The notes below the pieces were generated by a model that saw only the letters and a program-made list of their open reading frames with translations, had not been told where the DNA came from and did not search any database. From IMG/VR virus record IMGVR_UViG_3300021255_004000, positions 128,001 through 192,000 of that record: DNA of 64,000 nt. One strand, written 5' to 3'. Below, piece after piece: positions 1 through 64,000 of the stretch (positions within the stretch are counted from its first letter, which is position 1; each line of letters opens with the position of its first letter). The position numbers and the translations under genes are program-made. Source of the stretch: a virus. Taxonomy: Duplodnaviria > Caudoviricetes.

Positions 1-665
1 GTTTTAGGTGATACTTCAATAGTGCCTTCTGTTTTGTTACAGTGAGCAATAGCACGCAAAAGATACTTAATGAATAAGCCCTTTACATTATTCTCAAGAT
101 CTTCCCAAGAAGAGTAGTGTGCGAATGTTGCAAACTCTGTAGGGTGTCCATTTTCATAAGGAACATACTCCCAATCAACCTGCATATATTCAGCACCAAC
201 GCCTTTATACTTATTTTGATTTGCAATGACCAAAGAGTGGTCCTGGGCGAAATTAGATGTGTTTCCATAAATAGTAAAATCACCAATTGGCTGATTAACT
301 AAAGATCTTGTAAACTCACCCCACTGTTCGTGAATCTTTTCATCAACTTGAATGTCGAAGTCTCCAACCTTCTTTTTATACTCAGCGTATGTTGCAAAAG
401 GCTTCTGGAAAAATGTTCTTGATGAACCAGAGAAACAATTTCCTGATTGTAAGTATGCTTCATCTTCCCAAGCAGGAAATCCATATTTTCTTTCAAACAT
501 ATCATTTAATGTCAAAAGAAATGACATAAATTGTGTCTTAAACTCTTCAAACTGTTCAGGCGTAAACTTTGTCATCTGCAGTTTTGTTGCGCTCTTAATA
601 CCATTAGAGCCCATAGCAGAAAGATTACCGCCTTCACGAATTGCCTTAAATAATGCTTCGTTCAC
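1..665 (-). CDS. Pol-beta-like nucleotidyltransferase-fold protein, runs off the left edge (not in ORF track)
   Basis: Manual translation from GTG at 665 after SD GGAG: MNEALFKAIREGGN...CFSGSSR...VGDFDIQV...YMQVDWEY; GS + DxD + third Asp; open to position 1. Confidence 0.6.
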   Translation of the reverse strand, partial: MNEALFKAIREGGNLSAMGSNGIKSATKLQMTKFTPEQFEEFKTQFMSFLLTLNDMFERKYGFPAWEDEAYLQSGNCFSGSSRTFFQKPFATYAEYKKKVGDFDIQVDEKIHEQWGEFTRSLVNQPIGDFTIYGNTSNFAQDHSLVIANQNKYKGVGAEYMQVDWEYVPYENGHPTEFATFAHYSSWEDLENNVKGLFIKYLLRAIAHCNKTEGTIEVSPK

Positions 666-684
666 TTTTCGTTACTCCTATAAT

Positions 685-1014
685 TTAGTCATCATCGCCC
701 ATAAAGTCCTTTCCAATAAGAACAAACCTATCGCATATTGAACATCGAGCATAACGACATTTATAGAAGGAGTCAGTACCATCTTCATTCATTTTGCTTT
801 CAATGACTTCTTTTATTTCTTTTTTGTTTGGGATAAGCTGTGGCTTATTGCAGACAGGACAAAACCATAATTTTTTCATCAATTCATTTAAGGCTTTAGT
901 TGACTTCTCAACATTGCGCTGAGCGTTATCTAAAGCCTTTCTTTGATGCTTTATTTCCCGAATAAGTTTATTGTACTTATCAACGGGAGTTTCTGGAGCT
1001 TTTTTCTCACTCAT
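685..1014 (-). CDS. Coiled-coil + Zn-ribbon protein
   Basis: CPVC...CSIC; SD and ACTAATT motif upstream. Confidence 0.6.
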   Translation of the reverse strand: MSEKKAPETPVDKYNKLIREIKHQRKALDNAQRNVEKSTKALNELMKKLWFCPVCNKPQLIPNKKEIKEVIESKMNEDGTDSFYKCRYARCSICDRFVLIGKDFMGDDD

Positions 1015-1042
1015 ATGAACTCCTATTGATTAAATTAGTCTT

Positions 1043-1537
1043 TTAAGATACTTTGCCGTTTGTATCAACAAAATGGATATGAACATTTTCAGCAAAAGTT
1101 GCATCCATCATCTTCATATAGTTTTCGTGCTGATGGTCAACAACTTCATCAGGTACATTACTGCGGTCAACTTTATTTGCAAGGTCATCAGCGATGCGGT
1201 CTTTACAAAGCTGAACATTTTCTGAGTCAGTGATAAAGAAAACTTCAACATCATTGTAAGGAAACTTTTTCGCAATATCATTGATGCTTTTTGCGTGTAA
1301 GTTTGTATCAGAAATCATTACATTGTGACCGCCTGCCAAATGAGCGATCAATTCTTTGTCACGAAGCTTAATCGCTTCAAAAGTAACATTCTGATTTGAA
1401 ATATCGCCGCTTATCTTTTTGCGGAAATTATCAAGATTGAGTTCAACAGCATTAAAAGCAGAACAGTGTCTTTTTGCAAAATGTGATTTGCCACTTCCGC
1501 TGATGCCTACTGTCATATATATCTTTGGTGCGTTCAT
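1043..1537 (-). CDS. P-loop kinase (polynucleotide kinase / AAA_33-like)
   Basis: GISGSGKS, LDNFR, DTNL, R...VPDEVV. Confidence 0.8.
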   Translation of the reverse strand: MNAPKIYMTVGISGSGKSHFAKRHCSAFNAVELNLDNFRKKISGDISNQNVTFEAIKLRDKELIAHLAGGHNVMISDTNLHAKSINDIAKKFPYNDVEVFFITDSENVQLCKDRIADDLANKVDRSNVPDEVVDHQHENYMKMMDATFAENVHIHFVDTNGKVS

Positions 1538-1908
1538 TGTTTATCTCCTTTCCAAAATCCAAGTTTTCTTAAAGTTTCTTCCATAGGAATATCATAATAA
1601 TACTTTTGCCAAGTATCATAAGCATCAAGCGGCTTGTCAGGTTTTGTGAATCTTGCGGATTCCCAGTCGATTGCTGCTTCTTCTTTGTTCGGAATATCAC
1701 GAAATGTTGAAATGCCATCAGAATATAAATGAGCGTGATGGCCTGAAAAAGTTCGATGCAGCTTTGTTGCGATATAATCACCAAACAAAGCAATGTTTAT
1801 CATTTTCCAAAAATCGTGAAAAGGGAAAGAAAGTCCCTTTTCTTTTGCAATTCTTTGAACTTCCTTTCGATGTTGAATAACATATTTGATGTCATCAATT
1901 CTTTTCAT
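1534..1908 (-). CDS. HD-like phage protein (DUF5662-like)
   Basis: H..., HD, HR..HH, DWES motifs. Confidence 0.55.
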   Translation of the reverse strand: MKRIDDIKYVIQHRKEVQRIAKEKGLSFPFHDFWKMINIALFGDYIATKLHRTFSGHHAHLYSDGISTFRDIPNKEEAAIDWESARFTKPDKPLDAYDTWQKYYYDIPMEETLRKLGFWKGDKQ

Positions 1909-2128
1909 TTAATGCCTTCAGTATTTCTTCGTTCTGTTTAATAATGAGTTCCTGATTTTCAAGAATCTTTTGATCTTGATTAAAAAGAACAATTTGATTG
2001 TGATACACTGCGCCTCTGATAAGAGTGTTGCGATATTGGGATTCATCTTTTTCAGACCTGTATGTACAACTTGTAAACAATGCAAGTACTGCAACCAATG
2101 AAATAATCAAAATCTTTTTCATACGCAT
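1895..2128 (-). CDS. Small lipoprotein
   Basis: MKK + hydrophobic stretch + lipobox FTSC, short coiled coil. Confidence 0.65.
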   Translation of the reverse strand: MRMKKILIISLVAVLALFTSCTYRSEKDESQYRNTLIRGAVYHNQIVLFNQDQKILENQELIIKQNEEILKALNEKN

Positions 2129-2421
2129 CCTACCTTTGAAACAAAACTTAAATTGTCTTCGACATCAGACAAAAAGTCGGGCAGCATAACTCTTCCGTTT
2201 TTATACATATCTTCTTTTGCTCTTTGCAAATCATCAAAGAAGTCACTGTCCCAAATGTCAAGTTGAAGACAGAAATGATCTTCCTTTACACCAGGGACTT
2301 TACCGCCAAAATTGCCATACAAAGAAATCCATCTTTTGAAGTGTTTCTTTGCTTCAACTTCAACAATGTGTTTGAGTTCCTTTTCCTGCTCAGGCTTTTG
2401 GTACGCAAATCTTATCTTCAT
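2119..2421 (-). CDS. Hypothetical protein (start reassigned to MKIRF)
   Basis: SD-like AAGGT before ATG 2421; the longer ORF overlaps the upstream gene extensively. Confidence 0.55.
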   Translation of the reverse strand: MKIRFAYQKPEQEKELKHIVEVEAKKHFKRWISLYGNFGGKVPGVKEDHFCLQLDIWDSDFFDDLQRAKEDMYKNGRVMLPDFLSDVEDNLSFVSKVGCV

Positions 2422-2755
2422 TTTTAACCTTCCGTCCATATCCTGCTTTTGCCATTCGTTGCTTGTCAAAAACTGTCTTACTGTTCCAAGACTTCTCTTT
2501 CCAAGTAACAACCTTCCAATTTTTGAAATGTTCACAGTACTGAACAACCAAGTAATTGTATTCATCAAGAGCCACATTAACTGAGCCATCAGTGTTGAAA
2601 TATGCAACAAGTGGACTCTCAAACAACTGTTTTATATTAACAGGAACTCTTTCCTGAAGTCTTTCACGAGCATGCTGGGAAATGAAAAGATTGTCATAAA
2701 TCTCTTTCAATTCTGCGGAGGACAGTTCTTCTCCGCGATTTTTAATTGCAATCAT
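2390..2755 (-). CDS. Small protein with RelE/DUF4258-like signature
   Basis: SQHARERLQER ... KVVT. Confidence 0.45.
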   Translation of the reverse strand: MIAIKNRGEELSSAELKEIYDNLFISQHARERLQERVPVNIKQLFESPLVAYFNTDGSVNVALDEYNYLVVQYCEHFKNWKVVTWKEKSWNSKTVFDKQRMAKAGYGRKVKNEDKICVPKA

Positions 2756-2958
2756 TTCTTGCTCCTAAAGCGGTCATAATATTCCTTCTGCTTACGCTTA
2801 TGTCTTTTGAAACAAGCAATAATTGCGGCAACTGTTATGATGATTGCAAGAGCAATTCCTATTCCAAGTTGATTAGGATTAGCAGCGCCTTCAATAACGC
2901 ATCCAATTACCAAAGCAGTTGAAATTACACCTGCAAAATAAGGTATGATAAATCTCAT
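2752..2958 (-). CDS. Small 2-TM membrane protein
   Basis: Two hydrophobic segments, basic tail. Confidence 0.6.
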   Translation of the reverse strand: MRFIIPYFAGVISTALVIGCVIEGAANPNQLGIGIALAIIITVAAIIACFKRHKRKQKEYYDRFRSKK

Positions 2959-3218
2959 TTATGTTTTGCCCTCCATAAGAACAGAGCACAAAGTCCTACA
3001 GAAACTGCGAACAGTGGCTCAGTTATAACCTGAACTGTTCTTGGTGTAAAGTTTTCAACACCAAAGTCCATTGCAATAAACAGAAACTTTAGAAATCCTA
3101 AAGCTCCCATAATGTAATTCACTACTTTTTGTGGTGACAACTTCTGTGTAAACCAAAAGATGTCAATCAAAGCCATTGCAAAAGCAAAAAAGAAATAAAC
3201 AATTTTCGCTACAAGCAT
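2955..3218 (-). CDS. Small 3-TM membrane protein
   Basis: Three hydrophobic segments; coupled to neighbours. Confidence 0.6.
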   Translation of the reverse strand: MLVAKIVYFFFAFAMALIDIFWFTQKLSPQKVVNYIMGALGFLKFLFIAMDFGVENFTPRTVQVITEPLFAVSVGLCALFLWRAKHK

Positions 3219-3580
3219 TTCAGCTCCTTAAAGGTTGCAATCATTTTAGGAATGTTTCTCGCAAACCAATCAACCATTTCTTCATTTACAGCCCAAGCAT
3301 CACAAGCATTTGAACTGTCGCCAAGACCACTTTCATAAAGATATGCGTGTATCAATTCGTGACGAAGAACCCTTTTCTGATTGATATACTGTGACTGCAT
3401 ATCAAACGCAAGAGGGTCATCATTCATTTTGACATTCTCTATGATAATTTCACGAGCGGCATCATTTGTGATACCGTTCGCTTGTTCAAAAGCAGGGTCA
3501 TCATCGACATATTTGATTGTCCAAGTTGACCCAAGAATGTCAACTGTCTTTACATCATCAGATGTATTCTGTGTCGCCAT
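3209..3580 (-). CDS. HExxH zinc-metallopeptidase-like phage protein
   Basis: VLRHELIHA ... NEEMVDWFA. Confidence 0.7.
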   Translation of the reverse strand: MATQNTSDDVKTVDILGSTWTIKYVDDDPAFEQANGITNDAAREIIIENVKMNDDPLAFDMQSQYINQKRVLRHELIHAYLYESGLGDSSNACDAWAVNEEMVDWFARNIPKMIATFKELKCL

Positions 3581-3764
3581 TGTACATTGCCTCGCTTATT
3601 TCAGAATAAGCCTGACCAGCGTCATCAAGATCCTCAGCAAGACCTTCAACCACGCGGCCTGTTTTTGATACGGTCAAACCGTACATATCTTCAAGCGTGT
3701 CTTTTACTGACAACATCTTTTTCGCTGCGTTTCCTTTCAACATTACCTTAACAACTGCTCTCAT
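3558..3764 (-). CDS. Hypothetical protein
   Basis: SD GGAGG, coupled ORF. Confidence 0.6.
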   Translation of the reverse strand: MRAVVKVMLKGNAAKKMLSVKDTLEDMYGLTVSKTGRVVEGLAEDLDDAGQAYSEISEAMYNGDTEYI

Positions 3765-3774
3765 ATTCTTCCTC

Positions 3775-3951
3775 CTATTTTATAGCCCAACTGCTATTTC
3801 TAAGTTTTGTAAATACTCTTTCTGATCTTCTACCGTAGTGAGCTCCTGCATCACGAGCAACCTGTTCAAGCTTTTTTACAAGTGCGAGAACTTCTTTACT
3901 TGCACCAGCGGCCTTGATCTCATCCATAATTGCTTTTTCTGCTTTTGTCAT
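3775..3951 (-). CDS. 58-aa basic early protein (not in ORF track)
   Basis: MTKAEKAIMDEIKAAG...; SD AGGAG; first gene after the early promoter. Confidence 0.6.
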   Translation of the reverse strand: MTKAEKAIMDEIKAAGASKEVLALVKKLEQVARDAGAHYGRRSERVFTKLRNSSWAIK

Positions 3952-3984
3952 ATTTTGCTCCTTTTATTTGGTTTTTACAAAAAT

Positions 3985-4013
3985 AATATAAAAGAAACTA
4001 AATCAAAGTTCAA
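3985..4013 (-). promoter_or_regulatory. Class I (early, sigma70-like) promoter
   Basis: TTGAAC-17bp-TATATT; one of 8 copies. Confidence 0.85.
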
Positions 4014-4023
4014 ATAATTTCCC

Positions 4024-4052
4024 ACTTTTTTAGCTATATGGGACAATAATAA
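4024..4052 (-). repeat. 29-bp dispersed element, copy A (inverted)
   Basis: Reverse complement is TTATTATTGTCCCATATAGCTAAAAAAGT, identical to 34904 and 59959. Confidence 0.95.
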
Positions 4053-4112
4053 AATATGAAAAATGATATTTTATTTTATTATTTGTTAATATTTTTATTG
4101 GAGGATTGTCAA

Positions 4113-4310
4113 ATGGACATTAAAGTAAAGAAATCAAAAGACAGAACAACTGTCGTTTTTGAGAGTTCAAATCGTGAATTCAACTTTCAGGAAGTTGAAG
4201 GTGATGCTATTTCAACAAATGAAAAGATGACTTTTACAGACATCATCAAGTCACTTTACCTTGCAGGTAAAAACAATGATGCAGTGTTTATTGAAACAGA
4301 AAATGAATAA
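4113..4310 (+). CDS. Small hypothetical protein (start reassigned)
   Basis: GTTAATAT at 4085, SD GGAGG, ATG 4113. Confidence 0.65.
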   Translation: MDIKVKKSKDRTTVVFESSNREFNFQEVEGDAISTNEKMTFTDIIKSLYLAGKNNDAVFIETENE

Positions 4311-4321
4311 GAGGTATTAAA

Positions 4322-4678
4322 ATGGCCAAAGAGAAAATGACAGATGAAGAGAAACGAGAACAGGAAGAAAGAGATCAGTATGGCGGATATTTGCTCAAAG
4401 AGTTGATAACTCCTCCAACAACTGAAAAGCAGCTTGACATCTTCCTTGAAGATAAGTATGGTGTGTACATCGTTGATGAAGCCAAGTTTAAGCCTTTGTT
4501 CGTTGAAAGCAATCATCACTGTTTGACAAATAAAGCTAACACTTGTATGTGTAAAGATTTCCGTTTGCGTGACAGCGAAGGAAAATGCGCTTGCGGAAGA
4601 TATGAGAAAAGACTCCGCGATGAAGATGACTTTATTAAGATGCGTATTGCATCAATGAAGCGCGGCAAAAAAGGTTAA
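4322..4678 (+). CDS. Ferredoxin-thioredoxin reductase catalytic-subunit-like Cys protein
   Basis: HC...CMC...GKCACGRY resembles CPC/CPC/CHC spacing. Confidence 0.5.
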   Translation: MAKEKMTDEEKREQEERDQYGGYLLKELITPPTTEKQLDIFLEDKYGVYIVDEAKFKPLFVESNHHCLTNKANTCMCKDFRLRDSEGKCACGRYEKRLRDEDDFIKMRIASMKRGKKG

Positions 4679-4687
4679 TATATCATT

Positions 4688-5365
4688 ATGGGAAGAACTA
4701 TCGTTGAAAAAGAAGAGACGATAAATAAACAAGAAGCTCCTCAAACTTTGTATCAACCTGCAGATGATGGCATTGGCTCAGCAGAAGCAGATATAAATGA
4801 TACAAGTATTTCAGGAGTAATGAACTTCTATGAAGATCAGCTTATTAAGTTTGTTTCTGAACAAGTTACAAAAATGGACCAAAAGCTGCTCTTTGATGGA
4901 AACTCGTCTCCTCCGTTACCTTTAATTGATAAAGCTATTATGCAGCACGAGCATGTCACAATGGCATTGACTGCTCTTTATGAACAAGCTCGATGGGCTT
5001 GGAACACTGCAAAAGAAGCTTATGCTGAATGGCACGCAAAAAAGTTTCTTGAAATCCGTATGGAGGTAAATAAGAAAGAAGATGCTCGAGCAAAGTGGTT
5101 TAAGGACACTGAAATCGAGTATATGATTATTGCAAAATATACAAAAGAAGTTGCAGACTTCAAAGCAAGAATTCAACTTGCTGATGCAAAAGTTTCATTG
5201 TTCAGAAGATTGATTGACAGTTGGAACCAATATGCATTCCAGCTTGGTCAGTTGTCAAGAAACGGTATTGCAGAAAAGAACTCTTCTGATATGACTGACA
5301 AGTACGAAGATCAGGACCCAGTTGATACTGCAACACTTGCACTTGCTGCAATGGGACAACAATAA
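4688..5365 (+). CDS. UvsY-like recombination mediator (helical)
   Basis: Helical pattern ...TEIEYMI...VSLFRRLIDSWNQYAFQL resembles T4 UvsY C-terminus. Confidence 0.4.
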   Translation: MGRTIVEKEETINKQEAPQTLYQPADDGIGSAEADINDTSISGVMNFYEDQLIKFVSEQVTKMDQKLLFDGNSSPPLPLIDKAIMQHEHVTMALTALYEQARWAWNTAKEAYAEWHAKKFLEIRMEVNKKEDARAKWFKDTEIEYMIIAKYTKEVADFKARIQLADAKVSLFRRLIDSWNQYAFQLGQLSRNGIAEKNSSDMTDKYEDQDPVDTATLALAAMGQQ

Positions 5366-5399
5366 AGCCTACATTTCTGTAAAATATACTAAATGGATA

Positions 5400-5503
5400 A
5401 CAGTACCAAACGCGGGCTTCGGCTCGGTTTGGCCTTCATTTTGCAACTATGCCGCGAAAGCGGATAGAATATATTTTATAGGAGATCGCACTATGCGTGG
5501 ATC
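5400..5503 (+). promoter_or_regulatory. Structured 5' leader of hsp20 (candidate RNA thermometer)
   Basis: Hairpins 5406-5432 (UUCG loop) and 5447-5467 (GAAA loop); AUG inside CGCA-CTA-TGCG. Confidence 0.5.
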
Positions 5504-6101
5504 ATTGGATTTTGACGTCCCTGGTTTGGGAGTCTTTGGTTCTCCACTCTTTGGAGAAAAGATTTTGAATGCCTTGATGACAGGTGAGTGTCCTGAAGGA
5601 ACTCGTACTTATCAGAAAGACATAATTGATGCTGATGGCAACAAGGTTGGAAAAACTATTGTTCGCACATACTCATCAGGCCGTTCTACTGCGCCATCAA
5701 GTCTTGTTGGCAGCAATTACCCTCCTTGTAACATTTACACTGATGAAAACAAAAGAAAGGTTTATGAGTTTGCAATCGCAGGCTATGATCCTAAAAATGT
5801 TTCATTTGCTGTAGATGAAAACAATCCATCTTACATCAATCTTATTCTCAAGTCAGGCTTAACTGAGGTTAAGGAATCTGAAAAAGAAGATGACGATGAG
5901 GACAAGAAAGAAGAGCCAAAAGTTGAAAAGGCGATCATTTACGACTATCAGAAGTTTGTTGTAAAAGATCACACTTGTCCATTCTATGTCGACCGTGACC
6001 GTTACGACATTGAACAGTCAACTGTTGAGTTCAAGAATGGTACTGTAAAGATTTCTTTTGAACCGAAGAAAGTTGCTTTCAACCCTAAAGTTGTAAACTA
6101 A
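5493..6101 (+). CDS. Small heat-shock protein, Hsp20/IbpA-like (start reassigned to 5493)
   Basis: SNYPPCNI, FAIAGY, FKNGTVKI alpha-crystallin motifs; SD AGGAG. Confidence 0.8.
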   Translation: MRGSLDFDVPGLGVFGSPLFGEKILNALMTGECPEGTRTYQKDIIDADGNKVGKTIVRTYSSGRSTAPSSLVGSNYPPCNIYTDENKRKVYEFAIAGYDPKNVSFAVDENNPSYINLILKSGLTEVKESEKEDDDEDKKEEPKVEKAIIYDYQKFVVKDHTCPFYVDRDRYDIEQSTVEFKNGTVKISFEPKKVAFNPKVVN

Positions 6102-6132
6102 AGTAATTTTTGGAGGTTTATTGGAGGTCAAA

Positions 6133-6157
6133 AAAGGCGAGCAGGAAGCTCGCCTTT
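6133..6157. terminator. Bidirectional intrinsic terminator
   Basis: AAAGGCGAGC-AGGAA-GCTCGCCTTT between convergent genes. Confidence 0.85.
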
Positions 6158-6163
6158 ATAGAT

Positions 6164-6784
6164 TTATTTTTGTTGCTGTTGTAAATATGCAATAAGATCT
6201 TGTGGTGAACAGTTTTTAAGTATTCTTGTATTAAGCAAGTTTTGAATTGCTGGTGTTACTTTGCTTACATCTCCCTGAGGCTGTTCAGGCTGTGGCTGTT
6301 GCGGCTGAGGCTGAGGCTGCTGTTGTGAACCATCTGCAGCAGGAGCAGTTTCAGCATTTTCTGGCTGACCTTCTGCATTTGTTGCTGGTGCAGCTTCACT
6401 TTGATTTGTTTGTGCAGATTCAGAATTATTCTGTTGAGTTTCTTCGGGTTTTAACATTGGAGCATTTTTTAATGCAAGAATGTTTTCTTTAGAAGTTTTC
6501 AACAATCCTAAAAGATTTCCGTTTCCTGCAATCTTATCAAGTATTGAAGGATCTGCTTTTAACTTTGCTAAAACATCAGCAGGTTTTAATGTTTCACCTT
6601 GTTTAAGTCCCAAAACTTCTGCAGCTAAATTGTTTGCTGCATTAGAATTTGCCTGAGCTTTGTTTGCATCTTTATGTGCTTGTGCAGAAGCTTTGTTAGC
6701 AGCATCTGCATTTTCAGCAGCTTGCTGAACAGGATCTTTTGGAGCATTTTCAAATAACGCTTTCTCAAATGAAGTATCAATCAT
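6164..6784 (-). CDS. Low-complexity Ala/Gln/Pro protein, probable head internal protein
   Basis: Downstream of protease; N-terminal LFEN; QPQP tract. Confidence 0.5.
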   Translation of the reverse strand: MIDTSFEKALFENAPKDPVQQAAENADAANKASAQAHKDANKAQANSNAANNLAAEVLGLKQGETLKPADVLAKLKADPSILDKIAGNGNLLGLLKTSKENILALKNAPMLKPEETQQNNSESAQTNQSEAAPATNAEGQPENAETAPAADGSQQQPQPQPQQPQPEQPQGDVSKVTPAIQNLLNTRILKNCSPQDLIAYLQQQQK

Positions 6785-7212
6785 TATACCTGAGCCCCCT
6801 TGTCTCCACCATTATTAGCCTCTTTTTCTGCGTTTTGCAATTCTTTATTGGCGTTTCTTTTAACATTATTAGCTTCAGCACTTGCGGCTTTTGCTTTATC
6901 AGCATCTTTTTGTACATCACCAGCAGCTGTATTAGTAAGAAGACTTGATAAGCTATTTGCTAAGTTTTCAAGTTTATTGTCAAGGTCTTTACCTGCTTGC
7001 TTTTGCTGTATGTTATTAGCAGCATTTTGAAGACCTGCTTTTGCACTATTGTAAGCGCCTTGAACTCCTGCTTTAACTGCGTGACCAGCATTTTTCACAG
7101 CGCCTTTTACTGCAGCGCCAGCTGCTTTTGCAAGACCACTGACAATTCCTGCTTCTTCAAGTTTATTTGCTGTTTCTATACCTTCAAGAAGGTTTGTCAA
7201 TTCTTCGTTCAT
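6784..7212 (-). CDS. Ala/Lys/Asn-rich probable head internal protein
   Basis: LLEG/LEEA near N-terminus then amphipathic A/K-rich helices. Confidence 0.5.
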   Translation of the reverse strand: MNEELTNLLEGIETANKLEEAGIVSGLAKAAGAAVKGAVKNAGHAVKAGVQGAYNSAKAGLQNAANNIQQKQAGKDLDNKLENLANSLSSLLTNTAAGDVQKDADKAKAASAEANNVKRNANKELQNAEKEANNGGDKGAQV

Positions 7213-7234
7213 ATGTTCCTCTTAAAAGAAAATT

Positions 7235-7257
7235 GCCCACTCCGAAGTGGAATGGGC
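7235..7257 (-). terminator. Intrinsic terminator / processing hairpin
   Basis: GCCCA..TCC/GGA..TGGGC stem followed by a T-rich run on the minus strand. Confidence 0.6.
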
Positions 7258-7273
7258 TTTGATTATTTCAGGA

Positions 7274-9373
7274 TTACATCAATCCCATTTTCTTCATTCT
7301 TTCAAGTTCGAGAGCGTTGATGTCGTCAAGCTCTTCGCTCATTTTCTGCATTCCTGCTTCTTCAAGAATTGTTTTTCTTTCTTTCAAAGAAGAAACACTT
7401 GGGTCGATTGTTGCAGCAGCTGCAGCACCAGCGGATTCATCAATGCGGTTGCGATATTTCATAAATGCAGCAAATGCTTCATTGTATGTTTTTGCACCAC
7501 GGATCTGGCGTTCAAATGGAAGAACAGATTCACCAAACTGAGTTACCAAGTCGTTCCAATAGTTTTCAACATCAAGACCGCGGTTTTCGCGCATATTCAA
7601 ATATTTGCCAACATAATCTTTTTCAGCAGGCTTGAATGAAATCTTTTCCTGATGAGCTTCTTTATATTCCTCAAACTCAACCTTTGCAGCATCAAGCATT
7701 GAAGCAGATTCACGAAGCTTTGTCTGAAGACGGATTGTCTGCTGACGATATTCATCGCGGCTTTCTGTCATTTTCTTTGTTTCAGCCTTAGCAGCTTCAA
7801 CATCAGCCTGGGCAGCAGCAACTGCTTCTTTCAAAGTTTTTACCTGAGCAAGAGCGTGGTTACCGCGTGTATGCAATACACCATTTTCAGATTCAAGTTT
7901 GCGGTTTGCCTTGTTGAGTTTGGCAACCATTTCCTTGAGGTCCTCACATTCTTTATCTTTTGCAGCTTTTTCATCAGCAGCTTTCTTATCTTCGCTTTCA
8001 CGGAGTTTAGCAGCTTCAGCAGCAGCCTTTTCTTTGTTTTCTTTAATTGCAAGTTTTGCTTTCAAAACATTGTTCTCTTTGCTGAGTTCCTGAACTTTTT
8101 CTTCAAGACCTTCACAAAGTGTTTTGTAATCGTCAACCTGTTCAGCAAGCAACTTACCAGTTACAACAGCTTTCTTAGTGTTTTCAGCAAACTCATTTAA
8201 GTCACCAAACTCATTCTGAACCTTTGATGCAGATTCACAAAGAGCAAACAATTCGTCACGTGTTGCAACAAGTTTTTCTTCAACTTTTGCAATAAGTTCT
8301 TCGTCTTTTGACTCACGAACCATTGACAAGAGTTCATTTACTTCAGACAATTTTGAAGCAGGATTAGTTGCTTTGTCTGTGTCGTTCATCATTGATTCTA
8401 CCTGCTTCTCGATAACTTTCTTTGTAAGTTTATCAATAGCGACAGGTCCTACATTAGGCTTTTTGCCTTCGTCCATTTTAACTGCGTCTACTGCGTTCAT
8501 CTGTTTTCCTCTTAAAATATTTGACCTTGGAGCATCTTCTCTCAAGTTTGAAGTTGCTTCAACTGATTCTCTTGTTTGTTTTGTGTATTCAACATTGCCT
8601 GGGTTGTATGACTCGTTAGAAGCATCGCCAAATACAGATTGTGATGGATTAGTAACAATGTCTGCTGGTCTTTCAAGAATGTAAGTCTCAGGATTGATTG
8701 TTTTCTTATCCGAAAGTGTTTCACCGAAACCTGAAGAAGAGAAACCTACGCGGCCACCTGCTTCAATAATTTCCTGTGCCAAACGACCATAAGTACCAAC
8801 GAATGTACCAATAGCCCAAATCAACTTGTTTGCGTCATCAATCATCATATCAAGCCATACGATTGCTGCATTCTTGAATTGGCCTGGGTCACAGTCGTCC
8901 ATAGGATGATCTGCAAGACCATAAGATCCTACCCAGTTGTCTCTCTGATTGTTGATAACATTTTCCCACAATTCCCTTGTGTAAACACGACCATTGCCGT
9001 TTACATTGCCAAATCTTGAAATAGGGAATTTCCAAAGTTTTCTTTCTGTTGATGCGGAACCTTCACGAAGCTTTTTGATAATCTTATCAAACTCTTTCTT
9101 GTCAGATTCAGTTGCGCTTTCACGCATACGAATAGCAGCTTTCAATGCGCCATCATTATCTGATTCTGTAAAATGAGTTGACTTGACTTTCTTTGAAATT
9201 GACTCTCTTAAGCTTGTAGACAAGTCTGATTCAGAAAGTAATTCATATGTTGAGTTTGGCATACGAAGTGCTGACTCAGTCATATGAGGCAATTTACGAC
9301 CGTCTGCCATTTCAATGAAGCGGACTTTTTTGCCTTTCACATCCTCAATCTTGATTTCCATTTTTTCTCCCAT
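7274..9373 (-). CDS. Prohead core protease (T4 gp21-like) fused to coiled-coil scaffold
   Basis: NGNGRVY, GLADHP, VGFSSSGFG, ADIVTNPS; long coiled-coil C-terminal half. Confidence 0.85.
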   Translation of the reverse strand: MGEKMEIKIEDVKGKKVRFIEMADGRKLPHMTESALRMPNSTYELLSESDLSTSLRESISKKVKSTHFTESDNDGALKAAIRMRESATESDKKEFDKIIKKLREGSASTERKLWKFPISRFGNVNGNGRVYTRELWENVINNQRDNWVGSYGLADHPMDDCDPGQFKNAAIVWLDMMIDDANKLIWAIGTFVGTYGRLAQEIIEAGGRVGFSSSGFGETLSDKKTINPETYILERPADIVTNPSQSVFGDASNESYNPGNVEYTKQTRESVEATSNLREDAPRSNILRGKQMNAVDAVKMDEGKKPNVGPVAIDKLTKKVIEKQVESMMNDTDKATNPASKLSEVNELLSMVRESKDEELIAKVEEKLVATRDELFALCESASKVQNEFGDLNEFAENTKKAVVTGKLLAEQVDDYKTLCEGLEEKVQELSKENNVLKAKLAIKENKEKAAAEAAKLRESEDKKAADEKAAKDKECEDLKEMVAKLNKANRKLESENGVLHTRGNHALAQVKTLKEAVAAAQADVEAAKAETKKMTESRDEYRQQTIRLQTKLRESASMLDAAKVEFEEYKEAHQEKISFKPAEKDYVGKYLNMRENRGLDVENYWNDLVTQFGESVLPFERQIRGAKTYNEAFAAFMKYRNRIDESAGAAAAATIDPSVSSLKERKTILEEAGMQKMSEELDDINALELERMKKMGLM

Positions 9374-9405
9374 TTATCGAGACATTTATTGTCTCCACGA
9401 AGTTA

Positions 9406-12400
9406 TTATTTAGTTTGCTTTCCTTTCAACCATTCATTATAATTTATTGTTGCACCACCCTGCAAAGTTTCAGGATCATAATAAACTTTAGTATCGTGCA
9501 ATTCATTATAACCACGCTTTTCAGCAGAATGAATATGAGGGTGTGACCAGAACTTGATAATGACATCCTTATCATAGTTCTTTCGATAAACATCCAAATA
9601 AGCAGGTCGTCTGATATGCTGATATTCAACAAATCCTGAGTGGTCAACTTCACACCAATGATCATCAACTATCCAGTATGAAATCTTTTCATTACCTGCA
9701 GAGCCATTTGTAAAGAATCCAAGTTGAGCTAAGTGAAAATCTGAACTTATTGAAATAGGTAACCAAATTACATTGTCTTTTTTAAGTGAACATCTATCAA
9801 ACATTCCTGTATGTTTTTCAGATGTAAATGTATCAATGTCAAGGAATGAATACTGCATTGTTGTTAAGTTGTTACAGCTGCTAAATATCCAAGAGTTGTT
9901 AGCATTAGGATTAAACTTCAAATTGCTTATCTTTGTTATTGGATTTTCTGTAAACATTTGGTCTGCATCATAAAGGTCTCTTGGGAATGACCAACCTTCT
10001 TTTGTTGTTTCATTTACCCAGTCATCTTCAAAAGTTCCCATTCCATTTTCATCTTGGTTACGATATGTTGTATATGAGTTTGGCGGAACCCAATTACCGC
10101 TTATCTCGGTGATACCACATTTTGCAAACATTCTTCTTGTAACTTGTAATGTTTCAGGAATCTCTGTTGCTTTTGTAAAATAGTCAGTTCTTATTCCTGT
10201 ACATCCTTCAAACATTGAAGTTGCGTCAATTAAAGCAGGCATTTCTTTAATGTTGAAGTCAGTAATGTTTTCACAGTTTTCAAACATATGCATTGCAGTA
10301 TAACAGCTGTTTGAGATAACATATGCATTTGTCAATGAATGACAATTCTTGAATGCATAATCTGCAATTTCAACGTTATTGAGGTTAGGACTAACCTCAA
10401 TAATATTACTACATCCTTCAAATGCTGATGTGATATCTTGAATGTTTTTGATTTCACCTACACAGTGCAAGTTTTCAATACCCTTAAACATTCCTTCTAT
10501 TGAGATGCTTTTATTCGTTGTGTTTTCGACTTTTCTTAAATGAAGAATAAGATTGTCAAACGCATTTGCTTCAACGGCTTTTCTGAAAGATGTATCATAA
10601 TTGTAATTTGTCTGTCTTTCATCACCAGATGTGTAAACATCAATGTTGAAGTTTGCTTTATTGTTTTCAGTGATTGAGAAAAGAGCACAGTCATAATCAC
10701 TTTTTATTTGTGCAAATACAGAATACCACTTCCAGAAGTCTTCTTCAGGAACGATTATATTTAGATGTTTATTAAAGTGATCATCTTGTCCGCTTTCTTT
10801 TTCATATATAGGTGAAAGTCCAAACTTCTGACTAAGTCCCCAACTTGCTTTATGAACAAGTCCTCTGTCTTCGTCAAACTGAGCAGTAAGTGTTGAATAG
10901 CTGCTACCACTTGCAGTGCCTTCATATCCACATCCGCTGCTAAGGCCTTTCTTACCAATGAATGTATGAGCAATTCTTGCTGATGTCCAAGTACTTCCAC
11001 TACCGCCACAACTGTTGATACTGTTTCTTGCAGAAGATGTTACAGATGTTGCATCATATGTAATAGAAACGATAATGTCATTTGAACCTGCAGCATTGAT
11101 AGCTGCTGCCCAAACTGCATCAGCAGAGTCAGGAGTTCCATAAGTATCGCCGCTTCCTTCATATTTGAACTGCATTGTCTTACAGTCAATAACACCAATG
11201 AAGTGGCCACGACTTCCCCAGCTTTTTACAGCTTTATCATCGATATAAATATATGCAGCATCAAATGACTCATCAAACTGTCTTGAAACAAGTTTGATGG
11301 TATGAACAGTTTTTGAATACTCCAAATATTTTGAATATCCATTATTTACAGCTGAATCACCAGCAAAATAATAGCAAGTCAACGGTTGTCTTGAAACATC
11401 ATAAGTTGATGCAACTTTTTGAATAAGAATTGCAGGATCCCAGTTACAAGCAAACTGATCTTCAGCTGACATAAACTGTTCAGGGATTGTTCCACTATGA
11501 TAAGAACCAACAAAAGCTGAGCGGAAATCATATTCACCTGCAACCCACTTATCATAAGTATCATTGAAGAATGTTCTAAGTTTGTCTTCATCAAGAGACC
11601 ACCGATATCTTATTTCACAGCCTCTGAACATATCTCTTGCAGATGTAAGTCCACTTGTTGTAAACTTGCCAACTTTTACACTAGTTGAAACAGAGTTTCT
11701 AAATGCTTCTGTCCAATCACCAGAAATGTTGACAAGTTCAAGAGAACTTATCTTTCCTGATATGTTCTTAAAAGCTCTTTTACCCCAAGTTGCATCTTTA
11801 ATGCGAACTTGTGTAACGCTTGCTCCAGCAAAGTCTGCATTGATAGGTGAGTCTTTCATATCTGCATTAAAGCATTTAACATAAGATGCATTAAGATTTG
11901 TTAAGTTGTCAGCGTGAACCCACAAATCAACATAAAGTTTTGAATTGCTTAATTCTGTATAAAATTGATTTGTTCTTTCAAGGTCTCCAGCATCATCAAT
12001 AATTGCAATAGGCAAAGCATAATCAGTCAATGAATTGTCGTCAACCCATAAGCGAGCTTCAGCAAGAATAAGTTTGCAATACTCTTTCCAAGATAATGTA
12101 TGATTGAAAGCAACAGGCACAGTTTCACCACTGAATGAAATTGTACATTGTCCACCTGGGGTGTCCCAGTTTCTTTCAACATAAACATATTCATCTTTAT
12201 TACCTACAGAGCAGCTGTAAGTGCTATAACGAATAAGTACAACATCCCCAACGGAGAGACTTAATGAGCCATTTGATGATGCATTATCATTATCAGCTCT
12301 AACTTTTCTTTCACCATTTACAAATATGTTAAGGATTCCGTCATCACTTGCAGATGTTGTGCCGCTTCTTACATCATTATAAGACCATTCCAATGATCCT

Positions 12401-14109
12401 GATTCTGAAACGATGAATGCCATATCATAAGCAGGAGTGTCTGTGCTATTATAATAATCTTTATATACGGTGAATCCTGTCTCATCTTTGTCACCTGTAA
12501 GATAACACTTGTCAACTACTTCATCATCATAATCAAGTTCATAATAAGAGTTTTGTGTAAATGTACCGCTAGCGCTTACAGTAATAAGGTCACCTGCAGA
12601 AACATCTATACTTGTTGTATAAGACTTTGTTTCGCCGTTATTTGAATATGATACAACTTGCGTACCATTTTTTGCAATAGTGATAGTTGGACTTATAGTT
12701 TGATAGTTATCATAACTGTTGAAGTAAGCAGATAATGACTGAAGTGCGCATTTAACAGAGATAGTTCCATCTTTTGTTACAACAAAATGTCCACTTTTTC
12801 TATGTTGTTCATTTGGGCTAATAAATGCAGAGCTTGAACTGTAACTTGGAGTATGTACAGTTGTTCCTTTGTAAGGGAGTCCATTTATTTTTGGTAAAGT
12901 TGATTTACCGCTTGTTGCATTAGTTAAGTTGTAGCCGCTGCGTGTTCTTGTTTGAGTGCAGCTTAATGTAACAATGTCACCAAGATTGTCTACACTAGAA
13001 GTACCAACAGTTTTAGTTGTACCGCCTCCAGTGTTCATATTTGTACTCCAACTTGTTATTCCGTTTTTGCAGCAGTAATTCATTACCCAATCGACTTCAT
13101 CTTCAAGATATGTTTTAGGAGCAGTTCCATCAAAATATGGACGGTAATAAAAAATTATTTCTGAACCAACTGCAACATCAGACCACATTACATCAAAAGT
13201 CAGGTCAGACCCCGCTGTTTCAGAAACAAAACTTGTTGCAAGAACTCCGCCAACATAAGCAGCATAATATGTTTTTGTTGTGCTGCTAGTAGAATACTGC
13301 ATTTTTAAGCTGCCACTTTCACTAGATGTTCTTAAGCATCTCCAAAGTTGAATGAAAGGATTGTTTTGTGCTGAGCTAATAGAATTGCCCCAGCCATTAC
13401 TCTTTGTCCAAGCTTTGTTATAATATGATATGTGAGTTTCTTCTTCCAAAGCATCATACACTCCAGTTGCTGTAAATCCGTCGTTTATCACATTGCCATC
13501 TGGCTCGCGATCTTCCCAACTTACAACCTTAAATTCAATTTTGTCACCTTTCTCATAAGATGTTGACAATGTAGAAGCTTTATTATCACTATCATTTTCA
13601 GCTTCAACTTCATCATTTTTCAAAAGAAACGCATATGTATCATTTACAGATCTATCATCATAAAATGAAACACTTATATTACCATCACAGTTTGCTATAA
13701 ATGAAAAGTTTCCAAAAGCAGCTTTTTTAACTTTTTTATATGTTGTTTCAACTTTTTTATAAAGTCTCTGTGTTGCTGTAAAATCCTTTGATAAAGTCAC
13801 TGGGCCTGAAATGCTTTTATAAAATTCTATATTATCAGGAAGTGAGCCTTGCGCTTGAGAAAGAGATGGCATATCAGCAGATGTTTTCAAAATAAAGCCA
13901 TTAAACTTCTTGTCAAATCCAAAGTCTTCATCGGTTGAAAAGTATCCATCAAGATCAATACTTTGCTGCCACTTTTGAGATGCGGGACCAACCCACACCA
14001 TATTCTTACAAAGTCTCCAGCTATCTTGATTATAATAAAGATTGCCATCATAAGTAGAAAGATGACCTGTGCTATTTGCGTTTATGTCGTCTGAAATTAA
14101 CCAACTCAT
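9406..14109 (-). CDS. Large virion surface / receptor-binding protein (beta-rich, ILEI/GG-lectin-like domain, BspA/DUF285-like LRRs)
   Basis: S/T/G-rich beta repeats; RGHFIGVID...IVSITYDA...RIAHTFIGKKG; repeated (A/M)FxxCxxI. Confidence 0.6.
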   Translation of the reverse strand: MSWLISDDINANSTGHLSTYDGNLYYNQDSWRLCKNMVWVGPASQKWQQSIDLDGYFSTDEDFGFDKKFNGFILKTSADMPSLSQAQGSLPDNIEFYKSISGPVTLSKDFTATQRLYKKVETTYKKVKKAAFGNFSFIANCDGNISVSFYDDRSVNDTYAFLLKNDEVEAENDSDNKASTLSTSYEKGDKIEFKVVSWEDREPDGNVINDGFTATGVYDALEEETHISYYNKAWTKSNGWGNSISSAQNNPFIQLWRCLRTSSESGSLKMQYSTSSTTKTYYAAYVGGVLATSFVSETAGSDLTFDVMWSDVAVGSEIIFYYRPYFDGTAPKTYLEDEVDWVMNYCCKNGITSWSTNMNTGGGTTKTVGTSSVDNLGDIVTLSCTQTRTRSGYNLTNATSGKSTLPKINGLPYKGTTVHTPSYSSSSAFISPNEQHRKSGHFVVTKDGTISVKCALQSLSAYFNSYDNYQTISPTITIAKNGTQVVSYSNNGETKSYTTSIDVSAGDLITVSASGTFTQNSYYELDYDDEVVDKCYLTGDKDETGFTVYKDYYNSTDTPAYDMAFIVSESGSLEWSYNDVRSGTTSASDDGILNIFVNGERKVRADNDNASSNGSLSLSVGDVVLIRYSTYSCSVGNKDEYVYVERNWDTPGGQCTISFSGETVPVAFNHTLSWKEYCKLILAEARLWVDDNSLTDYALPIAIIDDAGDLERTNQFYTELSNSKLYVDLWVHADNLTNLNASYVKCFNADMKDSPINADFAGASVTQVRIKDATWGKRAFKNISGKISSLELVNISGDWTEAFRNSVSTSVKVGKFTTSGLTSARDMFRGCEIRYRWSLDEDKLRTFFNDTYDKWVAGEYDFRSAFVGSYHSGTIPEQFMSAEDQFACNWDPAILIQKVASTYDVSRQPLTCYYFAGDSAVNNGYSKYLEYSKTVHTIKLVSRQFDESFDAAYIYIDDKAVKSWGSRGHFIGVIDCKTMQFKYEGSGDTYGTPDSADAVWAAAINAAGSNDIIVSITYDATSVTSSARNSINSCGGSGSTWTSARIAHTFIGKKGLSSGCGYEGTASGSSYSTLTAQFDEDRGLVHKASWGLSQKFGLSPIYEKESGQDDHFNKHLNIIVPEEDFWKWYSVFAQIKSDYDCALFSITENNKANFNIDVYTSGDERQTNYNYDTSFRKAVEANAFDNLILHLRKVENTTNKSISIEGMFKGIENLHCVGEIKNIQDITSAFEGCSNIIEVSPNLNNVEIADYAFKNCHSLTNAYVISNSCYTAMHMFENCENITDFNIKEMPALIDATSMFEGCTGIRTDYFTKATEIPETLQVTRRMFAKCGITEISGNWVPPNSYTTYRNQDENGMGTFEDDWVNETTKEGWSFPRDLYDADQMFTENPITKISNLKFNPNANNSWIFSSCNNLTTMQYSFLDIDTFTSEKHTGMFDRCSLKKDNVIWLPISISSDFHLAQLGFFTNGSAGNEKISYWIVDDHWCEVDHSGFVEYQHIRRPAYLDVYRKNYDKDVIIKFWSHPHIHSAEKRGYNELHDTKVYYDPETLQGGATINYNEWLKGKQTK

Positions 14110-14170
14110 ATCAATTAGTCAAATGGTATGACTAATGCATTGACTAAATAATCTAAGGAGAATTATTTGT

Positions 14171-15148
14171 ATGTTGGATCTTCCAGTGTGGCTTATAGCT
14201 TGCGTGCTTGGCGTAGGATGCATTATTATAACTATCTTACTTTACATTCTTATTAAGACAAATGGAAAGTCAGATGTGTATATCAACAAAAATGGTGTTG
14301 TTGTAAAAGCAGCATCACCAAAAAACATTACAACCAAACAGTTTATCAACTTTATGAAAGAGATAATTTCATATGTTGAAGACTCAAAAGAAAATTATGT
14401 AGATGATGTAATTGGAATTAAAAATCTTTACTTCAAACAGTCAAAAGACTTTGCAAAGTCAAGAATTATTGAAGTTCAGAATGCTATCATTGAAGAATAT
14501 AAAATGGAATATATGAAGAAGTATTCAGGCCGTCTCCACCCGTCATTGACAAAAGATGGAAATGGAAAAGAATTGATTATTGACGCAACAGTACTTCTTC
14601 CTACTGCTAATCAACTTGATGATGATAAGACTGAAGAAGGAGAAACTAAACCAGTTTCTCCTTGCCATCGTCTTTGTGCAAGTGGTTGCAATTCAGGATT
14701 GTCTTTCTTTGAGTCGCACTTGCAGAAAGATTTCAAACCCATCTTGGAGGAAGTATTTAGAATCATCGAAGAAAACCACTTGGTAAACCGTCTTGACCGT
14801 GAATATGAGGAAGAGATTGTTACAAAGGCTGGTCAGTTGTCTTCTTACTTAAAGAATTGTGTAATTTCTTATCCTGTACCTATTGATAACGAAATTGCTA
14901 AAGAGGTTATTTATCGAAAAACACCAAATGTTCAAGATGCTATCGAAGATTCATTAAGAAGATCAAGAACATTATCAAAAGAAAAACGCGAACATATCCA
15001 AGCAGAAAAAGAAAAGTATTACAGAAAAAGAGATACAAAAATCTCTCAAATTGTAAACATTTTGAATGACAGCGATCTTGAAGCAATTTTACGCCGTACA
15101 GACCGCCGCATTACTGATGGCAGTAATGATATGTTACCATTAAGTTAA
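14171..15148 (+). CDS. Single N-terminal TM helical protein
   Basis: TM at residues ~5-28; ACTAAAT and SD upstream. Confidence 0.65.
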   Translation: MLDLPVWLIACVLGVGCIIITILLYILIKTNGKSDVYINKNGVVVKAASPKNITTKQFINFMKEIISYVEDSKENYVDDVIGIKNLYFKQSKDFAKSRIIEVQNAIIEEYKMEYMKKYSGRLHPSLTKDGNGKELIIDATVLLPTANQLDDDKTEEGETKPVSPCHRLCASGCNSGLSFFESHLQKDFKPILEEVFRIIEENHLVNRLDREYEEEIVTKAGQLSSYLKNCVISYPVPIDNEIAKEVIYRKTPNVQDAIEDSLRRSRTLSKEKREHIQAEKEKYYRKRDTKISQIVNILNDSDLEAILRRTDRRITDGSNDMLPLS

Positions 15149-16783
15149 TGTAACACCTTTGAGGCGTGCAAGAAACTGTTTTGGCAACCACTTCTTATAC
15201 TTATTTATCCAATAATTAAATGATGAGTCAAGTACAAAAGTTGCAGAATGGTCATCAGCTGAACGAGTTGAACGACCACACGCCTGAACCAAAGTTTTCA
15301 ACATTTGACAAGCATACCAGTCGGAAGATAATTCCGACTTTCTTTTTATACGCGGATCTGCCAAAGAACTGAAAGGCATCTTTACAACAATTTGAAATCT
15401 TGACAAGTCATCTTTCAAGTCAACACCAGTTGTCATTGAAGGAGAAAGCAAAACTGTGTCTTTTGAGCGTTCGTGAATTTTCAGTAAGTTTTGATTTGTT
15501 ATCTCATTGTTGTCTTTATCTCTTACAAGCAACCGATTGTGGTCTTCTCTGTCGATATGTTCAAAGTCATTCCAAATTGCTTCTGCAATACGATAATTTC
15601 CTGTGTGAATAATTCCTTTTTCATTCTGTTTCTTATCAAGGATTTTTCCGATTGCAGCACAAGCTTTAGGTAATGTTTCTTCAATGTTTTGATAATTCAT
15701 TGAACCACAAGGCATATAATAAATCGGAGACTTTGCAGGGTCAAAAGATGACTCCATCTTAATTACAAGACAGTCATCTTTGTTGATGCCTAAGTCTTTA
15801 ATGAATCCGTCAATGTCAAGAATTGTTGCTGACATAAACAAAAACTTTTCAGCCCAAGTGTTACAGAACTGATGAAACAAAGAATCAACGAAAAGTGGTG
15901 TAAATGACAATGAACCATCAGTTGCATTAGGCGCGATTATCCAATTGTCTTTTCTTTGACTTACAAAGACATCCATCTTTTTGTAAAGTTTATCAATTTT
16001 GTAATAAAGCTTATGTGTTTTGCCCAATGACTCAAGTGTATCTTCATCGAGATTTTCAGCATCTTCGCCTTCCATCTCTTCTTCCATCATTGTATGCAAT
16101 TCATCGCGTTTGCACTGAATAAGATTAAGAAACTTTGTAAAGCGTTCTTTATTTGCTTCCCATCCTTCTTCTGTAAACTTTGCTAAATAGTCTTTTCTGT
16201 CTTCACAAAGGTCGAACAATCCATAAGTTCGGTCAAGTTCTTCAGGGTTGATTTCAAATGAAGCAAAGTTGACAAGTTGGTCTTCAAGCAAATGACATTC
16301 ATCAAAAGCCATCAACTGACGAGGCTTCCAAAAACCTGCACAGTCAAAGGCGCGGAAAATATATGCATAGGATGTCAAAACTGTATGAGATGCAAGTGCG
16401 CGTTTTCTTAAAGTGTAATACTTGCAAGTTGCCATACAAGGTGGGAGATGAGTTGCTTTCTTCAAAGTACAAGGACCATTTTCACAGTTCAAACGGACAT
16501 TCTTGTTGCATTCATAATTTGCTTTACCTTTAATTGAAACAAACTCTTTGTCTTTTCCGAAGTCGTGAACATATTGTTCCTGAAGTTGTTTCGTTTCTGT
16601 AATGATGAAAGCGTCCTTGCTCCAATTAGCAACTGATTTTGCAATACCTGACTTTCCTGTACCTACATCAAGTTGCAAAATGAAATACTTCTTATCATTC
16701 CAGTGCGAGGCAATTTCTTTAAGTACAGTTTCCTGCTCTGGGCGAATTTGGTCATAAGGAAAATATTTCTTGTAATCTATCAT
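15140..16783 (-). CDS. DinG/Rad3-family SF2 helicase
   Basis: GTGKS, KGKANYEC with Cys cluster, DECH, MSAT, GVDL, QACGRSTR. Confidence 0.9.
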   Translation of the reverse strand: MIDYKKYFPYDQIRPEQETVLKEIASHWNDKKYFILQLDVGTGKSGIAKSVANWSKDAFIITETKQLQEQYVHDFGKDKEFVSIKGKANYECNKNVRLNCENGPCTLKKATHLPPCMATCKYYTLRKRALASHTVLTSYAYIFRAFDCAGFWKPRQLMAFDECHLLEDQLVNFASFEINPEELDRTYGLFDLCEDRKDYLAKFTEEGWEANKERFTKFLNLIQCKRDELHTMMEEEMEGEDAENLDEDTLESLGKTHKLYYKIDKLYKKMDVFVSQRKDNWIIAPNATDGSLSFTPLFVDSLFHQFCNTWAEKFLFMSATILDIDGFIKDLGINKDDCLVIKMESSFDPAKSPIYYMPCGSMNYQNIEETLPKACAAIGKILDKKQNEKGIIHTGNYRIAEAIWNDFEHIDREDHNRLLVRDKDNNEITNQNLLKIHERSKDTVLLSPSMTTGVDLKDDLSRFQIVVKMPFSSLADPRIKRKSELSSDWYACQMLKTLVQACGRSTRSADDHSATFVLDSSFNYWINKYKKWLPKQFLARLKGVTLT

Positions 16784-16877
16784 AATTACAATATTAACAG
16801 TACTGCAATACAGAAAAGCAGTTTTGCGGGAAAGATGACATATTTTATTGCTCGATAAAGAGCATAGTTGTTTATAT

Positions 16878-17633
16878 TCAAATAGGCCATAATGAATCCT
16901 TGTTGTTGCGAATGTCTTCCATTCTTTGTTTCAAAATCTTAGGTGTACCAATTCTGAAGATTCCGTCAAACTTCGACCAATAACGGTCCTTCAAATAGTA
17001 CTCAAGTTGAGCCTCTGAGAAAACCCAAACATTCTTAATTGAACAGCCATAAAATGATGATGTGGAAAGTTTTGGCGGCAAGAATCTTTCGCAAACGATA
17101 TCACTAAGATAAATGCAGCCTTCAAAAGCTTTCTTTCCTATTGTTGCTAAAGACACAGGAATGTCGAGAACTTTAATTCCTGAGGACTGAAAAGCTTCTT
17201 CTTCGATTGTTTCAACTTTATTAAGATTAAGATTTCTCAGTTTAAGACAAGCTTGAAAGCACCTTGGAGGAATGTTTTCAATGTTAGGCGGCAAGTCGAT
17301 TTGTTGCAATCCTGAATAAGAAAACGCATCAGGATATAAGTTGTTTATTGTTGTAAAGTTAAAGTCTTTTAATGACTCACAGAAAGTAAATGCAGCAGGA
17401 CCAATGATCTTTGGAAGTCCATCGAATCTTTCAAGTTCCCAACAGTTTGCAAAAGCGCGTTCACCTATCGTTTCTGTCTGTGGACCACTTAAGACAAAAT
17501 GAAGTTTCTCTGCTCCTTCAAAAAGCTGAGGTTTTATGTTATCATTAAAGTCCATAAGGTTTGCCATATATGGACGATTCTGTCTGAGACATTTCTTTAT
17601 GTCGCGTTCGTTCTTACAGTTGATAATTTTCAT
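16878..17633 (-). CDS. BspA-type leucine-rich repeat protein
   Basis: Repeated TIGxxAFxxCxxL. Confidence 0.85.
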   Translation of the reverse strand: MKIINCKNERDIKKCLRQNRPYMANLMDFNDNIKPQLFEGAEKLHFVLSGPQTETIGERAFANCWELERFDGLPKIIGPAAFTFCESLKDFNFTTINNLYPDAFSYSGLQQIDLPPNIENIPPRCFQACLKLRNLNLNKVETIEEEAFQSSGIKVLDIPVSLATIGKKAFEGCIYLSDIVCERFLPPKLSTSSFYGCSIKNVWVFSEAQLEYYLKDRYWSKFDGIFRIGTPKILKQRMEDIRNNKDSLWPI

Positions 17634-17890
17634 TAAGCCTTCCGCAACATTGTTTCAAGATCTGTGCTGAAACCATTGTCAGCAAGTAACGCATTGATAG
17701 CCTTGAGGTTATCATCTCCATCAACTTCTGCTTCCACCATAAGAATCGTGCCCTTATTGTTGTAATAGCTTACTTTGATGTTTGTGGCGAGATGATCTGC
17801 AGCTGCGAGAGCAAGACTCTCGTTCTCTGTCAGAAAACCCCTTCTTTCAGTGGCGTCAGGAGTTCTCTTGTAGTATTTTGTCTGTATCAT
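17633..17890 (-). CDS. Hypothetical early protein (start reassigned)
   Basis: SD GGAGG before ATG 17890. Confidence 0.6.
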   Translation of the reverse strand: MIQTKYYKRTPDATERRGFLTENESLALAAADHLATNIKVSYYNNKGTILMVEAEVDGDDNLKAINALLADNGFSTDLETMLRKA

Positions 17891-17909
17891 ACCCAGTTCC
17901 TCCATAAAT

Positions 17910-17938
17910 AATATAAAAGACTTTTCTTAAAAGTTCAA
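17910..17938 (-). promoter_or_regulatory. Class I promoter
   Basis: TTGAAC-17-TATATT. Confidence 0.85.
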
Positions 17939-18190
17939 TTATATTTCAACATTTTCTTCAATAAACTCTATATCTTCGCCATTCAGTCCTGACTGATAAA
18001 CCATTTTGAACAACTCAGGAAGCGTTCCATAAGTTTCAGAAAGAACCGGTAACTTGGCGGCCATCTCTTTATTTATGTAAATTGGAAACTTTTTTACTTC
18101 AACGCCGTCATCATCAGCGAGAATAATAAAGCGCATCGCCTCATCATTGCCGTTGACTTCTTTAAACATCATTTTCATAAAAACCTCCAA
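17939..18190 (-). CDS. Small hypothetical protein, related to 4113..4310
   Basis: Shared C-terminal pattern LFKMVYQSGLNGEDIEF. Confidence 0.6.
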   Translation of the reverse strand: MEVFMKMMFKEVNGNDEAMRFIILADDDGVEVKKFPIYINKEMAAKLPVLSETYGTLPELFKMVYQSGLNGEDIEFIEENVEI

Positions 18191-18195
18191 AAGGA

Positions 18196-18480
18196 TTAAA
18201 GAGTATCAAACTCTTTTCTGTGATGTGTTTCAATGACACAAGTAATAATCTTGTGTGTGTTGCCATCACATACAATCGTAATCAACTTGTCATTCACGCG
18301 CATCGTAAAGTATTCAGAGTTGCGACCTCTGTTATCAATTTTGCGATGTGGCTCGCTGTTCTGACAAACACTAAGAATATAGGCTCTTGTGTCATCATCC
18401 AATTCAACGCCCACCCGCTCATAAAATACTTTATAGAAATAGTTTGTGAATGAATACCGTTTAGTATGTTCCATCCTCAA
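18196..18480 (-). CDS. Small hypothetical protein (degenerate RelE-like pattern)
   Basis: ...FYER...KIITC. Confidence 0.5.
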   Translation of the reverse strand: MRMEHTKRYSFTNYFYKVFYERVGVELDDDTRAYILSVCQNSEPHRKIDNRGRNSEYFTMRVNDKLITIVCDGNTHKIITCVIETHHRKEFDTL

Positions 18481-18904
18481 GCTTCTCCTTATTCTTTAAG
18501 AATACTTCAAGCTTGAAAGGGTCCTGTGCAACTGTAACGCCACTTATGAGGCCCATATCATAAATCGCTTTAGCAACATTTCTAAAGTCCTTTGCGATAG
18601 CTTCCTCATAGCCCATAACAAGCTTTCCGTTTTTTGTATATTCTCGAATGATTGACATAAAGTATTCGTTCAACACTTCAATGTTCTTATCGAGATAATA
18701 GTCGGAAATATCCTCGTTAAGTTCTTCAACAGCTTCCTTCTTTGACTTTACTTTTTGCTTCTGCATAATTGAAACTACGCCGTCAGTGAATGCACGCTGT
18801 GCAAGATTTATAATTTGAGACTTCATATAAGAATAATCTTTTGAATCTTCAGTTATTCTTGAAGCCTCTTCTTTGTAAGTTGGCAACTTTGAATTAAGTG
18901 TCAT
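18461..18904 (-). CDS. Hypothetical helical protein
   Basis: SD GGAGG; ACTAATT at 18924-18930. Confidence 0.65.
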   Translation of the reverse strand: MTLNSKLPTYKEEASRITEDSKDYSYMKSQIINLAQRAFTDGVVSIMQKQKVKSKKEAVEELNEDISDYYLDKNIEVLNEYFMSIIREYTKNGKLVMGYEEAIAKDFRNVAKAIYDMGLISGVTVAQDPFKLEVFLKNKEKLEDGTY

Positions 18905-18925
18905 CTTGTAACCTCCATCTTTTAA

Positions 18926-21900
18926 TTAGTTTTTACCGAAGTCTTTTAACGAAATTGCGAAATCTCCTGAGTTTGGAATAACATCAGTTTGTTCCTCAAT
19001 GATTGGCCACATTGCGTAAGCAGCCGCACCTGACAAAGCAGCAGGGTTCTTAGCAGGCATTGTCAACATAAGTCCGCTTTCTGTTTGATTGCAGAACTCA
19101 AGTGTTATATCTGATTTGTAACCTTCTGCCTTAGGGAGTTTTCCACTTACAGGAATTCTCCAATAATCTGTACTCTGTTTAGCACCACAAAGTATTGCTT
19201 GAGGATCTGTAACACCAGCTTGTGTAAGATCTCTAATCTTATCAGCAGCAGTACCACCGAACAAGTTGAACACAATTCCTGTTTCGCTAGCAGCAAGGTT
19301 GTCCCAGTTGATGTCAAATGGCTGAAGTGAGTTTTCATCAGAATAAACCTGATTCATATACATATCGTAATCGTGTGTTGTAAGTTTTAATGTATCGTTA
19401 TTCTGCAACTTCTTACGAGTTTTGAACTCGTTCTTTACTTCTTTTGAGAATATACCATAAGGACCGTTTGTAGGTTTGATGATATACTTCTCTTTACCAT
19501 ATTTGATTGCCCAACCAGCATTGTTCCACATTTCGCCTTTTGCAGTGTTGATTGTGTCGCCTGCGTCACGGTTCTTATAAGAACCATCTCTTTTCTTGAT
19601 GTAATTCCAAGGACGAACTTTAATAATTGTTTCATCATTTGGAGACAATTCACCAGACTTGAGTTTTTCCTGACATTTGATATAATCAGCTTCAGTTGCG
19701 TATTTTACTTTTACATAAACTGTCTTAATCATATCAGAGTCAAGAGCAGCAGATTCATCATTTACAATCTTCTGTAATGTTTCAGTTTTCTTTTCGATTG
19801 TATTCTGAATTTCATAGAATGCAACAGTTTCTTTTCCTGTTGTTCTACTAAACTCAGCAGGTACAACACCCGCACCAGATGAAACAGCAGAAGCAACCAT
19901 TTGAGGAATCATTTTCTCAAGATGGCGGCAAGCCCACAATGTACCGTCTTGTTTGTTACATCTCTTATTGATAAAGTATCTTCTTGACTCATACAACACA
20001 TTCAAGTATGCAAGGAAGAACTGTTCAATTCCTTCATCATATTTCAATGCAATGAAAGAGTTCATATCGCGCCAACTTGCAATCATTGTGTTGTATGACA
20101 TTGTTTTAATGTCAAGATCTTTATAAACCTCAAGTTTGCTGTTCATACTTGCAAGAGTACTGATTCTTGAATTGAATGCATTCTCAAGGTCTCTGTGTTT
20201 ATTATAGTTGGTTTGTGGATCATTATCAAACCAATCTCTTGCCCATACCAAGAATTGATTATAACCATAGATGTCTTCACAGTTGTAAACAGTATCAGAG
20301 TCTTTATCCTTAAACTTTCCTTCAGGATTTGCAAGGAAGTATGAACGAGGAGAAACAAGAGCAGCTGAACGGTTTGTGCCAACCATAATGTCACGAATAT
20401 AGTCAAATGACATTATGTACTTACCTGTATCACGGCCGCTTGAGTCTTTGATATGTCCACAAGTTAAGTCCTTAGCGCCGCTTAAGAAACCATTCTGAGT
20501 TGAAACAAGATTGTACATAAATCTTGGAGCAATATCATAAGAAGTGAAATAATATTTTGCTCCAACCCAAGCGTTCTTTAATGTACATTTATCAACATAA
20601 TCGTGAAGTCTTCCGTCTCCGCCCCACTGCTGATATGTTGTATATGAACGAATGTTATCAGCAGTAATAAGGAACTCATTACCATTGTTTCTTACCTTAC
20701 AGCCTCGTGCTTCGATAGCTTGTTTACCCATACCTGTGTCAAGATTTGTTACATCAATAGCAAAGTTCTTTAATGAGAATGTTGCAATTTTTGGACCTGA
20801 CATATCACCACGGTAGAATGTGTTTCTTAAGTTCATATTAAGAATCATTTTGTTCCACCACCAAGGTGCTCCGCCTTCAGTGTAATTCATATATCCACCT
20901 GGGATACGATATGTGTTACCGTTGATAACAACATCACCTTGTGTGAATGATGCAATCTTCCAGAATGGGAATTCCAACTGACCAAATGCAACATCAAGCG
21001 GGTTATCAATTTTTGTAATGCGAGTCTTATCACTGAATGTTTCAATAGGAGAGTCATCAGCAACAAAGTCAATACCTGGGATGTCACCAAGAATACCTTT
21101 ACCACGAATACCACTGAATGATGAGTGCATTTCATCAGAGTCCTTATTTACATTGAAATAAGGGAAACGACGACCACCAAGATTTTCCATAAGGTCATAA
21201 GGTGACTTACGAGTTTCTGCACAGTTGTTACCATAATCTGAACCAAAGAAACTGTGTTTTGCAATGTCTGAACTTAATTGTCCGTTTACAGGAACAGTTG
21301 AATCCTGAATTGCCTTTGATCTTGAAATCTTACCATAGTCTGAACCATAGTTTGTAAATGTAGGTTTATAAAGTCCCGCATAAAATCTATCTGTTGTATC
21401 AACTCTTACTGAAAGATAATGCTTCCATCCGCAATGCTTCTCAAACCAGTGTTTACATTTGTTTGATGAATAAGATTTAGAATGTTCACACCAATACCAA
21501 ATAGGCTTCATATTGTGATAAACTTCACAACGGAACAAACAGTCAGGAGCATCACCTGGGCCACGAGTCAAGAACATAAGTTTATTATGAGCACCGATGC
21601 CTCGTCCCCAGTCAACCAAGTAGTCCATTACATCGTGTTCCTTTGTTGTCATATATGAAGAAATTACTTCGTGATACTTTTCATCATAAGCTTGGAACAA
21701 AGTTCCTGGCTGCATACCTGCATCATCAATAAATAATTCATAATCTTCAGTTGACGCAGAAAGATATGCTCTTTCAAGAGGCGTTGAAAAGCCAAACATT
21801 CTTGAGAATGTTGCTGCCCATCTGTTGCGGAACTTATCATTTGACTGTGGGTCAAGAGTTGCATTATAGTGCTGAACTTGGGCAATCTTCCAATTATAAT

Positions 21901-24511
21901 CGTGGAAGCCATTATGCATAACATAGCGTTTGAAATCTGCATAACACCATTCATAGTGCCAAGCCCAAGTGCAAGGTACATATCTGTGCAATACACATTT
22001 CCAACCCCAGTTCCATTGCCAAGAGAAATAGAAACTGTAATATCTTTCCCAAGCATCATAATATGCCCAGTTGTCCCAAAGTGACCACCACCACCAACGA
22101 TTGCTGAACAATGTTGATTCACGCCATTCCCACCAATAGTTGCCGTAACGATTAAGCAACTCTCCATTGTGAGCACGCTGATCCCAAGCAACATCGTAGC
22201 CCCACCAACGCCAGCCGAACCAACCCCACCAGCCTGACCACCAAGGAGCTCTTCTGTGAAGATGTCCTTCAATGATAGTATCGTGACGGCGTCTGATGTA
22301 TGCAGTTTGAATTGAGTATGAGTGAACACCCTGCTTTAAGCGAGAGAAACCTGCTGACCAAGACTGTTCAAATGACTGCTTTTCAGCGTTTGCAACAGCG
22401 CCAACATTTGAACACCACTTTTCATTTCCTTTGTAATAATAATCATCTTGCCAGTTTGGAAGTGATGGCCAAGTAATTCCCGCCCAAGAGTCGTGACTGA
22501 AGCTTTCAGGACATTTATCAATACGAGGAACATTTCTTAAGTAAACAGAGTTCTCTTCATAGTAAGACTGATATGACTCAGGTGAACGATAGTATCCGTG
22601 AGGTCCACCATATAATGTTGGGTTGTACTGAGGAACACCTACGCCACTTGAGTTTTCTGTAAATGCTTTTTCTGTTCCAAGAATGTAACCATCTTTATCT
22701 CTTAAAGGAGCTTGCTGACCTGTAGCAGCCTGTTCTGTGATACCAAGTGAGTCCTGCATTGTACCATAAGTATTGCCGCTTCCGCTTTTCAAACGGCTTT
22801 CTGCTTGTTTCATTGAAGCATCTTTTTTACTGTCCTTTGTGTTGAACATATTCAAGAATGTTAATGCACCTTTGAATACGCTTCCTGGACAGTATGAGTT
22901 TCCACCTGAACCTTCACTCCAAGAGTAAGAATAATCGTCATCATTTGTAACATTGCTGTTACCTGAACCGTTATCACCGCCGACAACTTCTGAACCGTCA
23001 TAAGGTACACCATCAGCAGCAACACCATAAAGTATCATTTCAACTTGGTCGATTAAGTCTTTCTTTTTGAATAAGCCACAAGATGTTGCCAAGTAAACCA
23101 AGTCAATATCTGTAAAGCCATCGTCATCACCAGTGTAAAGAGCTTTCCAAATCTTTTTATCAAAAGACCAATCAGTGTAACCCGAAAGAGCAGCATTTTC
23201 AAAGTCCTGATACATTAAGCGTGAACTAATACAGTCACGGCGAGGTTTGTATCCTATGTCTTTACCTGCAAGATAGCTGCTTACACCTTCACGACCAAAC
23301 TTGAACCAATTTGGTACATAAACAATTTGGCCATTCTGTTCAATCTTATCAAGCCAACCTGCCATCTTCCAAGGGTCAGGATATGCAGTATGCCAAGATG
23401 AATATGGGTAAGCATTGATATGCCAAGTTTTATGATAATCTGAGTTGAGTTTTGAAATCGCACAGTTTACAACACCATAGGATGCTGCACGCTCATCAGT
23501 AAATCCTGAAGGATTATCTTTGTCCAAACGATGAGTCAACAAAATAAGATTTGGCATTGTACCATTAAAGTCAGAGATAAGTCCTTCTTGAAGATATAAT
23601 GAAATATCCCATTCTGTAAGATATGTTGATACAATTCCTGAGCAGCCTTCAAAAAGCCACTGAATCATATTGATGTTGTCATTGATTGCTTTGAAGCCTG
23701 GAGCACGATATGTAAATGAAGCACGAGCAGCCTTAAATGTATTCAAATCAAAAGTATCATAGTACTTGTCATTGTCATTTGTTGCTGAAGCATTTTTAAC
23801 AAGACGAGTATCATCTGCTTCTGTTTGAGTAACTTCTTCACCTGCTTCAATCAATTTTTCATTAAGTTCATCGAGTTCTTTCTGACGCTTCGCTTTTGCC
23901 TGTGAAAGGTAGTCTCCCATAGACAACATTTGTGTTTGCCCATCATCACTAAGGTAAGCGCCTTTCCAAGATGTTGCTTTAACACTGTTTGGTTTGAAAG
24001 GTGGGAACCAAAGAACTGAGTAGTATTCTTCAGTATCAACAAGTCGGTCAACTCTCCAAACTTTATATTTAAGTACAGTGTTATATAAAGATCTTGTAAG
24101 CAAACGACCTTGTGCATCTGTTTGATTGTTTACTGTACCTGGGAGTGCGCGACCTGTAACTTCTCCCAAACGATATTGAGCATCTCCTTGTGTTGGAGAA
24201 ATATACATATCATAGAAGTTTTGAATTGTCTGTAAAGCAGCTTGTGTATTTATTTGGTCATTGAATATTTTTGCGTCGTCGCCCATTGAGCGAACAGAAT
24301 AACCTTTTTCATCAAGATATGAAACAAGTTCAGATGATCCTTCTGAAGAGTTCTGCAAGTTGAGGAACTCAGAAAGAGTCATTCCTATTCCGCCTGCAGC
24401 ATCATACACATTTTTTACAAGGCCGTTGTAATCTGCCTTTATTTGTGCAAGGTTATCCATTGTGCCCACTTCATAAGGTGAGCCATTGTAAAATTCTTCT
24501 GTATTCATCAA
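18926..24511 (-). CDS. Giant 1861-aa probable virion protein with Trp-rich segment
   Basis: Uninterrupted ORF; ACTAATT at 24526-24532 plus SD. Confidence 0.7.
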   Translation of the reverse strand: MMNTEEFYNGSPYEVGTMDNLAQIKADYNGLVKNVYDAAGGIGMTLSEFLNLQNSSEGSSELVSYLDEKGYSVRSMGDDAKIFNDQINTQAALQTIQNFYDMYISPTQGDAQYRLGEVTGRALPGTVNNQTDAQGRLLTRSLYNTVLKYKVWRVDRLVDTEEYYSVLWFPPFKPNSVKATSWKGAYLSDDGQTQMLSMGDYLSQAKAKRQKELDELNEKLIEAGEEVTQTEADDTRLVKNASATNDNDKYYDTFDLNTFKAARASFTYRAPGFKAINDNINMIQWLFEGCSGIVSTYLTEWDISLYLQEGLISDFNGTMPNLILLTHRLDKDNPSGFTDERAASYGVVNCAISKLNSDYHKTWHINAYPYSSWHTAYPDPWKMAGWLDKIEQNGQIVYVPNWFKFGREGVSSYLAGKDIGYKPRRDCISSRLMYQDFENAALSGYTDWSFDKKIWKALYTGDDDGFTDIDLVYLATSCGLFKKKDLIDQVEMILYGVAADGVPYDGSEVVGGDNGSGNSNVTNDDDYSYSWSEGSGGNSYCPGSVFKGALTFLNMFNTKDSKKDASMKQAESRLKSGSGNTYGTMQDSLGITEQAATGQQAPLRDKDGYILGTEKAFTENSSGVGVPQYNPTLYGGPHGYYRSPESYQSYYEENSVYLRNVPRIDKCPESFSHDSWAGITWPSLPNWQDDYYYKGNEKWCSNVGAVANAEKQSFEQSWSAGFSRLKQGVHSYSIQTAYIRRRHDTIIEGHLHRRAPWWSGWWGWFGWRWWGYDVAWDQRAHNGELLNRYGNYWWEWRESTLFSNRWWWWSLWDNWAYYDAWERYYSFYFSWQWNWGWKCVLHRYVPCTWAWHYEWCYADFKRYVMHNGFHDYNWKIAQVQHYNATLDPQSNDKFRNRWAATFSRMFGFSTPLERAYLSASTEDYELFIDDAGMQPGTLFQAYDEKYHEVISSYMTTKEHDVMDYLVDWGRGIGAHNKLMFLTRGPGDAPDCLFRCEVYHNMKPIWYWCEHSKSYSSNKCKHWFEKHCGWKHYLSVRVDTTDRFYAGLYKPTFTNYGSDYGKISRSKAIQDSTVPVNGQLSSDIAKHSFFGSDYGNNCAETRKSPYDLMENLGGRRFPYFNVNKDSDEMHSSFSGIRGKGILGDIPGIDFVADDSPIETFSDKTRITKIDNPLDVAFGQLEFPFWKIASFTQGDVVINGNTYRIPGGYMNYTEGGAPWWWNKMILNMNLRNTFYRGDMSGPKIATFSLKNFAIDVTNLDTGMGKQAIEARGCKVRNNGNEFLITADNIRSYTTYQQWGGDGRLHDYVDKCTLKNAWVGAKYYFTSYDIAPRFMYNLVSTQNGFLSGAKDLTCGHIKDSSGRDTGKYIMSFDYIRDIMVGTNRSAALVSPRSYFLANPEGKFKDKDSDTVYNCEDIYGYNQFLVWARDWFDNDPQTNYNKHRDLENAFNSRISTLASMNSKLEVYKDLDIKTMSYNTMIASWRDMNSFIALKYDEGIEQFFLAYLNVLYESRRYFINKRCNKQDGTLWACRHLEKMIPQMVASAVSSGAGVVPAEFSRTTGKETVAFYEIQNTIEKKTETLQKIVNDESAALDSDMIKTVYVKVKYATEADYIKCQEKLKSGELSPNDETIIKVRPWNYIKKRDGSYKNRDAGDTINTAKGEMWNNAGWAIKYGKEKYIIKPTNGPYGIFSKEVKNEFKTRKKLQNNDTLKLTTHDYDMYMNQVYSDENSLQPFDINWDNLAASETGIVFNLFGGTAADKIRDLTQAGVTDPQAILCGAKQSTDYWRIPVSGKLPKAEGYKSDITLEFCNQTESGLMLTMPAKNPAALSGAAAYAMWPIIEEQTDVIPNSGDFAISLKDFGKN

Positions 24512-24537
24512 AACCTCTAATAAGTAATTAGTAAGAA

Positions 24538-26037
24538 TTACTTAATTCTGATTGGACCTAAGAAGTCAGTCATATCAGTGATAGTTGCATTAACGACAGT
24601 ATCTTTAACTTTAACATCATTAAGAATATCATTTGTTTGTTCAAGAATGCCTTGTGTAGAATCCATAAGGTTATTGATTGCACTCTTAATTCCTTCAGGC
24701 ATAGCAGCTGAAAGAATGTTTTTGAGACCTGCGCCATTTACGCCGTTTTCATCAATGCCATCTTTGCCAAATAATGCAGTGCCCATTGTATCTTTGAATG
24801 TGTCACCAGCTTTCTTCCATTTATCTTTATTACCGTATTCTTTGATTGGATTGTTATACTTGTCGCCTTTATTTGTAAACTTATTGAATGAGTCAACAAG
24901 ACTTTTCTTATTTGCATCATACTGTTTCATACCAAATGAAACAAGGTTTTTTGTCATACTGATTGCAGAGTCAACGCCAGAAAGTGTTTCATTGATTTCA
25001 TCAAGAACCTTTTGAACCTGCTCTGTCTTACAGTCCATATCAAGCAAGTCCCAAATCATTTGAATGATTTCACCAATAACAGAAATAAGCAATGCAGCAA
25101 TTTTCTCTGCAACCATTTGTGCAACCTGAGCAGCTGCAGGTGGATTTATCCAACACTGTGCGGCAAATGCAACCATCTTAACGACAGGAACAACAACTGA
25201 AAGAATTAAGAGAAGTACTTTCTTTAATGTGTTGATAACTTTCAACAAGGCAAGAATCGACTGAAGAATGCCAAGTTCTTTTGCAATACAAGCAGCAGCT
25301 TTAGCAGCTTGTTCATTTGCTGCTTTATTTGCTTTATTCATTTGGTCTTCAACATCTTTATCTGCTTGGTCAGCAGCAGCGCCTGAACCGCCGCCCACTC
25401 CTGCATCATCTTCTTCTTCATCTTCATTACCACTATCAGAGCTGTCACCATCACTTTCAAGTAATGCAGCTTTAAGTTTATTGAACTCAGGATTAGAAGA
25501 TTCAAAGTCTTCAGCAGTTTCATCTTCAGTATCACAACCAGGGTTGAACATTTCAGTTGCAAGTCCAACACCATCAGGAACTTTTGAATATGGGAAAGGA
25601 CCTTGAATTATTACGCTAGGAATCATTCCTGCAATTTCATTCAATAAGAAATTGATTTGGTCATCAAAGTTGCTTTTTGGCAAAAATAAGTTATCACCAA
25701 GATCACCACCCAAAGCAGATTGAGCTTTAAGTTGACTCAATGAAATGTCATTTGATGGAGAAGCTCCGCCGTTGATACCTGATGTTGTTGTCAAGAAGTT
25801 ATCATTATCAACAACTTCAGGTCTTTTGAACTTTGGAAGATTGGCAGCTTCTTTTTGAAGAGCTTTAATTCTTTGCTCAATTATGTCAATAATGGCAGCC
25901 TGCTCATCTTCCCATTCTTCTTCACCGGTTTTTCTGATTTCTCGTTTTGGGTTTAAGTCAGCATCGCCCCATTCATAATCGGAGCCGAGATATTGGTCAT
26001 AAACTTTCTTTAAGAACTCATCGTTATTTTCTGCCAT
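24538..26037 (-). CDS. Probable virion protein with acidic linker and hydrophobic helical hairpin
   Basis: ACTAATT 11 nt before ATG; LGILQSILALL...IIQMIWDLL. Confidence 0.6.
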   Translation of the reverse strand: MAENNDEFLKKVYDQYLGSDYEWGDADLNPKREIRKTGEEEWEDEQAAIIDIIEQRIKALQKEAANLPKFKRPEVVDNDNFLTTTSGINGGASPSNDISLSQLKAQSALGGDLGDNLFLPKSNFDDQINFLLNEIAGMIPSVIIQGPFPYSKVPDGVGLATEMFNPGCDTEDETAEDFESSNPEFNKLKAALLESDGDSSDSGNEDEEEDDAGVGGGSGAAADQADKDVEDQMNKANKAANEQAAKAAACIAKELGILQSILALLKVINTLKKVLLLILSVVVPVVKMVAFAAQCWINPPAAAQVAQMVAEKIAALLISVIGEIIQMIWDLLDMDCKTEQVQKVLDEINETLSGVDSAISMTKNLVSFGMKQYDANKKSLVDSFNKFTNKGDKYNNPIKEYGNKDKWKKAGDTFKDTMGTALFGKDGIDENGVNGAGLKNILSAAMPEGIKSAINNLMDSTQGILEQTNDILNDVKVKDTVVNATITDMTDFLGPIRIK

Positions 26038-26050
26038 AATCAATTAGTCC

Positions 26051-26863
26051 TTAATCATCAAAGTCGGAATATCTCATCTTCATACAACTTTTCAACAACT
26101 GAAAGATTTGGTCCTGAATCCAATCTTCAGGATATGTAATTCCAATTTCTTTCCAATACTGATGCGTGTCAAATAAGTTTTCATTTGAAAGTTGATTATA
26201 TGCATCACAAAGATTGTTGCGGATAATACCAATGATATGTGTTGTGCGGTCTTTTACATAATGCTGAACATCTTCTTTACATTTACCAATATTGTTACTT
26301 ACAAGCATTTGGTACAATTCAATTTGAAGGTCACGAAGTAATGAATCAACTGCGCTTTCAACAAGATTAGTAAATACACGAGTTTTCGGATTGTTCTTGT
26401 ATGTCTTTACTTCTTCAATAAGATAATATGAATCACCGCCAGCAACATCAGAAAGATTTTCTCTTCCTGTTACTTTGCGAGATTCTTTCTCGATTCCTAA
26501 TGAATCTACAATAGCGTCTTCAAGAATTGAATAAATTAAACGGTTGAAAATTGGACGAAGAGACTGTAAGAATGGAGCAACCAATGAAAATTGTCTTGAT
26601 ATAACATAACGAGTTCTTTCTTCAACTTGACGCTTTGCTTCCATCAATTCTTTTGCATTAACGCCTGTATCACCTTTTACAGATTCTGCTTTTGAAAAGT
26701 CAACTTGAAAGTCACCAAGCTTCAAACTTTTCGCATTTTTGAAAAGCAAATATCCTAATGAAAGAATTAAACAAATTATGCTTATTATTAAAATCACAAA
26801 AAGAACAGGATGCGCACTGAACAAAGTCAGTAATCCTGTTCCTGAAATTACCTCTGCGTCCAT
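26051..26863 (-). CDS. Single N-terminal TM helical protein (possible paralog of 14171..15148)
   Basis: TM at residues ~20-41; ACTAATT 11 nt before ATG. Confidence 0.65.
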   Translation of the reverse strand: MDAEVISGTGLLTLFSAHPVLFVILIISIICLILSLGYLLFKNAKSLKLGDFQVDFSKAESVKGDTGVNAKELMEAKRQVEERTRYVISRQFSLVAPFLQSLRPIFNRLIYSILEDAIVDSLGIEKESRKVTGRENLSDVAGGDSYYLIEEVKTYKNNPKTRVFTNLVESAVDSLLRDLQIELYQMLVSNNIGKCKEDVQHYVKDRTTHIIGIIRNNLCDAYNQLSNENLFDTHQYWKEIGITYPEDWIQDQIFQLLKSCMKMRYSDFDD

Positions 26864-26873
26864 AACAAATTAG

Positions 26874-27206
26874 TTACAGGCGACTTGCATCAAATACAAT
26901 TTTATGAGCAGTATCTGCGGTTGTTTCAACAACATACATCTTATTGATAGTTTTCTTGTCTTTGTCATCACCAACAAATGCGCCGCGAATGTCTGCGTTG
27001 ATCTTGAATTCTTTATCAAAAACATCAGCAGGATTTGGCTTAATAATATTTGTCTGTTTCTTACCGATTGTTGACTTTGCAACAACTTGAAGGCCAATGC
27101 GTTTTGCGTAGAATGTTTTCTTCTGAAGAGATGAAACCACGAAAAAGTTCACATAATTGCCTGCAGAAGTTTTAACATCTGCAGCGAGAATTGTACCTAC
27201 TTCCAT
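26874..27206 (-). CDS. SH3-like small phage protein (start reassigned)
   Basis: MEVGTILAAD after SD GAGG; resembles 58967..59473 N-terminus. Confidence 0.55.
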   Translation of the reverse strand: MEVGTILAADVKTSAGNYVNFFVVSSLQKKTFYAKRIGLQVVAKSTIGKKQTNIIKPNPADVFDKEFKINADIRGAFVGDDKDKKTINKMYVVETTADTAHKIVFDASRL

Positions 27207-27217
27207 TTCTTTCCTCC

Positions 27218-27709
27218 TTAGTATGATCTGTACTGATAAGAACCTGCAGGACGGCGATGATAGCGGCGAGCGGCCTGAGCTCTGCATTGCTCGCAATATG
27301 CTTCATATTCAGCGCGAGCACGAGGAACATAAACATCGTTGATAACTTTTGCGTGAGCTTTCTGAAGTTCAACAAAAGCATCTTCTGTTTCATTATGGGC
27401 AGCCTCAAGAATTGCCTCAGTGTTGAAACCATTCTTTGCAAGAACTCCTTCAATAACTTCTACCTGACGGTTTGAAAGGTAACCCTTATCCTTGTACTGT
27501 TCAATGATTGAAGGAATGAAGTCGTTTAAGAACTTGTTCTTTGGATTTTTTGCAAGGATTTCGTCCTTTGCAGAAGCAAGAGCTTCAACCATCAAAAGTG
27601 CCTTGAAGCGGTATGGGTTTTCATCACGAGGACAGGCCTCTGAAAAAGCAAAGAGACGAGTTGCGTCCTTAAAAAGTTTGTCCTGAAGTTCTTGTCCAGT
27701 AAGTGCCAT
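27218..27709 (-). CDS. Early hypothetical protein
   Basis: First gene after class I promoter; FIPSIIEQY...LSNRQ. Confidence 0.65.
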   Translation of the reverse strand: MALTGQELQDKLFKDATRLFAFSEACPRDENPYRFKALLMVEALASAKDEILAKNPKNKFLNDFIPSIIEQYKDKGYLSNRQVEVIEGVLAKNGFNTEAILEAAHNETEDAFVELQKAHAKVINDVYVPRARAEYEAYCEQCRAQAARRYHRRPAGSYQYRSY

Positions 27710-27740
27710 AAAATGCTCCTTGTTTTCAATTTACAGTAAT

Positions 27741-27769
27741 AATATAAAAGACACTCGTGCAAAGTTCAA
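27741..27769 (-). promoter_or_regulatory. Class I promoter
   Basis: TTGAAC-17-TATATT. Confidence 0.85.
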
Positions 27770-27786
27770 TTTTTGCACTAAATAAT

Positions 27787-28260
27787 ATGAAAAAGTATCG
27801 AAAAAAAATCATCAGTCCTGATGAAATTGACGAAATGATTGATGAACAAGTAGATGACGCCTGCCGTTTGAAACATCTTGAGCCTGTGTTGACTTGTAGC
27901 GGAAAAATGTATCATCAGCAAGGCCATAAAGGTATGGCACACGGAATGAAGTTTGACTCTTATTGGGAGTTTGCATATTATCTTTATCAAACAGAAAAAG
28001 AAGGAAAAATCGTTGAGAGAAACACTTCTGAAAGTATCGAATACATTGATGACACTGGAAAGATTGCGAAGTTTTACCCAGACTTTATTGTATCTGGGCA
28101 ATATGTTGAAGTCAAAGGATGGCTAAGACCGAAAGACAGATGCAAAATGGACCAATGTTGGCAAGTGCAATTTGTCTTCGGCGATGATATTAAGCCAATG
28201 ATTGCTTGGTTAAATCAGCATCACAAGAATTGGAGAGATGAGTACATTCAGACATTGTAA
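27787..28260 (+). CDS. PD-(D/E)xK endonuclease (TnsA-N / T4 gp4-like)
   Basis: FDSYWE ... FYPDF ... VEVKG; ACTAAAT 10 nt before ATG 27787. Confidence 0.75.
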   Translation: MKKYRKKIISPDEIDEMIDEQVDDACRLKHLEPVLTCSGKMYHQQGHKGMAHGMKFDSYWEFAYYLYQTEKEGKIVERNTSESIEYIDDTGKIAKFYPDFIVSGQYVEVKGWLRPKDRCKMDQCWQVQFVFGDDIKPMIAWLNQHHKNWRDEYIQTL

Positions 28261-28933
28261 CAACAAGCGGCTTGTTGTAAGATGGGAAGAACTTGCTCAA
28301 GTCTATACCATAGCCTGAATGCGGTGGGTCAAAGTTGTCATCTTTTGCAATAAACTCAACAGGAATGCCAAAATTTTTCTTTTCAAGAACTCTTGATGTT
28401 TCTTTAATAAGGAAAGAGTCTTTCAAAACATTGTAATCACTTGCAAGTTTATTTAAGATGTCTGAACAAACAACATACCAGTGCTTTTCAATAAAGTAAT
28501 CCCAGTCGCATTTCTTCCAAGTAAACAATTCTGATTTAATTCTTATTTCTTCAAGAATGTCCTGAACATAATCGACTTCTTCTTGGTCAAAGTCATAAGG
28601 TTCTTTGAAGAACAAACACATAATACCGAACATTGAATAGTTCTCAACAGAACCCTGTGCAGTGACATCAATAAATAATGGTTTTGTAACACCTGCTTTT
28701 GCACAGCGAATTAAGTCGTCTTCAAAAGCAATTACTTTTGCATTTTCATCAAGACCATTAAAATAAAAGTTAATGAACCACTTAAACACAGGATTGAACT
28801 GTTCTGGATTTGCAATAAGCCACATTGCGAACTCATCTGTGTTTGAAGCTTGTTCCTGAGCCTCTTCTGGTGTTCGATAATTTTTAAGGAATAAGTTTTT
28901 GTAATAAGGATCAGGTCTTTGACTCAAAGCCAT
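28190..28933 (-). CDS. Hypothetical protein
   Basis: 247-aa ORF with SD GGAGG. Confidence 0.65.
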   Translation of the reverse strand: MALSQRPDPYYKNLFLKNYRTPEEAQEQASNTDEFAMWLIANPEQFNPVFKWFINFYFNGLDENAKVIAFEDDLIRCAKAGVTKPLFIDVTAQGSVENYSMFGIMCLFFKEPYDFDQEEVDYVQDILEEIRIKSELFTWKKCDWDYFIEKHWYVVCSDILNKLASDYNVLKDSFLIKETSRVLEKKNFGIPVEFIAKDDNFDPPHSGYGIDLSKFFPSYNKPLVVTMSECTHLSNSCDADLTKQSLA

Positions 28934-29132
28934 TTATAGCCTCCACTTTATATGCTTTGCCAACTTTGTTATTTACATACAAGTAATTTACAAGTTTTGC
29001 AGCAGTGTCTTTAGTTATGCTTCTTGCACCAGCTTTATCTGTTACCCAAAAGCAAAAGTCGGACTGCTCGACATCATAGCAGGCAAAATAGGAATCTTGT
29101 TTTGTTTCTTTATTATATTTCTTGACTATCAT
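28911..29132 (-). CDS. Small hypothetical protein
   Basis: ACTAATT 11 nt before ATG 29132. Confidence 0.55.
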   Translation of the reverse strand: MIVKKYNKETKQDSYFACYDVEQSDFCFWVTDKAGARSITKDTAAKLVNYLYVNNKVGKAYKVEAINGFESKT

Positions 29133-29138
29133 TAACAA

Positions 29139-29396
29139 TTAGTCTTTGTAATACTTTGAAATACGGTCATTGATGTAAGCTTCGATTCCTGCGTGTTCTG
29201 CTTCGTTGATGAATGTTGTAATAAATGCGATTTGACAACCTACATAGAAAATAATTACACTTCTTTCAGAATCTTCTGTATCAGGAAAGATTGCAAGATA
29301 ATCATCTTCATTGTCATCACGCTCGTAATAAACTTCACCAAGGCTTTCAACCATAGTGTCATCGTAATGAAATCCATTTAATTTCAAATCTTTCAT
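29139..29396 (-). CDS. Small acidic hypothetical protein
   Basis: GTTAATAT and SD GAGG upstream. Confidence 0.6.
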   Translation of the reverse strand: MKDLKLNGFHYDDTMVESLGEVYYERDDNEDDYLAIFPDTEDSERSVIIFYVGCQIAFITTFINEAEHAGIEAYINDRISKYYKD

Positions 29397-29451
29397 ATTT
29401 TGATACCTCGCAATATCTATATTAACTACTAATTGCTAATAAGAGGCAGAA

Positions 29452-30246
29452 ATGTGGAAATTAAGATCGATAAGAAGTTTTTTATTAAGCTTGGTTGTCT
29501 TGTTGTGTTTGGTGTCACCTGTTTTCTCGCAGGATGCTTATTCTTCAGATCTAGAGGAATTTCAGGAACTGGCGAACAGCTTGTCTCAGGAATCGTACTC
29601 GAACGAGATACAGCAGATAAGTTATTGGACGAACTTGGTATTGCAAGACCTGCAGGACAATCCGCAGTTGACGCTGGATACGCAGTCCTTAGAGGAGTAC
29701 AAGAACTTGGCAAGTCAAATGACGCAGCCCGCCTTTGTATCAGCGAAATTGAGCGAGAAGTTGATCTTACTCAACAAAACGCAGAAATTATCAAACAGTC
29801 TTTTGATGGAGTATCTGACGCAATCGACTATGGCTGGAGAATCGCAGAAGAACAAGCTGCAGCATATGAACGAATTGTTGAAACATTACAGCAATTTAAT
29901 AACGATACTGGAGAAGATGACGAAAAGTCAACTGCAGGACCTCGGGATAGTCAATGAACAGCTTGGCTTAATGCAACAAGAAACAGAAAGCTTGAAGATA
30001 CAAATTGAAGCAAACTTAAGATTAGCTACAAAAATGGCTGAAGAGATTGCGAAGTATCAAAATATGAAAAAGAGACTTCGTGCAACAGCTTATGCGGAAT
30101 TGGGAATTGGAATCCCTTGTCTTGTTATTGGATGTTTGCCAATTTGGACTCCTGAACAACAAAACATTAAAAACTTGTTCTTAGGAATTGGCGGAACTGC
30201 AACAGCTGCAGGTGGCTTTACATTTGCATTTACAATTACTTTTTAG
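29452..30246 (+). CDS. Exported coiled-coil protein with C-terminal membrane anchor (spanin-like component 1)
   Basis: Signal peptide ending SPVFS|Q, long heptad region, hydrophobic C-terminus ending FTFAFTITF. Confidence 0.65.
   Translation: MWKLRSIRSFLLSLVVLLCLVSPVFSQDAYSSDLEEFQELANSLSQESYSNEIQQISYWTNLVLQDLQDNPQLTLDTQSLEEYKNLASQMTQPAFVSAKLSEKLILLNKTQKLSNSLLMEYLTQSTMAGESQKNKLQHMNELLKHYSNLITILEKMTKSQLQDLGIVNEQLGLMQQETESLKIQIEANLRLATKMAEEIAKYQNMKKRLRATAYAELGIGIPCLVIGCLPIWTPEQQNIKNLFLGIGGTATAAGGFTFAFTITF
29454..29957 (+). CDS. Embedded membrane/lipoprotein coiled-coil protein (spanin-like component 2)
   Basis: GTG 29454 in alternate frame; KK + hydrophobic stretch + LAGC; helical acidic body; no stop for ~500 nt. 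Confidence 0.55.
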   Translation: MEIKIDKKFFIKLGCLVVFGVTCFLAGCLFFRSRGISGTGEQLVSGIVLERDTADKLLDELGIARPAGQSAVDAGYAVLRGVQELGKSNDAARLCISEIEREVDLTQQNAEIIKQSFDGVSDAIDYGWRIAEEQAAAYERIVETLQQFNNDTGEDDEKSTAGPRDSQ

Positions 30247-30254
30247 GAGATAAA

Positions 30255-30890
30255 ATGACAAGTAAAGAATTGTGGTTAAAGCGCATTAGAAACTGGGCAG
30301 GTTTCCTTGGAATGATCTTGCCTTGGATTTCTTTAATCGGCGCTGTTATCGTTAGCATTGCAACAGGCGTACCTGCTGCATTTTGGTCAACACTTTCAAT
30401 TTCAGCAACATATTACATATGTCCTGCTTTGACAGGTATTCTTACTGCTGCTTCGATTGTTCTTATGTGTTATGATGGTTATGACTGGCGTGATAATCTT
30501 ATTACAACAATCAGTGGTATATTTGGAATTATGATTGTTCTTTTTCCTTGTGCTTGTACAGTTGCAGGAGCAACAGTAGGATTCTTCCAACTTCCTGTAG
30601 CAATTTCAAACATCATACATTGTATATCTGCTTGTGCATTCTTTATATTGCTCTCAATTAACAGTTTGTTCTTATTTACACTTGGTGAAACAAATCCTAC
30701 AAAACAGAAAAAGATAAGAAACATTGTTTATCGAGTTTGTGGAATTGGAATGCTTTGTGCTTTAACATTGATGGTTATTCCTGTAACTTTCTTTGCAAAA
30801 ACATTTATAGTTGAAGCCATTGCGTTGACATTCTTCGGTATAAGTTGGTTGGTCAAAGGCCAAGCATTAGGTATATTAAAAGACAAATAA
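30255..30890 (+). CDS. Multi-pass membrane protein (DUF998-like)
   Basis: About 6 TM segments; SISATYY, H...A..FF, E...L..FG.SWLVKG. Confidence 0.65.
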   Translation: MTSKELWLKRIRNWAGFLGMILPWISLIGAVIVSIATGVPAAFWSTLSISATYYICPALTGILTAASIVLMCYDGYDWRDNLITTISGIFGIMIVLFPCACTVAGATVGFFQLPVAISNIIHCISACAFFILLSINSLFLFTLGETNPTKQKKIRNIVYRVCGIGMLCALTLMVIPVTFFAKTFIVEAIALTFFGISWLVKGQALGILKDK

Positions 30891-30896
30891 AATAAA

Positions 30897-30917
30897 AGGC
30901 GAGCTTTTTGCTCGCCT
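30897..30917. terminator. Bidirectional intrinsic terminator
   Basis: AGGCGAGC-TTTTT-GCTCGCCT between convergent genes. Confidence 0.85.
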
Positions 30918-30921
30918 ATTT

Positions 30922-32565
30922 TTATAAGCAGTTACTTAAAACATCAAGTTGTAATGGTTTACCCCAAACATATCCTTGAACATAATCACAACCTAAGAAA
31001 GCCAAAGTTGAAAGTTGAGCTTGATCTTCAACACCTTCAGCAATAACTTTACATCCCATAAGATGCCCAAGTTTAATGATTATATCAACGAATGATCTGT
31101 CACTTTCTTTAGTAAGCATTTTATCAACAAATGACTTATCGATCTTTAACATATCAACAGGCATTTTTGACAAATAGTTTAATGAAGAGTAACCTGTTCC
31201 AAAGTCGTCCAAAGCTGTTTTGACGCCAAGAACTTTTAATCTTTGAACAACCTGTGCAGCTTCTTCAATGTATCTTATATATGAACTTTCAGTTATTTCA
31301 ATCTTTAAGTTCTTTGGCGGGAAACCAGATTCTGAAAGAGAATCAATGACATTCTCAACAAAGCCTTTATTAGTAATGTGTTTTCCAGAAACATTTATTG
31401 ATACTTCAATGTCAGGATGTAAAGTAACGAAATCTTTCATTTGTTTCATTACATTATGCATTACCCACATATCAATTTCATATATAAGTCCGCTCTTTTC
31501 AGCAACCTGAATAAATTGCTGTGTGTTGATGTACTCGCCTTTCTTATTCTTTAATCTTATCAAAGACTCAAAACCTATAAGCTTGTGTGAATTGATTTCA
31601 TATTGTGGCTGATACAACATTTCAAAAGTATTATTCTTGATAGCGTTTTTCAAATCTTTTTCAGTTAAATAACGCTTCATTATTTCTTGGTACATATCTT
31701 GGTCAAAGAAATAGTAATCGTTCTTGCCGCCAAGTTTTGCTTTATACATTGCAGTATCCGCATAAGAAAGCAACTGTTGTAAGTCTGCAGTATCTTCATC
31801 ATATAATGCCAAACCTGCAGAAGCAGAAACATAATTTGCAAACTTTGACTGAAGTGTTGTGATTGAATGAAGAACATTAGTTACAAACTCTCTTGTTGTT
31901 TCTTTATCTTTTGTTTCATAAATGATTGCGAACTCATCTCCGCCTAAACGACAAACTGTAAATGGATATTTTGACGGAAGTTTGCTCCAAGTTGTAGCAA
32001 CCTCACAAAGTAATTCATCTCCTGCTTCGTGTCCTAAAGTATCATTAACTTGTTTGAAGTTGTCAAGGTCAAGGAACATAAGATAGAAATCTTTTCCCAT
32101 CTCGCTTTTCATTGCAAGCTCACGCAAAAGTCCGCGTCTGTTCAAACAACCTGTAAGTTGGTCTGTATATGCAGCTCTGTCAAGATCTTCTTCATCTTGT
32201 TTTAATCTTTTAATGTAACGCCACAATGTATAGACTAAACAACATCCCAATAATGAAAATGCCATTCCTGCACCGCAGTTGATAAATCCTTCGTGAATAA
32301 AATTGAGAATTGCAGATGCAAGCATAAAAGCATTGATTGGGAATACTATTTTGAAGACTTTTCCATTTGAAATGATCATTGCAAGAGAAAATGCGAATAT
32401 CTGAAAAGCCATCATACAACCGTTGATTGTAACGATTGCAGCTTTTGGAAGTGTGACGAGACAAGGAATGACTCCTAAGCCGTTAAGTAAAATTACTGTA
32501 AAAAATATAAGGCCCAGGAGAATCAAAATCTTTGAGATTGTGCGTCTTCTAGGTATGGTCTTCAT
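30922..32565 (-). CDS. Membrane-bound diguanylate cyclase / phosphodiesterase (GGDEF-EAL); start reassigned to 32565
   Basis: 4 TM; DLDNFK, RLGGDEF, ESLIR, EITES, DDFGTGYSS, KIDKSF, EGVE, QGY; ACTAATT 10 nt before ATG. Confidence 0.95.
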   Translation of the reverse strand: MKTIPRRRTISKILILLGLIFFTVILLNGLGVIPCLVTLPKAAIVTINGCMMAFQIFAFSLAMIISNGKVFKIVFPINAFMLASAILNFIHEGFINCGAGMAFSLLGCCLVYTLWRYIKRLKQDEEDLDRAAYTDQLTGCLNRRGLLRELAMKSEMGKDFYLMFLDLDNFKQVNDTLGHEAGDELLCEVATTWSKLPSKYPFTVCRLGGDEFAIIYETKDKETTREFVTNVLHSITTLQSKFANYVSASAGLALYDEDTADLQQLLSYADTAMYKAKLGGKNDYYFFDQDMYQEIMKRYLTEKDLKNAIKNNTFEMLYQPQYEINSHKLIGFESLIRLKNKKGEYINTQQFIQVAEKSGLIYEIDMWVMHNVMKQMKDFVTLHPDIEVSINVSGKHITNKGFVENVIDSLSESGFPPKNLKIEITESSYIRYIEEAAQVVQRLKVLGVKTALDDFGTGYSSLNYLSKMPVDMLKIDKSFVDKMLTKESDRSFVDIIIKLGHLMGCKVIAEGVEDQAQLSTLAFLGCDYVQGYVWGKPLQLDVLSNCL

Positions 32566-32575
32566 ACAAATTAGT

Positions 32576-32770
32576 TTATGGTTCCTCGGGATGTCGGATG
32601 TAATAATCAGTTTCAGTAAAGAGTTCGCCACAGTCACTTGGTCTCTCCTTATCATTGATTGTATATCCGAAACAACAACAAGGAACTCTTTCGTTGTTAG
32701 GACCTTTAGGCGGAGCAACACGATACTTGCAAAGGCGACATCCTGTAGGTTTAGATTCTTTCTTAGCCAT
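32576..32770 (-). CDS. Small Cys-rich protein
   Basis: CRLC...CCC...C. Confidence 0.55.
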   Translation of the reverse strand: MAKKESKPTGCRLCKYRVAPPKGPNNERVPCCCFGYTINDKERPSDCGELFTETDYYIRHPEEP

Positions 32771-33536
32771 TTATTTCCTCAAACTTCAAATCTTTTTGAT
32801 ATGTATAACATAATTGTTGTTTCCACAACTCAAATGCTTCTTTTTTGTCAAGTCCTGGGAACAGTGTTTCAAAAAAGAAAACAGTTCCACCATCTGCAAA
32901 GTCGATATACTTCACAGGAACATCACAGTTTGCAAGACGCCAATAAACTTTGTCATTGATTTCTTCTGCCCCGTAAGTATAATAAATTGTCTTTGCATTT
33001 GGATATCTTTTATGGAACTCATCAAACTTTGATATAAGCCAATGCAAACACTTTGCATCAGTATTCATTCTTATACCTTTATGTGGGTATTCATCAAACA
33101 CTTGAATGTTTGACTTATTTTTAAGTTCTTCAGGACGAATGTTGTATAAGTCGTAGTAGTAACGAACCCATTCATTTCTTCTTGAAGTATACATAAAAGT
33201 GCCGTTGTTGATATAAGGCTTATCAGTTAAACGAGCATCTGCGAAAACTGTATTCTTATGTTTGATTATTTCTTTAATGTCAGGAAAGAAAACATCTCCA
33301 TCAACTGTCAAGCAGTCTTCTTTACAGTCCATTGCCATTTTCATTCTTATTTGGTCAAGTTTGAACGGATATGTTTCTGCAATCTTTGAATGATTGCACT
33401 CTTCAATAGGTAGGTCTTTTTCTTGGAAAGTTTTTATTTCAACATTAGGCAACTGCTTTTTCAAGTTATCCAAGCAAAACTTTGCAACTGGGTTTTTGAA
33501 AAAGCGGCCTTCAAAATCGTATGTATACACAACCAT
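32763..33536 (-). CDS. GT-A glycosyltransferase-like protein
   Basis: DQIR, TVDGDVFF (DxD), INNGTF. Confidence 0.55.
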   Translation of the reverse strand: MVVYTYDFEGRFFKNPVAKFCLDNLKKQLPNVEIKTFQEKDLPIEECNHSKIAETYPFKLDQIRMKMAMDCKEDCLTVDGDVFFPDIKEIIKHKNTVFADARLTDKPYINNGTFMYTSRRNEWVRYYYDLYNIRPEELKNKSNIQVFDEYPHKGIRMNTDAKCLHWLISKFDEFHKRYPNAKTIYYTYGAEEINDKVYWRLANCDVPVKYIDFADGGTVFFFETLFPGLDKKEAFELWKQQLCYTYQKDLKFEEING

Positions 33537-33550
33537 ACGATTATATTAAC

Positions 33551-33826
33551 TTAATTCTTATTGAGCATACAATCTGAGCCTTGAACAATTTCCCATTGAT
33601 CTCCCCATTGTTCAACAGCTTCAACTTTGTTTTTATATGCAGGAGTTGTTCTTAAGCACTCATCACATTGAATGTACTTTTTGAAACATTTATGTTTCTC
33701 ATCCCACATTCTACGGACAAATGCAGTTGGCTTTTGATAAACCTCTGCACAGTCAGGACAATAAAAGCCATAAAGATTGTCAAATGTGCAGGTGTTTCTT
33801 ATAAAGGCTTTGATCTTATGCAGCAT
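33551..33826 (-). CDS. Zn-ribbon protein (Lar-like)
   Basis: CPDC...CDEC...EAVEQW. Confidence 0.55.
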   Translation of the reverse strand: MLHKIKAFIRNTCTFDNLYGFYCPDCAEVYQKPTAFVRRMWDEKHKCFKKYIQCDECLRTTPAYKNKVEAVEQWGDQWEIVQGSDCMLNKN

Positions 33827-34382
33827 ATTGCATCCTTATGTTGTGTGCTCTTTCTTTACAAGAAGCGCAAGTTTCTTTCGAGAAGTCGAACTCTTCTTTT
33901 CTTTCAATCTTCCCTTTCATTTCATCAAGAACAAAAGTTGTGTAGTAGAAATCTTCGATAAAGTCACCAAAGTACTTTTCAGTTGCGGCCCTTGTTCCAT
34001 ACTTACGAATGATGCGGTCTGCTTTACGCGGTGATATTCTGACAAGTTTCTGATAAGCGCTTCCTAAAAGTTCCTGTCCCATTGTCAACACTGTCATAAT
34101 TTCAATGGCAGCAATGCCGGAAATCTTATGCTCTTTTATTTCTTCATTATCTTTCAAATAATGAGCAAAGTCCTTCATATGTTTGTTGACTCTGTCAAAC
34201 GAAGCTTCCATTTCAAGAACCCATTTTGCACCAGGGTGTTTGCGGAAATAAGCTTCCTTTATTTCTTTAGGACAATCATCACTTGAGATGTTGTACTTAA
34301 CTCTCTTAATCTTAATGTGGGTAGCTGCCCAGAAAAGTGTTGCAAAAACAAAAATCCAAGCAATCGTTGCGACTGTGTTCAT
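33816..34382 (-). CDS. N-terminal TM hypothetical protein
   Basis: TM at residues 4-21; GTTAATAT and SD upstream. Confidence 0.6.
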   Translation of the reverse strand: MNTVATIAWIFVFATLFWAATHIKIKRVKYNISSDDCPKEIKEAYFRKHPGAKWVLEMEASFDRVNKHMKDFAHYLKDNEEIKEHKISGIAAIEIMTVLTMGQELLGSAYQKLVRISPRKADRIIRKYGTRAATEKYFGDFIEDFYYTTFVLDEMKGKIERKEEFDFSKETCASCKERAHNIRMQYAA

Positions 34383-34427
34383 TTTTACTCCTATTGATTA
34401 TATTAACGGGCCGAAGCCCATTTTTGA

Positions 34428-34808
34428 TTAGAACTTGAGGCTCCAAGCAGTTGTACGATAAGTCTTTCCTGAAGATGTTTCAACAGAGAAGGCGTACTTT
34501 GGAGAACGAGAATTGAAATCCTTGATCTTGCAGCGGCCGAGGCCAGAAACTTCAACATAAGTTCCAAGAACCTTTTCAGGTGCCTTAATGCCGTTCTTTG
34601 TAAGGAACCACTTTGCACGGCTTTCTGTTACAGGATCGATCTTGTATTCGCCATTTGCATCAAGTGCCTTTGTTGTTACCTTCCAGTCAAGGTTTGCATC
34701 GGTATATGTAAGGCAACAGTTGATCTTTTCAAGATTGTGCTTGCGGCAGAATTCTTCCACCATCTGTCCAAACTCAACATTCAATTCGTGTGCCAATTCT
34801 CTAGTCAT
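34428..34808 (-). CDS. Early hypothetical protein
   Basis: First gene after class I promoter; followed by GGGC-TTCG-GCCC hairpin. Confidence 0.65.
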   Translation of the reverse strand: MTRELAHELNVEFGQMVEEFCRKHNLEKINCCLTYTDANLDWKVTTKALDANGEYKIDPVTESRAKWFLTKNGIKAPEKVLGTYVEVSGLGRCKIKDFNSRSPKYAFSVETSSGKTYRTTAWSLKF

Positions 34809-34844
34809 AAGTTACTCCTTAATTTGTTTTGTTTTTACAAAAAT

Positions 34845-34873
34845 AATATAAAAGAAAATTATCAAAAGTTCAA
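34845..34873 (-). promoter_or_regulatory. Class I promoter
   Basis: TTGAAC-17-TATATT. Confidence 0.85.
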
Positions 34874-34903
34874 AATAATAAATAAAATCCTTGTATTCAT
34901 ATA

Positions 34904-34932
34904 TTATTATTGTCCCATATAGCTAAAAAAGT
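34904..34932 (+). repeat. 29-bp dispersed element, copy B
   Basis: TTATTATTGTCCCATATAGCTAAAAAAGT. Confidence 0.95.
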
Positions 34933-34939
34933 GGGTTGC

Positions 34940-35002
34940 AATTATACCTGATAGGGTACAAAAGTTGGTAAATTACTGGAAATTGTACCTGATAGGGTAT
35001 AA
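34940..35002. repeat. Tandem pair of quasi-palindromic operator-like sites
   Basis: AATTATACC-TGATAG-GGTACAA (34940-34961) and AATTGTACC-TGATAG-GGTATAA (34981-35002). Confidence 0.85.
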
Positions 35003-35027
35003 TCATAATTTTAGTTAATATTGATAT

Positions 35028-35243
35028 ATGAAGAACTTCAAAAAATGGTTGAATGAAAATGGACTTGAGACAGGTCTGACAATGCAACCTAGTGAACAGA
35101 TATTCCGCAAAGATGGGAAGAGTTTCCAAACAGGACGTCTTGCTATGACACTTAAAGATCTTTTTAATGCAGGATATGAACAATGCTTGAAAGACCTTGA
35201 AGACTTTCAACAATCAAGAGCAGCTGAAGAAAATGGTGGCTAA
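35028..35243 (+). CDS. Small hypothetical protein (apparently leaderless)
   Basis: GTTAATAT-N6-ATG. Confidence 0.6.
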   Translation: MKNFKKWLNENGLETGLTMQPSEQIFRKDGKSFQTGRLAMTLKDLFNAGYEQCLKDLEDFQQSRAAEENGG

Positions 35244-35303
35244 TAAGTTAATATAAAAATAAGTTCAATTTTATGGACATAATTTCTAAATAGAGGTATT
35301 GAA

Positions 35304-36524
35304 ATGAAATTTACACTTTCAAAGAATGAGCTTTCAAAGCTCAGTACACTTGTAAAAACATCACAGACAGTATCTGATGTTTCCATCAAAGCTTCACATT
35401 ATATGTTTAAGCTTGCTGACAAACTTTATGCTTCAATTTACGGAAGCGGAAATGTTGTTGACTTCTCAGTTGAAGTTACTGATGTTGAACTTTCAGGAAA
35501 TGGCTACTTCAATGTTGATGTAACACAGCTTATTCAGGCTTTTGAAAAAGTTTATATGGCTTCTGGAGCAGATGTTGCAACTGCAGATGTTCAGGCAAAC
35601 AAGATTATCGTATCAAACGGTAAGTCACGCATTTCTGTAAACTTGTTTGACTTGCTCGATGAAGCAGACTTCACAGAAGCATTTGCTGCACTTCCTTCAA
35701 AGAAAACTGAAAAGTTTGCCGCAAACACAGTTGTTGCAACAATTACGCCGGATGTCGTTTCCTTTATGGAAACTGTAGGTAAGTTCATCAATATGGTTGG
35801 TAATGACCGTGTTTCAGGTTTGTCATTGAAGGACAACAAAATCCTTTATTGTGACCAGGCATTCTCAATCATTGACAAGACTGTCCCAGATCAGTTGACA
35901 AACGGCGAAAAGGTTTACATTCCGCAGAACACATTTGCATTGCTTTCCGCAATTTCAAAACTTGCAGGTACTTACAATGTAACATATTCTGAAGACGGTC
36001 AGTATATGTTGATTGAAGTTCCACAGATTGGATTCAACGCAATCATCACTGTTCCTGAAACACTTTGTGAATATCCTGAGGACGAAACTCTTAAACAGAT
36101 TTGTCCTGATGAAACAAATATGGTTGAGTTTGATGTTGACATTCCAACATTGCTCACAAAGATGAATATGTTCGATGGTGTTTTCCCATCATCACAGTGG
36201 AGATGGAAGACAATCGAGTTTTACAACAAGAATGAAGACGGCGAAAAGTCAATGAATATGCGTTACAGCAATATGTGCGCAGAAGTTGATACTGACTTGC
36301 CTGTTATGAACTTGAACGAAGTAGGAAACATTCCTGAGTTCAGTTTCCGCCTTGCTTCAATCTTGGTTTATGATTACCTCAATAAACTTGTTGGTGGTGC
36401 AAGAACTGCTCACGTGAAAGTTTCACCGCTTGAAGCAGATCAGCCAAACGGTGTAGGCGTAATCTTTGATGTTGACAACTTCCGTCTCGTAACATCAAAA
36501 ATGGTAAATGAAGATAGCATCTAA
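35304..36524 (+). CDS. Sliding clamp, DnaN/beta-clamp-like
   Basis: MKFTLSKNEL start, 406 aa, three repeated beta/alpha units, EYP motif. Confidence 0.6.
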   Translation: MKFTLSKNELSKLSTLVKTSQTVSDVSIKASHYMFKLADKLYASIYGSGNVVDFSVEVTDVELSGNGYFNVDVTQLIQAFEKVYMASGADVATADVQANKIIVSNGKSRISVNLFDLLDEADFTEAFAALPSKKTEKFAANTVVATITPDVVSFMETVGKFINMVGNDRVSGLSLKDNKILYCDQAFSIIDKTVPDQLTNGEKVYIPQNTFALLSAISKLAGTYNVTYSEDGQYMLIEVPQIGFNAIITVPETLCEYPEDETLKQICPDETNMVEFDVDIPTLLTKMNMFDGVFPSSQWRWKTIEFYNKNEDGEKSMNMRYSNMCAEVDTDLPVMNLNEVGNIPEFSFRLASILVYDYLNKLVGGARTAHVKVSPLEADQPNGVGVIFDVDNFRLVTSKMVNEDSI

Positions 36525-36544
36525 TCTATCATTTTAATACCTTT

Positions 36545-36573
36545 AAGGCGTGGTCTTCGTGATCACGCCTTTT
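36545..36573 (+). terminator. Intrinsic terminator
   Basis: AAGGCGTGGTC-TTCGT-GATCACGCCTTTT. Confidence 0.8.
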
Positions 36574-36589
36574 GTGTTAATATATCATT

Positions 36590-37336
36590 ATGGTTGATTT
36601 TGATATAAAGCATTATTTGATTGATGAAGTCGAAGTTGAAAAGGACCCTCATCGCTTTGATAATTTTTATGGCGACATCGAAAGCAAACCAGAGACAGAG
36701 CAACAATTATTTGCTCTTCAAAAGGAATATCTTGAAAACGGCCGCTCACAGGAAGTGTGGGCGAAAATGTTTGAAATATGTTGGTCGTATATGCAGTCTT
36801 TGATTAAGAAAAGACAGACAGGTGGTAAGTTTATCGAAAAAGAAGAACTTGACGATAAGACTACTGCTGCAACACTTGCATTTATGTCGCAATATTTGAC
36901 AAAGCCTGAGTTTGAAGTTGGCGCTTCATTTGCTGGTATGATGGGATGGAAAATCGTTGAGGTTATGTACAAACCATCTGCTGACGATAAAGCTGTTTCA
37001 ATGTCATTGGAAATTGATGATGACGGAAAGAACACACTTGAGGATTTGATTGCTGCTGAAGAAGTTGGCGGCTGGACATCTCCTGAAGATGATGTATGTC
37101 GAGAAGACCCAATTGATATTATCAATGAAGTACTTGAAGAACTTGATGAAGTTATCGACGATTTCTATTTAAGAACTATTGTAAGAGGCTATTTAACTCT
37201 TTGTCTTAAACATCCAAAGAATCGACATTCAAAAAGAATGTTCTTAAATCGTTGGGCAACAGATCAGAAATCTGAGAAGTTGATTGAATACACAATGTTG
37301 ACAATTCACAACAGATTAAGAGAGGCAAGCAACTAA
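36590..37336 (+). CDS. Phage sigma-70-family factor (probable late sigma)
   Basis: Region-2/3-like: ELDDKTTAATLAFM...GASFAGMMGWKI...VSMSLEIDDDGKNTLEDLI. Confidence 0.6.
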   Translation: MVDFDIKHYLIDEVEVEKDPHRFDNFYGDIESKPETEQQLFALQKEYLENGRSQEVWAKMFEICWSYMQSLIKKRQTGGKFIEKEELDDKTTAATLAFMSQYLTKPEFEVGASFAGMMGWKIVEVMYKPSADDKAVSMSLEIDDDGKNTLEDLIAAEEVGGWTSPEDDVCREDPIDIINEVLEELDEVIDDFYLRTIVRGYLTLCLKHPKNRHSKRMFLNRWATDQKSEKLIEYTMLTIHNRLREASN

Positions 37337-37342
37337 TCATAC

Positions 37343-37368
37343 AAGGCAGCTAACAAGCTGCCTTTTTT
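37343..37368 (+). terminator. Intrinsic terminator
   Basis: AAGGCAGCT-AACA-AGCTGCCTTTTTT. Confidence 0.8.
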
Positions 37369-37379
37369 ACTAATTGAAT

Positions 37380-38555
37380 ATGATTAGCAATGTCGATTAT
37401 TTGTTAAGCCTCGTTGGCAAGAACAATGCAGAGATACGAGATACTTGGGTTCTTACAGGTACAACTATCGTATCAAAGCAAACAAGAAGATATATAAAAG
37501 ACTCAATCTTTCAAGTTTCTTGCACTCCTGGCACTCCACTCAATGGAGCAATCCTTTACTGTAAGGCAGATTATTCCGTAGGCGATTTATGGCCTTTAAT
37601 TGACTGGGACTCTTATAGCGTACAAGATATTTCAGGACTCATTGGTTCATATCAAGGAGTTGAAACACCTTTCTTTCAAGTACTTTTGACAAAAGAACAA
37701 CTTGATGAAGTTGAAGATATTCCTGTGAATGAAAATCTTGAGCTGTACAGTGGTTCTCAGGAATGTGGCGGTGTAATCATTGATGATGAACAACTTGGCA
37801 TTATTCTTGGTGAATTAGGTGTGCCATTCCTTCGCATTGATGAACTTGAACTTACAGGAAATGCTATTCGTCAATATTGCATTAAGCCAGCAATGGACTA
37901 TTACTTTGGATATTTCCCAATCATAAAAGAAGAATCAGTTGGCAATATAAGTGCAGGCGGTTCATTCAAAAAAGAATTCCCAGAAGGAGCTTTTGCTTGT
38001 GTTCCTTATTATGTATTAGGCGCTGCAGGAAGTAACGCAGGTTACGGGGCAGGTGCCTTCTCATTGTACCGTGAACAAATGATTTACGGTGGAGCATCAG
38101 GAAGCAGTTTTGGCTCAGGCGTTTCATATCGAAAGTCTGTCCCAGGCTTCGTAGGACTTCACAACAGAGATGCTGCTTTACAAGCACTTGCAGCAAATCA
38201 AGGATATTTGAATTACTTCCGTCGCGAGCACGTGAAAACAATAAAAGAAAACGGCAAAAAGTACGCCACAGGATACTCAACAACTGGCGGAGCCGTATGT
38301 ATAAAATGGTTGTGTGCGTCATATGACTTTGACGACATCAAGTTTTCAATGAGAACAGATTTCCGCAATATTTGTAAAGCTTATGTTTTAAGAAACATTG
38401 GTATGTTGCGTTCAATGGTTAAAAGTGATCTCCCAGGTAACATTGACTATTCAATGTACACATCTCGTGCAGACAGTCTTGAACAGAAAGTTGCAGAGAA
38501 GTGGGAGAAGTGTGCAACTTCAATGGCATTAGCAGTAATGCGTGGTGGTTTATAA
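37380..38555 (+). CDS. Neck / head-tail adaptor protein (T4 gp13-like)
   Basis: ELGVPFLRIDELE...CIKPAMDYY; next to terminase; ACTAATT 11 nt before ATG 37380. Confidence 0.5.
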   Translation: MISNVDYLLSLVGKNNAEIRDTWVLTGTTIVSKQTRRYIKDSIFQVSCTPGTPLNGAILYCKADYSVGDLWPLIDWDSYSVQDISGLIGSYQGVETPFFQVLLTKEQLDEVEDIPVNENLELYSGSQECGGVIIDDEQLGIILGELGVPFLRIDELELTGNAIRQYCIKPAMDYYFGYFPIIKEESVGNISAGGSFKKEFPEGAFACVPYYVLGAAGSNAGYGAGAFSLYREQMIYGGASGSSFGSGVSYRKSVPGFVGLHNRDAALQALAANQGYLNYFRREHVKTIKENGKKYATGYSTTGGAVCIKWLCASYDFDDIKFSMRTDFRNICKAYVLRNIGMLRSMVKSDLPGNIDYSMYTSRADSLEQKVAEKWEKCATSMALAVMRGGL

Positions 38556-38577
38556 TCGACATTGGAGGAGTTAACAA

Positions 38578-40992
38578 ATGAATATTATTCTTCCAGGTGA
38601 ATCGGGCGTAAGCAAATACGATGAAGATCCGAATGCACCACTTTATACTGAAGACAAAGATGTTGTAATGACCAAAGATGAAAAGAAGCATTGGATGGCA
38701 GGCGATGATGTTCCTGTTATTCAAGCAACCAATCCTTGGTCGATGCAAGTTGATGACACAAATGTGGATAAAGATTTTTATAAGCAAAATCTTGAAATGC
38801 CACAGCAACCCGCAGATCAGATACTTACTTTAGGTAAAGCAGACTTCAATCAAAACATAAATAATGTTGCAAGTATCTTACGAGATATTTTGGCAGGTGA
38901 TCCTAAAGCAATGGAAAGGCCCGAGTTCCAAGCGCTCAATTTCCCTGCAATTAAAGCTTATCTTGAATGGGCAATTAAAACAAATACTTTAGCTGATGCA
39001 GCTAAAGGTGACTTGATGAACAATGCTTGGCGTCTTAATTTCAAATGTAGACCGCCAACACCCGAAGAGTTCTTACAAGAAAAGTTTATCGGTGCGCAGG
39101 CTGAAGCTTTGCACAAACCTCTTATTGACATTTTCTGTGAGTTCTTCGACCCACTTAAACCTTATCGAACTTTGGTTCTTACGCAGTGTATCGGTTGGGG
39201 TAAGTCAACACTTTCTACACTTGCACAGCTTTATATCTCAGTTCACTATGCAATGATGTGGCACCCATATCGTTTCTTTGGTATGGCTATGTCTTCAATC
39301 TTTACTCAATGCTTGGGCGGTTGGAACCAAAAGAAAGCGTCAGAATTGTTACTTGAGCCTTTTACTCAGATTCTTGAAGGCGCTCCTTATTTCCAACGCG
39401 TTCGTACACACCAAGATTTGGTTGACGCTTCAGCTGAAGATATAAGTGACTGCATTCACTGGACAACATCAACACCAACATCTGCGCTTGCAATGCAAAA
39501 CGGTGTCAACTATAAGATTATCAATGGTGCAGGTTCTATCTTGGGACAGAACATCATTTCAGCAGTAATTTCTGAGTTGACAATGTTTTCAGAAAATGGT
39601 TGGTCAGACGACAAAATCTTTACATTCTTTACAAAACTTCGTAAAAGAATTGATAACCGTATGAAAGGCAACTACTATGGACGGTTCATCATTGACTCTC
39701 AGCCAAACTCACTTGAAAGTCCTATTGACGAATGGATTTGGGACGAAGGCACAAAAAAGAATAAAAAGAATTATATCGTTACAGGCTCAAGATGGAAGTA
39801 CTTTCCAAAAGAGTTCCCAACAGCGTGGGAGACACCTCGAACAGATTGGAAGCAGCCTGTCAATCTTAAGAAAGACTTTGTTCACGCATTCCCAGTGTTT
39901 AAGGGTGGTGATGGACAGCCGCCTAAAGTTGTTGAGACTGAAAATGAATTATCAACTTACAATCCACAGGATATTGAATGGGCTCCAATGAATCAGATTA
40001 CTTCAAACGGTGTCGTTTCATTCAAAGACAACGCTGAAGAATCTCCAATCAACTTCTTACGAGACCAAGCAGGTATTCCTTCAGGCGCGGCTGACCGTTT
40101 GATTTACAATAAAGAATGGATAGATCATACATTTGATAACAATCTTAAAAACATTTATTCAACGATCATTGCAAAGACTGAAGATGAGCCTGAACATTTG
40201 ATTTGGAATCAAGTTAAAGATAAGTTCTTCAACAAGATTCTTGGTAAATATTATTTCTATTATGAACCGTCTTTGCCTCGTGCTGCATCAATCGACTTGG
40301 CTATTTCAGGCGATACTGCAGGCATTGCAATAAGTCACGTTGAAAGAGATAAAGTGCGACTTGATACACAAGGACAACCTTTGAAAGTTTATGTTACTGA
40401 TATGGTTGTTCCTGTTATTCCTAAAGGTGGTATGATTAACTTGGATGCTTTCAAGTTCTTTATCCTTGACTTAATTCGACTTGGCAATATGAACATTCGT
40501 CACGTGTCGTTCGACTCATTCCAGTCAAGAGCTATGATGCAGTCATTGGAGCGTGCAGGCATTGAAGTTGATTATGTTTCAGTCGATAAGAATAATGCAC
40601 CTTACTTGTCACTTGTTGACTATGTAATTCATAAAAGATATTACTGTGGCAAATCTGTTATGGTAAAGAACAACTTGCTTGCTTTACAAATGGTTAAGCG
40701 AAAGACGACAGGAACAACAAAGATAGATCATATGAACGGTGAAAATGTTTATAGTGATGAGTTCTGTCTTCCAGGTTCAGAATATACAGAGCAAAGTTGG
40801 CAGTGGAGCAAGGTTGGAAGTAATGCAAAAGATATTACTGACTGCATTGCAGGTAACTTGCATTTGCTTGATACTTATGAAAATGAGTATATCCCATTCC
40901 ACATTTGGGATCCATTAAAAGAAAAAGAAAGAACCTATGAGGGTGAAAAGAAAAAGCAACAACTTTTAATTAAAAATATGGGATTCCATTAA
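38578..40992 (+). CDS. terL: Terminase large subunit
   Basis: Walker A CIGWGKS, Walker B-like AVISE, RNase H-like IDLA..GD, SFDSFQS, KDITD. Confidence 0.85.
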   Translation: MNIILPGESGVSKYDEDPNAPLYTEDKDVVMTKDEKKHWMAGDDVPVIQATNPWSMQVDDTNVDKDFYKQNLEMPQQPADQILTLGKADFNQNINNVASILRDILAGDPKAMERPEFQALNFPAIKAYLEWAIKTNTLADAAKGDLMNNAWRLNFKCRPPTPEEFLQEKFIGAQAEALHKPLIDIFCEFFDPLKPYRTLVLTQCIGWGKSTLSTLAQLYISVHYAMMWHPYRFFGMAMSSIFTQCLGGWNQKKASELLLEPFTQILEGAPYFQRVRTHQDLVDASAEDISDCIHWTTSTPTSALAMQNGVNYKIINGAGSILGQNIISAVISELTMFSENGWSDDKIFTFFTKLRKRIDNRMKGNYYGRFIIDSQPNSLESPIDEWIWDEGTKKNKKNYIVTGSRWKYFPKEFPTAWETPRTDWKQPVNLKKDFVHAFPVFKGGDGQPPKVVETENELSTYNPQDIEWAPMNQITSNGVVSFKDNAEESPINFLRDQAGIPSGAADRLIYNKEWIDHTFDNNLKNIYSTIIAKTEDEPEHLIWNQVKDKFFNKILGKYYFYYEPSLPRAASIDLAISGDTAGIAISHVERDKVRLDTQGQPLKVYVTDMVVPVIPKGGMINLDAFKFFILDLIRLGNMNIRHVSFDSFQSRAMMQSLERAGIEVDYVSVDKNNAPYLSLVDYVIHKRYYCGKSVMVKNNLLALQMVKRKTTGTTKIDHMNGENVYSDEFCLPGSEYTEQSWQWSKVGSNAKDITDCIAGNLHLLDTYENEYIPFHIWDPLKEKERTYEGEKKKQQLLIKNMGFH

Positions 40993-40999
40993 AATAATA

Positions 41000-41020
41000 A
41001 AGGCGGCCTTGAGCCGCCTT
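41000..41020. terminator. Bidirectional intrinsic terminator
   Basis: AAGGCGGC-CTTGA-GCCGCCTT between convergent genes. Confidence 0.8.
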
Positions 41021-41024
41021 GTTT

Positions 41025-41582
41025 TTATTTGAAGCGTTTATGCATCCATTCATTAAAAGCAACGTCCTCTTCAAGTGTTTCACCACCTAAAGGTGTTCGA
41101 CCGCTGCCGTCTTTGCTTTTTGGATTTTTGAAGCCTTCATCAATTTCTTTGTTTAATGTCGACTTTTCTTTTGCAACTGGGAAGTCTTTTGCTGTCTTTT
41201 CACAGTAATATGTCAATTCACTGATGTCAACATAATCACTGTCGTCAGTGCCGATTGCATCAGTTGTGATAGGATATTTGCCAACAAGATAAGCGGCCTG
41301 CTTTCCATTTGGAAATAAGCCGATTTCAAATGATGTTGTTCTTGCTTTTTTAATTCTTACAACCAATGTTTTATCGAAGTTCATAAACGGATAAACTTCA
41401 ATATAGAAAGCATCAGGAGACTGAAGTACATCAAACTCAACATTTGAAATCTTTTCATAAAGCGCTTTCATAAATGCTGCTTTGTTTTCATTTGTTGTAA
41501 AATGTTCTTCAAGATTTTTCTTTTTGTCTTCTTCCTGCATTGCCTTTACAGATTCAGATAATTTACTCAATTTTTCCTCCAA
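41025..41582 (-). CDS. Hypothetical protein, possibly head-packaged (start uncertain)
   Basis: LSES/LEEH/LEED motifs like protease sites. Confidence 0.55.
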   Translation of the reverse strand: MEEKLSKLSESVKAMQEEDKKKNLEEHFTTNENKAAFMKALYEKISNVEFDVLQSPDAFYIEVYPFMNFDKTLVVRIKKARTTSFEIGLFPNGKQAAYLVGKYPITTDAIGTDDSDYVDISELTYYCEKTAKDFPVAKEKSTLNKEIDEGFKNPKSKDGSGRTPLGGETLEEDVAFNEWMHKRFK

Positions 41583-41928
41583 GTTTTTGATAAGCTTTCA
41601 AATACTCATTAAGTGCACTTGCCAATCTTTTCATAGCGCGAACATTTGAAATATGAGGCAAAGCCATCTGTACTTCCTTACAAAGTTTAAGGGCGTACTT
41701 ACTTAACTTAAGCTCATCAACTTCTTTCTTTTTTGTTTCCATTAAGCGTATGCTTCAGGAATTGGCAAGTCAAAGCAAACAGCTTTGCCATTATGGTCAA
41801 GAGCGTCTCCGCTTTCAATCAATTTATCAAGCTGTTCATTCGAGATACCAAACTGTTCGCGCACATTACTTCTGTGTGAAATTGAAGCAGGATGATGTGG
41901 TGTAATTACAAGTATTCTTTCAAAGTCT

Positions 41929-42273
41929 TCACTCATTTTTGTCCTCCACAATAAGGTTACCCTCATCGTCATATAACATTATTTGTTTAACCCGCACAAA
42001 AGCTGTGGGTTCTATTTTTGAAAGGAACTCGAAAATGCATTCGGGTACCCAACAAGTGTTCCATTCTTTACTTTTCAACTGTCTTATAACAGCCAAAGTT
42101 TTGTTAACTTTTCTTGGGTCAAGTTTATCATAGTCAACTCGAACAGTTTCTCCATTTGGAGAAAGTTCTTTTGACACAAGAATATCAATTATTCCTAAAG
42201 AAACAAGACGATAGTCTCTTAAGTCAATACTTGTCTGTCCAAAGTTTTTATTTATGTGAATTATTTTTTCCAT
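41929..42273 (-). CDS. PxxFxG-module family member (divergent)
   Basis: TCWVPECIFEFLSKIEPTAFVRVKQIML; start reassigned to MEKII. Confidence 0.55.
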   Translation of the reverse strand: MEKIIHINKNFGQTSIDLRDYRLVSLGIIDILVSKELSPNGETVRVDYDKLDPRKVNKTLAVIRQLKSKEWNTCWVPECIFEFLSKIEPTAFVRVKQIMLYDDEGNLIVEDKNE

Positions 42274-42688
42274 CAACCATTTGAAGATTTGGACAACCTG
42301 CAAAGCAATTTGGATTTCTGTCAAGTAAAACAGCAGCAACATCTTCTGTCACAATAATTGTTTCATATTGAAAAACCTCAAGTCGCTTTATGATTGACTC
42401 TGTTTCGTCTTCATAGCCTCCGTCATCAAATATTCCACAAGGACCGTCAGGATCATTTTCATTTTCAGGTACAATGTAATAACTCGAAAGATCCATAATC
42501 TTTTTCTTCGGTCTTACAATTTCATCAGCCATTTGGATAGTGCCTCCATTATATTTAGCAATAGCATCAATAACTGCACACTTTAGCATATCTAAAGACA
42601 TACCGCTTAAGGCCATTGATTGTAATGAGGCATATACATTAGGTGGCAATTTTGTTGCAAGATCTTTTAATTCATCCCAGTCGTTCAT
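42248..42688 (-). CDS. PxxFxG-module family member
   Basis: TIIVTEDVAAVLLDRNPNCFAGCPNLQMV. Confidence 0.65.
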   Translation of the reverse strand: MNDWDELKDLATKLPPNVYASLQSMALSGMSLDMLKCAVIDAIAKYNGGTIQMADEIVRPKKKIMDLSSYYIVPENENDPDGPCGIFDDGGYEDETESIIKRLEVFQYETIIVTEDVAAVLLDRNPNCFAGCPNLQMVDGKNNSHK

Positions 42689-42707
42689 TGCCTACCTCAA
42701 TTTGATA

Positions 42708-45700
42708 TTAACTGTTAGGCACGCCTGTATGTAAATAAAGTAACAATGTCCGTGCCAAAACACCTGCTACTCTTTCTGACATTGAAAACTCATCGTCAGT
42801 CTTTCCGCGTTTTTGTCTAGGGAAAGAAGCAACCTGATAAAGTTGAACATAAACACAGTTATCAAGTTTGCTGAATGAAAGTATTTCACAGTGTGAAATG
42901 CATTCAACATACAAATGAGGCAAACTTTTTACATCTGCCTTAACTGCTTCAAGCAACCACTGAGTAATCTTTTCAATCGAATCTCTTGAAAGAATGATCT
43001 GATTGAAGAATTCTTTGTTCTTTACTTTATCCTTGACGATTGCAACACTATAAGTTTGGTAAGGCACATCACAATAAAATTGCAATGAATAGCCATCACT
43101 TGAAACTCTTGCTGCCAAGTCAAGCGGCTCAACTTTCTCTTTCATATTTTAACCCATTTTTGTATCTTCATTCCACCCACAGATTTCAGCATTGATATAT
43201 CGACCATTTTCAAGCAATAAGTCTGAACGAATAGTCATATCACCAATAACAATATCAAGCAGGTCACAATCTTTACGAGGCCTTACCCCAGTAATCTGGT
43301 ATGTACCATCACCCCAAACAACAAGATTGCCCACTGCTGGGCGATGTAACTTGTCGTAGGGTTTATATTTTGGTAAGCCCACAAAACGATCCGCGCCTTC
43401 AGGTTTTTGAGTTTGTTCATCATTGTCTTCAGCATTTTTTGCCTCCGTTAGTTTAGTTATATGCTCTTTGTAAGCAAAAAGAAGTTTACTTTTGTTTACT
43501 CCTGAGTAAAATCTTATTGTTTCTTCATCTTCATCAAACTCAATATAAATGCCATCATAACCTTGAAAGATAGTTTCACCTGTTCTGATATTGTCAAAAT
43601 TGACAAAACCTTGGTATTTATCTGTGTCTGATGCTTGAAGATTTGGGTACCCGATAACTGTTGCAAACTCAGCAAAAACATCTTCATTGTGCTCGAAGTC
43701 ATCGAAAGTAAAAATCATATTAAGCATTATTCACCCTCTTTATAAAAGAGAACAAAGCCTGTACTGTTTGCAACAATCTGAACAACAGTAACGCCTTCAC
43801 CGTTCACAAAATCACAAAGCTCTTCTCTTGTACGAAAGTAACTACTTTTCAGTTGCAGCATTCATTCCTCCAAGGTCATATCCATATTTTTCAGCGAGTT
43901 GTTCAATTTCTTTGAAGGTTTTTCCATTCAAAGGGTTGTTCTTTTTACCTCGCCAAAAGTTGATTGTTTTCATAAGCAATGCTTCATTCATATTTACACC
44001 TCTTCTTCACGGACAACGAAAACATCTTTTGTTATTCCATCGCCTCTTGTGTACTCGCGGACTTCGATAATGTCTTTTTCAAAATCACCATCATAAAAGT
44101 AAACTGATGGGCGTTCGCGTGTAAGAGACCAATGAAATATAATATCCCAAATGTCTCTTGCAGACAAATACTCATAAGTATGATGATGATCTTTATCATC
44201 ACGATAGTATCTTGCGTAATCAACAGTGATTGGCTTTTCAAGCTTGTAAACTTTTTCATCATAGTTGGCAAATGCGATTCTTTTGAAATCTTCAAAAGTC
44301 ATTTTCTTTGCATATTCATAAGATGCTTTTTCAAGTTCGAGCCAGTCATAACCTGATGAGCGTTCCAAATCTTGAATGTCTTTCTTAATCAAGTTGAAGT
44401 AATCTTCAAGAGAAATGAAATCAGAAAGTTCATACTCATAAAAAGTTTCTTCAAACTCTTTAACTTCAAAAGGACGCTTAAGCAGGATTTCGTGGTTGAC
44501 AAAACGCTGCCACATTGTAAGAGGAATGATAAATCTAACTTTACTTTTAAGTGAACTCATTTTGCAACCTCCAAAATTATATTAACTTAGTCCCACCAAA
44601 AATCAGCTCTTTCATTCCAAAGATCAGCAATTTTATCAAGGAGAGAACGACGATATGCTTTGAACTCTTTCCAAAGTTTTTCATATTCTTCAATTCTTTT
44701 CTTGTCGTCATCTTTGTATTTTTTCCAAATGTCGTCAGAGCGAGACTTCCAAGGTTCACTGTAAGTATAGTCAAGGTCATTGAGTTGTTTCAAAAGCTTG
44801 CGGTATTCATACAAGTCGTGAAGCTTTCTTCTCTGTCCACGAACAACATTGCGAAGGCGAGGAGAGAGATTATGCAACTCTGTTGTTTCAAAATGAATTG
44901 AATTGGCATACATAATTGCATTGCGGTCAAAGTTGGTAACATCGGGTTCATCTTTGCAGTTGTTTACCCAAGCAGACATCTCTTCCCAAGTATCAAAACT
45001 TGCAATTTGAGTGTGTTCATAAACTTCTTTGTCACAAGGAATATGTCCTTTGAGGTTGCCATCATCATCAATGTCAAATCTGTAAAAGCGTTTACTTTTT
45101 GGGATTTTGTCAGCAGGGATAACATCGACAACTTTCTTATCGAAAATCATCCAAGGTTTGCTGCTTTCTTTGTCGTATGTGTAATAGTACTTACCGCCGT
45201 ACCACTGCAATTCACTTGTTTCCTTTGCACGATCTTGAACATACTTCAACGCATAGAACATATCAGGTGCTTCACAGTTATCAAGGAAGTCAGGAGAGTC
45301 AACATAGCACATTGCTTCGCAACCATATTTGCGAAGATTGTGATACATATGTTCAACTTTCATAATCTGCCACTGAAGCAAAGTGTTATGACCGTTCCAA
45401 GTATCATTCAAAAATGAAACATTTCTGTCATAATCACCAAGTCTTTTGCGGAAGCGATACCAGTATTCTGTTTCAAAAAATTGACTTACAACCCGCTTAA
45501 CTTCTTTGAAAGGGTTATTTCTCATCAGCTGCCTCCATATATTCTACTATTGATTTAGCAAGTAATTTGCATTCTTCATCAGTAAGTAATTTACTTACAT
45601 CAGGCTTTTCTTTTACACTTGGAAGTCCACAAAGTTTGTTGATGTCAACGAGTATCTTACAGTAACGCTTGCCATCAATTTCAACGCCTGTGTTGCAACA

Positions 45701-48341
45701 GTCTTCTCTGCTTTCGTGACAAGGACAGTTGTTGTTTTCACAAGGCTGCAAAATTGTAACATAGCCAGTGTCATTAAGGTTTTCACCATCACAAGTTGCC
45801 TTTTTATCTGATGCAACTTTTGCAACAAGATCCCAGAACATTGCGTCCTCAACAAGTTTTGTTACTTCTTCAATAGAAATGTAGCCTGTCTTAGGATGCT
45901 TAAAATGATACCACTTTACACCATAGTATGCGATGGTACCCACAACAAAAATAATAAAAGCAAGATAAACAATTAACATCAAGTTCATAATTTCAATTCC
46001 TCCAAAGATTCTTTATACATTTTATCATAATCCCAAGTTGCTTCTTGTATTCGGAAGAGAGCAGCATTGTGGTTTACATCATCAGTATTAGAAGATGCCC
46101 AACAAAGCCAGTTCTCTTTGTCAAGAGTATATTGTTCACCCCAGTATTCAGCTGCATAAGCAAGCAAGTTTCTTCGATAAAAGTTGCCTGTGCTTGTGTG
46201 AATATCGTGAAAGAATGTTTCAATAATCTCAGTATTTATATGATTAAACTTCCAATCTTTTCGATATGCAAATGGCGTAAAAACTTTAAGAAGAAAATCT
46301 TTGTGCTGTTCACAACGCTTCCAAATAATGTACCTGTCTGTTTCAAGAGTTGGATAATCAAAGTCCTTGAAAGTTAATTGCTCCTTCTTTCTTTTTGCTC
46401 TTTTCCATCTATGAACATATTCACTAATAAAGAGTCCGATTGTATCAATTTCTCGATGACGAGGTTGTGAAATCTTTGCAATGTTGATGTACATACGATC
46501 TTGTGAACAAGACATACTTGCAACAATATTCCCATAATAAGGAATTAAGTCTCGAGGACTGCTTACTTTCAATGGAACATCATCGATTGTAATGTTTGCG
46601 TAAGAAACTCTATCTGGAGAATAATGCATCAAACAAGTATCGCCAAAATCACTTTTGTCTGAAAATTGACTCATATATCCTCCAAATAAAATATTAACTT
46701 ACCACTTTTCTTCTGCAGTTTTTTGTAAGTACAAAATCTTGTCAAGAATGTCGTGAAAGTATCGAACTGCATCAATGAAGCTGTTATAGTCAATATGATA
46801 CTCATTCATTGCATCGAACAAACGAGGTCCTATTGTGCGAATGTCATATCCTTCACGAGTCTTTTCAAAAAATGCAAGTGTATAGCAAGTTTCTCTGCCG
46901 TCATCTCCACGCTGGTAACAAACTATTTCAGGCTGACGACCTTTGTCAGCATCATTAGAAGTAATCTTACCGTGGAGTCCTATGTCACCTTTTCGCCAAT
47001 TCAAATCGAACGAAAAGTCAAATTCTTTACCAATCATCTTTACCTCCTATCAAGGCTTCTTTATCAACCTGACTTGCCATGATTTCAAGCAGATTCACTG
47101 TAGGCTTTTTGTCTTCAAAACCTTTGACATCGTGAAGTCCTGCATTATTCTTTTTGCAGTTTTCAATCAATTCATCAATTTCCTTCTGACCGAGTTCCAT
47201 CTTCAATTACCTCCCAAGTATCTGCTTCGGAAAGAGCCGCAAGGCTCATTCCTTCAAGCCATATTTGCCAACCCCAAGGGGACTGTGTTACTCTTAAAAC
47301 TTTTCCGATGTGTCCTTCGTATCGACGATCTTTCTCATCAGCTTCGCCCATACTTAGTACTTTTATTGTTTTACCTACGAGAGATTCAAAATCATTCATT
47401 TTCTTTCTCCCTTAAGAAATAATTTGATACGAGTTGGGATAACAACAAGTGAGTCACAATCATCGCAACATCTACCTGTGTTCTTTACAGGCGCAGGATT
47501 GTTTCCAAACCCATAAAAAGTTTGTCCGCAGATAACGCATTTGAATGTAGGCTTATCCATTTTCAACTCCTTACAATACCAAAGTCAAAGACTCTTCATC
47601 GTACTCGATCTCTGAATAAAGAGCGTACTGTTTAAGAAGCTCTTTCATCTTGTCAATCAATTTGATGTCTTTTCTCATATCAGCAATCTCTTGCTTAAGC
47701 TTACAGATTTCATCTTCCTTTTTGTCGAGTTCATCTGTAAGATGCGTCATTTCTTTTTCAAACTGTCTTTCAAACCCAGCGCGAAGTCTTTCTTTTGCAA
47801 CCTCATAGTTCATCTCCATCTCGCGCTCAGAGAACCTCTTTTCGTTTGCTTCGTCGTCAAAGTTGTCATCATTGTAATAGTAATCTTTGAGAGCATTCAT
47901 TCTCTGATGATGTATCTCATCAAGTCTTTTATACTCCCAAGGACTTACATACTCATCAGGATTCAATTAAGCCACCTCCTCAGTAAGCCACTGCTGAAGG
48001 TCATCAAGATTTTCAATAAGACTTCCAATCTGTTTCCAGCCTTCTCGATTGCTCAAGCAAACTGGGTCAACACTTGATACACAGCACCCGCTTTTGTCAA
48101 TCGAAAACTCTACAACAAACTGTCCTTTGTCAAGTTTTGCTTCAACATAAAAGTAGATTCTATCACGAGGCGTTCCATCAACAGTAAACAAGGCAATGCG
48201 AACATCCCACAGTCCTTTTGCCTTCAAATCAACAAATTCATTGAAGCGCTGTGCAATATCACGCCAAGTTGCAACATTTTTGCCAAGTACAATCTTGTCA
48301 TCTGCTGCTCCTGCCAAAACTGATGCTGGACCTCTAACCAT
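42708..48341 (-). CDS. Cluster of co-oriented hypothetical genes (42708-43145, 43149-43727, 43994-44560, 44587-45525, 45515-45988, 45985-46674, 46699-47037, 47175-47399, 47571-47966, 47967-48341 plus several <60-aa ORFs)
   Basis: Tightly packed, mostly SD-preceded minus-strand ORFs; no recognisable family. Confidence 0.6.
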
Positions 48342-48371
48342 AGAATCCTCCTTTTGTTCGGTTACAATAAT

Positions 48372-48400
48372 AATATAAAAGAGGATTTAGAAAAGTTCAA
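48372..48400 (-). promoter_or_regulatory. Class I promoter
   Basis: TTGAAC-17-TATATT. Confidence 0.85.
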
Positions 48401-48408
48401 AAATATTT

Positions 48409-50358
48409 TTAATATGTCATTGAAAGTGCCTGCTTATCAGTAAACACTTGCCCTTGAACATTATCAAGGGTGTCAGGCATTGTGAGTTTGCCAATCAAGT
48501 CATTATAAACAATATCACGATCTTGCATTGAACTGTAAGAATATTCTCTGTCATCATTGATAACAATAAGGAACTCACCATTTGTAGGAGCCCAGTCATC
48601 TTTGCCATTTTTGTCAGGGCCAATATATCTTTCTCTTTTTGTGATTATGTCAATTTGGTCAAGGCGAATTACATCTCTGTCGAGTTTGTAGAAATTGTTC
48701 ATATACCAAGCTCCTTAAAGTAAAGGATAATTGGAACGCCTTGTATATCAAGATGATGTTCTTTAAGATCGTCTGTAATTGCTCGTGTTATGAATTGGTT
48801 AAGTACTTGAAATGAATCATTGTCAGTAATGCGACCTGTCATAGGAAGAGTAACGTTTCCGAAACGAGGAGTGAGGTCATTCTTTATGTTATATTGATAT
48901 GAAACAAAACACCAATGTTCTTTTTCAGTTGTTTCTTTTTCCATCAAGTTCCTCCAATTCAACATCAAAACATTCATCAATGTCGTGATATGAAATTATA
49001 TATTTCGTCTTGTTCTTAAACTCAACTACATATCCATCAAATACTGCTTTAGATATATTAACTATTTCGTCGAGCGAAAAAGTAGCGCGACCTACTATTT
49101 GTCCCTTTGCGTTGATAAGTTCAACGGACATATCAGTTGCGCCATCTTTCAATTTCCAAGACTTTACCTTCTGAGGAACGAACATAATAATTAGTCAGAT
49201 GCTTTCTGATTTTTATCACGCTGTTCCTGTATCTTCATTGCATCTCCGATTGTAAACTTATCTTCAACAGCTCTTTCTTTTGCAATTCTTTCAAGATTGC
49301 GTTTGTTCTGACGACGCTGTCTACTGTTGAAATGTTTATCATCGTCTTTATGTGTAAAGCCTGCTCCCATTTTAAGTAAGGCGTTTGTCTGAGACTCATA
49401 AGCTTTACGAACAAGGAAAAGGAAGTCTGCAGGAGTTCCATCAGGTACAAGCTGCTGAAACTTGTCAATCAAACTGCCGAACATCATTGCAGAAGTAAGT
49501 TGAGCGTGTGGATTTTCGCCTCTTCCCATCATAAGAGCAATAACCGCTTCTTGTACAAGGTCATTGACTTTTGCAGCTTCTTGTTCTTTTTCTTCTTTCA
49601 TAATTGCAAAAAGCTTATCTTTTGGATCGATTGTCCAAGCAGAGTTAAAATCTTCCCAAGAAATCTTCTGTTCAAGACCACCTGCTTTAAGAATGATACC
49701 GTCTTTTGCCTTATTAAGAATTCTTACTCGTATCAAGTTTTTCTCCTACAACTTCGCGATAGTATATCTTTACTTCTTCTTCAGACAATCTGTCGAGCTT
49801 CTGAATAATCCTTTTTGAATATGCAATCTGCTTCTTTGCATTTGTAAGCTCTTTCTGATGTAAAAAGCGGTCATACCTCAGAATTGTAAATTGCATTCTC
49901 CAAAAGTCTTTTTTCATTTGCTTTGAAAGTGAGCCCCAATCATCAATAACAAATGAAACTTTATTTGGCTTGTTTTCTTTTACATTTCTCCAGCCGTGAG
50001 AGTGAATATGCTTTGTATCATTTGAAACTGCAAATGATTTAGGCTTTCCTGTCCACTCAAGTGTATCAAAGGATTTATAACCAAACTTTGGAATAGCGTT
50101 GAATCCATCTTTCTTGAGGGCAGCAATTTCCTTTTCGATTGCAGGAAGATACACATCCTTTTGTTCGTTGATTTGATATGACGCCCACTTGATTTTGCCT
50201 TTGTGAAAGTCCCTTATTGATGTTTTCATTTCTTCAATAGTCGTATCCATTTGAATTCCAACATCTTCACAGTACTTTCTAAAAACCCTGCCTTTCTCAG
50301 AGTTTGAGAAAAACTTATTTGCAAGCTGCATAAATAATTCCTGTGTTATCTTTGTCAA
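48409..50358 (-). CDS. Cluster of hypothetical genes (48409-48702, 48699-~48944, 48925-49185, 49191-49736, 49714-50358)
   Basis: Coupled minus-strand ORFs. Confidence 0.6.
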
Positions 50359-51377
50359 AGTGCACCTCCAAAAAGAAGTCTTAACAATGTTTCATTTGAA
50401 CGCATATTGTAATATGGGTTCTTTTCGTACTTCACTTTCTCGAAGTCATCTCCGATGTTTTCAGTATCAAGAATGAAGCCACAGTTGTGTTCGTGGTTAT
50501 CACAAACAATCAACTTATGAGTACGATACTTAAACTTCTTCAAACCGAGTTCTGTATGTCCTACAACCTGACATTTCAAATGTCCAGGCCAGTTATCTTG
50601 AAGCAATGAATTAGGACGAATCCAAATACAAGATTCACCAGGTGAATCACCACTGCCTGAATATCCACAATGGCAGAAATACTCTGTATCACTGTCAAGA
50701 ATTGCCTTCAATGTTTTAACATTAAAAGTTGTTGAAAAAGCATCCTTGAAATAAGGCTCCATTGCAGTGTAAGCATCGTCCATCATCTTCTTTGCATAAG
50801 CCTGTTTTTCGTGATACTCTTCAATGTACTTCTTTTCTTTTTCAGTTTTCGGATTTACAAGAGAACGAACAACACCATCAAAGAAGACATCTTCAATATG
50901 ATTGTAATTGTACTTCCACTTGTTATATTCACGCATCAGTTCCTTTGGTACTTTGTCCATTTTATGTTTGTCATTGTACCAAGAAACTGTCCTGTTGTAC
51001 CAATGCTGTGAAACGCCTGCGTGTGAAAACAAAACGCCATCAATAAGAACTGCAGGATATATGATATCCATATTCTTTGTGAACATCTCGTAATACATTT
51101 TTTCATATTCAAAATGATGTCCACTACAAGTTTGACTTGAAATGTATGCGTGATCGTGATTGCCTAAACAAATACAGAACTTATCAGGTTCTGCCCGTGC
51201 CATTTCTATAAGTTGTAAAAATCCCTCCTGCATAGGTTTACCATTGAGCTCATCTTCCCAATCGTCAACATAATCACCAAGAGTTACAACATAATCAACT
51301 TTGTCTTTGTTTGCCTTAATGAAGGCGAGAGCCTGATTCCAACTTCCGTGAATGTCAGGTACCACTAGAACTTTCAT
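50355..51377 (-). CDS. Calcineurin-like metallophosphoesterase
   Basis: DIHG, GDYVD, GNHD, HAG, GHT. Confidence 0.9.
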   Translation of the reverse strand: MKVLVVPDIHGSWNQALAFIKANKDKVDYVVTLGDYVDDWEDELNGKPMQEGFLQLIEMARAEPDKFCICLGNHDHAYISSQTCSGHHFEYEKMYYEMFTKNMDIIYPAVLIDGVLFSHAGVSQHWYNRTVSWYNDKHKMDKVPKELMREYNKWKYNYNHIEDVFFDGVVRSLVNPKTEKEKKYIEEYHEKQAYAKKMMDDAYTAMEPYFKDAFSTTFNVKTLKAILDSDTEYFCHCGYSGSGDSPGESCIWIRPNSLLQDNWPGHLKCQVVGHTELGLKKFKYRTHKLIVCDNHEHNCGFILDTENIGDDFEKVKYEKNPYYNMRSNETLLRLLFGGAL

Positions 51378-51666
51378 ACTTTCTCGTCTCCCAATTTATA
51401 ATTTTATCAACTTCTCTCTGTATGACTGCTGCATCAATCTGCTTTACATCTTCGTCATCATCAACTTCATAATTCCAATAATATTCAAAATTGATATAAT
51501 AACACTTTATATCTTTGCGATAGCCATAATCAATATTGATTACAGATATTTCTTCATCTTCAGTAATTTCAGCAACTTTATTCATAAATTGCTCGTGTTC
51601 TTTTTTACTGAAAAGATATGAGCCTTTCGAAGGCGCATCTGTATCACAGGTCAAATTCACTGTCAT
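51355..51666 (-). CDS. Hypothetical protein
   Basis: SD GAGGAG; coupled. Confidence 0.6.
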   Translation of the reverse strand: MTVNLTCDTDAPSKGSYLFSKKEHEQFMNKVAEITEDEEISVINIDYGYRKDIKCYYINFEYYWNYEVDDDEDVKQIDAAVIQREVDKIINWETRKYESSSGT

Positions 51667-52364
51667 ATTCTCCTCAATAGTTCATCAATCTCATCGTTTC
51701 TTTCTGCGTCTCGAACAGCAGCACCTTCATTTTGACGAATTTCTTCTGTTCGATTTCTGATACGCTGAATGTACTCTTCGTTCGTTTCATCTTTGTAACC
51801 GTCAAGATTTTTAGGCAATTCAGTTAAACCTACATCAGCAGTTTCATCGGTTACAACAACTTCCCAGCCATCAAAAATTGTTGGGTCCTGTTCTGAACAA
51901 AAGTCAAGAACAAATGATGAAAGATAAACAGTTCTCTTTACACCGTTTTTCAGTTCATTAAGAACATCAGTTGTAACATCAACCATTTCCATAGGTCCGT
52001 CAGCGTGATATTTATTTATGAACAACCGATTATTTGCTGTATCAACTTCAACATCAGTCAAACGGTAAACTGCTTTCTTTGCATATTCTTTCTTTGTCTT
52101 CTGAAGATCTTTTCGGATCTCTTCAAGGATCTTATTGTTCTCTTCGTCAAACTCGTACTGCTCTTCACCAATGATTTCACCTTTATTGTAATATGTTACA
52201 ACAGCGCCTGTGAATTCACTAGCAAGATAGTTAAAACCGTTGTCGGTCCAACTGTTATAGCCCAAGTTTAAGCGTCGATGACGAAGAGTTGAGCAGTCTG
52301 TTGTGTCGCCATAATAAAGATCAGCTGTGTATGCGCTTCCTAAAGAATTATTCAATACTGTCAT
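51663..52364 (-). CDS. PxxFxG-module family member
   Basis: TVYLSSFVLDFCSEQDPTIFDGWEVVV. Confidence 0.7.
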   Translation of the reverse strand: MTVLNNSLGSAYTADLYYGDTTDCSTLRHRRLNLGYNSWTDNGFNYLASEFTGAVVTYYNKGEIIGEEQYEFDEENNKILEEIRKDLQKTKKEYAKKAVYRLTDVEVDTANNRLFINKYHADGPMEMVDVTTDVLNELKNGVKRTVYLSSFVLDFCSEQDPTIFDGWEVVVTDETADVGLTELPKNLDGYKDETNEEYIQRIRNRTEEIRQNEGAAVRDAERNDEIDELLRRI

Positions 52365-52690
52365 TATGACTCCTCAAAGTAATCATCATCATCTTCATCA
52401 ATCAAGTCGAGATCAATTCCCTGGAAAATGTTTGGATTTTGCTCGAGAAGATATTCCGCATTCGTTTCGGTGATTTTCAATTTACCACCTTCAACATATT
52501 TGCGCATAAACTCAACATCTTTTAATTTGACAGGACACTTCTTTGTATCATATTTAGGAGCATCATCTTCTTTGTTTTCAGTATCTGTCAGAATGTCGGA
52601 CAAATTGAGCCCAGGCATTGAACCTGTGGCCTGTGTAAGAGCTGTCACACTTTGTATCATTTTCAAAAACTCGGAATTACTCTGTCCCAT
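52364..52690 (-). CDS. PxxFxG-module family member
   Basis: KLKITETNAEYLLEQNPNIFQGIDLDL. Confidence 0.7.
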   Translation of the reverse strand: MGQSNSEFLKMIQSVTALTQATGSMPGLNLSDILTDTENKEDDAPKYDTKKCPVKLKDVEFMRKYVEGGKLKITETNAEYLLEQNPNIFQGIDLDLIDEDDDDYFEES

Positions 52691-53030
52691 CTTCGTCCTC
52701 CTTCAAAGGTTCTCCTATATTGATATTAACTCCATCAAAAATTGTTGGGTCAACTCTTATCAATTCCTCAACGACTTTATGATGCATACAAACACTGTTG
52801 CCTGTTTCTTTATTGTAAAAGCCGCTTATCACTCTTCTTATTGTTCCTGAAGTCATATAAATAACTCTTGCAGGAAGCTTAAGTTTCTTAATGTCATTTT
52901 CAAATCTTTTATGTTGTTCTTTTGTTAGAACAACTCTTTCGCAAGTACCAATGTCAGTATAGCGAATCATTTCTTCTGCACTTTTATGAAGCTGTTTGAG
53001 CCATTCATCTCGTAAGTTTCTGTCATTCAA
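52677..53030 (-). CDS. PxxFxG-module family member (TTG start likely)
   Basis: SVCMHHKVVEELIRVDPTIFDGVNINI. Confidence 0.7.
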   Translation of the reverse strand: MNDRNLRDEWLKQLHKSAEEMIRYTDIGTCERVVLTKEQHKRFENDIKKLKLPARVIYMTSGTIRRVISGFYNKETGNSVCMHHKVVEELIRVDPTIFDGVNINIGEPLKEDEDGTE

Positions 53031-53343
53031 TGTACAACTCCTTTCCATCAAACAACTCAGGATTCTTATCAAGAAAATATTCCGCAACTGCTGAGTTCAA
53101 TGAAATCATCGTACTCTTTTTAATTGCTTCAATAACATATTGTGTCAAAGTCATTTGAGCAGTTGTTGTGTCAATCATCAAGTCTGGATTTCCGTCAAGA
53201 AACACAAACCCAGTGAGATCAAGATCGCCTTTTGCTGAAACACAACTTGTCAAATCTGCTGTGAAGTTTGGAGTACCCCAAGAATCTCCTGGGTGATATC
53301 CAAACTGTTGTGTGCCATTCGGACAAAACTTATTCATCAGCAA
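53023..53343 (-). CDS. PxxFxG-module family member
   Basis: MISLNSAVAEYFLDKNPELFDGKELYI. Confidence 0.7.
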   Translation of the reverse strand: MLMNKFCPNGTQQFGYHPGDSWGTPNFTADLTSCVSAKGDLDLTGFVFLDGNPDLMIDTTTAQMTLTQYVIEAIKKSTMISLNSAVAEYFLDKNPELFDGKELYIE

Positions 53344-54394
53344 GTCCTTCGATATGAGGAATGATTTCGCCGCGCTTTACAATCTTTACTTTTGAACCGA
53401 TTTCAATTCCGTGCTTAATCAACCAATTTGCGTTTGAGCAAGATGCTCTCTTAACAGTTGTTCCACAAAGATCAACCGCTTCAACGATTGCAACTGGGTT
53501 GAAGTATTTTCCTGATTGAGACCATTCAATGTCAAGAACAGTTGTTATTGCAACATCAAGTTCAAACTTGATAGCGCAAGAGTTCTTAGGAGTTCTGTTC
53601 TTGAGGTCTTCATAGTCGATAACTTCAGGCTTTACAACCACTCCGTCAATATCATATTCAATGTTTTCACGATTGTTGTACTGAGAAGTACGGAAGGCGA
53701 AAGCTTCTGTCAAGTTCTTTACAACAGCGTGTTCTGGGATTTCAAATCCATTTCCTGAAAGGAATTCCAATTTCTGAACTTCAGTTTTGATTGTCTTTTC
53801 ACCAACTTCCTGCATATCATAAGCAACAAAGTTGAGATTGTCAAGTTCTGAACCGTCAAGATGTTTCATAATTCCTGCAGCAGCATTGCGGCAGTTCTTC
53901 ATCTTGTCTTTGTAGTTTTTGTTGAACATTGAGTGAGACATCAGGATTTCGCCGCGAATTGAACAATCCATTGGCAAGTTCAAAGTTGAATTAACACCTT
54001 TAACAAGCTTTGCATTTTCAGTGATATCATCACCTTCAAAGCCTGTGCCGCGTGTAACTGCCTGAACAAGTTTTCCGTTGCGGAACTTAAGTTCAATTCC
54101 TGCACCGTCCATCTTCTGTTCCATAACATACACACCAGGGTGTTTGCGGAACCATTCTTTGAAAGCAGATTCATCTTTACACTTTGCAAGTGTTCCTGTT
54201 ATCAAATCGTGTTTTGCTTTTGCAAAACCTTCAGTGTGATCGTCATAAGTTACTGTATCAACATAAGTTGGATCAAGAGTTTTCAGTTCATTGACAAGTT
54301 GGTCAAACTCCTTGTCTGACATAATAGGCTCAGCATTGCCGTATGCGATTGATGCTTCTTCGATCTTTGCTTTCAATTCATCAATTCTTGTCAT
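53330..54394 (-). CDS. ligA: NAD-dependent DNA ligase, N-terminal subunit only (Ia, adenylation and OB domains)
   Basis: Y...MSDKEFD, KMDG, TRGTGFEG, RGE, RNAAAG, DGVVVK, AIKF, RGEIIP; ends at 354 aa. Confidence 0.85.
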   Translation of the reverse strand: MTRIDELKAKIEEASIAYGNAEPIMSDKEFDQLVNELKTLDPTYVDTVTYDDHTEGFAKAKHDLITGTLAKCKDESAFKEWFRKHPGVYVMEQKMDGAGIELKFRNGKLVQAVTRGTGFEGDDITENAKLVKGVNSTLNLPMDCSIRGEILMSHSMFNKNYKDKMKNCRNAAAGIMKHLDGSELDNLNFVAYDMQEVGEKTIKTEVQKLEFLSGNGFEIPEHAVVKNLTEAFAFRTSQYNNRENIEYDIDGVVVKPEVIDYEDLKNRTPKNSCAIKFELDVAITTVLDIEWSQSGKYFNPVAIVEAVDLCGTTVKRASCSNANWLIKHGIEIGSKVKIVKRGEIIPHIEGLADE

Positions 54395-54428
54395 AAGTTA
54401 CTCCGTATCAATTCAGTTTTACAGTAAT

Positions 54429-54457
54429 AATATAAAAGAGGTTGCTTAAGAGTTCAA
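54429..54457 (-). promoter_or_regulatory. Class I promoter
   Basis: TTGAAC-17-TATATT. Confidence 0.85.
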
Positions 54458-55935
54458 TTTTTCCGCTTTCATTTTTACAACTTTTTCATAAAGTTTTTTG
54501 ATTTGTGTGCCACTTTCTTTGATCTTTTCCCTAAGATCGTCCAAGAACATTTTTTGCTGTTTCTTCTGTAGACGAAGTTTTTCCACATTCTTGAAAGAGT
54601 TCATAAGAAACTGAACATTTTTGTCTGACATCTTTTCAATAGGGATTTTCGCCATCTTTTTGATGTACCCATATTCCCGCTGCAAGGCATATTCAGTCAT
54701 TGGAAGATTTCCATACTTATTTGCTTTATAGCGATTTTTGAGAGAAACTTCCAAGTTTCGCTGATGTGTCAATTCAACAATTTTAGACTCAAGAGCTTCA
54801 ATACTGTTTTTGCTTTCATACATCTGGCAGTCCTCAAAAGTATCAAACTCTTTGCCGTCTTCTGAAATATAAACTTTCTTTGTTTCGACTGTCATACCAA
54901 GTCCTCCAACTTAATATCTTTATAAGCATCCTCTCGGATAATGTCGTGTTCAAAATTGTCCATAGGGAAACGATGCCGAGTAATGATTCTCTCACGAACA
55001 ATCAACTTTGCATAAGCTTCAGCATTTTTATCATAAAACTTTCGATAATCGTATGTTTGATTATGAGGTTCATAACCTGGGCTGTTTGGTTTGTCAATAC
55101 AACGGCGGTAACAATATTCATCACTCTTTTTACCGCTGTGCTTGCAAGACAAGCAAGGACTTTTCTGTTTGCTTTCGATGATTATAGTTTCTTCTTCAAC
55201 AGAACGCTCAAGAAACAGGTCGCTCATCAATCTCCTCCTCCTCGAGAAGCTTTTCTGTTTCTCGATTAAGTTCCTGACGATCAGATGAAGTATAAAAAGC
55301 AACTCTTTTCAATTTGAGTTCTGAAGTTTTGTTCTTCAGCATCCCATAAGCGCAGTATGAATTCTTAAGTTTTGCAACTTTATTTTCTGATGCCATCAAT
55401 TTCTCCAAACAAATGTACTACTTTACTAGAATGACCAATGTCAACTGAAATGTCGAACAACTTTTCCAAATTAAGAAAGGGATTAAAACCTGTTGCTGCA
55501 GAAATTTCGATTGTAAAATCATCAGGCAGATTTTTCGTCAATTCTCTAAACTGACCCAAAGTAAGTCCGTCCATTTTCAACTCCTTAATTGTGATAGAGT
55601 TCGCGTGCAACAACGAATGGGTTGCCTTTCTGATAACCATATCTGTCTTTCTTGTAAGCAATTTCAAGTTCGAAGTCCTTTCCAAGTTCAAGAGGACCAG
55701 ATTTTGAAAGGATGCAGTCGAAAGAATTGCTGCCGTAAATTGCCTTATCGCAAGACATCTTTGCAAACTTTTCAGCTTCCTTTTCTGTCTTTGCGATTAC
55801 TGTTGACTTTGCTGTGTATGAACCAAGCTGTGGGTTATAGCGGGTGTACTGATATTCAAACTTGTACCATTTTTTCTTTGCAGCCATTTCAAGGCGGTCA
55901 TCAGTTGTCCAAAGATATGCAGGTTTCTTTTCCAT
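54446..55935 (-). CDS. Cluster of early hypothetical genes (54446-54895, 54892-~55227, 55208-~55396, 55380-~55574, 55585-55935)
   Basis: Coupled ORFs after class I promoter. Confidence 0.6.
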
Positions 55936-55969
55936 AATTTGCTCCTTTTATTTGGCGTTTTACAGAAAT

Positions 55970-55998
55970 AATATAAAAGAAGCTAATGCAAAGTTCAA
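55970..55998 (-). promoter_or_regulatory. Class I promoter
   Basis: TTGAAC-17-TATATT. Confidence 0.85.
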
Positions 55999-55999
55999 T

Positions 56000-56491
56000 T
56001 TATTCCCAAGTATTTTTAATTATTTGTACATTTATTCCGTTGAAAAACTCAGGACTGAACTCGATAATTGCCTCAGCTATTGCAGGAAAAACATAAACGG
56101 GAAACTCTCCATAAGATGGAGCAGGAACTGCATCACGAATGCATTTTACCCAAATCAATGTAAAATAAAAGTTTTTGATCTCAGGCGGCATTGGGTATCT
56201 ATCATAATTCTTGATAAAAAACTCTACTGCTTTATCGTAAGCTTTTGAAAAGCCTTTTCTGGAAGCTATTGAAAGTTTATCAACATATGTAATTACGGGT
56301 GATATTGACTGCATTGAAAAGTCGATATAAAAATATCTTTTTACTGCAATGAACACTTGACGATACTTATCTGGGTCATCATCAAAGTCATAGTTTGCTG
56401 CCCAACTTGTCAAAAGACTTCTTGCATACATTGGGTCAAACTTTTTTGTAACTTCAGCCCATTTATTAAGGCTTTCCACCGACTTTGTCAT
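56000..56491 (-). CDS. PxxFxG-module family member
   Basis: PVYVFPAIAEAIIEFSPEFFNGINVQI. Confidence 0.7.
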   Translation of the reverse strand: MTKSVESLNKWAEVTKKFDPMYARSLLTSWAANYDFDDDPDKYRQVFIAVKRYFYIDFSMQSISPVITYVDKLSIASRKGFSKAYDKAVEFFIKNYDRYPMPPEIKNFYFTLIWVKCIRDAVPAPSYGEFPVYVFPAIAEAIIEFSPEFFNGINVQIIKNTWE

Positions 56492-58058
56492 ATGTTGTCA
56501 TTTCTCCATCATCTTTACTTGGGCTTCGATTGCTGTTTGTAAGCAGCCACTTACGATAGCATTCCATACATCTTACTTTTACGAGTTTGCCTTCTTTGTT
56601 GTAAATATGTTCAAAATGAATTGTACCTGCGTGAGAGGAGAAACGATACTCGCCAAAGTAATCTCCAATTACCTTAGGATGCTTATGTAAAATATGTTCC
56701 TTAATAAGAGCGTCAAAAAACTCATCATCAGTTTTGTACTGTTTTGGAAGTTGGAAGTTTTCCTGTGTCATTGCATTTGCTTCTTCCATTACAAGCGCTT
56801 CTTTTTCAATAAGAAGTTCAAGTCGTTCAACGCCCCGTAAGATAGATGCTTTTTGATCTTCGATTTCTCTGTCAAGCAATTTTATATGATCATCATAGGA
56901 TGTATAGTTTTCACTTGTATCATCTTTTGGTGGGTCAAACAAACGCATACCGATTGAAAACACATTGCGATTTTTGATACGCTCATCACGGTTCTTTTTG
57001 CGTTCTGACATAAGAGACATTGTCTTTTTGATGGCTGCATCTTTATCAAAAGTTGCCGCCACATCAACAACTTTCTTATCGTCAATTTCGAGATCCATCA
57101 TTTTTTCATCTCGTTCTGTATCTTCTGGGTCAATCATTCAAAACCTACCAATTTTATCATATCAACTCTAGCATTTTCAAAACCCATTGAAGGCATATCA
57201 CAAGTTGTAAACTCGCCGCCGGAAGTGTCTCTTTCATACTCGAGAATCACGCAGTCATTGCGATGCTCAATCTTTGTAACATTATCAACAGTTATCTTTT
57301 TTCCGTTTTTGAGAAACACTTCTGCTCGCATATTACCACCCCAATTTCTTGTTTGGATCTTTTGCTCGAACAATAACGCAGTTTGCTGGAGAGAGCCCAA
57401 AGTTGATAGTTGAAGGAGTCATCTTCGCAACTTTTACAATAACAACACTTGCGCCTGCTCCACTTGCAACAGTATCACCAATCTCAATGGGAATGCCAAA
57501 CTTATCAGTAAGAGGATGCTTTTTAAGGTACTCATCTTTGTCATTTACTTTAGTTAAAGCAGAGTTAACTTTCATAAATCTTTCAAAACCAAGTACATTT
57601 GCAATGTGTTCTCTTAATGCTACGATAGGCGGATGATTTTCCCAACCAGTGAAATCTTTTTCTTTGTCATCTGCAAAAGACGCTATTTTCAAGTTGAACC
57701 TAACAAGCTTACAAGGCTTATAATTATTTGGATAGTGTCTTTTAACATATTCTTCATTGTCAGTGTAATCTGGCTCACAAGTAGAATAGTAACCGTAGCT
57801 AAAGCCATCAACAATTTTATAAGAGATGTTAAAAAATGTTCTACCAAAGTTGATGTCATTGACACCTTTAACAACATCTTTTGAAATTATTTGGAGTTTC
57901 TTGAAAGCATTGATGCAGCCTTCGGTTGTATCATCACAAGGAAACAAATGATAGAACTTGAAGTAACGAACTCTTTCGCCATCAACTTTTTCACTAAGGA
58001 AATTATCCCAGTCAAGTTCAACATATTCAAGCAGACACTGTTTCTCGATGTATTCCAT
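56466..58058 (-). CDS. Three hypothetical genes (56466-57137, 57134-~57331, 57333-58058)
   Basis: Coupled ORFs; GTTAATAT at 58075-58082. Confidence 0.6.
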
Positions 58059-58077
58059 AAAAACTCCTTATTGAATA

Positions 58078-58209
58078 TTAACTCCAAAGAAGTGACTCAG
58101 GATGCTCACAGATCCTTTCTGCAGCGTGTTTGATAGCAGCTTCCCAGTTATAAGTTTTGTTTTTGATTGCCTTTTTGATTGCGGCAACTTTAGTCGTCAT
58201 CTTCTTCAT
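58078..58209 (-). CDS. 43-aa FlgM-like (anti-sigma28) protein, not in ORF track
   Basis: MKKMTTKVAAIKKAIKNKTYNWEAAIKHAAERICEHPESLLWS; SD GGAGA upstream. Confidence 0.55.
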   Translation of the reverse strand: MKKMTTKVAAIKKAIKNKTYNWEAAIKHAAERICEHPESLLWS

Positions 58210-59862
58210 CTTCGTTATCTCCTACAGCCTGTTTAATCTGATCTTGAAGTTTTGATAATGCAGAAAGCAAAGCAAGTTTCTTTACCAGTTCATCTGCCTT
58301 GTCAGGAGATGCGCCTTCCATAACAAGTTTTGCGGCCATTGCGTGCATTGACATTGCTGCTTCAAAAGCCTTCCATTCACCATCAGTTTTTGGTCGAACT
58401 TCAGCAGGAAGTTTCCAAGCAGCCTTCTTGTTGATAATGCGGCGGGCGCGTTCAATATCCATTTCACGATATGCTTCGATTTCTTCTTTAAAGAAATCCC
58501 TCAACTTGAAACGAACGTTGTGATCTTTGTAGTCTTTGAACGAAAGAGCATTTGCCATCATTTCAGAAAACGCTTTTGCAACTTTTAAGTTTGTAAACTC
58601 AGCAATGTCTTGCTCAACACCATCATAAACCCACAAGTGGCCATTTACACCTGTCTGTTTGATAGTGACTTTCCAATGGCGGTTCCAACCTGAAGTATGA
58701 TCTTCAAAGTGGTAAACAATTACCACATAATCTTTCTCCAAAGGAAGTCCATAACGGTTATGCATTGCGTCAAATAACCAACCATCACCTATTGGCTTAG
58801 GTGTGTTTGAAAAAGGTCTACCCATTCTTGTGCTCCTTACTGTATGTGTTTAATGCGTCTGCAACAATTTGACAGATGTCGTCAAAGAACAATCCGTCAG
58901 CAAGCGCATCATAAATTGCATCTTTAAGATTTTTCTCCACTTCAGTTTTTGACATTCACCCACCTCTTAATCATAGTAATCTGAAACTTCTTCACCGTTC
59001 CAAAGTCTCATTGGCCCACACCAAGAACCTTTGTAATACCCAGGAATATAAAATCCGCCGTCTTCTGTAGGCTTTACCATAATTCTTTTTGGAATAAGAC
59101 AGTTGCAGTTGTTTGAAAGAACTACATAGTCTTCCCAGAAACTTTGATTGTTTGCTTTTGCAACCATCTTGGCTTTGTCATACTGATCTTTTGTTCCTTT
59201 AAGAAGATCAAAGCCGTACTTTTTATTGTAATCTTTATAAACTGCCTCAAGGCTTTTAAGTGCTTCTTCATCAGGAAGTTTGTATGAATGACCTGTTCCG
59301 CCGCCTTCGTGTTCAAAATGTGTTTGCTTTGACGGCATTTTGACTACAAGAACTGATTTCTTTGATGTCCCAACAATTTTGAAAAATGTTGAAGAATTAC
59401 ACCAATGCTGAACTAAAATTGTTCCAATGGGAATGTCTTCTGGTGACTTCAAAGACTTAATATCCATTTTCAAACTCCTTAGAATGAAGCGAGAACTTCA
59501 GCATTTTCCATTGCAAAGTTTGCATCTTCCATAGCACGAGCCTTTGCCCAAGCAATAGCAGCATCCTTTTCCTTTTTTGTAAGGATGTACTTTCCGTCAG
59601 CGTCAACCTCGTGAATGTAAACCTTGTGAACCATCTTTCGAGGATTGCGGCTGTATGACTGTGACCAACGAATTCTTTCGCGTTCTTCACGAGCCTTTTC
59701 GAGAAGTTCTTCTTTGTCAGTTGATGGTTTTGTTACATCAAAGAAACAAGGATTTTCACCTTTCAAAAGGGCCCAAGCTTTAATTGTAAGATTTGTAGCA
59801 ATATCTTCCCTTTTCCAAGCACCTTCAGAAAATACGCGGAAATATTTGATCTTGTTTGCCAT
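58190..59862 (-). CDS. Early hypothetical genes (58190-58825, 58818-58955, 58967-59473, 59479-59862)
   Basis: Coupled ORFs after class I promoter. Confidence 0.6.
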
Positions 59863-59895
59863 AATTTGCTCCTTGTTTTGGTTGTTTACAAAAAT

Positions 59896-59924
59896 AATAT
59901 AAAAGACATTACATCAAAGTTCAA
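59896..59924 (-). promoter_or_regulatory. Class I promoter
   Basis: TTGAAC-17-TATATT. Confidence 0.85.
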
Positions 59925-59958
59925 TTTTTTCTATAAAATAATTATCATATTTTCATAT

Positions 59959-59987
59959 TTATTATTGTCCCATATAGCTAAAAAAGT
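59959..59987 (+). repeat. 29-bp dispersed element, copy C
   Basis: TTATTATTGTCCCATATAGCTAAAAAAGT, followed by palindrome TTGACA-CTTTT-TGTCAA. Confidence 0.95.
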
Positions 59988-60033
59988 CAGGTTGACACTT
60001 TTTGTCAATCTGTCTAAATGTTAATATACTTTT

Positions 60034-60900
60034 ATGGGAAATAACGCATATCATAAAAAGGACAGTCTTGAGTTCTTCCCTACACAAGAATGGGTAAAAG
60101 AAGCTTTATACTCAATGATGAAAGGGACTGAGAAAAATATTCTCGATCCTTGCTGTGGAGATGGCGGACTTGAGTACTTTGACAAATATGAATATAAGTT
60201 GATGGACATTGAGAATCGAGGACTTGAAGGTGTTGAACTTTGTGACTTTTTGAAACGCGAGCCAAAAGAAGGAGAGCATTATGACTGTGCTGTTATCAAT
60301 CCACCGTTTAGTCTTACTGATGAGTTCATCACACAAGCGTTCAAATACACAGATGATATTTATTTGATTGCGCCTTTCAAGTCAGTTTATAAGAAATGGA
60401 ACTTTGCAATAGTTGATAGCATTCTTGACTGGAGAATACCTTACCAATGTTTTGCAATTTTGACTTCGGTTGGACTGATGCATTTGAGAAACAAAAAGCA
60501 GTTTACTTTCGGGGCAGTAAAGAACAATGCAGATACATTTTGGGGACAAGAATTACCTTATGAGAAAAGTTGGAAACAAACATTCTTTGTTGCAGAAAAA
60601 GCTCCTGATAAGTGGTTTATTGTAAATCGTTTGACAAAAGCAAGAGTTCAAAGAAATGAGGAACTTATTCAAGAAAAAGATATTTATGCGCCAAATGATG
60701 AGAATGCATTTATTGTTGAAAAGGGAAATACAAACACTAAAGCAGGTGACAAAATAAAGCGAGAGATTATGCTGTTTGATAGCAAAGAAGACGCTTATGC
60801 TTTTCGTCAGAAGTATATTGATAACAGTGATTATGTAAGAAATTATTGTTACTTGTATGGCGGAACTGTACTTGACATCCGCAAGATACCACTGTTATGA
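60034..60900 (+). CDS. DNA N6-adenine methyltransferase
   Basis: FFPT, ILDPCCGDGG (SAM binding), INPPF (catalytic). Confidence 0.85.
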   Translation: MGNNAYHKKDSLEFFPTQEWVKEALYSMMKGTEKNILDPCCGDGGLEYFDKYEYKLMDIENRGLEGVELCDFLKREPKEGEHYDCAVINPPFSLTDEFITQAFKYTDDIYLIAPFKSVYKKWNFAIVDSILDWRIPYQCFAILTSVGLMHLRNKKQFTFGAVKNNADTFWGQELPYEKSWKQTFFVAEKAPDKWFIVNRLTKARVQRNEELIQEKDIYAPNDENAFIVEKGNTNTKAGDKIKREIMLFDSKEDAYAFRQKYIDNSDYVRNYCYLYGGTVLDIRKIPLL

Positions 60901-61425
60901 AAAGATGTACTTTTCTGATACAGCAAACACTAGTGGTTTAATTTGTGGGATAAGTTCTTGAGCATCTTTCAATGTTGTACCTGTACTTACAACATTATCA
61001 ACAAAATACACAGGTCCATCAATGTCCTGCATTGCGTCGTAAAGATACATACCTGATGAAAACTTTTGTCCTTTTAAGTCGATACCATTCTTTTCTTGCC
61101 AAGCTTTTTTGATTGCATATAAAGTCTCTCTTGGTGTACAACCCATAACATCAATGATTGTTACTTCATAAGGACAAACTTCTTTAATGTGTTCACAAAT
61201 TTTTAATGTGTACTCTGCCTTGCCTGTATGTTGCGGGGCGGGTACCAAGAAACAGTCTTTTTTGATTTGAGACGCAAGAAAGTCGCCCATTTCTTCAATG
61301 GCCCATTCATTATTTTCTTTTACACCGTGTGCAACTTCCGAAACATATCCGTGTTTGTAAATGTATGCTTCTGTATCGCCAAGCACAACTTTTCTTGCGT
61401 GTTCTTTATCAACCAACTGTTCCAT
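60895..61425 (-). CDS. Phosphoribosyltransferase-fold (ComF-like) protein
   Basis: LVPAP; VYFVDNVVSTGTTL PRPP-binding loop. Confidence 0.75.
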   Translation of the reverse strand: MEQLVDKEHARKVVLGDTEAYIYKHGYVSEVAHGVKENNEWAIEEMGDFLASQIKKDCFLVPAPQHTGKAEYTLKICEHIKEVCPYEVTIIDVMGCTPRETLYAIKKAWQEKNGIDLKGQKFSSGMYLYDAMQDIDGPVYFVDNVVSTGTTLKDAQELIPQIKPLVFAVSEKYIFS

Positions 61426-61432
61426 ACAAAAG

Positions 61433-61681
61433 TTAGTAAGTAATCATCTCCATAGATGGCATAGCGCAGTTGCAGAATGCATTTTTATTGTTTGGACAAT
61501 TTTGACAACATTTAGGTAAGTTTGGTTTATAATCTTCAAAACCAAGTTGCTTGTCAGTTTGATTATGATCTTTCAACCAATCATAAATTGCTTGATTAAA
61601 AACATCGTGGGTTGCACCACTGTGTTCAATCATTACTTGTTCAAGTGTTAAATCACTTGTGTTTGTTACATAAGTTCTCAT
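61433..61681 (-). CDS. Small Cys-rich protein
   Basis: CCQNCPN...CNC. Confidence 0.55.
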   Translation of the reverse strand: MRTYVTNTSDLTLEQVMIEHSGATHDVFNQAIYDWLKDHNQTDKQLGFEDYKPNLPKCCQNCPNNKNAFCNCAMPSMEMITY

Positions 61682-63066
61682 AGTTTAATTGGTTCTCCTG
61701 TTACAATTTCAACTTTATATCCTTTTTCTGTAAGGTGTTGTTGTAGGTACTCTTGAGCATCTTTATCACCGTGTACAAGAAAAATCTTTTTTAATTTTGA
61801 TGTATCAACTTCCTTCAACCAAGCAGCGATTTCATTATAATCTGCGTGAGCAGAGAAAGCGTTAATCTTGTGTACTTCAGCTTTCAAATGATACTCTTTA
61901 TTGTCGATAGTAAGCAACTCTTCTTTTTCAAGTATCTTTCGGCCTAAAGTGCCTTCGCCCATATAACCAACAATAAGAATTGTGTTCTTAGGATTTTCAA
62001 TGCCTTCTTTAAGGTGGTTGATAATTCTTCCTGCTTCACACATTCCATTTGCGGCGATTATGATAGCAGGAACTTGTGACTTTGCAACCAACTGGCTTTC
62101 ACGGAAGTCTGAAATGAACTGCAAAGAACGAACACTAAAAGGATTCTTACCTTTGCTTATAAACTCATTTACAATCTTTTCATTAAAGCATTCAGGATGT
62201 ATGTTGAAAACGCCAGTTGCATTACTTGCCATAGGAGAATCAACATAAACAGGAACTCTTGGAATAGCATTAACAGCCATCAATCTTTTAATGTAATAAA
62301 TAATTTCCTGAGCTCTTTCAACAGCAAACGATGGGATAATTACTTTACCGCCGCGTTTTATTGTTTCATTGATAACAGTTGTAAGTTCTCCGTAACAATG
62401 TTCCAATGACTCGTGTGTACGGTTGCCGTAAGTACTTTCAAGGAATATGTAATCAGGTGCAGGCATATCTGTATCAGGCTTTCTTGTGATAGGATTTGAG
62501 TTGCGTCCTAAGTCACCTGTATAAAGAATATGCATTCTTTCATCTTCTTTTTTAATCAACTTTTGAAGGAAGTTTCTTTTTCTTTTAACTGATATGTCAA
62601 TCATTGATGAACCAAGAATATGACCTGCATCATACATTGTATATGTTATGCGTTCATCAAGTACTTTTTCTTTTCGATATGCGTGGCATCTGAAGTGGTT
62701 GATTGTCTCAACAACATCAGACTCTTCATATGCAGGTCCGCCCTTTTCATACTTTTGAATCTTTGCAGAGTCAAGCATTACTATTGATGCAAGATCTCTT
62801 GTTGCTGGTGTTGAACGGATTGAACCTTTGTAACCGTCTTTGATAAGTTTTGGCAATAAGCCACAATGGTCATAGTGTGCGTGTGTTAAAAAGACTGCTT
62901 GAAGTTTGTCAACTTGGAAAGTGAATTCTCTGTTGCGTTCTTGAGCACTTTCAGCACCTTGCCAAGCGCCGCAGTCAATCATATATGGTAAGCCATCAAT
63001 CTCAAGAATATGTTTTGAGCCAGTGACTTCACCGACAGCCCCGAGAGAGTAGGCGATTATACTCAT
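61678..63066 (-). CDS. MBL-fold beta-CASP ribonuclease (Ysh1/CPSF-like)
   Basis: EVTGS, IDCG, THAHYDHCG, AGHILGS, TGDLG, ESTYG, FSAHAD, VHG. Confidence 0.92.
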   Translation of the reverse strand: MSIIAYSLGAVGEVTGSKHILEIDGLPYMIDCGAWQGAESAQERNREFTFQVDKLQAVFLTHAHYDHCGLLPKLIKDGYKGSIRSTPATRDLASIVMLDSAKIQKYEKGGPAYEESDVVETINHFRCHAYRKEKVLDERITYTMYDAGHILGSSMIDISVKRKRNFLQKLIKKEDERMHILYTGDLGRNSNPITRKPDTDMPAPDYIFLESTYGNRTHESLEHCYGELTTVINETIKRGGKVIIPSFAVERAQEIIYYIKRLMAVNAIPRVPVYVDSPMASNATGVFNIHPECFNEKIVNEFISKGKNPFSVRSLQFISDFRESQLVAKSQVPAIIIAANGMCEAGRIINHLKEGIENPKNTILIVGYMGEGTLGRKILEKEELLTIDNKEYHLKAEVHKINAFSAHADYNEIAAWLKEVDTSKLKKIFLVHGDKDAQEYLQQHLTEKGYKVEIVTGEPIKL

Positions 63067-63359
63067 AAGTCCTCCAATGCGTCAATCAATTCAAGTTTCT
63101 TTTGATAAACGCATTCCTTAACTTTTTTATAATAGGAACGACAACTTTCCCAAACGGTCTTCTCAGTCGCATCTGAAAAAGCAAAAGTTCTTGAAGAAAT
63201 AACAATGTTATCTCTATCCAAAACTGTAACAGCCCACATATTATTTGTAAGGTCTGATATGTAAACTGCGCCCGCGGCATACTTCTTAGAAGTAATTATT
63301 CTACCTAAGTCAGCTTCAATCATTCGATATTTAGTCGTTACGATTGAGCTTTTTCCCAT
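63063..63359 (-). CDS. Hypothetical protein
   Basis: Coupled ORF. Confidence 0.55.
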   Translation of the reverse strand: MGKSSIVTTKYRMIEADLGRIITSKKYAAGAVYISDLTNNMWAVTVLDRDNIVISSRTFAFSDATEKTVWESCRSYYKKVKECVYQKKLELIDALEDL

Positions 63360-63829
63360 TTCTCTTTAATCAAATTGATTTGACTAAAAACCAATTCTTC
63401 AATTCTTGGCCAATCAAGATTAAACTCATCAAGGCGAGGTGTACCAATGTTTAAGTCATCAATGTAACAACTGCAAGGAATCTTGCTGTTTATTGTATAA
63501 CGCACTGGGAATGTAATCTTTTTGTTTAAGTTGTTCTTAATTGAAATGCCATCACGCTTAGGTAAAAATACTTCATTAAGTTGGTAACGACAAAGATAAT
63601 CTTTTACATAATTCCAATTGTCAGCATTATCAAGATTTCTTGCTGTATGAATCACTAGATAAATTGGATTCTCAGGATCTTGATAATTGTGTTCGTGAAT
63701 ATGATTGTAAAAGTCAACAAAACCTTTTTGAGGTTTTGGAAAATCATTACCTCCTGCAGGCATTGTTGTAACTGTGCCATCAAAGTCAATACCAATAATG
63801 AATGGCTCATCTTTACTGTATAAGGTCAT
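63338..63829 (-). CDS. HAD-superfamily phosphatase
   Basis: IGIDFDGT, HTAR, K...YIDD. Confidence 0.8.
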   Translation of the reverse strand: MTLYSKDEPFIIGIDFDGTVTTMPAGGNDFPKPQKGFVDFYNHIHEHNYQDPENPIYLVIHTARNLDNADNWNYVKDYLCRYQLNEVFLPKRDGISIKNNLNKKITFPVRYTINSKIPCSCYIDDLNIGTPRLDEFNLDWPRIEELVFSQINLIKEKWEKAQS

Positions 63830-64000
63830 TTTTATCCCTACTTCTTAATAAAACAATTTCATTCTCTTTATCGACTTCATAGCCGTCAAGAATATGAGTT
63901 TCAAGATCTAAGTCAACTTCAAACATTGCGTAGCCTTGGTGCGCAAGATCTTGCAAGGTGCACACCAATTCACTGAGTGTCATCTTTTTCATACTTTATT

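Follow-up and report, generated by a model that had tools for sequence, protein, structure and literature searches.

How can two envelope proteins be read from the same nucleotides, starting from what looks like a single initiation site, and what might such a pair do for the phage that carries it? This question is raised by a locus in the window, as we call the whole 64,000-nucleotide stretch of DNA analysed here, which is part of an AT-rich jumbo phage of the gut. The sequence-only reading of this locus had described two coiled-coil genes launched from one ATGTG and had proposed that they form a spanin system of unusual architecture. Its positions for the upstream ACTAATT, the Shine-Dalgarno sequence and the two open reading frames proved exact when we re-examined the sequence. 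All lie on the plus strand: ACTAATT, a probable late-promoter element, at 29428-29434; the Shine-Dalgarno sequence AGAGG, common to both starts, at 29442-29446, 5 nt from the ATG and 7 nt from the GTG; and the ATGTG double start at 29452-29456. The ATG opens gene B (29452-30246, 264 amino acids) and the GTG opens gene A (29454-29957, 167 amino acids), which is read in the +2 frame and lies fully within B. A TTG at 29433 in the frame of A has no Shine-Dalgarno sequence, and sigma-70 promoter matches occur at chance level only. Downstream of B are a gene for a 211-amino-acid protein with about six transmembrane (TM) helices (30255-30890, plus strand), a variable neighbour in the locus comparison, and a GC-rich hairpin resembling a bidirectional terminator (30897-30917), with three such sites found against 0.9 expected in shuffled sequences.

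Two overlapping genes behind one Shine-Dalgarno sequence

We compared the DNA of 25 distinct loci with B, some of which are closely related. A is encoded at every one of them; at 19 the genes overlap, and at the other six A and then B follow one another as separate genes. Both frames are open in all 19 overlapped loci, where A is 22-89% identical to its counterpart in the window. When the synonymous codons of B were resampled according to phage codon usage, the frame of A acquired a mean of 13.2 stops over 165 codons and was open in none of 5,000 resamplings; in the converse resampling, with A held fixed, the frame of B was open in 0.14%. At conserved B residues, synonymous change amounts to 0.21 where the genes overlap and to 0.35 in the part that encodes B only, and separated B genes have 20-28 stops per 150 codons in the frame of A. 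Homologues with both frames open and suppressed synonymous variation were the check that the sequence-only reading had named for its claim, and both are found. These comparisons indicate that both frames are genes under selection and that the overlap is real and conserved. The notion that one frame is a gene and the other a shadow open reading frame, in line with gene callers that usually annotate only B, or A plus a 109-amino-acid tail of B, has next to no probability left and was rejected, given the resampling result and the un-overlapped loci, which keep both as separate genes and in which the unused frame fills with stops.

The double start is conserved as well. An (A/T)TGTG is present in 15 of the 19 overlapped loci, in each case behind a purine-rich Shine-Dalgarno sequence, and the second codon of B at these 15 loci is always TGG, TGC or TGT, so that the GTG of A is preserved. 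The remaining four loci, which form one clade, have two ATGs 11 nt apart in the same frames. In the clade in which two staggered ATGs replace ATGTG (L016-L019), a sequence resembling a tRNA T-arm with a CCA end lies about 60 nt upstream of the pair.

Predicted anatomy of the two products

Homologues of A number 726-824. The protein of the window has a basic, Lys-rich N terminus, one strongly hydrophobic TM helix (about residues 9-31) with a conserved Arg after it, and long periplasmic helices with Cys95, as predicted with AlphaFold2. A Lys-rich N terminus, a single TM helix and long helices are predicted for all 25 A proteins, and 23 of the 25 loci encode a periplasmic Cys in A, mostly at positions 92-98. 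Type II topology is what defines i-spanins (PMC6139136), and by its predicted topology A is a type II coiled-coil membrane protein; because of this membrane anchor, we consider A an i-spanin-like subunit. The LAGC that had been pointed out behind the hydrophobic stretch of the short product is there as described, but it is not conserved, and its reading as a lipobox was rejected: the Cys position is occupied by Arg in 188 of 206 A homologues and by Cys in 8, and A of L021 has no Cys in its hydrophobic stretch. The predominance of Arg indicates that the LAGC Cys is a local substitution and that A is not a lipoprotein.

Neither A nor B of the window matched any family in Pfam, PHROG or NCBIfam, and A was not found in GTDB genomes. 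Four divergent A homologues do match Rz-like profiles: the one from L040 matches PHROG 1152, an Rz-like spanin family, over nearly its full length (E 5e-5), and those from L009, L023 and L044 match PHROG 739 (Rz-like; E 0.002-0.016). Tape-measure families and generic coiled-coil families score like the Rz-like PHROGs against A homologues, and any TM helix with a coiled coil could match, so these hits give weak support for kinship with spanins and are suggestive only.

We found 132 homologues of B, which fall into 71 clusters at 50% identity. B has a predicted cleavable-type signal peptide (about residues 1-27) and no lipobox, in agreement with the earlier view that the long product is not a lipoprotein. 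Its body is modelled as helical, with one helix of about 130 residues at about 100-228 (AlphaFold2, mean pLDDT 80), and most B proteins have no Cys in their periplasmic part. The C terminus is a Gly-rich, weakly hydrophobic hairpin ending in Phe, and the C-terminal segments of B are far less hydrophobic than the TM helix of A (rough dG about +3 versus -0.9, on a simplified scale that serves only as a relative guide). Within the family the tail varies: the end is Phe-rich and alternating in some homologues, rich in Trp in others, and in others again a single, more hydrophobic, Gly-rich helix followed by Lys/Arg. The window does have the FTFAFTITF that had been likened to an outer-membrane beta-signal, and Phe or Trp is the last residue in 139 of 150 full-length B homologues; the alternation is found in the window's subgroup, but other subgroups differ from it or end in Lys/Arg, so the resemblance does not extend to the family. 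AlphaFold2 models the B tail as a helix and gives no barrel. The hydrophobic C-terminal end, as modelled, is a plausible outer-membrane anchor.

No family, fold or profile link connects B to any o-spanin. Fold searches of BFVD and the ESM Atlas returned only the A/B family's own clusters or generic helices, B had no match among GenBank phages, and its profile gave only spurious signal-peptide matches in 401 genomes from the family to which a Treponema genome belongs; with A unmatched in GTDB, no prophage lysis cassette was found. Complex prediction with the periplasmic parts of A and B gave a score of 0.26 against a mark of 0.32, which amounts to no verdict.

Separated alleles and the direction of change

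A and B are adjacent but separate in L022, L038, L040 and L043, and in L008 and L010/L011 a protein of 311-321 amino acids is encoded between them. A PD-(D/E)XK-like motif, a resemblance to DUF7487-labelled proteins and a weak one to an endonuclease encoded in the window at 27757-28260 mark it as a putative homing endonuclease. On both sides of the cassette, L008 and the window are 85-88% identical, and in L008 about 153 nt (window 29728-29880) are replaced by the cassette of about 1.47 kb (L008:4898-6367). L010 has the same replacement (about 4852-6384) in an L007-type allele, which places the cassette in two different allele backgrounds. Besides the endonuclease, the cassette brings in recoded versions of the end of A and of the first half of B, the latter with a new signal peptide; with these recoded halves, insertion into dual-coding DNA leaves both overlapping genes intact. 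The old frame of B is still open for 90-95 codons over the 5' part of A in L008 and L010, unlike in the older separated loci, where the unused frames are full of stops. Each gene at all six separated loci has a start and an export signal of its own, whether retained or acquired anew. The A/B locus is associated with an endonuclease for a second time in L044, where an HNH endonuclease gene (L044:1345-1764) directly precedes an overlapped pair.

In hhalign comparisons, the separated and overlapped forms of A proved homologous (97.8%), as did the N terminus of separated B and the portion of overlapped B that the same DNA encodes (92.6%, E 5e-7); controls, both reversed and cross, gave at most 1%. 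As each of the separate genes has its homologue in one of the two frames of a single stretch of DNA, the overlapped state probably came first and was later undone. We infer that the overlap was duplicated and that each copy lost one frame; the reverse path is disfavoured, since the motifs of B would have to re-evolve within the DNA of A. Overlapped and separated states are interspersed in the trees, with at least two to three forced changes, and long branches and recombination prevent the origins from being counted.

Kongari et al. described embedded, overlapped and separated spanin architectures, with the o-spanin inside or downstream, reported no family that mixes embedded with separated or other forms, and favoured evolution from separated to embedded genes (PMC6139136). 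The A/B family holds both embedded and separated members, and our comparisons point to change from embedded to separated, against that proposal. The nearest precedent for the split alleles is the endonuclease insertion seen between T5 and Shivani/phiR201 (PMC6139136), in which an endonuclease gene likewise lies between the partners (GIY-YIG there, a putative homing endonuclease in L008 and L010) and the partner further downstream carries a new export signal, as in L008 and L010. The T5 overlap is 70 bp (PMC6139136), compared with about 500 bp of dual-coding DNA in A/B, which is why the cassette here carries the C-terminal part of A and the N-terminal half of B, both recoded.

Function of the pair

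Three large relatives, G003 (386 kb, complete), G004 (301 kb, complete, with terminal repeats) and G005 (240 kb), carry one copy of B each. Flagellin genes are found in these jumbo phages (L041:10-543; G003 330945-331469; G004 100093-100620; G005 198416-198940). The flagellins of G003, G004 and G005 resemble one that has its best matches, at 65-72% identity, among Treponema flagellins, and in G003 and G005 the gene adjoins the holin-like gene. This phage-borne, Treponema-like subunit of a periplasmic flagellum suggests a host that is probably a diderm spirochaete, and probably Treponema. Lysis of a diderm host normally requires disruption of the outer membrane. A crude scan for lipoprotein-like genes found one in G004 and three in G003, of which one is likely to be spurious. 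No type II coiled-coil gene is linked to any of them, and a C-terminal TM helix is lacking in the three that are credible, so that no canonical two-component or unimolecular spanin is evident in G003 or G004.

ACTAA(A/T)T is found in the 50 nt before 10 ORF starts in the window (0.6 expected) and before 58 genes in G004 (2.7 expected), among them the tail sheath gene, a holin-like gene and the gene for a C39-like peptidase; it is the probable single-element late promoter of the phage group that carries A and B. The holin-like family (102-124 amino acids; G003, G004 and G005) matches PHROG 1299 weakly (E 0.013), and its gene is directly 3' of B in L041. The C39-like peptidase, whose match is below the Pfam cut-off, is encoded directly after B in L017-L019 and 1.5 kb upstream in G004; C39 domains are found in viral lytic enzymes (PMC6189367; bioRxiv 10.64898/2026.04.25.720813). 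A Lipase_3 gene, possibly for an accessory lysis lipase, is directly upstream of the pair at three loci (L014:3084-3824; L015:1118-1858; L036:4259-4999) and adjoins the holin-like gene in G004 (133101-133742). Lysis-type neighbours of the pair recur in separate lineages, though the neighbours vary.

The 211-amino-acid multi-TM protein, which had been suggested as a holin, did not survive the comparison. Its gene adjoins the pair in six loci only (the window, L001, L008, L013, L014 and L031) and is absent from the complete genome of G004, and is therefore not that of a core holin; it was also not found in G003, in a search without a positive control. The protein has no family match in Pfam, PHROG or NCBIfam, and it was rejected as a holin on account of its about six TM helices and its lack of conservation across the phage group. 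Two other genes of the window (26051-26863, minus strand; 14171-15148, plus strand), both preceded by ACTAA(A/T)T, encode proteins with a single predicted N-terminal TM helix and a large soluble domain, a topology that recalls T4 holin T; the protein of the first has no PHROG match. The minus strand at 30922-32721 encodes a membrane-anchored protein of GGDEF-EAL type, a homologue of which is labelled PF00990/PF00563, and L036 has a GGDEF gene too. Such products might manipulate c-di-GMP in the host.

On balance, we lean slightly towards a reading in which A and B together make up a non-canonical two-component spanin in jumbo myophages that infect Treponema, with B as a non-lipoprotein partner in the outer membrane. 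The pair would be transcribed late from ACTAATT, and ribosomes at the one Shine-Dalgarno sequence would start at either the ATG or the GTG, which would fix the ratio of A to B. A would be held by the inner membrane, perhaps as a dimer linked through the periplasmic Cys that it usually has; B would be exported through Sec and its signal removed. The weakly hydrophobic C-terminal hairpin of B would escape stop-transfer and settle in the outer membrane, replacing a lipid anchor, and the C-terminal helices of A would pair with the free N-terminal helices of B across the periplasm. Once a holin and an endolysin, for which the holin-like protein of about 100-125 amino acids and the C39-like peptidase are candidates, had removed the peptidoglycan, the A/B coils would zip and fuse the two membranes.

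Several observations are consistent with this proposal. A and B are retained together at 25 of 25 loci, including the six at which they are separated. The host appears to be diderm, yet two complete relatives have no recognisable spanin. The putative late-promoter motif is common to the pair and the tail sheath, holin-like and C39-like genes, and genes of lysis type adjoin the pair in separate lineages. A combines a predicted i-spanin topology and a periplasmic Cys with the weak Rz-like matches of its four homologues, and the C terminus of B is, by the rough estimate, much less hydrophobic than the TM helix of A and nearly always ends in Phe or Trp. Against the proposal stand the lack of any o-spanin link for B, the B homologues with a single hydrophobic helix followed by Lys/Arg, which would suit a type I protein of the inner membrane, the occurrence of the pair in no fixed lysis cassette with only weak holin-like and C39-like matches, and the late-promoter motif, which fits a virion protein too. 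What stands of the spanin system as first proposed is a pair that is spanin-like; the lipobox, a family-wide beta-signal and the 211-amino-acid holin have fallen away.

The form of these B homologues, together with the missing o-spanin homology and the missing fixed cassette, would also be expected if A and B formed a periplasmic coiled-coil complex based wholly in the inner membrane, where B would be a type I protein, and if this complex served lysis timing, a superinfection block or envelope remodelling. We consider such a complex unlikely: the commoner B hairpins are poor Sec stop-transfer segments and keep the terminal aromatic residue, A homologues match Rz-like profiles, and two complete phages of a diderm host would be left without a recognisable spanin. 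A late role in the virion or in ejection, such as that of a DNA conduit across the periplasm or of an assembly factor docked at the membrane, is improbable for the pair. The late-promoter motif is found on structural genes as well, and the long helices match tail and tape-measure profiles weakly, but the cleavable-type signal of B and the type II anchor of A imply that both enter the envelope during infection, and the pair moves among unrelated neighbourhoods, rarely among morphogenesis genes. Very improbable, finally, is a canonical spanin in reverse, with A as the lipoprotein. Spirochaete lipoboxes are looser than those of E. coli, and A of the window does have LAGC. Type I i-spanins, moreover, were raised as a possibility by Kongari et al. 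This reversal is nevertheless opposed by the Arg in most homologues and the Cys-free stretch of L021 described above, by the common Cys in A, which follows Phe and so is not part of a lipobox, and by the hydrophobic stretch of A, which is a full TM helix.

The non-canonical spanin that we favour resembles known systems in part. As in lambda Rz/Rz1 and T7, two envelope proteins are encoded in different frames of one DNA, and one partner, a type II protein of the inner membrane, has its coiled coils and a Cys in the periplasm (PMC6139136). Unlike in those phages, the nesting is inverted, with the i-spanin-like A inside the larger partner B, and both genes begin side by side at the 5' end. The known partner is a small unstructured lipoprotein, whereas B has 264 residues, is helical by prediction, has a cleavable-type signal and a C-terminal hydrophobic anchor, and lacks a sequence family link. 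A and B are linked at 25 of 25 loci, with A preceding B when they are separated, but without a lipoprotein partner they fall outside the Rz/Rz1 class: no lipobox is present in B, and the LAGC Cys of A is replaced by Arg in most homologues. T1 gp11 resembles B in being periplasmic with an N-terminal export signal and a C-terminal hydrophobic segment. It has an outer-membrane lipobox, an inner-membrane C-terminal TM helix and a beta-rich body, the features of a u-spanin, and works alone, whereas B has no lipobox, is all-helical and always occurs with A. Borrelia P13, a spirochaete outer-membrane protein with TM-like hydrophobic helices, is a host porin without a long periplasmic coil and offers an analogy to B in localisation only (PMC6879480); no homology between the two was detected.

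Kongari et al. could recognise no spanin in about 13% of the phage genomes that they surveyed, and they speculated that the place of the lipoprotein subunit could be taken by an outer-membrane protein (PMC6139136). The A/B family is a concrete candidate for the missing spanin class of such genomes, and pairs of this type would escape both lipobox-based searches and gene callers. The literature that we searched, with partial coverage, contains no description of the A/B family or of a non-lipoprotein o-spanin, and phage lysis has barely been studied in the spirochaete phylum. With a confidence that stops a little short of even, we propose a third spanin architecture, the first for spirochaete jumbo phages, in which the i-spanin gene lies within that of an outer-membrane partner and is initiated together with it, and in which this partner is no lipoprotein but is held by a hydrophobic hairpin at its C terminus. 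On this view the dual-coding state is ancestral, duplication has resolved the overlap, and an endonuclease cassette turns overlapped alleles into separate genes. Whatever its function, the locus is a natural experiment on overlapping genes, with about 500 nt of dual-coding DNA, two starts on one Shine-Dalgarno sequence, and overlapped, separated and endonuclease-split alleles side by side in one family.

Follow-up and report, generated by a model that had tools for sequence, protein, structure and literature searches.

Clusters of small early genes are a feature of T4-like phages, and multi-paralog families are found in the phiKZ-like jumbo phages. The seven genes described here, m1 to m7, resemble these accessory families: they are small, overlap in tandem between replication genes, diverge fast, are limited to one phage clade and have no catalogued function. 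They differ from them in that a core of ~50 residues alone is shared, with dissimilar flanks, and in that this core has no match in Pfam, PHROGs or NCBIfam. At the level of the domain, the closest systems are generic beta-alpha-beta (Rossmann-like) crossover units, such as the Lon protease/BrxL C-terminal domain, and the swapped-hairpin AbrB/MazE/SpoVT domains (Pfam PF04014 clan). Like the latter, the phage module is predicted to have a short strand, a helix, a Gly loop and a strand, and to form a symmetric dimer. Unlike them, it has an extra amphipathic helix ahead of the first strand and a longer helix 2 with an invariant Pro at its end, and it is acidic (net charge negative in 28 of 31 module segments, module pI mostly 4.0–4.7) where AbrB/MazE/SpoVT domains have a basic DNA-binding surface. 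The AbrB/MazE/SpoVT Pfam models match none of the 31 modules in hmmscan at E ≤ 10. Their fold is also missing from the Foldseek and VIA-align results, but for so small a domain and a model of moderate confidence that is not decisive.

All seven genes are on the minus strand of the window, by which we mean the whole 64-kb stretch of DNA that was analysed. With two conserved neighbours, they are as follows:

56000..56491, minus strand: m5, 163 aa; module DNA 56015–56155
53330..54394, minus strand: NAD-dependent DNA ligase, 354 aa; conserved upstream neighbour of the m1–m4 array
53023..53337, minus strand: m1, 104 aa; module DNA 53026–53163
52677..53048, minus strand: m2, 123 aa; module DNA 52710–52850
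52364..52690, minus strand: m3, 108 aa; module DNA 52397–52537
51663..52364, minus strand: m4, 233 aa; module internal, residues 127–173, DNA 51846–51986
50355..51377, minus strand: metallophosphoesterase, 340 aa; conserved downstream neighbour of the m1–m4 array
42248..42688, minus strand: m6, 146 aa; module DNA 42272–42415
41929..42273, minus strand: m7, 114 aa; module DNA 41971–42111

The layout is that of the sequence-only reading from which this work started: m1–m4 follow the ligase as a tandem run, m6 and m7 form a second one at 42 kb, and all seven peptides quoted there are encoded exactly by the minus-strand frames at the coordinates given. The ligase was identified by matches to Pfam Nlig-Ia, DNA_ligase_aden and OB_DNA_ligase on an ortholog of identical length, and a single 103-aa gene separates the m4 end of the array from the metallophosphoesterase. 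Several starts were placed by reference to orthologs. The m1 frame opens at TTG 53343, and ortholog starts (P0130) point to the ATG at 53337. The longest frames of m2 and m7 run from 53087 and 42342, and their orthologs begin at the Met equivalent to 53048 (P0002, for example) and 42273 (P0139/P0141), respectively. The first 8 nt of m1 overlap the end of the ligase gene, and since the module genes overlap, they are probably co-translated.

That one module is common to these seven dissimilar proteins was checked by a leave-one-out procedure, in which a Hidden Markov Model (HMM) built from six modules was used to rank the seventh against the 666 other stop-to-stop frames of at least 40 aa in the window. 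In all seven runs, the left-out module ranked directly below the training set and above every other frame. The E-values were 3.3e-6 for m3, 1.2e-5 for m4, 4.9e-5 for m1, 1.3e-4 for m2, 3.3e-4 for m6, 1.6e-3 for m5 and 0.023 for m7, the weakest, against 0.095 to 1.4 for the best non-member. This rules out a chance motif and confirms a common domain of ~50 residues, helix-strand-helix-strand in predicted form, in seven small, mostly acidic phage proteins (protein pI 4.2–4.5 in four of the seven). A scan of the 64 kb with either of two profiles found no eighth copy. The details first given for the module need some amendment. The P and F of its PxxFxG motif are invariant, but the G is missing from m7, which has FVRV at that place; apart from these positions, the paralogs are only 15–27% identical. 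The module is C-terminal except in m4, where it is followed by a tail of 62 residues, and the amphipathic helix said to precede each module holds generally but is weak or interrupted in m5. The N-termini do look unrelated, with no similarity in pairwise BLASTP (best E 0.24).

The module was not recognised in the sequence-only reading, and it has no significant match in Pfam, PHROGs, NCBIfam, the PDB sequences, Foldseek or VIA-align. For the seven full proteins, nothing rises above curated cut-offs, and the weak matches differ from protein to protein. The 31 modules against Pfam at E ≤ 10 gave four families, each matched by a single member, and no PHROGs family was matched by more than two of 32 full-length members at E ≤ 1. 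The m3 and m4 models gave no significant fold match in Foldseek PDB, VIA-align (wide) or the ESM Atlas; a fold missing from such lists is not thereby argued against. The best ESM Atlas match to the m4 model by shape is a 146-aa viral cluster (TM 0.55, 102 residues aligned). A search of the same atlas by features returned nothing for m3 and a single entry for m6, a 146-aa viral cluster (score 0.81) of the same length, size and taxa as the one matched by m4. It is probably m6's own cluster.

AlphaFold models were made of m3 and m4. They have modest overall confidence (mean pLDDT 61.8 and 55.5), with ~70–86 over the module. In both, two helices alternate with two strands in one common register: H56–65/E70–74/H75–84/E93–97 in m3 and H131–140/E145–148/H150–159/E168–171 in m4. 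The elements are offset by 75, which is also the offset of the invariant Pro, and the two models come from different alignments. In this fold, it is simpler to take the invariant P..F.G as helix cap, core anchor and turn. Outside the module, the predictions are unlike. The N-terminal half of m3 is disordered with one helix, while m4 has beta hairpins and a 24-residue helix ahead of the module and a conserved helical, acidic tail after it. The N-terminal part of m5 is helical, and an insertion interrupts its helix 1 (ortholog P0126). After its module, m3 carries a conserved acidic-aromatic tail of the DDDDYFEES type; we considered it as a mimic of an SSB tail, a comparison of our own, and dropped this since the aromatic residues are not C-terminal.

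A reservation about the fold is that two strands give a stable sheet only where the domain pairs or takes in strands from elsewhere. The m3 module is predicted to pair with itself as a homodimer, with ipSAE of 0.55, 0.55 and 0.56 against 0.00 for the best of three controls, partner pLDDT of at least 76 and 100% agreement of contacts between runs. Of 30 solved homomers, 20 reached this ipSAE mark, as did 1 of 23 proteins solved as single chains; since the alignment was our own, these counts apply only approximately. The dimer model, made for m3, places this module in silico among self-associating domains and lends support to the oligomerisation role proposed earlier. Against it stands the chance that the model joins small alpha/beta fragments on generic grounds. 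The predicted interface consists of helix 1 and the first strand, with P..F.G outside it. Among the paralogs, the interface columns have a mean identity of 0.10 and a BLOSUM score of −0.33; the module's remaining columns have 0.28 and +1.24. A self-interface in the least conserved half points to paralog-specific homodimers rather than to a constant dock or to the free co-assembly of members that had also been suggested.

The family is confined to one clade of uncultured rumen and gut jumbo phages of ~296 kb. The module profile against 1.84 billion representatives gave 32 matches at E ≤ 1e-3, of which about 28 are small proteins of 64–232 aa, nearly all of them fitting the seven ortholog groups. 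A tblastn search of 50,697 deposited phage records with m4 and m6 returned nothing at E ≤ 1, and a locus search with m4 alone returned two short IMG/VR contigs only. L004 and L005 keep the order of ligase, three to five module genes, m4-like gene, ~100-aa gene and phosphatase, even though their m4 is only 39–40% identical; L005 carries one additional paralog of an eighth type. Identity to the L004/L005 orthologs is 34–51% for m1, m3, m4 and m5 versus 68–77% for the ligase and 72–73% for the phosphatase. Such speed does not set the module family apart, because there are other small genes in this block with similar divergence (x214 49%, x103 35–69%).

The module genes sit in a densely packed minus-strand block among replication and repair genes. 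The motif ACTAATT, found at gene starts in the 1–38 kb block, is upstream of none of the seven; the timing of their expression is read from the absence of this short motif, which overall is no commoner than chance (11 found versus 15 expected). A scan for sigma-70-like promoters was uninformative (57 found versus 51.7 expected).

The reading we put first, at about even confidence, is a lineage-specific, fast-evolving family of paralogs whose products would be accessory proteins of a non-late class, with a small self-pairing domain as their base. The family would have grown by tandem duplication (m1–m4 behind the ligase; m6–m7 at 42 kb) and by dispersal (m5). Its conserved core would comprise amphipathic helix 1, a strand, Pro-capped helix 2, a Phe-anchored loop, Gly and a strand that usually runs on into acidic residues. 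Each paralog would most likely dimerise with itself symmetrically, using helix 1 and the first strand, so that its own variable N-terminal head or C-terminal tail would be displayed as a pair. The proteins would bind other proteins, of host or phage, rather than DNA. We presume this, and the non-late class, because they are mostly acidic, lie in the replication and repair block without the late-start motif and evolve faster than the neighbouring enzymes.

Another account, less probable but a real contender, is that these are plain diverged paralogs, whole-gene duplicates in which only the core is still recognisable and the heads are homologous but eroded, without distinct roles. The tandem arrangement agrees with this, as does the alignment of m4 to the cluster taken as m6's own over a length greater than the module, and the N-terminal part is the least conserved segment within ortholog groups too. 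However, the length ahead of the module varies from ~50 to 130 residues, the module of m4 is internal, the predicted N-terminal structures of m3 and m4 are unlike, and N-terminal similarity is undetectable by pairwise BLASTP. A diverged family of tandem duplicates fits the data equally well as the adaptor system of the sequence-only reading, in which the constant module docks on one common hub (host protease, RNA polymerase or phage scaffold) or the paralogs form hetero-oligomers. We regard that system as unlikely. It would account for the invariance of P, F and mostly G among such distant paralogs, and the conserved half (helix 2, loop and last strand), being outside the predicted self-interface, would be free to face a shared partner. 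The overlapping, probably co-translated genes are in keeping with it, and so are near-identical modules behind unrelated N-termini in short metagenome contigs (P0123, P0011, P0129). But the invariant residues are ones suited to capping a helix, anchoring a loop in the core and forming a turn, a paralog-specific self-interface speaks against free co-assembly, and the contigs with exchanged heads are 525–1638 bp, come from a single sample each and could be assembly chimeras. The stronger form, in which the conserved half is the hub docking surface of a plug-in set carrying up to eight heads, as dimers, to one machine, is a shade less probable again; if true, such modular targeting would be without a described precedent in phages. 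Quite improbable is a set of small dimeric DNA-binding regulators (AbrB/MazE- or ribbon-helix-helix-like), or of virion internal proteins sharing a capsid-targeting module. The order of strand, helix, Gly loop and strand recalls AbrB/MazE-type domains, by our own reading, and a sharing of targeting peptides is known among phage internal proteins, being established for those of T4. Against both stand the acidic modules, the location in a non-late block without the late-type motif and, at E ≤ 10 across the 31 modules, the lack of any match to a ribbon-helix-helix or an AbrB/MazE Pfam model.

Large uncultured phages are full of small unannotated genes, and here seven of them, ~2% of the genes of a 296-kb genome, fall into one family with a foldable, probably self-pairing core. 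At the looser cut-off of E ≤ 0.01, the profile matches 544 metagenomic protein clusters, so it could annotate several hundred metagenomic proteins, and the defined core is a handle for structure work and pull-downs. If the conserved face does bind a common target, this would show how several effectors of a rumen phage are directed to a single host machine; if there is no common target, this is one further lineage-specific domain of unknown function. Metatranscriptome contigs, which cannot show transcripts, DNA carry-over being possible, and whose lack of cover at ≥90% over parts of m1–m3 is not evidence of silence, match m4 (X2), m5, m6, m7 and flanks at 90–99% likeness. They come from four libraries of four studies, from bovine, sheep and unspecified gut.

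Seven minus-strand genes of the window encode proteins that share one module, a segment of about 50 residues running helix-strand-helix-strand and carrying P..F.G. The seven peptides from which a sequence-only reading had proposed this module are all found verbatim in the window, in the following genes.

53023-53343, minus strand: m1 (longest ORF; ortholog-based start 53337)
52677-53087, minus strand: m2 (longest ORF; ortholog-based start 53048)
52364-52690, minus strand: m3
51663-52364, minus strand: m4
56000-56491, minus strand: m5
42248-42688, minus strand: m6
41929-42342, minus strand: m7 (longest ORF; ortholog-based start 42273)

The orthologs indicate that the true starts of m1, m2 and m7 lie inside the longest ORFs; these starts leave m1 overlapping the stop of the ligase gene, and an overlap with the preceding gene is likewise seen for m2, m3, m4 and m7. 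In a 47-column alignment of the modules, P and F are invariant, and G is present in six of the seven. The similarity is not due to chance, since in leave-one-out profiles each omitted member came next behind the six training sequences, ahead of all 666 other window ORFs (E 3.3e-6 to 0.023 for members; 0.095 to 1.4 for the best non-member). The parts preceding the module had been described as unrelated, and their pairwise similarity is indeed undetectable (best E 0.24). The module had also been placed at the C-terminus. That holds for six of the proteins, in which 1-15 residues follow the last strand, but not for m4, where it is internal and followed by a 62-residue tail.

That the modules share a fold is supported by AlphaFold2 predictions for m3 and m4, which agree in secondary structure. 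In m3, modeled with a 32-sequence family alignment, a disordered N-terminal half is followed by H56-65, E70-74, H75-84 and E93-97 (pLDDT about 70-79 over the module). In m4, modeled with its orthologs only, beta hairpins and a long helix are followed by E126-129, H131-140, E145-148, H150-159 and E168-171 (pLDDT about 75-86 over residues 100-175). The elements are offset by exactly 75 residues, which is also the offset of the invariant proline; hence, the predicted module secondary structure is the same in both. Foldseek found nothing significant in the PDB (best E 1.6), and profiles from the 47-column alignment and from 31 module segments reached best E-values of only 0.02 and 0.12 against all PDB sequences. 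A shape search of the ESM Atlas with the m4 model gave as its top match, below significance, a 146-aa viral cluster (row TM 0.55, 102 residues aligned). We take this cluster to be that of m6, because its length, size and taxa equal those of the nearest ESM Atlas cluster to m6 by features; the match would then be modest independent support for the shared fold.

The module also matches no catalogued domain, as had been supposed: no model in Pfam-A, PHROGs or NCBIfam matched above threshold, and weak family matches did not recur from member to member, even with the 31 modules scanned at E<=10. It is an uncatalogued alpha/beta domain of about 50 residues, in a paralog family of seven here and up to eight elsewhere. 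In the m6 group (m6, 42500-42688, and P0136), the first 40 residues follow L-T/P-P-x…G-F/M-S-x-x-E/M-I/L and look like a truncated helix-turn-helix or a UBA-like three-helix unit, for which Pfam gives no support.

The family is confined to a single uncultured clade of jumbo phages. When 1.84 billion representatives (clustered at 50% identity) were searched exhaustively with HMMER, only 32 matched at E<=1e-3; about 28 of these are proteins of 64-232 residues, nearly all within the seven ortholog groups (P0134 has no clear fit to one of them); no member found this way bears a name or Pfam domain. The other matches are long repeat proteins with many short matching stretches, which we regard as spurious. 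A word-indexed search with the 47-column alignment matched 544 protein clusters (E<=0.01), and the best 120 are close orthologs of the seven. No match to m4 or m6 was found by tblastn in 50,697 deposited phage genomes. The window itself belongs to an uncultured phage, with a large terminase (38578-40992, plus strand) 24% identical to those of the nearest deposited phages. ENA scaffolds assembled from ruminant metagenomes (296,235 and 296,784 bp) encode proteins identical to m3.

Beyond about 41 kb, the genes of the window are almost all minus-strand, short and overlapping. The neighbors of the family include an NAD-dependent ligase, a metallophosphoesterase, a beta-CASP nuclease and a DEAD_2 helicase. 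Two diverged relatives, L004 and L005, keep the order of ligase, module genes, m4-like gene, a gene of about 100 aa and metallophosphoesterase. By the 31-segment profile, L004 has four tandem module genes and an m5-like gene upstream, and L005 has five in tandem, one of an eighth type. Identity to the window is 39-40% for m4, 68-77% for the ligase and 72-73% for the metallophosphoesterase; within their block, the family members belong to the faster-evolving genes, a trait they share with others. Directly after the ligase, L005 has a 239-aa ORF (4004-4723) with an HNH-like motif, whose last residues are the same as the ligase C-terminus (…EGLADE). This resembles the insertion of a homing endonuclease with duplication of the ligase end. 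Long contigs in two metatranscriptome assemblies track the flanks at 90-95% likeness and break off on both sides of the m1-m4 array (51456-53027), one loose end still encoding a module like that of m1, so the array seems to vary more between strains than its neighbors do.

There are hints of recombination within the family. m2 and m4 have 20 identical nucleotides over D-P-T-I-F-D-G (about 52790-52809 and 51926-51945). In the 900-bp metagenome contig L008, m2 is fused to m4 exactly there (546-565), with m3 and the N-terminal part of m2 missing; this reflects either a genuine deletion or chimeric assembly. On short contigs, P0123 is identical to m3 in 50 of 53 residues from helix 1 on, P0011 to m6 in 63 of 66, and P0129 carries a near-identical m2 module, each behind an unrelated N-terminus. 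Each of these contigs is single, short and possibly chimeric, so we treat them as leads rather than evidence.

As for function, four of the seven proteins have a pI of 4.2-4.5, and the net charge is negative in 28 of the 31 module segments, which argues against DNA binding. The sequence-only reading had the module as an adaptor docking all members to one common partner; no positive evidence for this emerged, and we consider it improbable. The best-supported mechanism is a paralog-specific homodimerization core, in which the module would pair each paralog with itself while carrying variable heads and tails. Two copies of the m3 module, predicted with the 31-segment alignment, scored ipSAE 0.55, 0.55 and 0.56, whereas the best of three controls reached 0.00; these values are model confidences rather than measurements. 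The partners had pLDDT of at least 76, and contacts agreed 100% between runs. Among solved structures, 20 of 30 homomers and 1 of 23 single-chain proteins reach this ipSAE mark, counts that are rough here because a custom alignment was used. Helix 1, the loop behind it and the beginning of the first strand make up the predicted interface (m3 residues 53-54, 58, 61-62, 64-73 and 95). Its columns are the least conserved among the paralogs (mean identity 0.10, mean BLOSUM62 -0.33, versus 0.28 and +1.24 for the other module columns). If the m3 dimer prediction is right, pairing would be paralog-specific, and P..F.G with helix 2 would then serve only as scaffold (helix cap, core anchor, turn) or else form a conserved face left free. 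The tail of the m4 group is conserved, and T181, P184, K185, D192 and E193 are invariant in it. The m3 group retains an acidic-aromatic tail: in m3 (52364-52396) and its orthologs P0122, P0128, P0149 and P0150, an acidic run is followed by Y-F-E-E-S or similar. This feature persists in orthologs with as little as about 30-40% overall identity and could serve as a short linear motif for binding. The family is thus built on a well-defined domain shared by up to eight paralogs, whose products probably act as accessory factors that bind other proteins and are not of the late class.

The timing rests on the heptamer ACTAATT, a candidate late-gene motif. It occurs 11 times in the window versus 15 expected, so any signal is positional. 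Ten copies, counting both strands, fall in the 1-38 kb block, most of them no more than a few bases from a gene start (e.g., 14113, 24526, 26042, 26868, 29428, 32569 and 37369). The 41-64 kb block has one (49189), and none precedes any of the seven genes, which speaks weakly against late expression of the family. Contigs from four metatranscriptome libraries of four studies cover m4, m5, m6, m7 and flanks at 90-99% likeness, although such contigs are no proof of transcription. The block with ACTAATT at its gene starts includes two giant minus-strand ORFs, one of 1567 aa with BspA-type leucine-rich repeats (9406-14109; E 1e-13) and one of 1861 aa without a Pfam match (18926-24511). A 599-aa protein at 30922-32721 (minus strand) has full GGDEF (E 1e-34) and EAL (E 5e-75) domains, suggesting phage-encoded c-di-GMP turnover.

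Follow-up and report, generated by a model that had tools for sequence, protein, structure and literature searches.

A short conserved gene in a leftward phage gene block

The window, as we call the whole 64,000-nt stretch of viral DNA that was analysed, carries on its minus strand a 43-aa open reading frame (ORF), hereafter mini-FlgM (MKKMTTKVAAIKKAIKNKTYNWEAAIKHAAERICEHPESLLWS). The earlier note had reported this ORF together with a Shine-Dalgarno (SD) sequence, and both are present, with the quoted protein sequence in place. The gene and its start region comprise the following features.

58078..58209, minus strand: mini-FlgM gene, 43 aa from the first ATG, stop codon included (ORF list, homologues, Pfam FlgM as top match, hhalign, purifying selection)
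58078..58200, minus strand: alternative 40-aa form of mini-FlgM, with the second ATG (M4) as its start, as in most homologues (alignments A1 and A2)
58210..58222, minus strand: ribosome-binding site, GGAG 9 nt 5' of the first ATG (direct sequence reading)

The ORF shares 20 nt with the stop end of the upstream 211-aa gene (58190-58825) and is separated by 19 nt from the downstream 241-aa gene (57333-58058), filling the gap between them as the earlier note had stated. Mini-FlgM is gene 5 of a long block that runs leftward from near 59862; it lies outside any host flagellar operon or regulon and is surrounded by phage genes without assigned function. PHROGs gives no match for mini-FlgM or for the neighbouring genes, Rfam gives no relevant RNA family in 55000-61500, and a comparison with 50,697 deposited phages gives no match either by megablast with 4 kb around the gene or by tblastn with the mini-FlgM protein.

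Two genes in the vicinity deserve mention in their own right. The 211-aa gene directly upstream of mini-FlgM, also on the minus strand, ends in an acidic tail (NEDEEDDD). A second IMG/VR locus (L001) has mini-FlgM in a conserved gene order and lacks this 211-aa neighbour; its absence from an otherwise syntenic locus implies a recent gain or loss. Near the mini-FlgM block, both phages keep a gene for a 462-aa beta-CASP / metallo-beta-lactamase RNase-like protein, located at 61678-63066 (minus strand) in the window and at 2671-4059 in L001.

A word-indexed search returned 21 homologues of 38-59 aa with 68-93% identity to mini-FlgM, and an exhaustive HMMER search of 1.84 billion cluster representatives added 25 further homologues of 32-68 aa (E 4e-21 to 2e-4; alignment A2). 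The 46 homologues obtained across both searches are all short and metagenomic, most of them are 40 aa long, and the family comprises at least 25 clusters at 50% identity. Among the orthologues (n = 3), pS is 0.84-1.0 (saturated) and pN is 0.11-0.24, and third-position wobble is visible in the ortholog DNA alignment. Mini-FlgM is under strong purifying selection, and the ORF is a real, conserved gene.

A few homologues depart from the common architecture. A search for longer homologues, which covered 105-2000 aa and so a range outside which FlgM-sized proteins (76-105 aa) fall, gave one protein of 182 aa (P0022) from a single metagenome contig. This protein contains CW_7 (PF08230) repeats, and its end corresponds to mini-FlgM without the N-terminal third (KLIKEGTYDW...PESLLWR); a genuine fusion, a frameshift or a chimeric assembly could each account for it. 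Two proteins of 67-68 aa (P0027 and P0033) have hydrophobic N-terminal extensions ahead of the mini-FlgM core and are either membrane-anchored variants or the result of mis-called upstream starts.

Mini-FlgM resembles the C-terminal part of FlgM

The top Pfam match of mini-FlgM is FlgM (PF04316), with 16.4 bits (E 0.011) against a gathering cut-off of 25 bits. FlgM likewise ranks first in Pfam for 21 of the 22 close homologues and 27 of the 37 wider-family members, and three distant members score above the cut-off (P0029, 29.4 bits; P0035, 26.5 bits; P0038, 25.6 bits). Because these three both join the mini-FlgM family profile, at library-wide E values of 6e-11 to 3e-8, and exceed the Pfam cut-off, they provide a transitive link from mini-FlgM of the window to FlgM. 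The HMM comparison with the FlgM family that the earlier note had put forward as a check thus does return FlgM profile matches.

In a six-frame scan of the 39-kb L001 record with PF04316, mini-FlgM alone matches (E 1.9e-4, covering profile positions 21-53 of 55), and it is the best match in the 2.1-Mb metagenome bin that holds a related contig (bin G002; see below). The best match of the family profile among PDB sequences is a FlgM chain (9wsf_B; E 0.31), and the nearest ESM Atlas cluster of mini-FlgM carries FlgM on 11% of its members, which serves as a lead only.

For profile-profile comparison, an alignment of 32 Treponema FlgM proteins (A3) was gathered with the Pfam model, independently of the phage motif. 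When the mini-FlgM family (A2) is aligned with A3 by hhalign, the probability is 86.7 and the P value 4.3e-6, over 34 ungapped columns in which family residues 2-35 correspond to residues 58-91 of the 95 in Treponema FlgM; the close mini-FlgM set alone (A1) gives a P value of 1.4e-5. The A2-A3 score of 33.3 lies ~10 s.d. above the scores from 200 column shuffles of A3 (10.1 +/- 2.2; maximum 17.4), and the reversed alignment control scores 11.8. An HMM built from A3 ranks the mini-FlgM ORF best (E 8.9e-4) of the 1367 stop-to-stop frames of at least 25 aa in a six-frame search of the window. In the reciprocal direction, the family profile places the FlgM gene among its top two six-frame matches in four of five Treponema genomes (E 0.1-0.46) and misses it in the fifth, a result that is weak but consistent with FlgM homology.

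The helix 1 motif was also searched for directly. An exact scan for KVxxIKxAIxxxTY in 596 Gb of prokaryote genomes gives at least 120 matches, compared with ~20 expected by chance according to our estimate from codon degeneracy and database size. Under a strict filter, 86 of the 120 among the matches listed are FlgM-like, being 80-130 aa long with the motif near the C-terminus; the others listed are mostly chance frames or genes cut by contig ends, plus one mini-FlgM family member. The motif appears almost exclusive to FlgM among the prokaryote-genome matches listed.

A generic FlgM set selected with this motif gives a P value of 4e-12 in hhalign. We do not count this value as evidence, because the set was chosen with the phage motif, and the comparison served only to show a two-residue gap. 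In a three-way alignment, generic FlgM (YkVda--eaiAdKL) needs this gap between the turn and helix 2 relative to the mini-FlgM family (YDWeaAIehaAErI), and the longer spacing of the latter is common to Treponema FlgM (YLNdAVIaSAADrI). The FlgM residue pattern proposed in the earlier note misplaces the second helix of mini-FlgM by two residues, the real spacing being that of Treponema FlgM. Helix 1 of the family (KVxxIKKAIKNxTY) is nearer to generic FlgM than to Treponema FlgM, and for this reason we make no claim of recent capture from a particular host.

Overall, the proposal that the ORF is FlgM-like and holds only the sigma-28-binding half is supported by the top Pfam match, by the hhalign P value and by the absence of the N-terminal export part. 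The profile evidence favours homology between mini-FlgM and the C-terminal, sigma-28-binding part of FlgM.

Predicted structure and sigma-28 contact positions

The AF2 model of mini-FlgM (pLDDT 88) contains helices at residues 2-16 and 22-35, separated by a 5-residue linker, and a short helix at residues 37-40. The parts of the protein lie at the following positions.

58162..58206, minus strand: helix 1 (residues 2-16), with KVAAIKKAI; from the AF2 model; V8, I11 and I15 align with FlgM V77, I80 and I84
58105..58146, minus strand: helix 2 (residues 22-35), WEAAIKHAAERICE; from the AF2 model and alignments; A29, A30, I33 and C34 align with FlgM V96, A97, L100 and L101
58081..58101, minus strand: tail PESLLW(K/R/S) (residues 37-43), conserved in A1 and A2 and absent from cellular FlgM

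Residues 61-107 of P. aeruginosa FlgM, whose full-length form binds sigma-28 with a Kd of 2.2 nM, are enough for a stable sigma-28 complex, and their crystal structure comprises two helices with a six-residue linker (PMC12784957). Residues V77, I80 and I84 of helix 1 pack on sigma-4 residues L200, L204 and L210, residues V96, A97, L100 and L101 of helix 2 occupy the sigma-4 groove, and the start of helix 1 contacts sigma-2 (PMC12784957). With the P. aeruginosa numbering verified on P. paraeruginosa FlgM (locus L036), all seven sigma-4 contact residues align with conserved hydrophobic or small positions of mini-FlgM. Across 37 family members, the position of V8 is V, I or L in 36, that of I11 varies only among I, L, V and F, and I15 never changes. 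In helix 2, 35 of the same members carry A, T or S at the position of A29, 30 carry A at that of A30, 36 carry I or L at that of I33, and 34 have a hydrophobic or small residue at that of C34.

Mini-FlgM lacks everything N-terminal of P. aeruginosa FlgM residue ~74; the absent parts are the disordered export region and the sigma-2-contacting start of helix 1 (P. aeruginosa 61-75). Only 4-7 residues precede helix 1, and all 46 homologues fall within 32-68 aa, while Treponema FlgM proteins are 94-124 aa long, mostly 95. The affinity or inhibitory power of mini-FlgM may be lower because the sigma-2-contacting start of helix 1 is absent. The PESLLW segment is the most conserved of the family and has no FlgM counterpart, and this tail may point to another partner.

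Fold comparison with the AF2 model is not decisive. Foldseek gives no match in the PDB. A wide VIA-align search returns only generic helical hairpins and places the FlgM chain 9wsf_B at rank 31 of 48,161 (Z 2.7; r.m.s.d. 3.6 Å over 38 residues), with an identity of 26% that is the highest among the matches listed. These searches do not discriminate for or against a FlgM fold for mini-FlgM.

A related 306-kb contig points to a probable Treponema host

A contig of 306 kb that is more distant from the window than L001 (C130; JAZNWZ010000130.1; loci L072, L123, L125 and L256) encodes a mini-FlgM that is 63% identical to that of the window, and the two also have a 501-aa protein in common (48% identity). 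The contig was binned in a 'Candidatus Fimenecus' metagenome-assembled genome (bin G002), apparently in error, and has the look of a giant phage with a relationship to the window. The flanks of its mini-FlgM gene differ from those in the window, and an NAD-dependent ligase gene lies shortly downstream in both.

The contig carries the only flagellin gene of bin G002, adjoined by a FlaA gene, and the rest of the bin is devoid of flagellin and FlgM. The flagellin shows 65-73% identity to FlaB from dozens of Treponema genomes of gut and rumen origin. Of 41 sampled Treponema genomes, 40 contain one FlgM that exceeds the Pfam cut-off, and FliA above the TIGR02479 cut-off occurs in five of five. A 53-aa FlgM match in another Treponema genome (G038) was rejected as a short FlgM, its gene being cut by the contig end. 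On the basis of this relative rather than of the window itself, the window is probably part of a giant gut or rumen phage that infects Treponema.

The FlgM-sigma-28 pair has been studied in this genus. The divergent FlgM of T. pallidum, TP0974, binds the sigma factor TP0709 (PMC1943423). Transcription of T. denticola flaB2 depends on sigma-28, and preliminary data indicate that TDE0201 (FlgM) antagonises TDE2683 (FliA) (PMC9481697).

Sigma-28 promoters and other genes of the window

Sigma-28 -10 boxes are not enriched in the window, where 3 CCGATAW sequences are found vs 4.9 expected, and none is present within 4.9 kb around flaB of the related contig. Among the host flaB genes nearest to phage flaB, sigma-28 promoters were found upstream at 3 of 59 loci, a figure that says nothing either way.

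The earlier note had combined mini-FlgM with a GGDEF-EAL enzyme into a two-stage motility-hijack system. The GGDEF-EAL gene is real (30922-32721; EAL 252 bits, GGDEF 120 bits) but absent from C130, which keeps mini-FlgM, so the pairing is not conserved and gives no support to a fixed two-stage system; the only EAL protein in bin G002 is on a different contig. A related-locus search of genome contigs with the mini-FlgM family alignment and with the GGDEF-EAL protein found nothing. A phage sigma factor had likewise been placed at 36590, and this assignment finds no support: the ORF at 36590-37336 (plus strand) gives no sigma-family match in Pfam, PHROGs or PDB sequences, and its best Pfam match is DUF445 (E 0.013). 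On C130, no match to sigma-70 region 2 was found.

Several other proteins of the window were noted in passing. BspA-type leucine-rich repeats (LRR_5) occur in a 1567-aa protein at 9406-14109 and in a 251-aa protein at 16878-17633, both on the minus strand. The second-best match of the Treponema FlgM HMM in the window (E 0.007) is a 233-aa ORF at 51663-52364 (minus strand), where a match of about 10 bits spans FlgM positions 14-83 and takes in VDVTTDVLNELKNGVKRTVYL; in Pfam, this ORF has no more than a weak DUF7174 match.

Comparison with bacterial FlgM

The comparators for mini-FlgM were FlgM (PF04316), T. pallidum TP0974 and T. denticola TDE0201, together with the structures 9WSF (P. aeruginosa) and 1SC5 (Aquifex aeolicus). 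Like mini-FlgM, bacterial FlgM has two C-terminal helices, a short linker and the same hydrophobic contact positions for sigma-28 domain 4, and Treponema FlgM additionally has the same inter-helix spacing. By contrast, bacterial FlgM is 95-110 aa long rather than 40-43 and possesses a disordered N-terminal region for export and the first part of helix 1 with its sigma-2 contacts, whereas mini-FlgM has the extra PESLLW(K/R) tail and is a stand-alone phage gene outside flagellar operons. Judged by its sequence, mini-FlgM is a homologue of the sigma-28-binding domain of FlgM and not a functional equivalent of the exported checkpoint protein.

Mini-FlgM is a natural near-equivalent of the P. aeruginosa FlgM 61-107 construct, whose 47 residues lack the N-terminal 60 and form a stable sigma-28 complex (PMC12784957). 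Compared with this construct, it is ~13 residues shorter N-terminally and has two extra inter-helix residues and a different C-terminal end.

A putative non-exportable anti-sigma-28 protein

We favour the reading that mini-FlgM is a non-exportable anti-sigma-28 protein and give it a probability of roughly 55%. Binding to FliA, inhibition, non-exportability, timing and benefit to the phage are all steps that we infer. Mini-FlgM would bind host FliA (sigma-28), mainly at domain 4, via the hydrophobic face known from FlgM. Its two helices in sigma-28 domain 4 would block core and promoter contacts, leaving no working holoenzyme and no promoter reading. The cell would be unable to relieve this block by export because mini-FlgM lacks the N-terminal half used for flagellar type III export. 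Host sigma-28-dependent genes, such as flaB2 in T. denticola, would remain off during infection, and phages of the mini-FlgM clade would meanwhile provide their own FlaB and FlaA. A non-exportable anti-sigma-28 fits with the FlaB and FlaA of the clade and with the lack of sigma-28 -10 boxes.

An alternative that we consider unlikely is that the FlgM-derived hairpin has been retargeted to a new partner through its PESLLW tail, be it FliS, domain 4 of another host sigma factor, RNA polymerase or a phage protein. The flagellin chaperone FliS is reported to bind FlgM in the Salmonella literature, and the flagellins encoded by the clade need chaperoning. The tail, being most conserved in the family and missing from FlgM, would suit a new partner, as would a neighbourhood in which all genes are without assigned function. 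However, the positions kept invariant or hydrophobic in mini-FlgM are precisely those of the FlgM contact with sigma-28. Moreover, no conserved neighbour accompanies the gene, whose flanks differ in the window, L001 and C130, and no phage sigma factor was found in the window or on C130.

A decoy or protector role, in which mini-FlgM would bind sigma-28 at the FlgM site without inactivating it, displace host FlgM and turn sigma-28 genes on, seems improbable to us. Such a role would agree with the investment of the phage clade in flagellar filament genes and with retention of the sigma-4-contacting helices in a protein that lacks the sigma-2-contacting start of helix 1, which helps to lock the compact inactive form of sigma-28 (PMC12784957). 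In the crystal structure, however, the two helices that mini-FlgM keeps fill the groove of sigma-4 on which core and promoter contacts depend (PMC12784957), so that plain occupancy by mini-FlgM should inhibit. In addition, the window shows no enrichment of sigma-28 -10 boxes and the surroundings of C130 flaB contain none, which leaves the phage with no visible use for active sigma-28.

Equally improbable is that a short amphipathic protein of two helices, unrelated to FlgM in function, resembles it by chance or convergence: such likeness might be expected of only 43 aa, with single-sequence scores of the window protein under every curated threshold and structure searches that return only generic helical hairpins, but it sits poorly with three family members above the Pfam FlgM cut-off, with a profile-profile P value of 4e-6 about 10 s.d. 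over shuffles, with the near-exclusivity of KVxxIKxAIxxxTY to FlgM among the prokaryote-genome matches listed, and with a lineage-specific two-residue spacing that the family has in common with FlgM of the probable host genus.

The preferred reading of mini-FlgM as a non-exportable anti-sigma-28 can be extended, tentatively and with distinctly less confidence, to a coordinated takeover of the periplasmic flagellum by giant Treponema phages. Mini-FlgM would silence the host sigma-28 regulon, FlaB and FlaA driven by phage promoters would replace or remodel the filament, and PESLLW would offset the missing FlgM helix by an additional contact, made either with RNA polymerase or with a further domain of sigma-28.

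Implications for phage control of spirochete motility

T4 AsiA is a phage anti-sigma protein that binds sigma domain 4 and targets the housekeeping sigma-70. By analogy with this small phage protein, mini-FlgM would be expected to occupy domain 4 of a host sigma factor too. The two are unrelated in sequence and fold; mini-FlgM derives from the host's own anti-sigma, and its predicted target is the alternative flagellar sigma factor. To our knowledge, most of the phage anti-sigma proteins reported to date act on the housekeeping sigma factor, and our literature search found no paper describing a phage-encoded FlgM.

If the extended reading of a flagellar takeover is true, no phage anti-sigma before mini-FlgM would have had an alternative, flagellar sigma factor as its target. 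On the preferred reading, mini-FlgM would represent a simple viral override of the flagellar assembly checkpoint, with the host anti-sigma reduced to its non-exportable binding helices, and would provide a natural minimal sigma-28 inhibitor of about 40 residues. Together with the FlaB and FlaA of its clade, mini-FlgM points to deliberate phage control of spirochete motility in gut and rumen communities.
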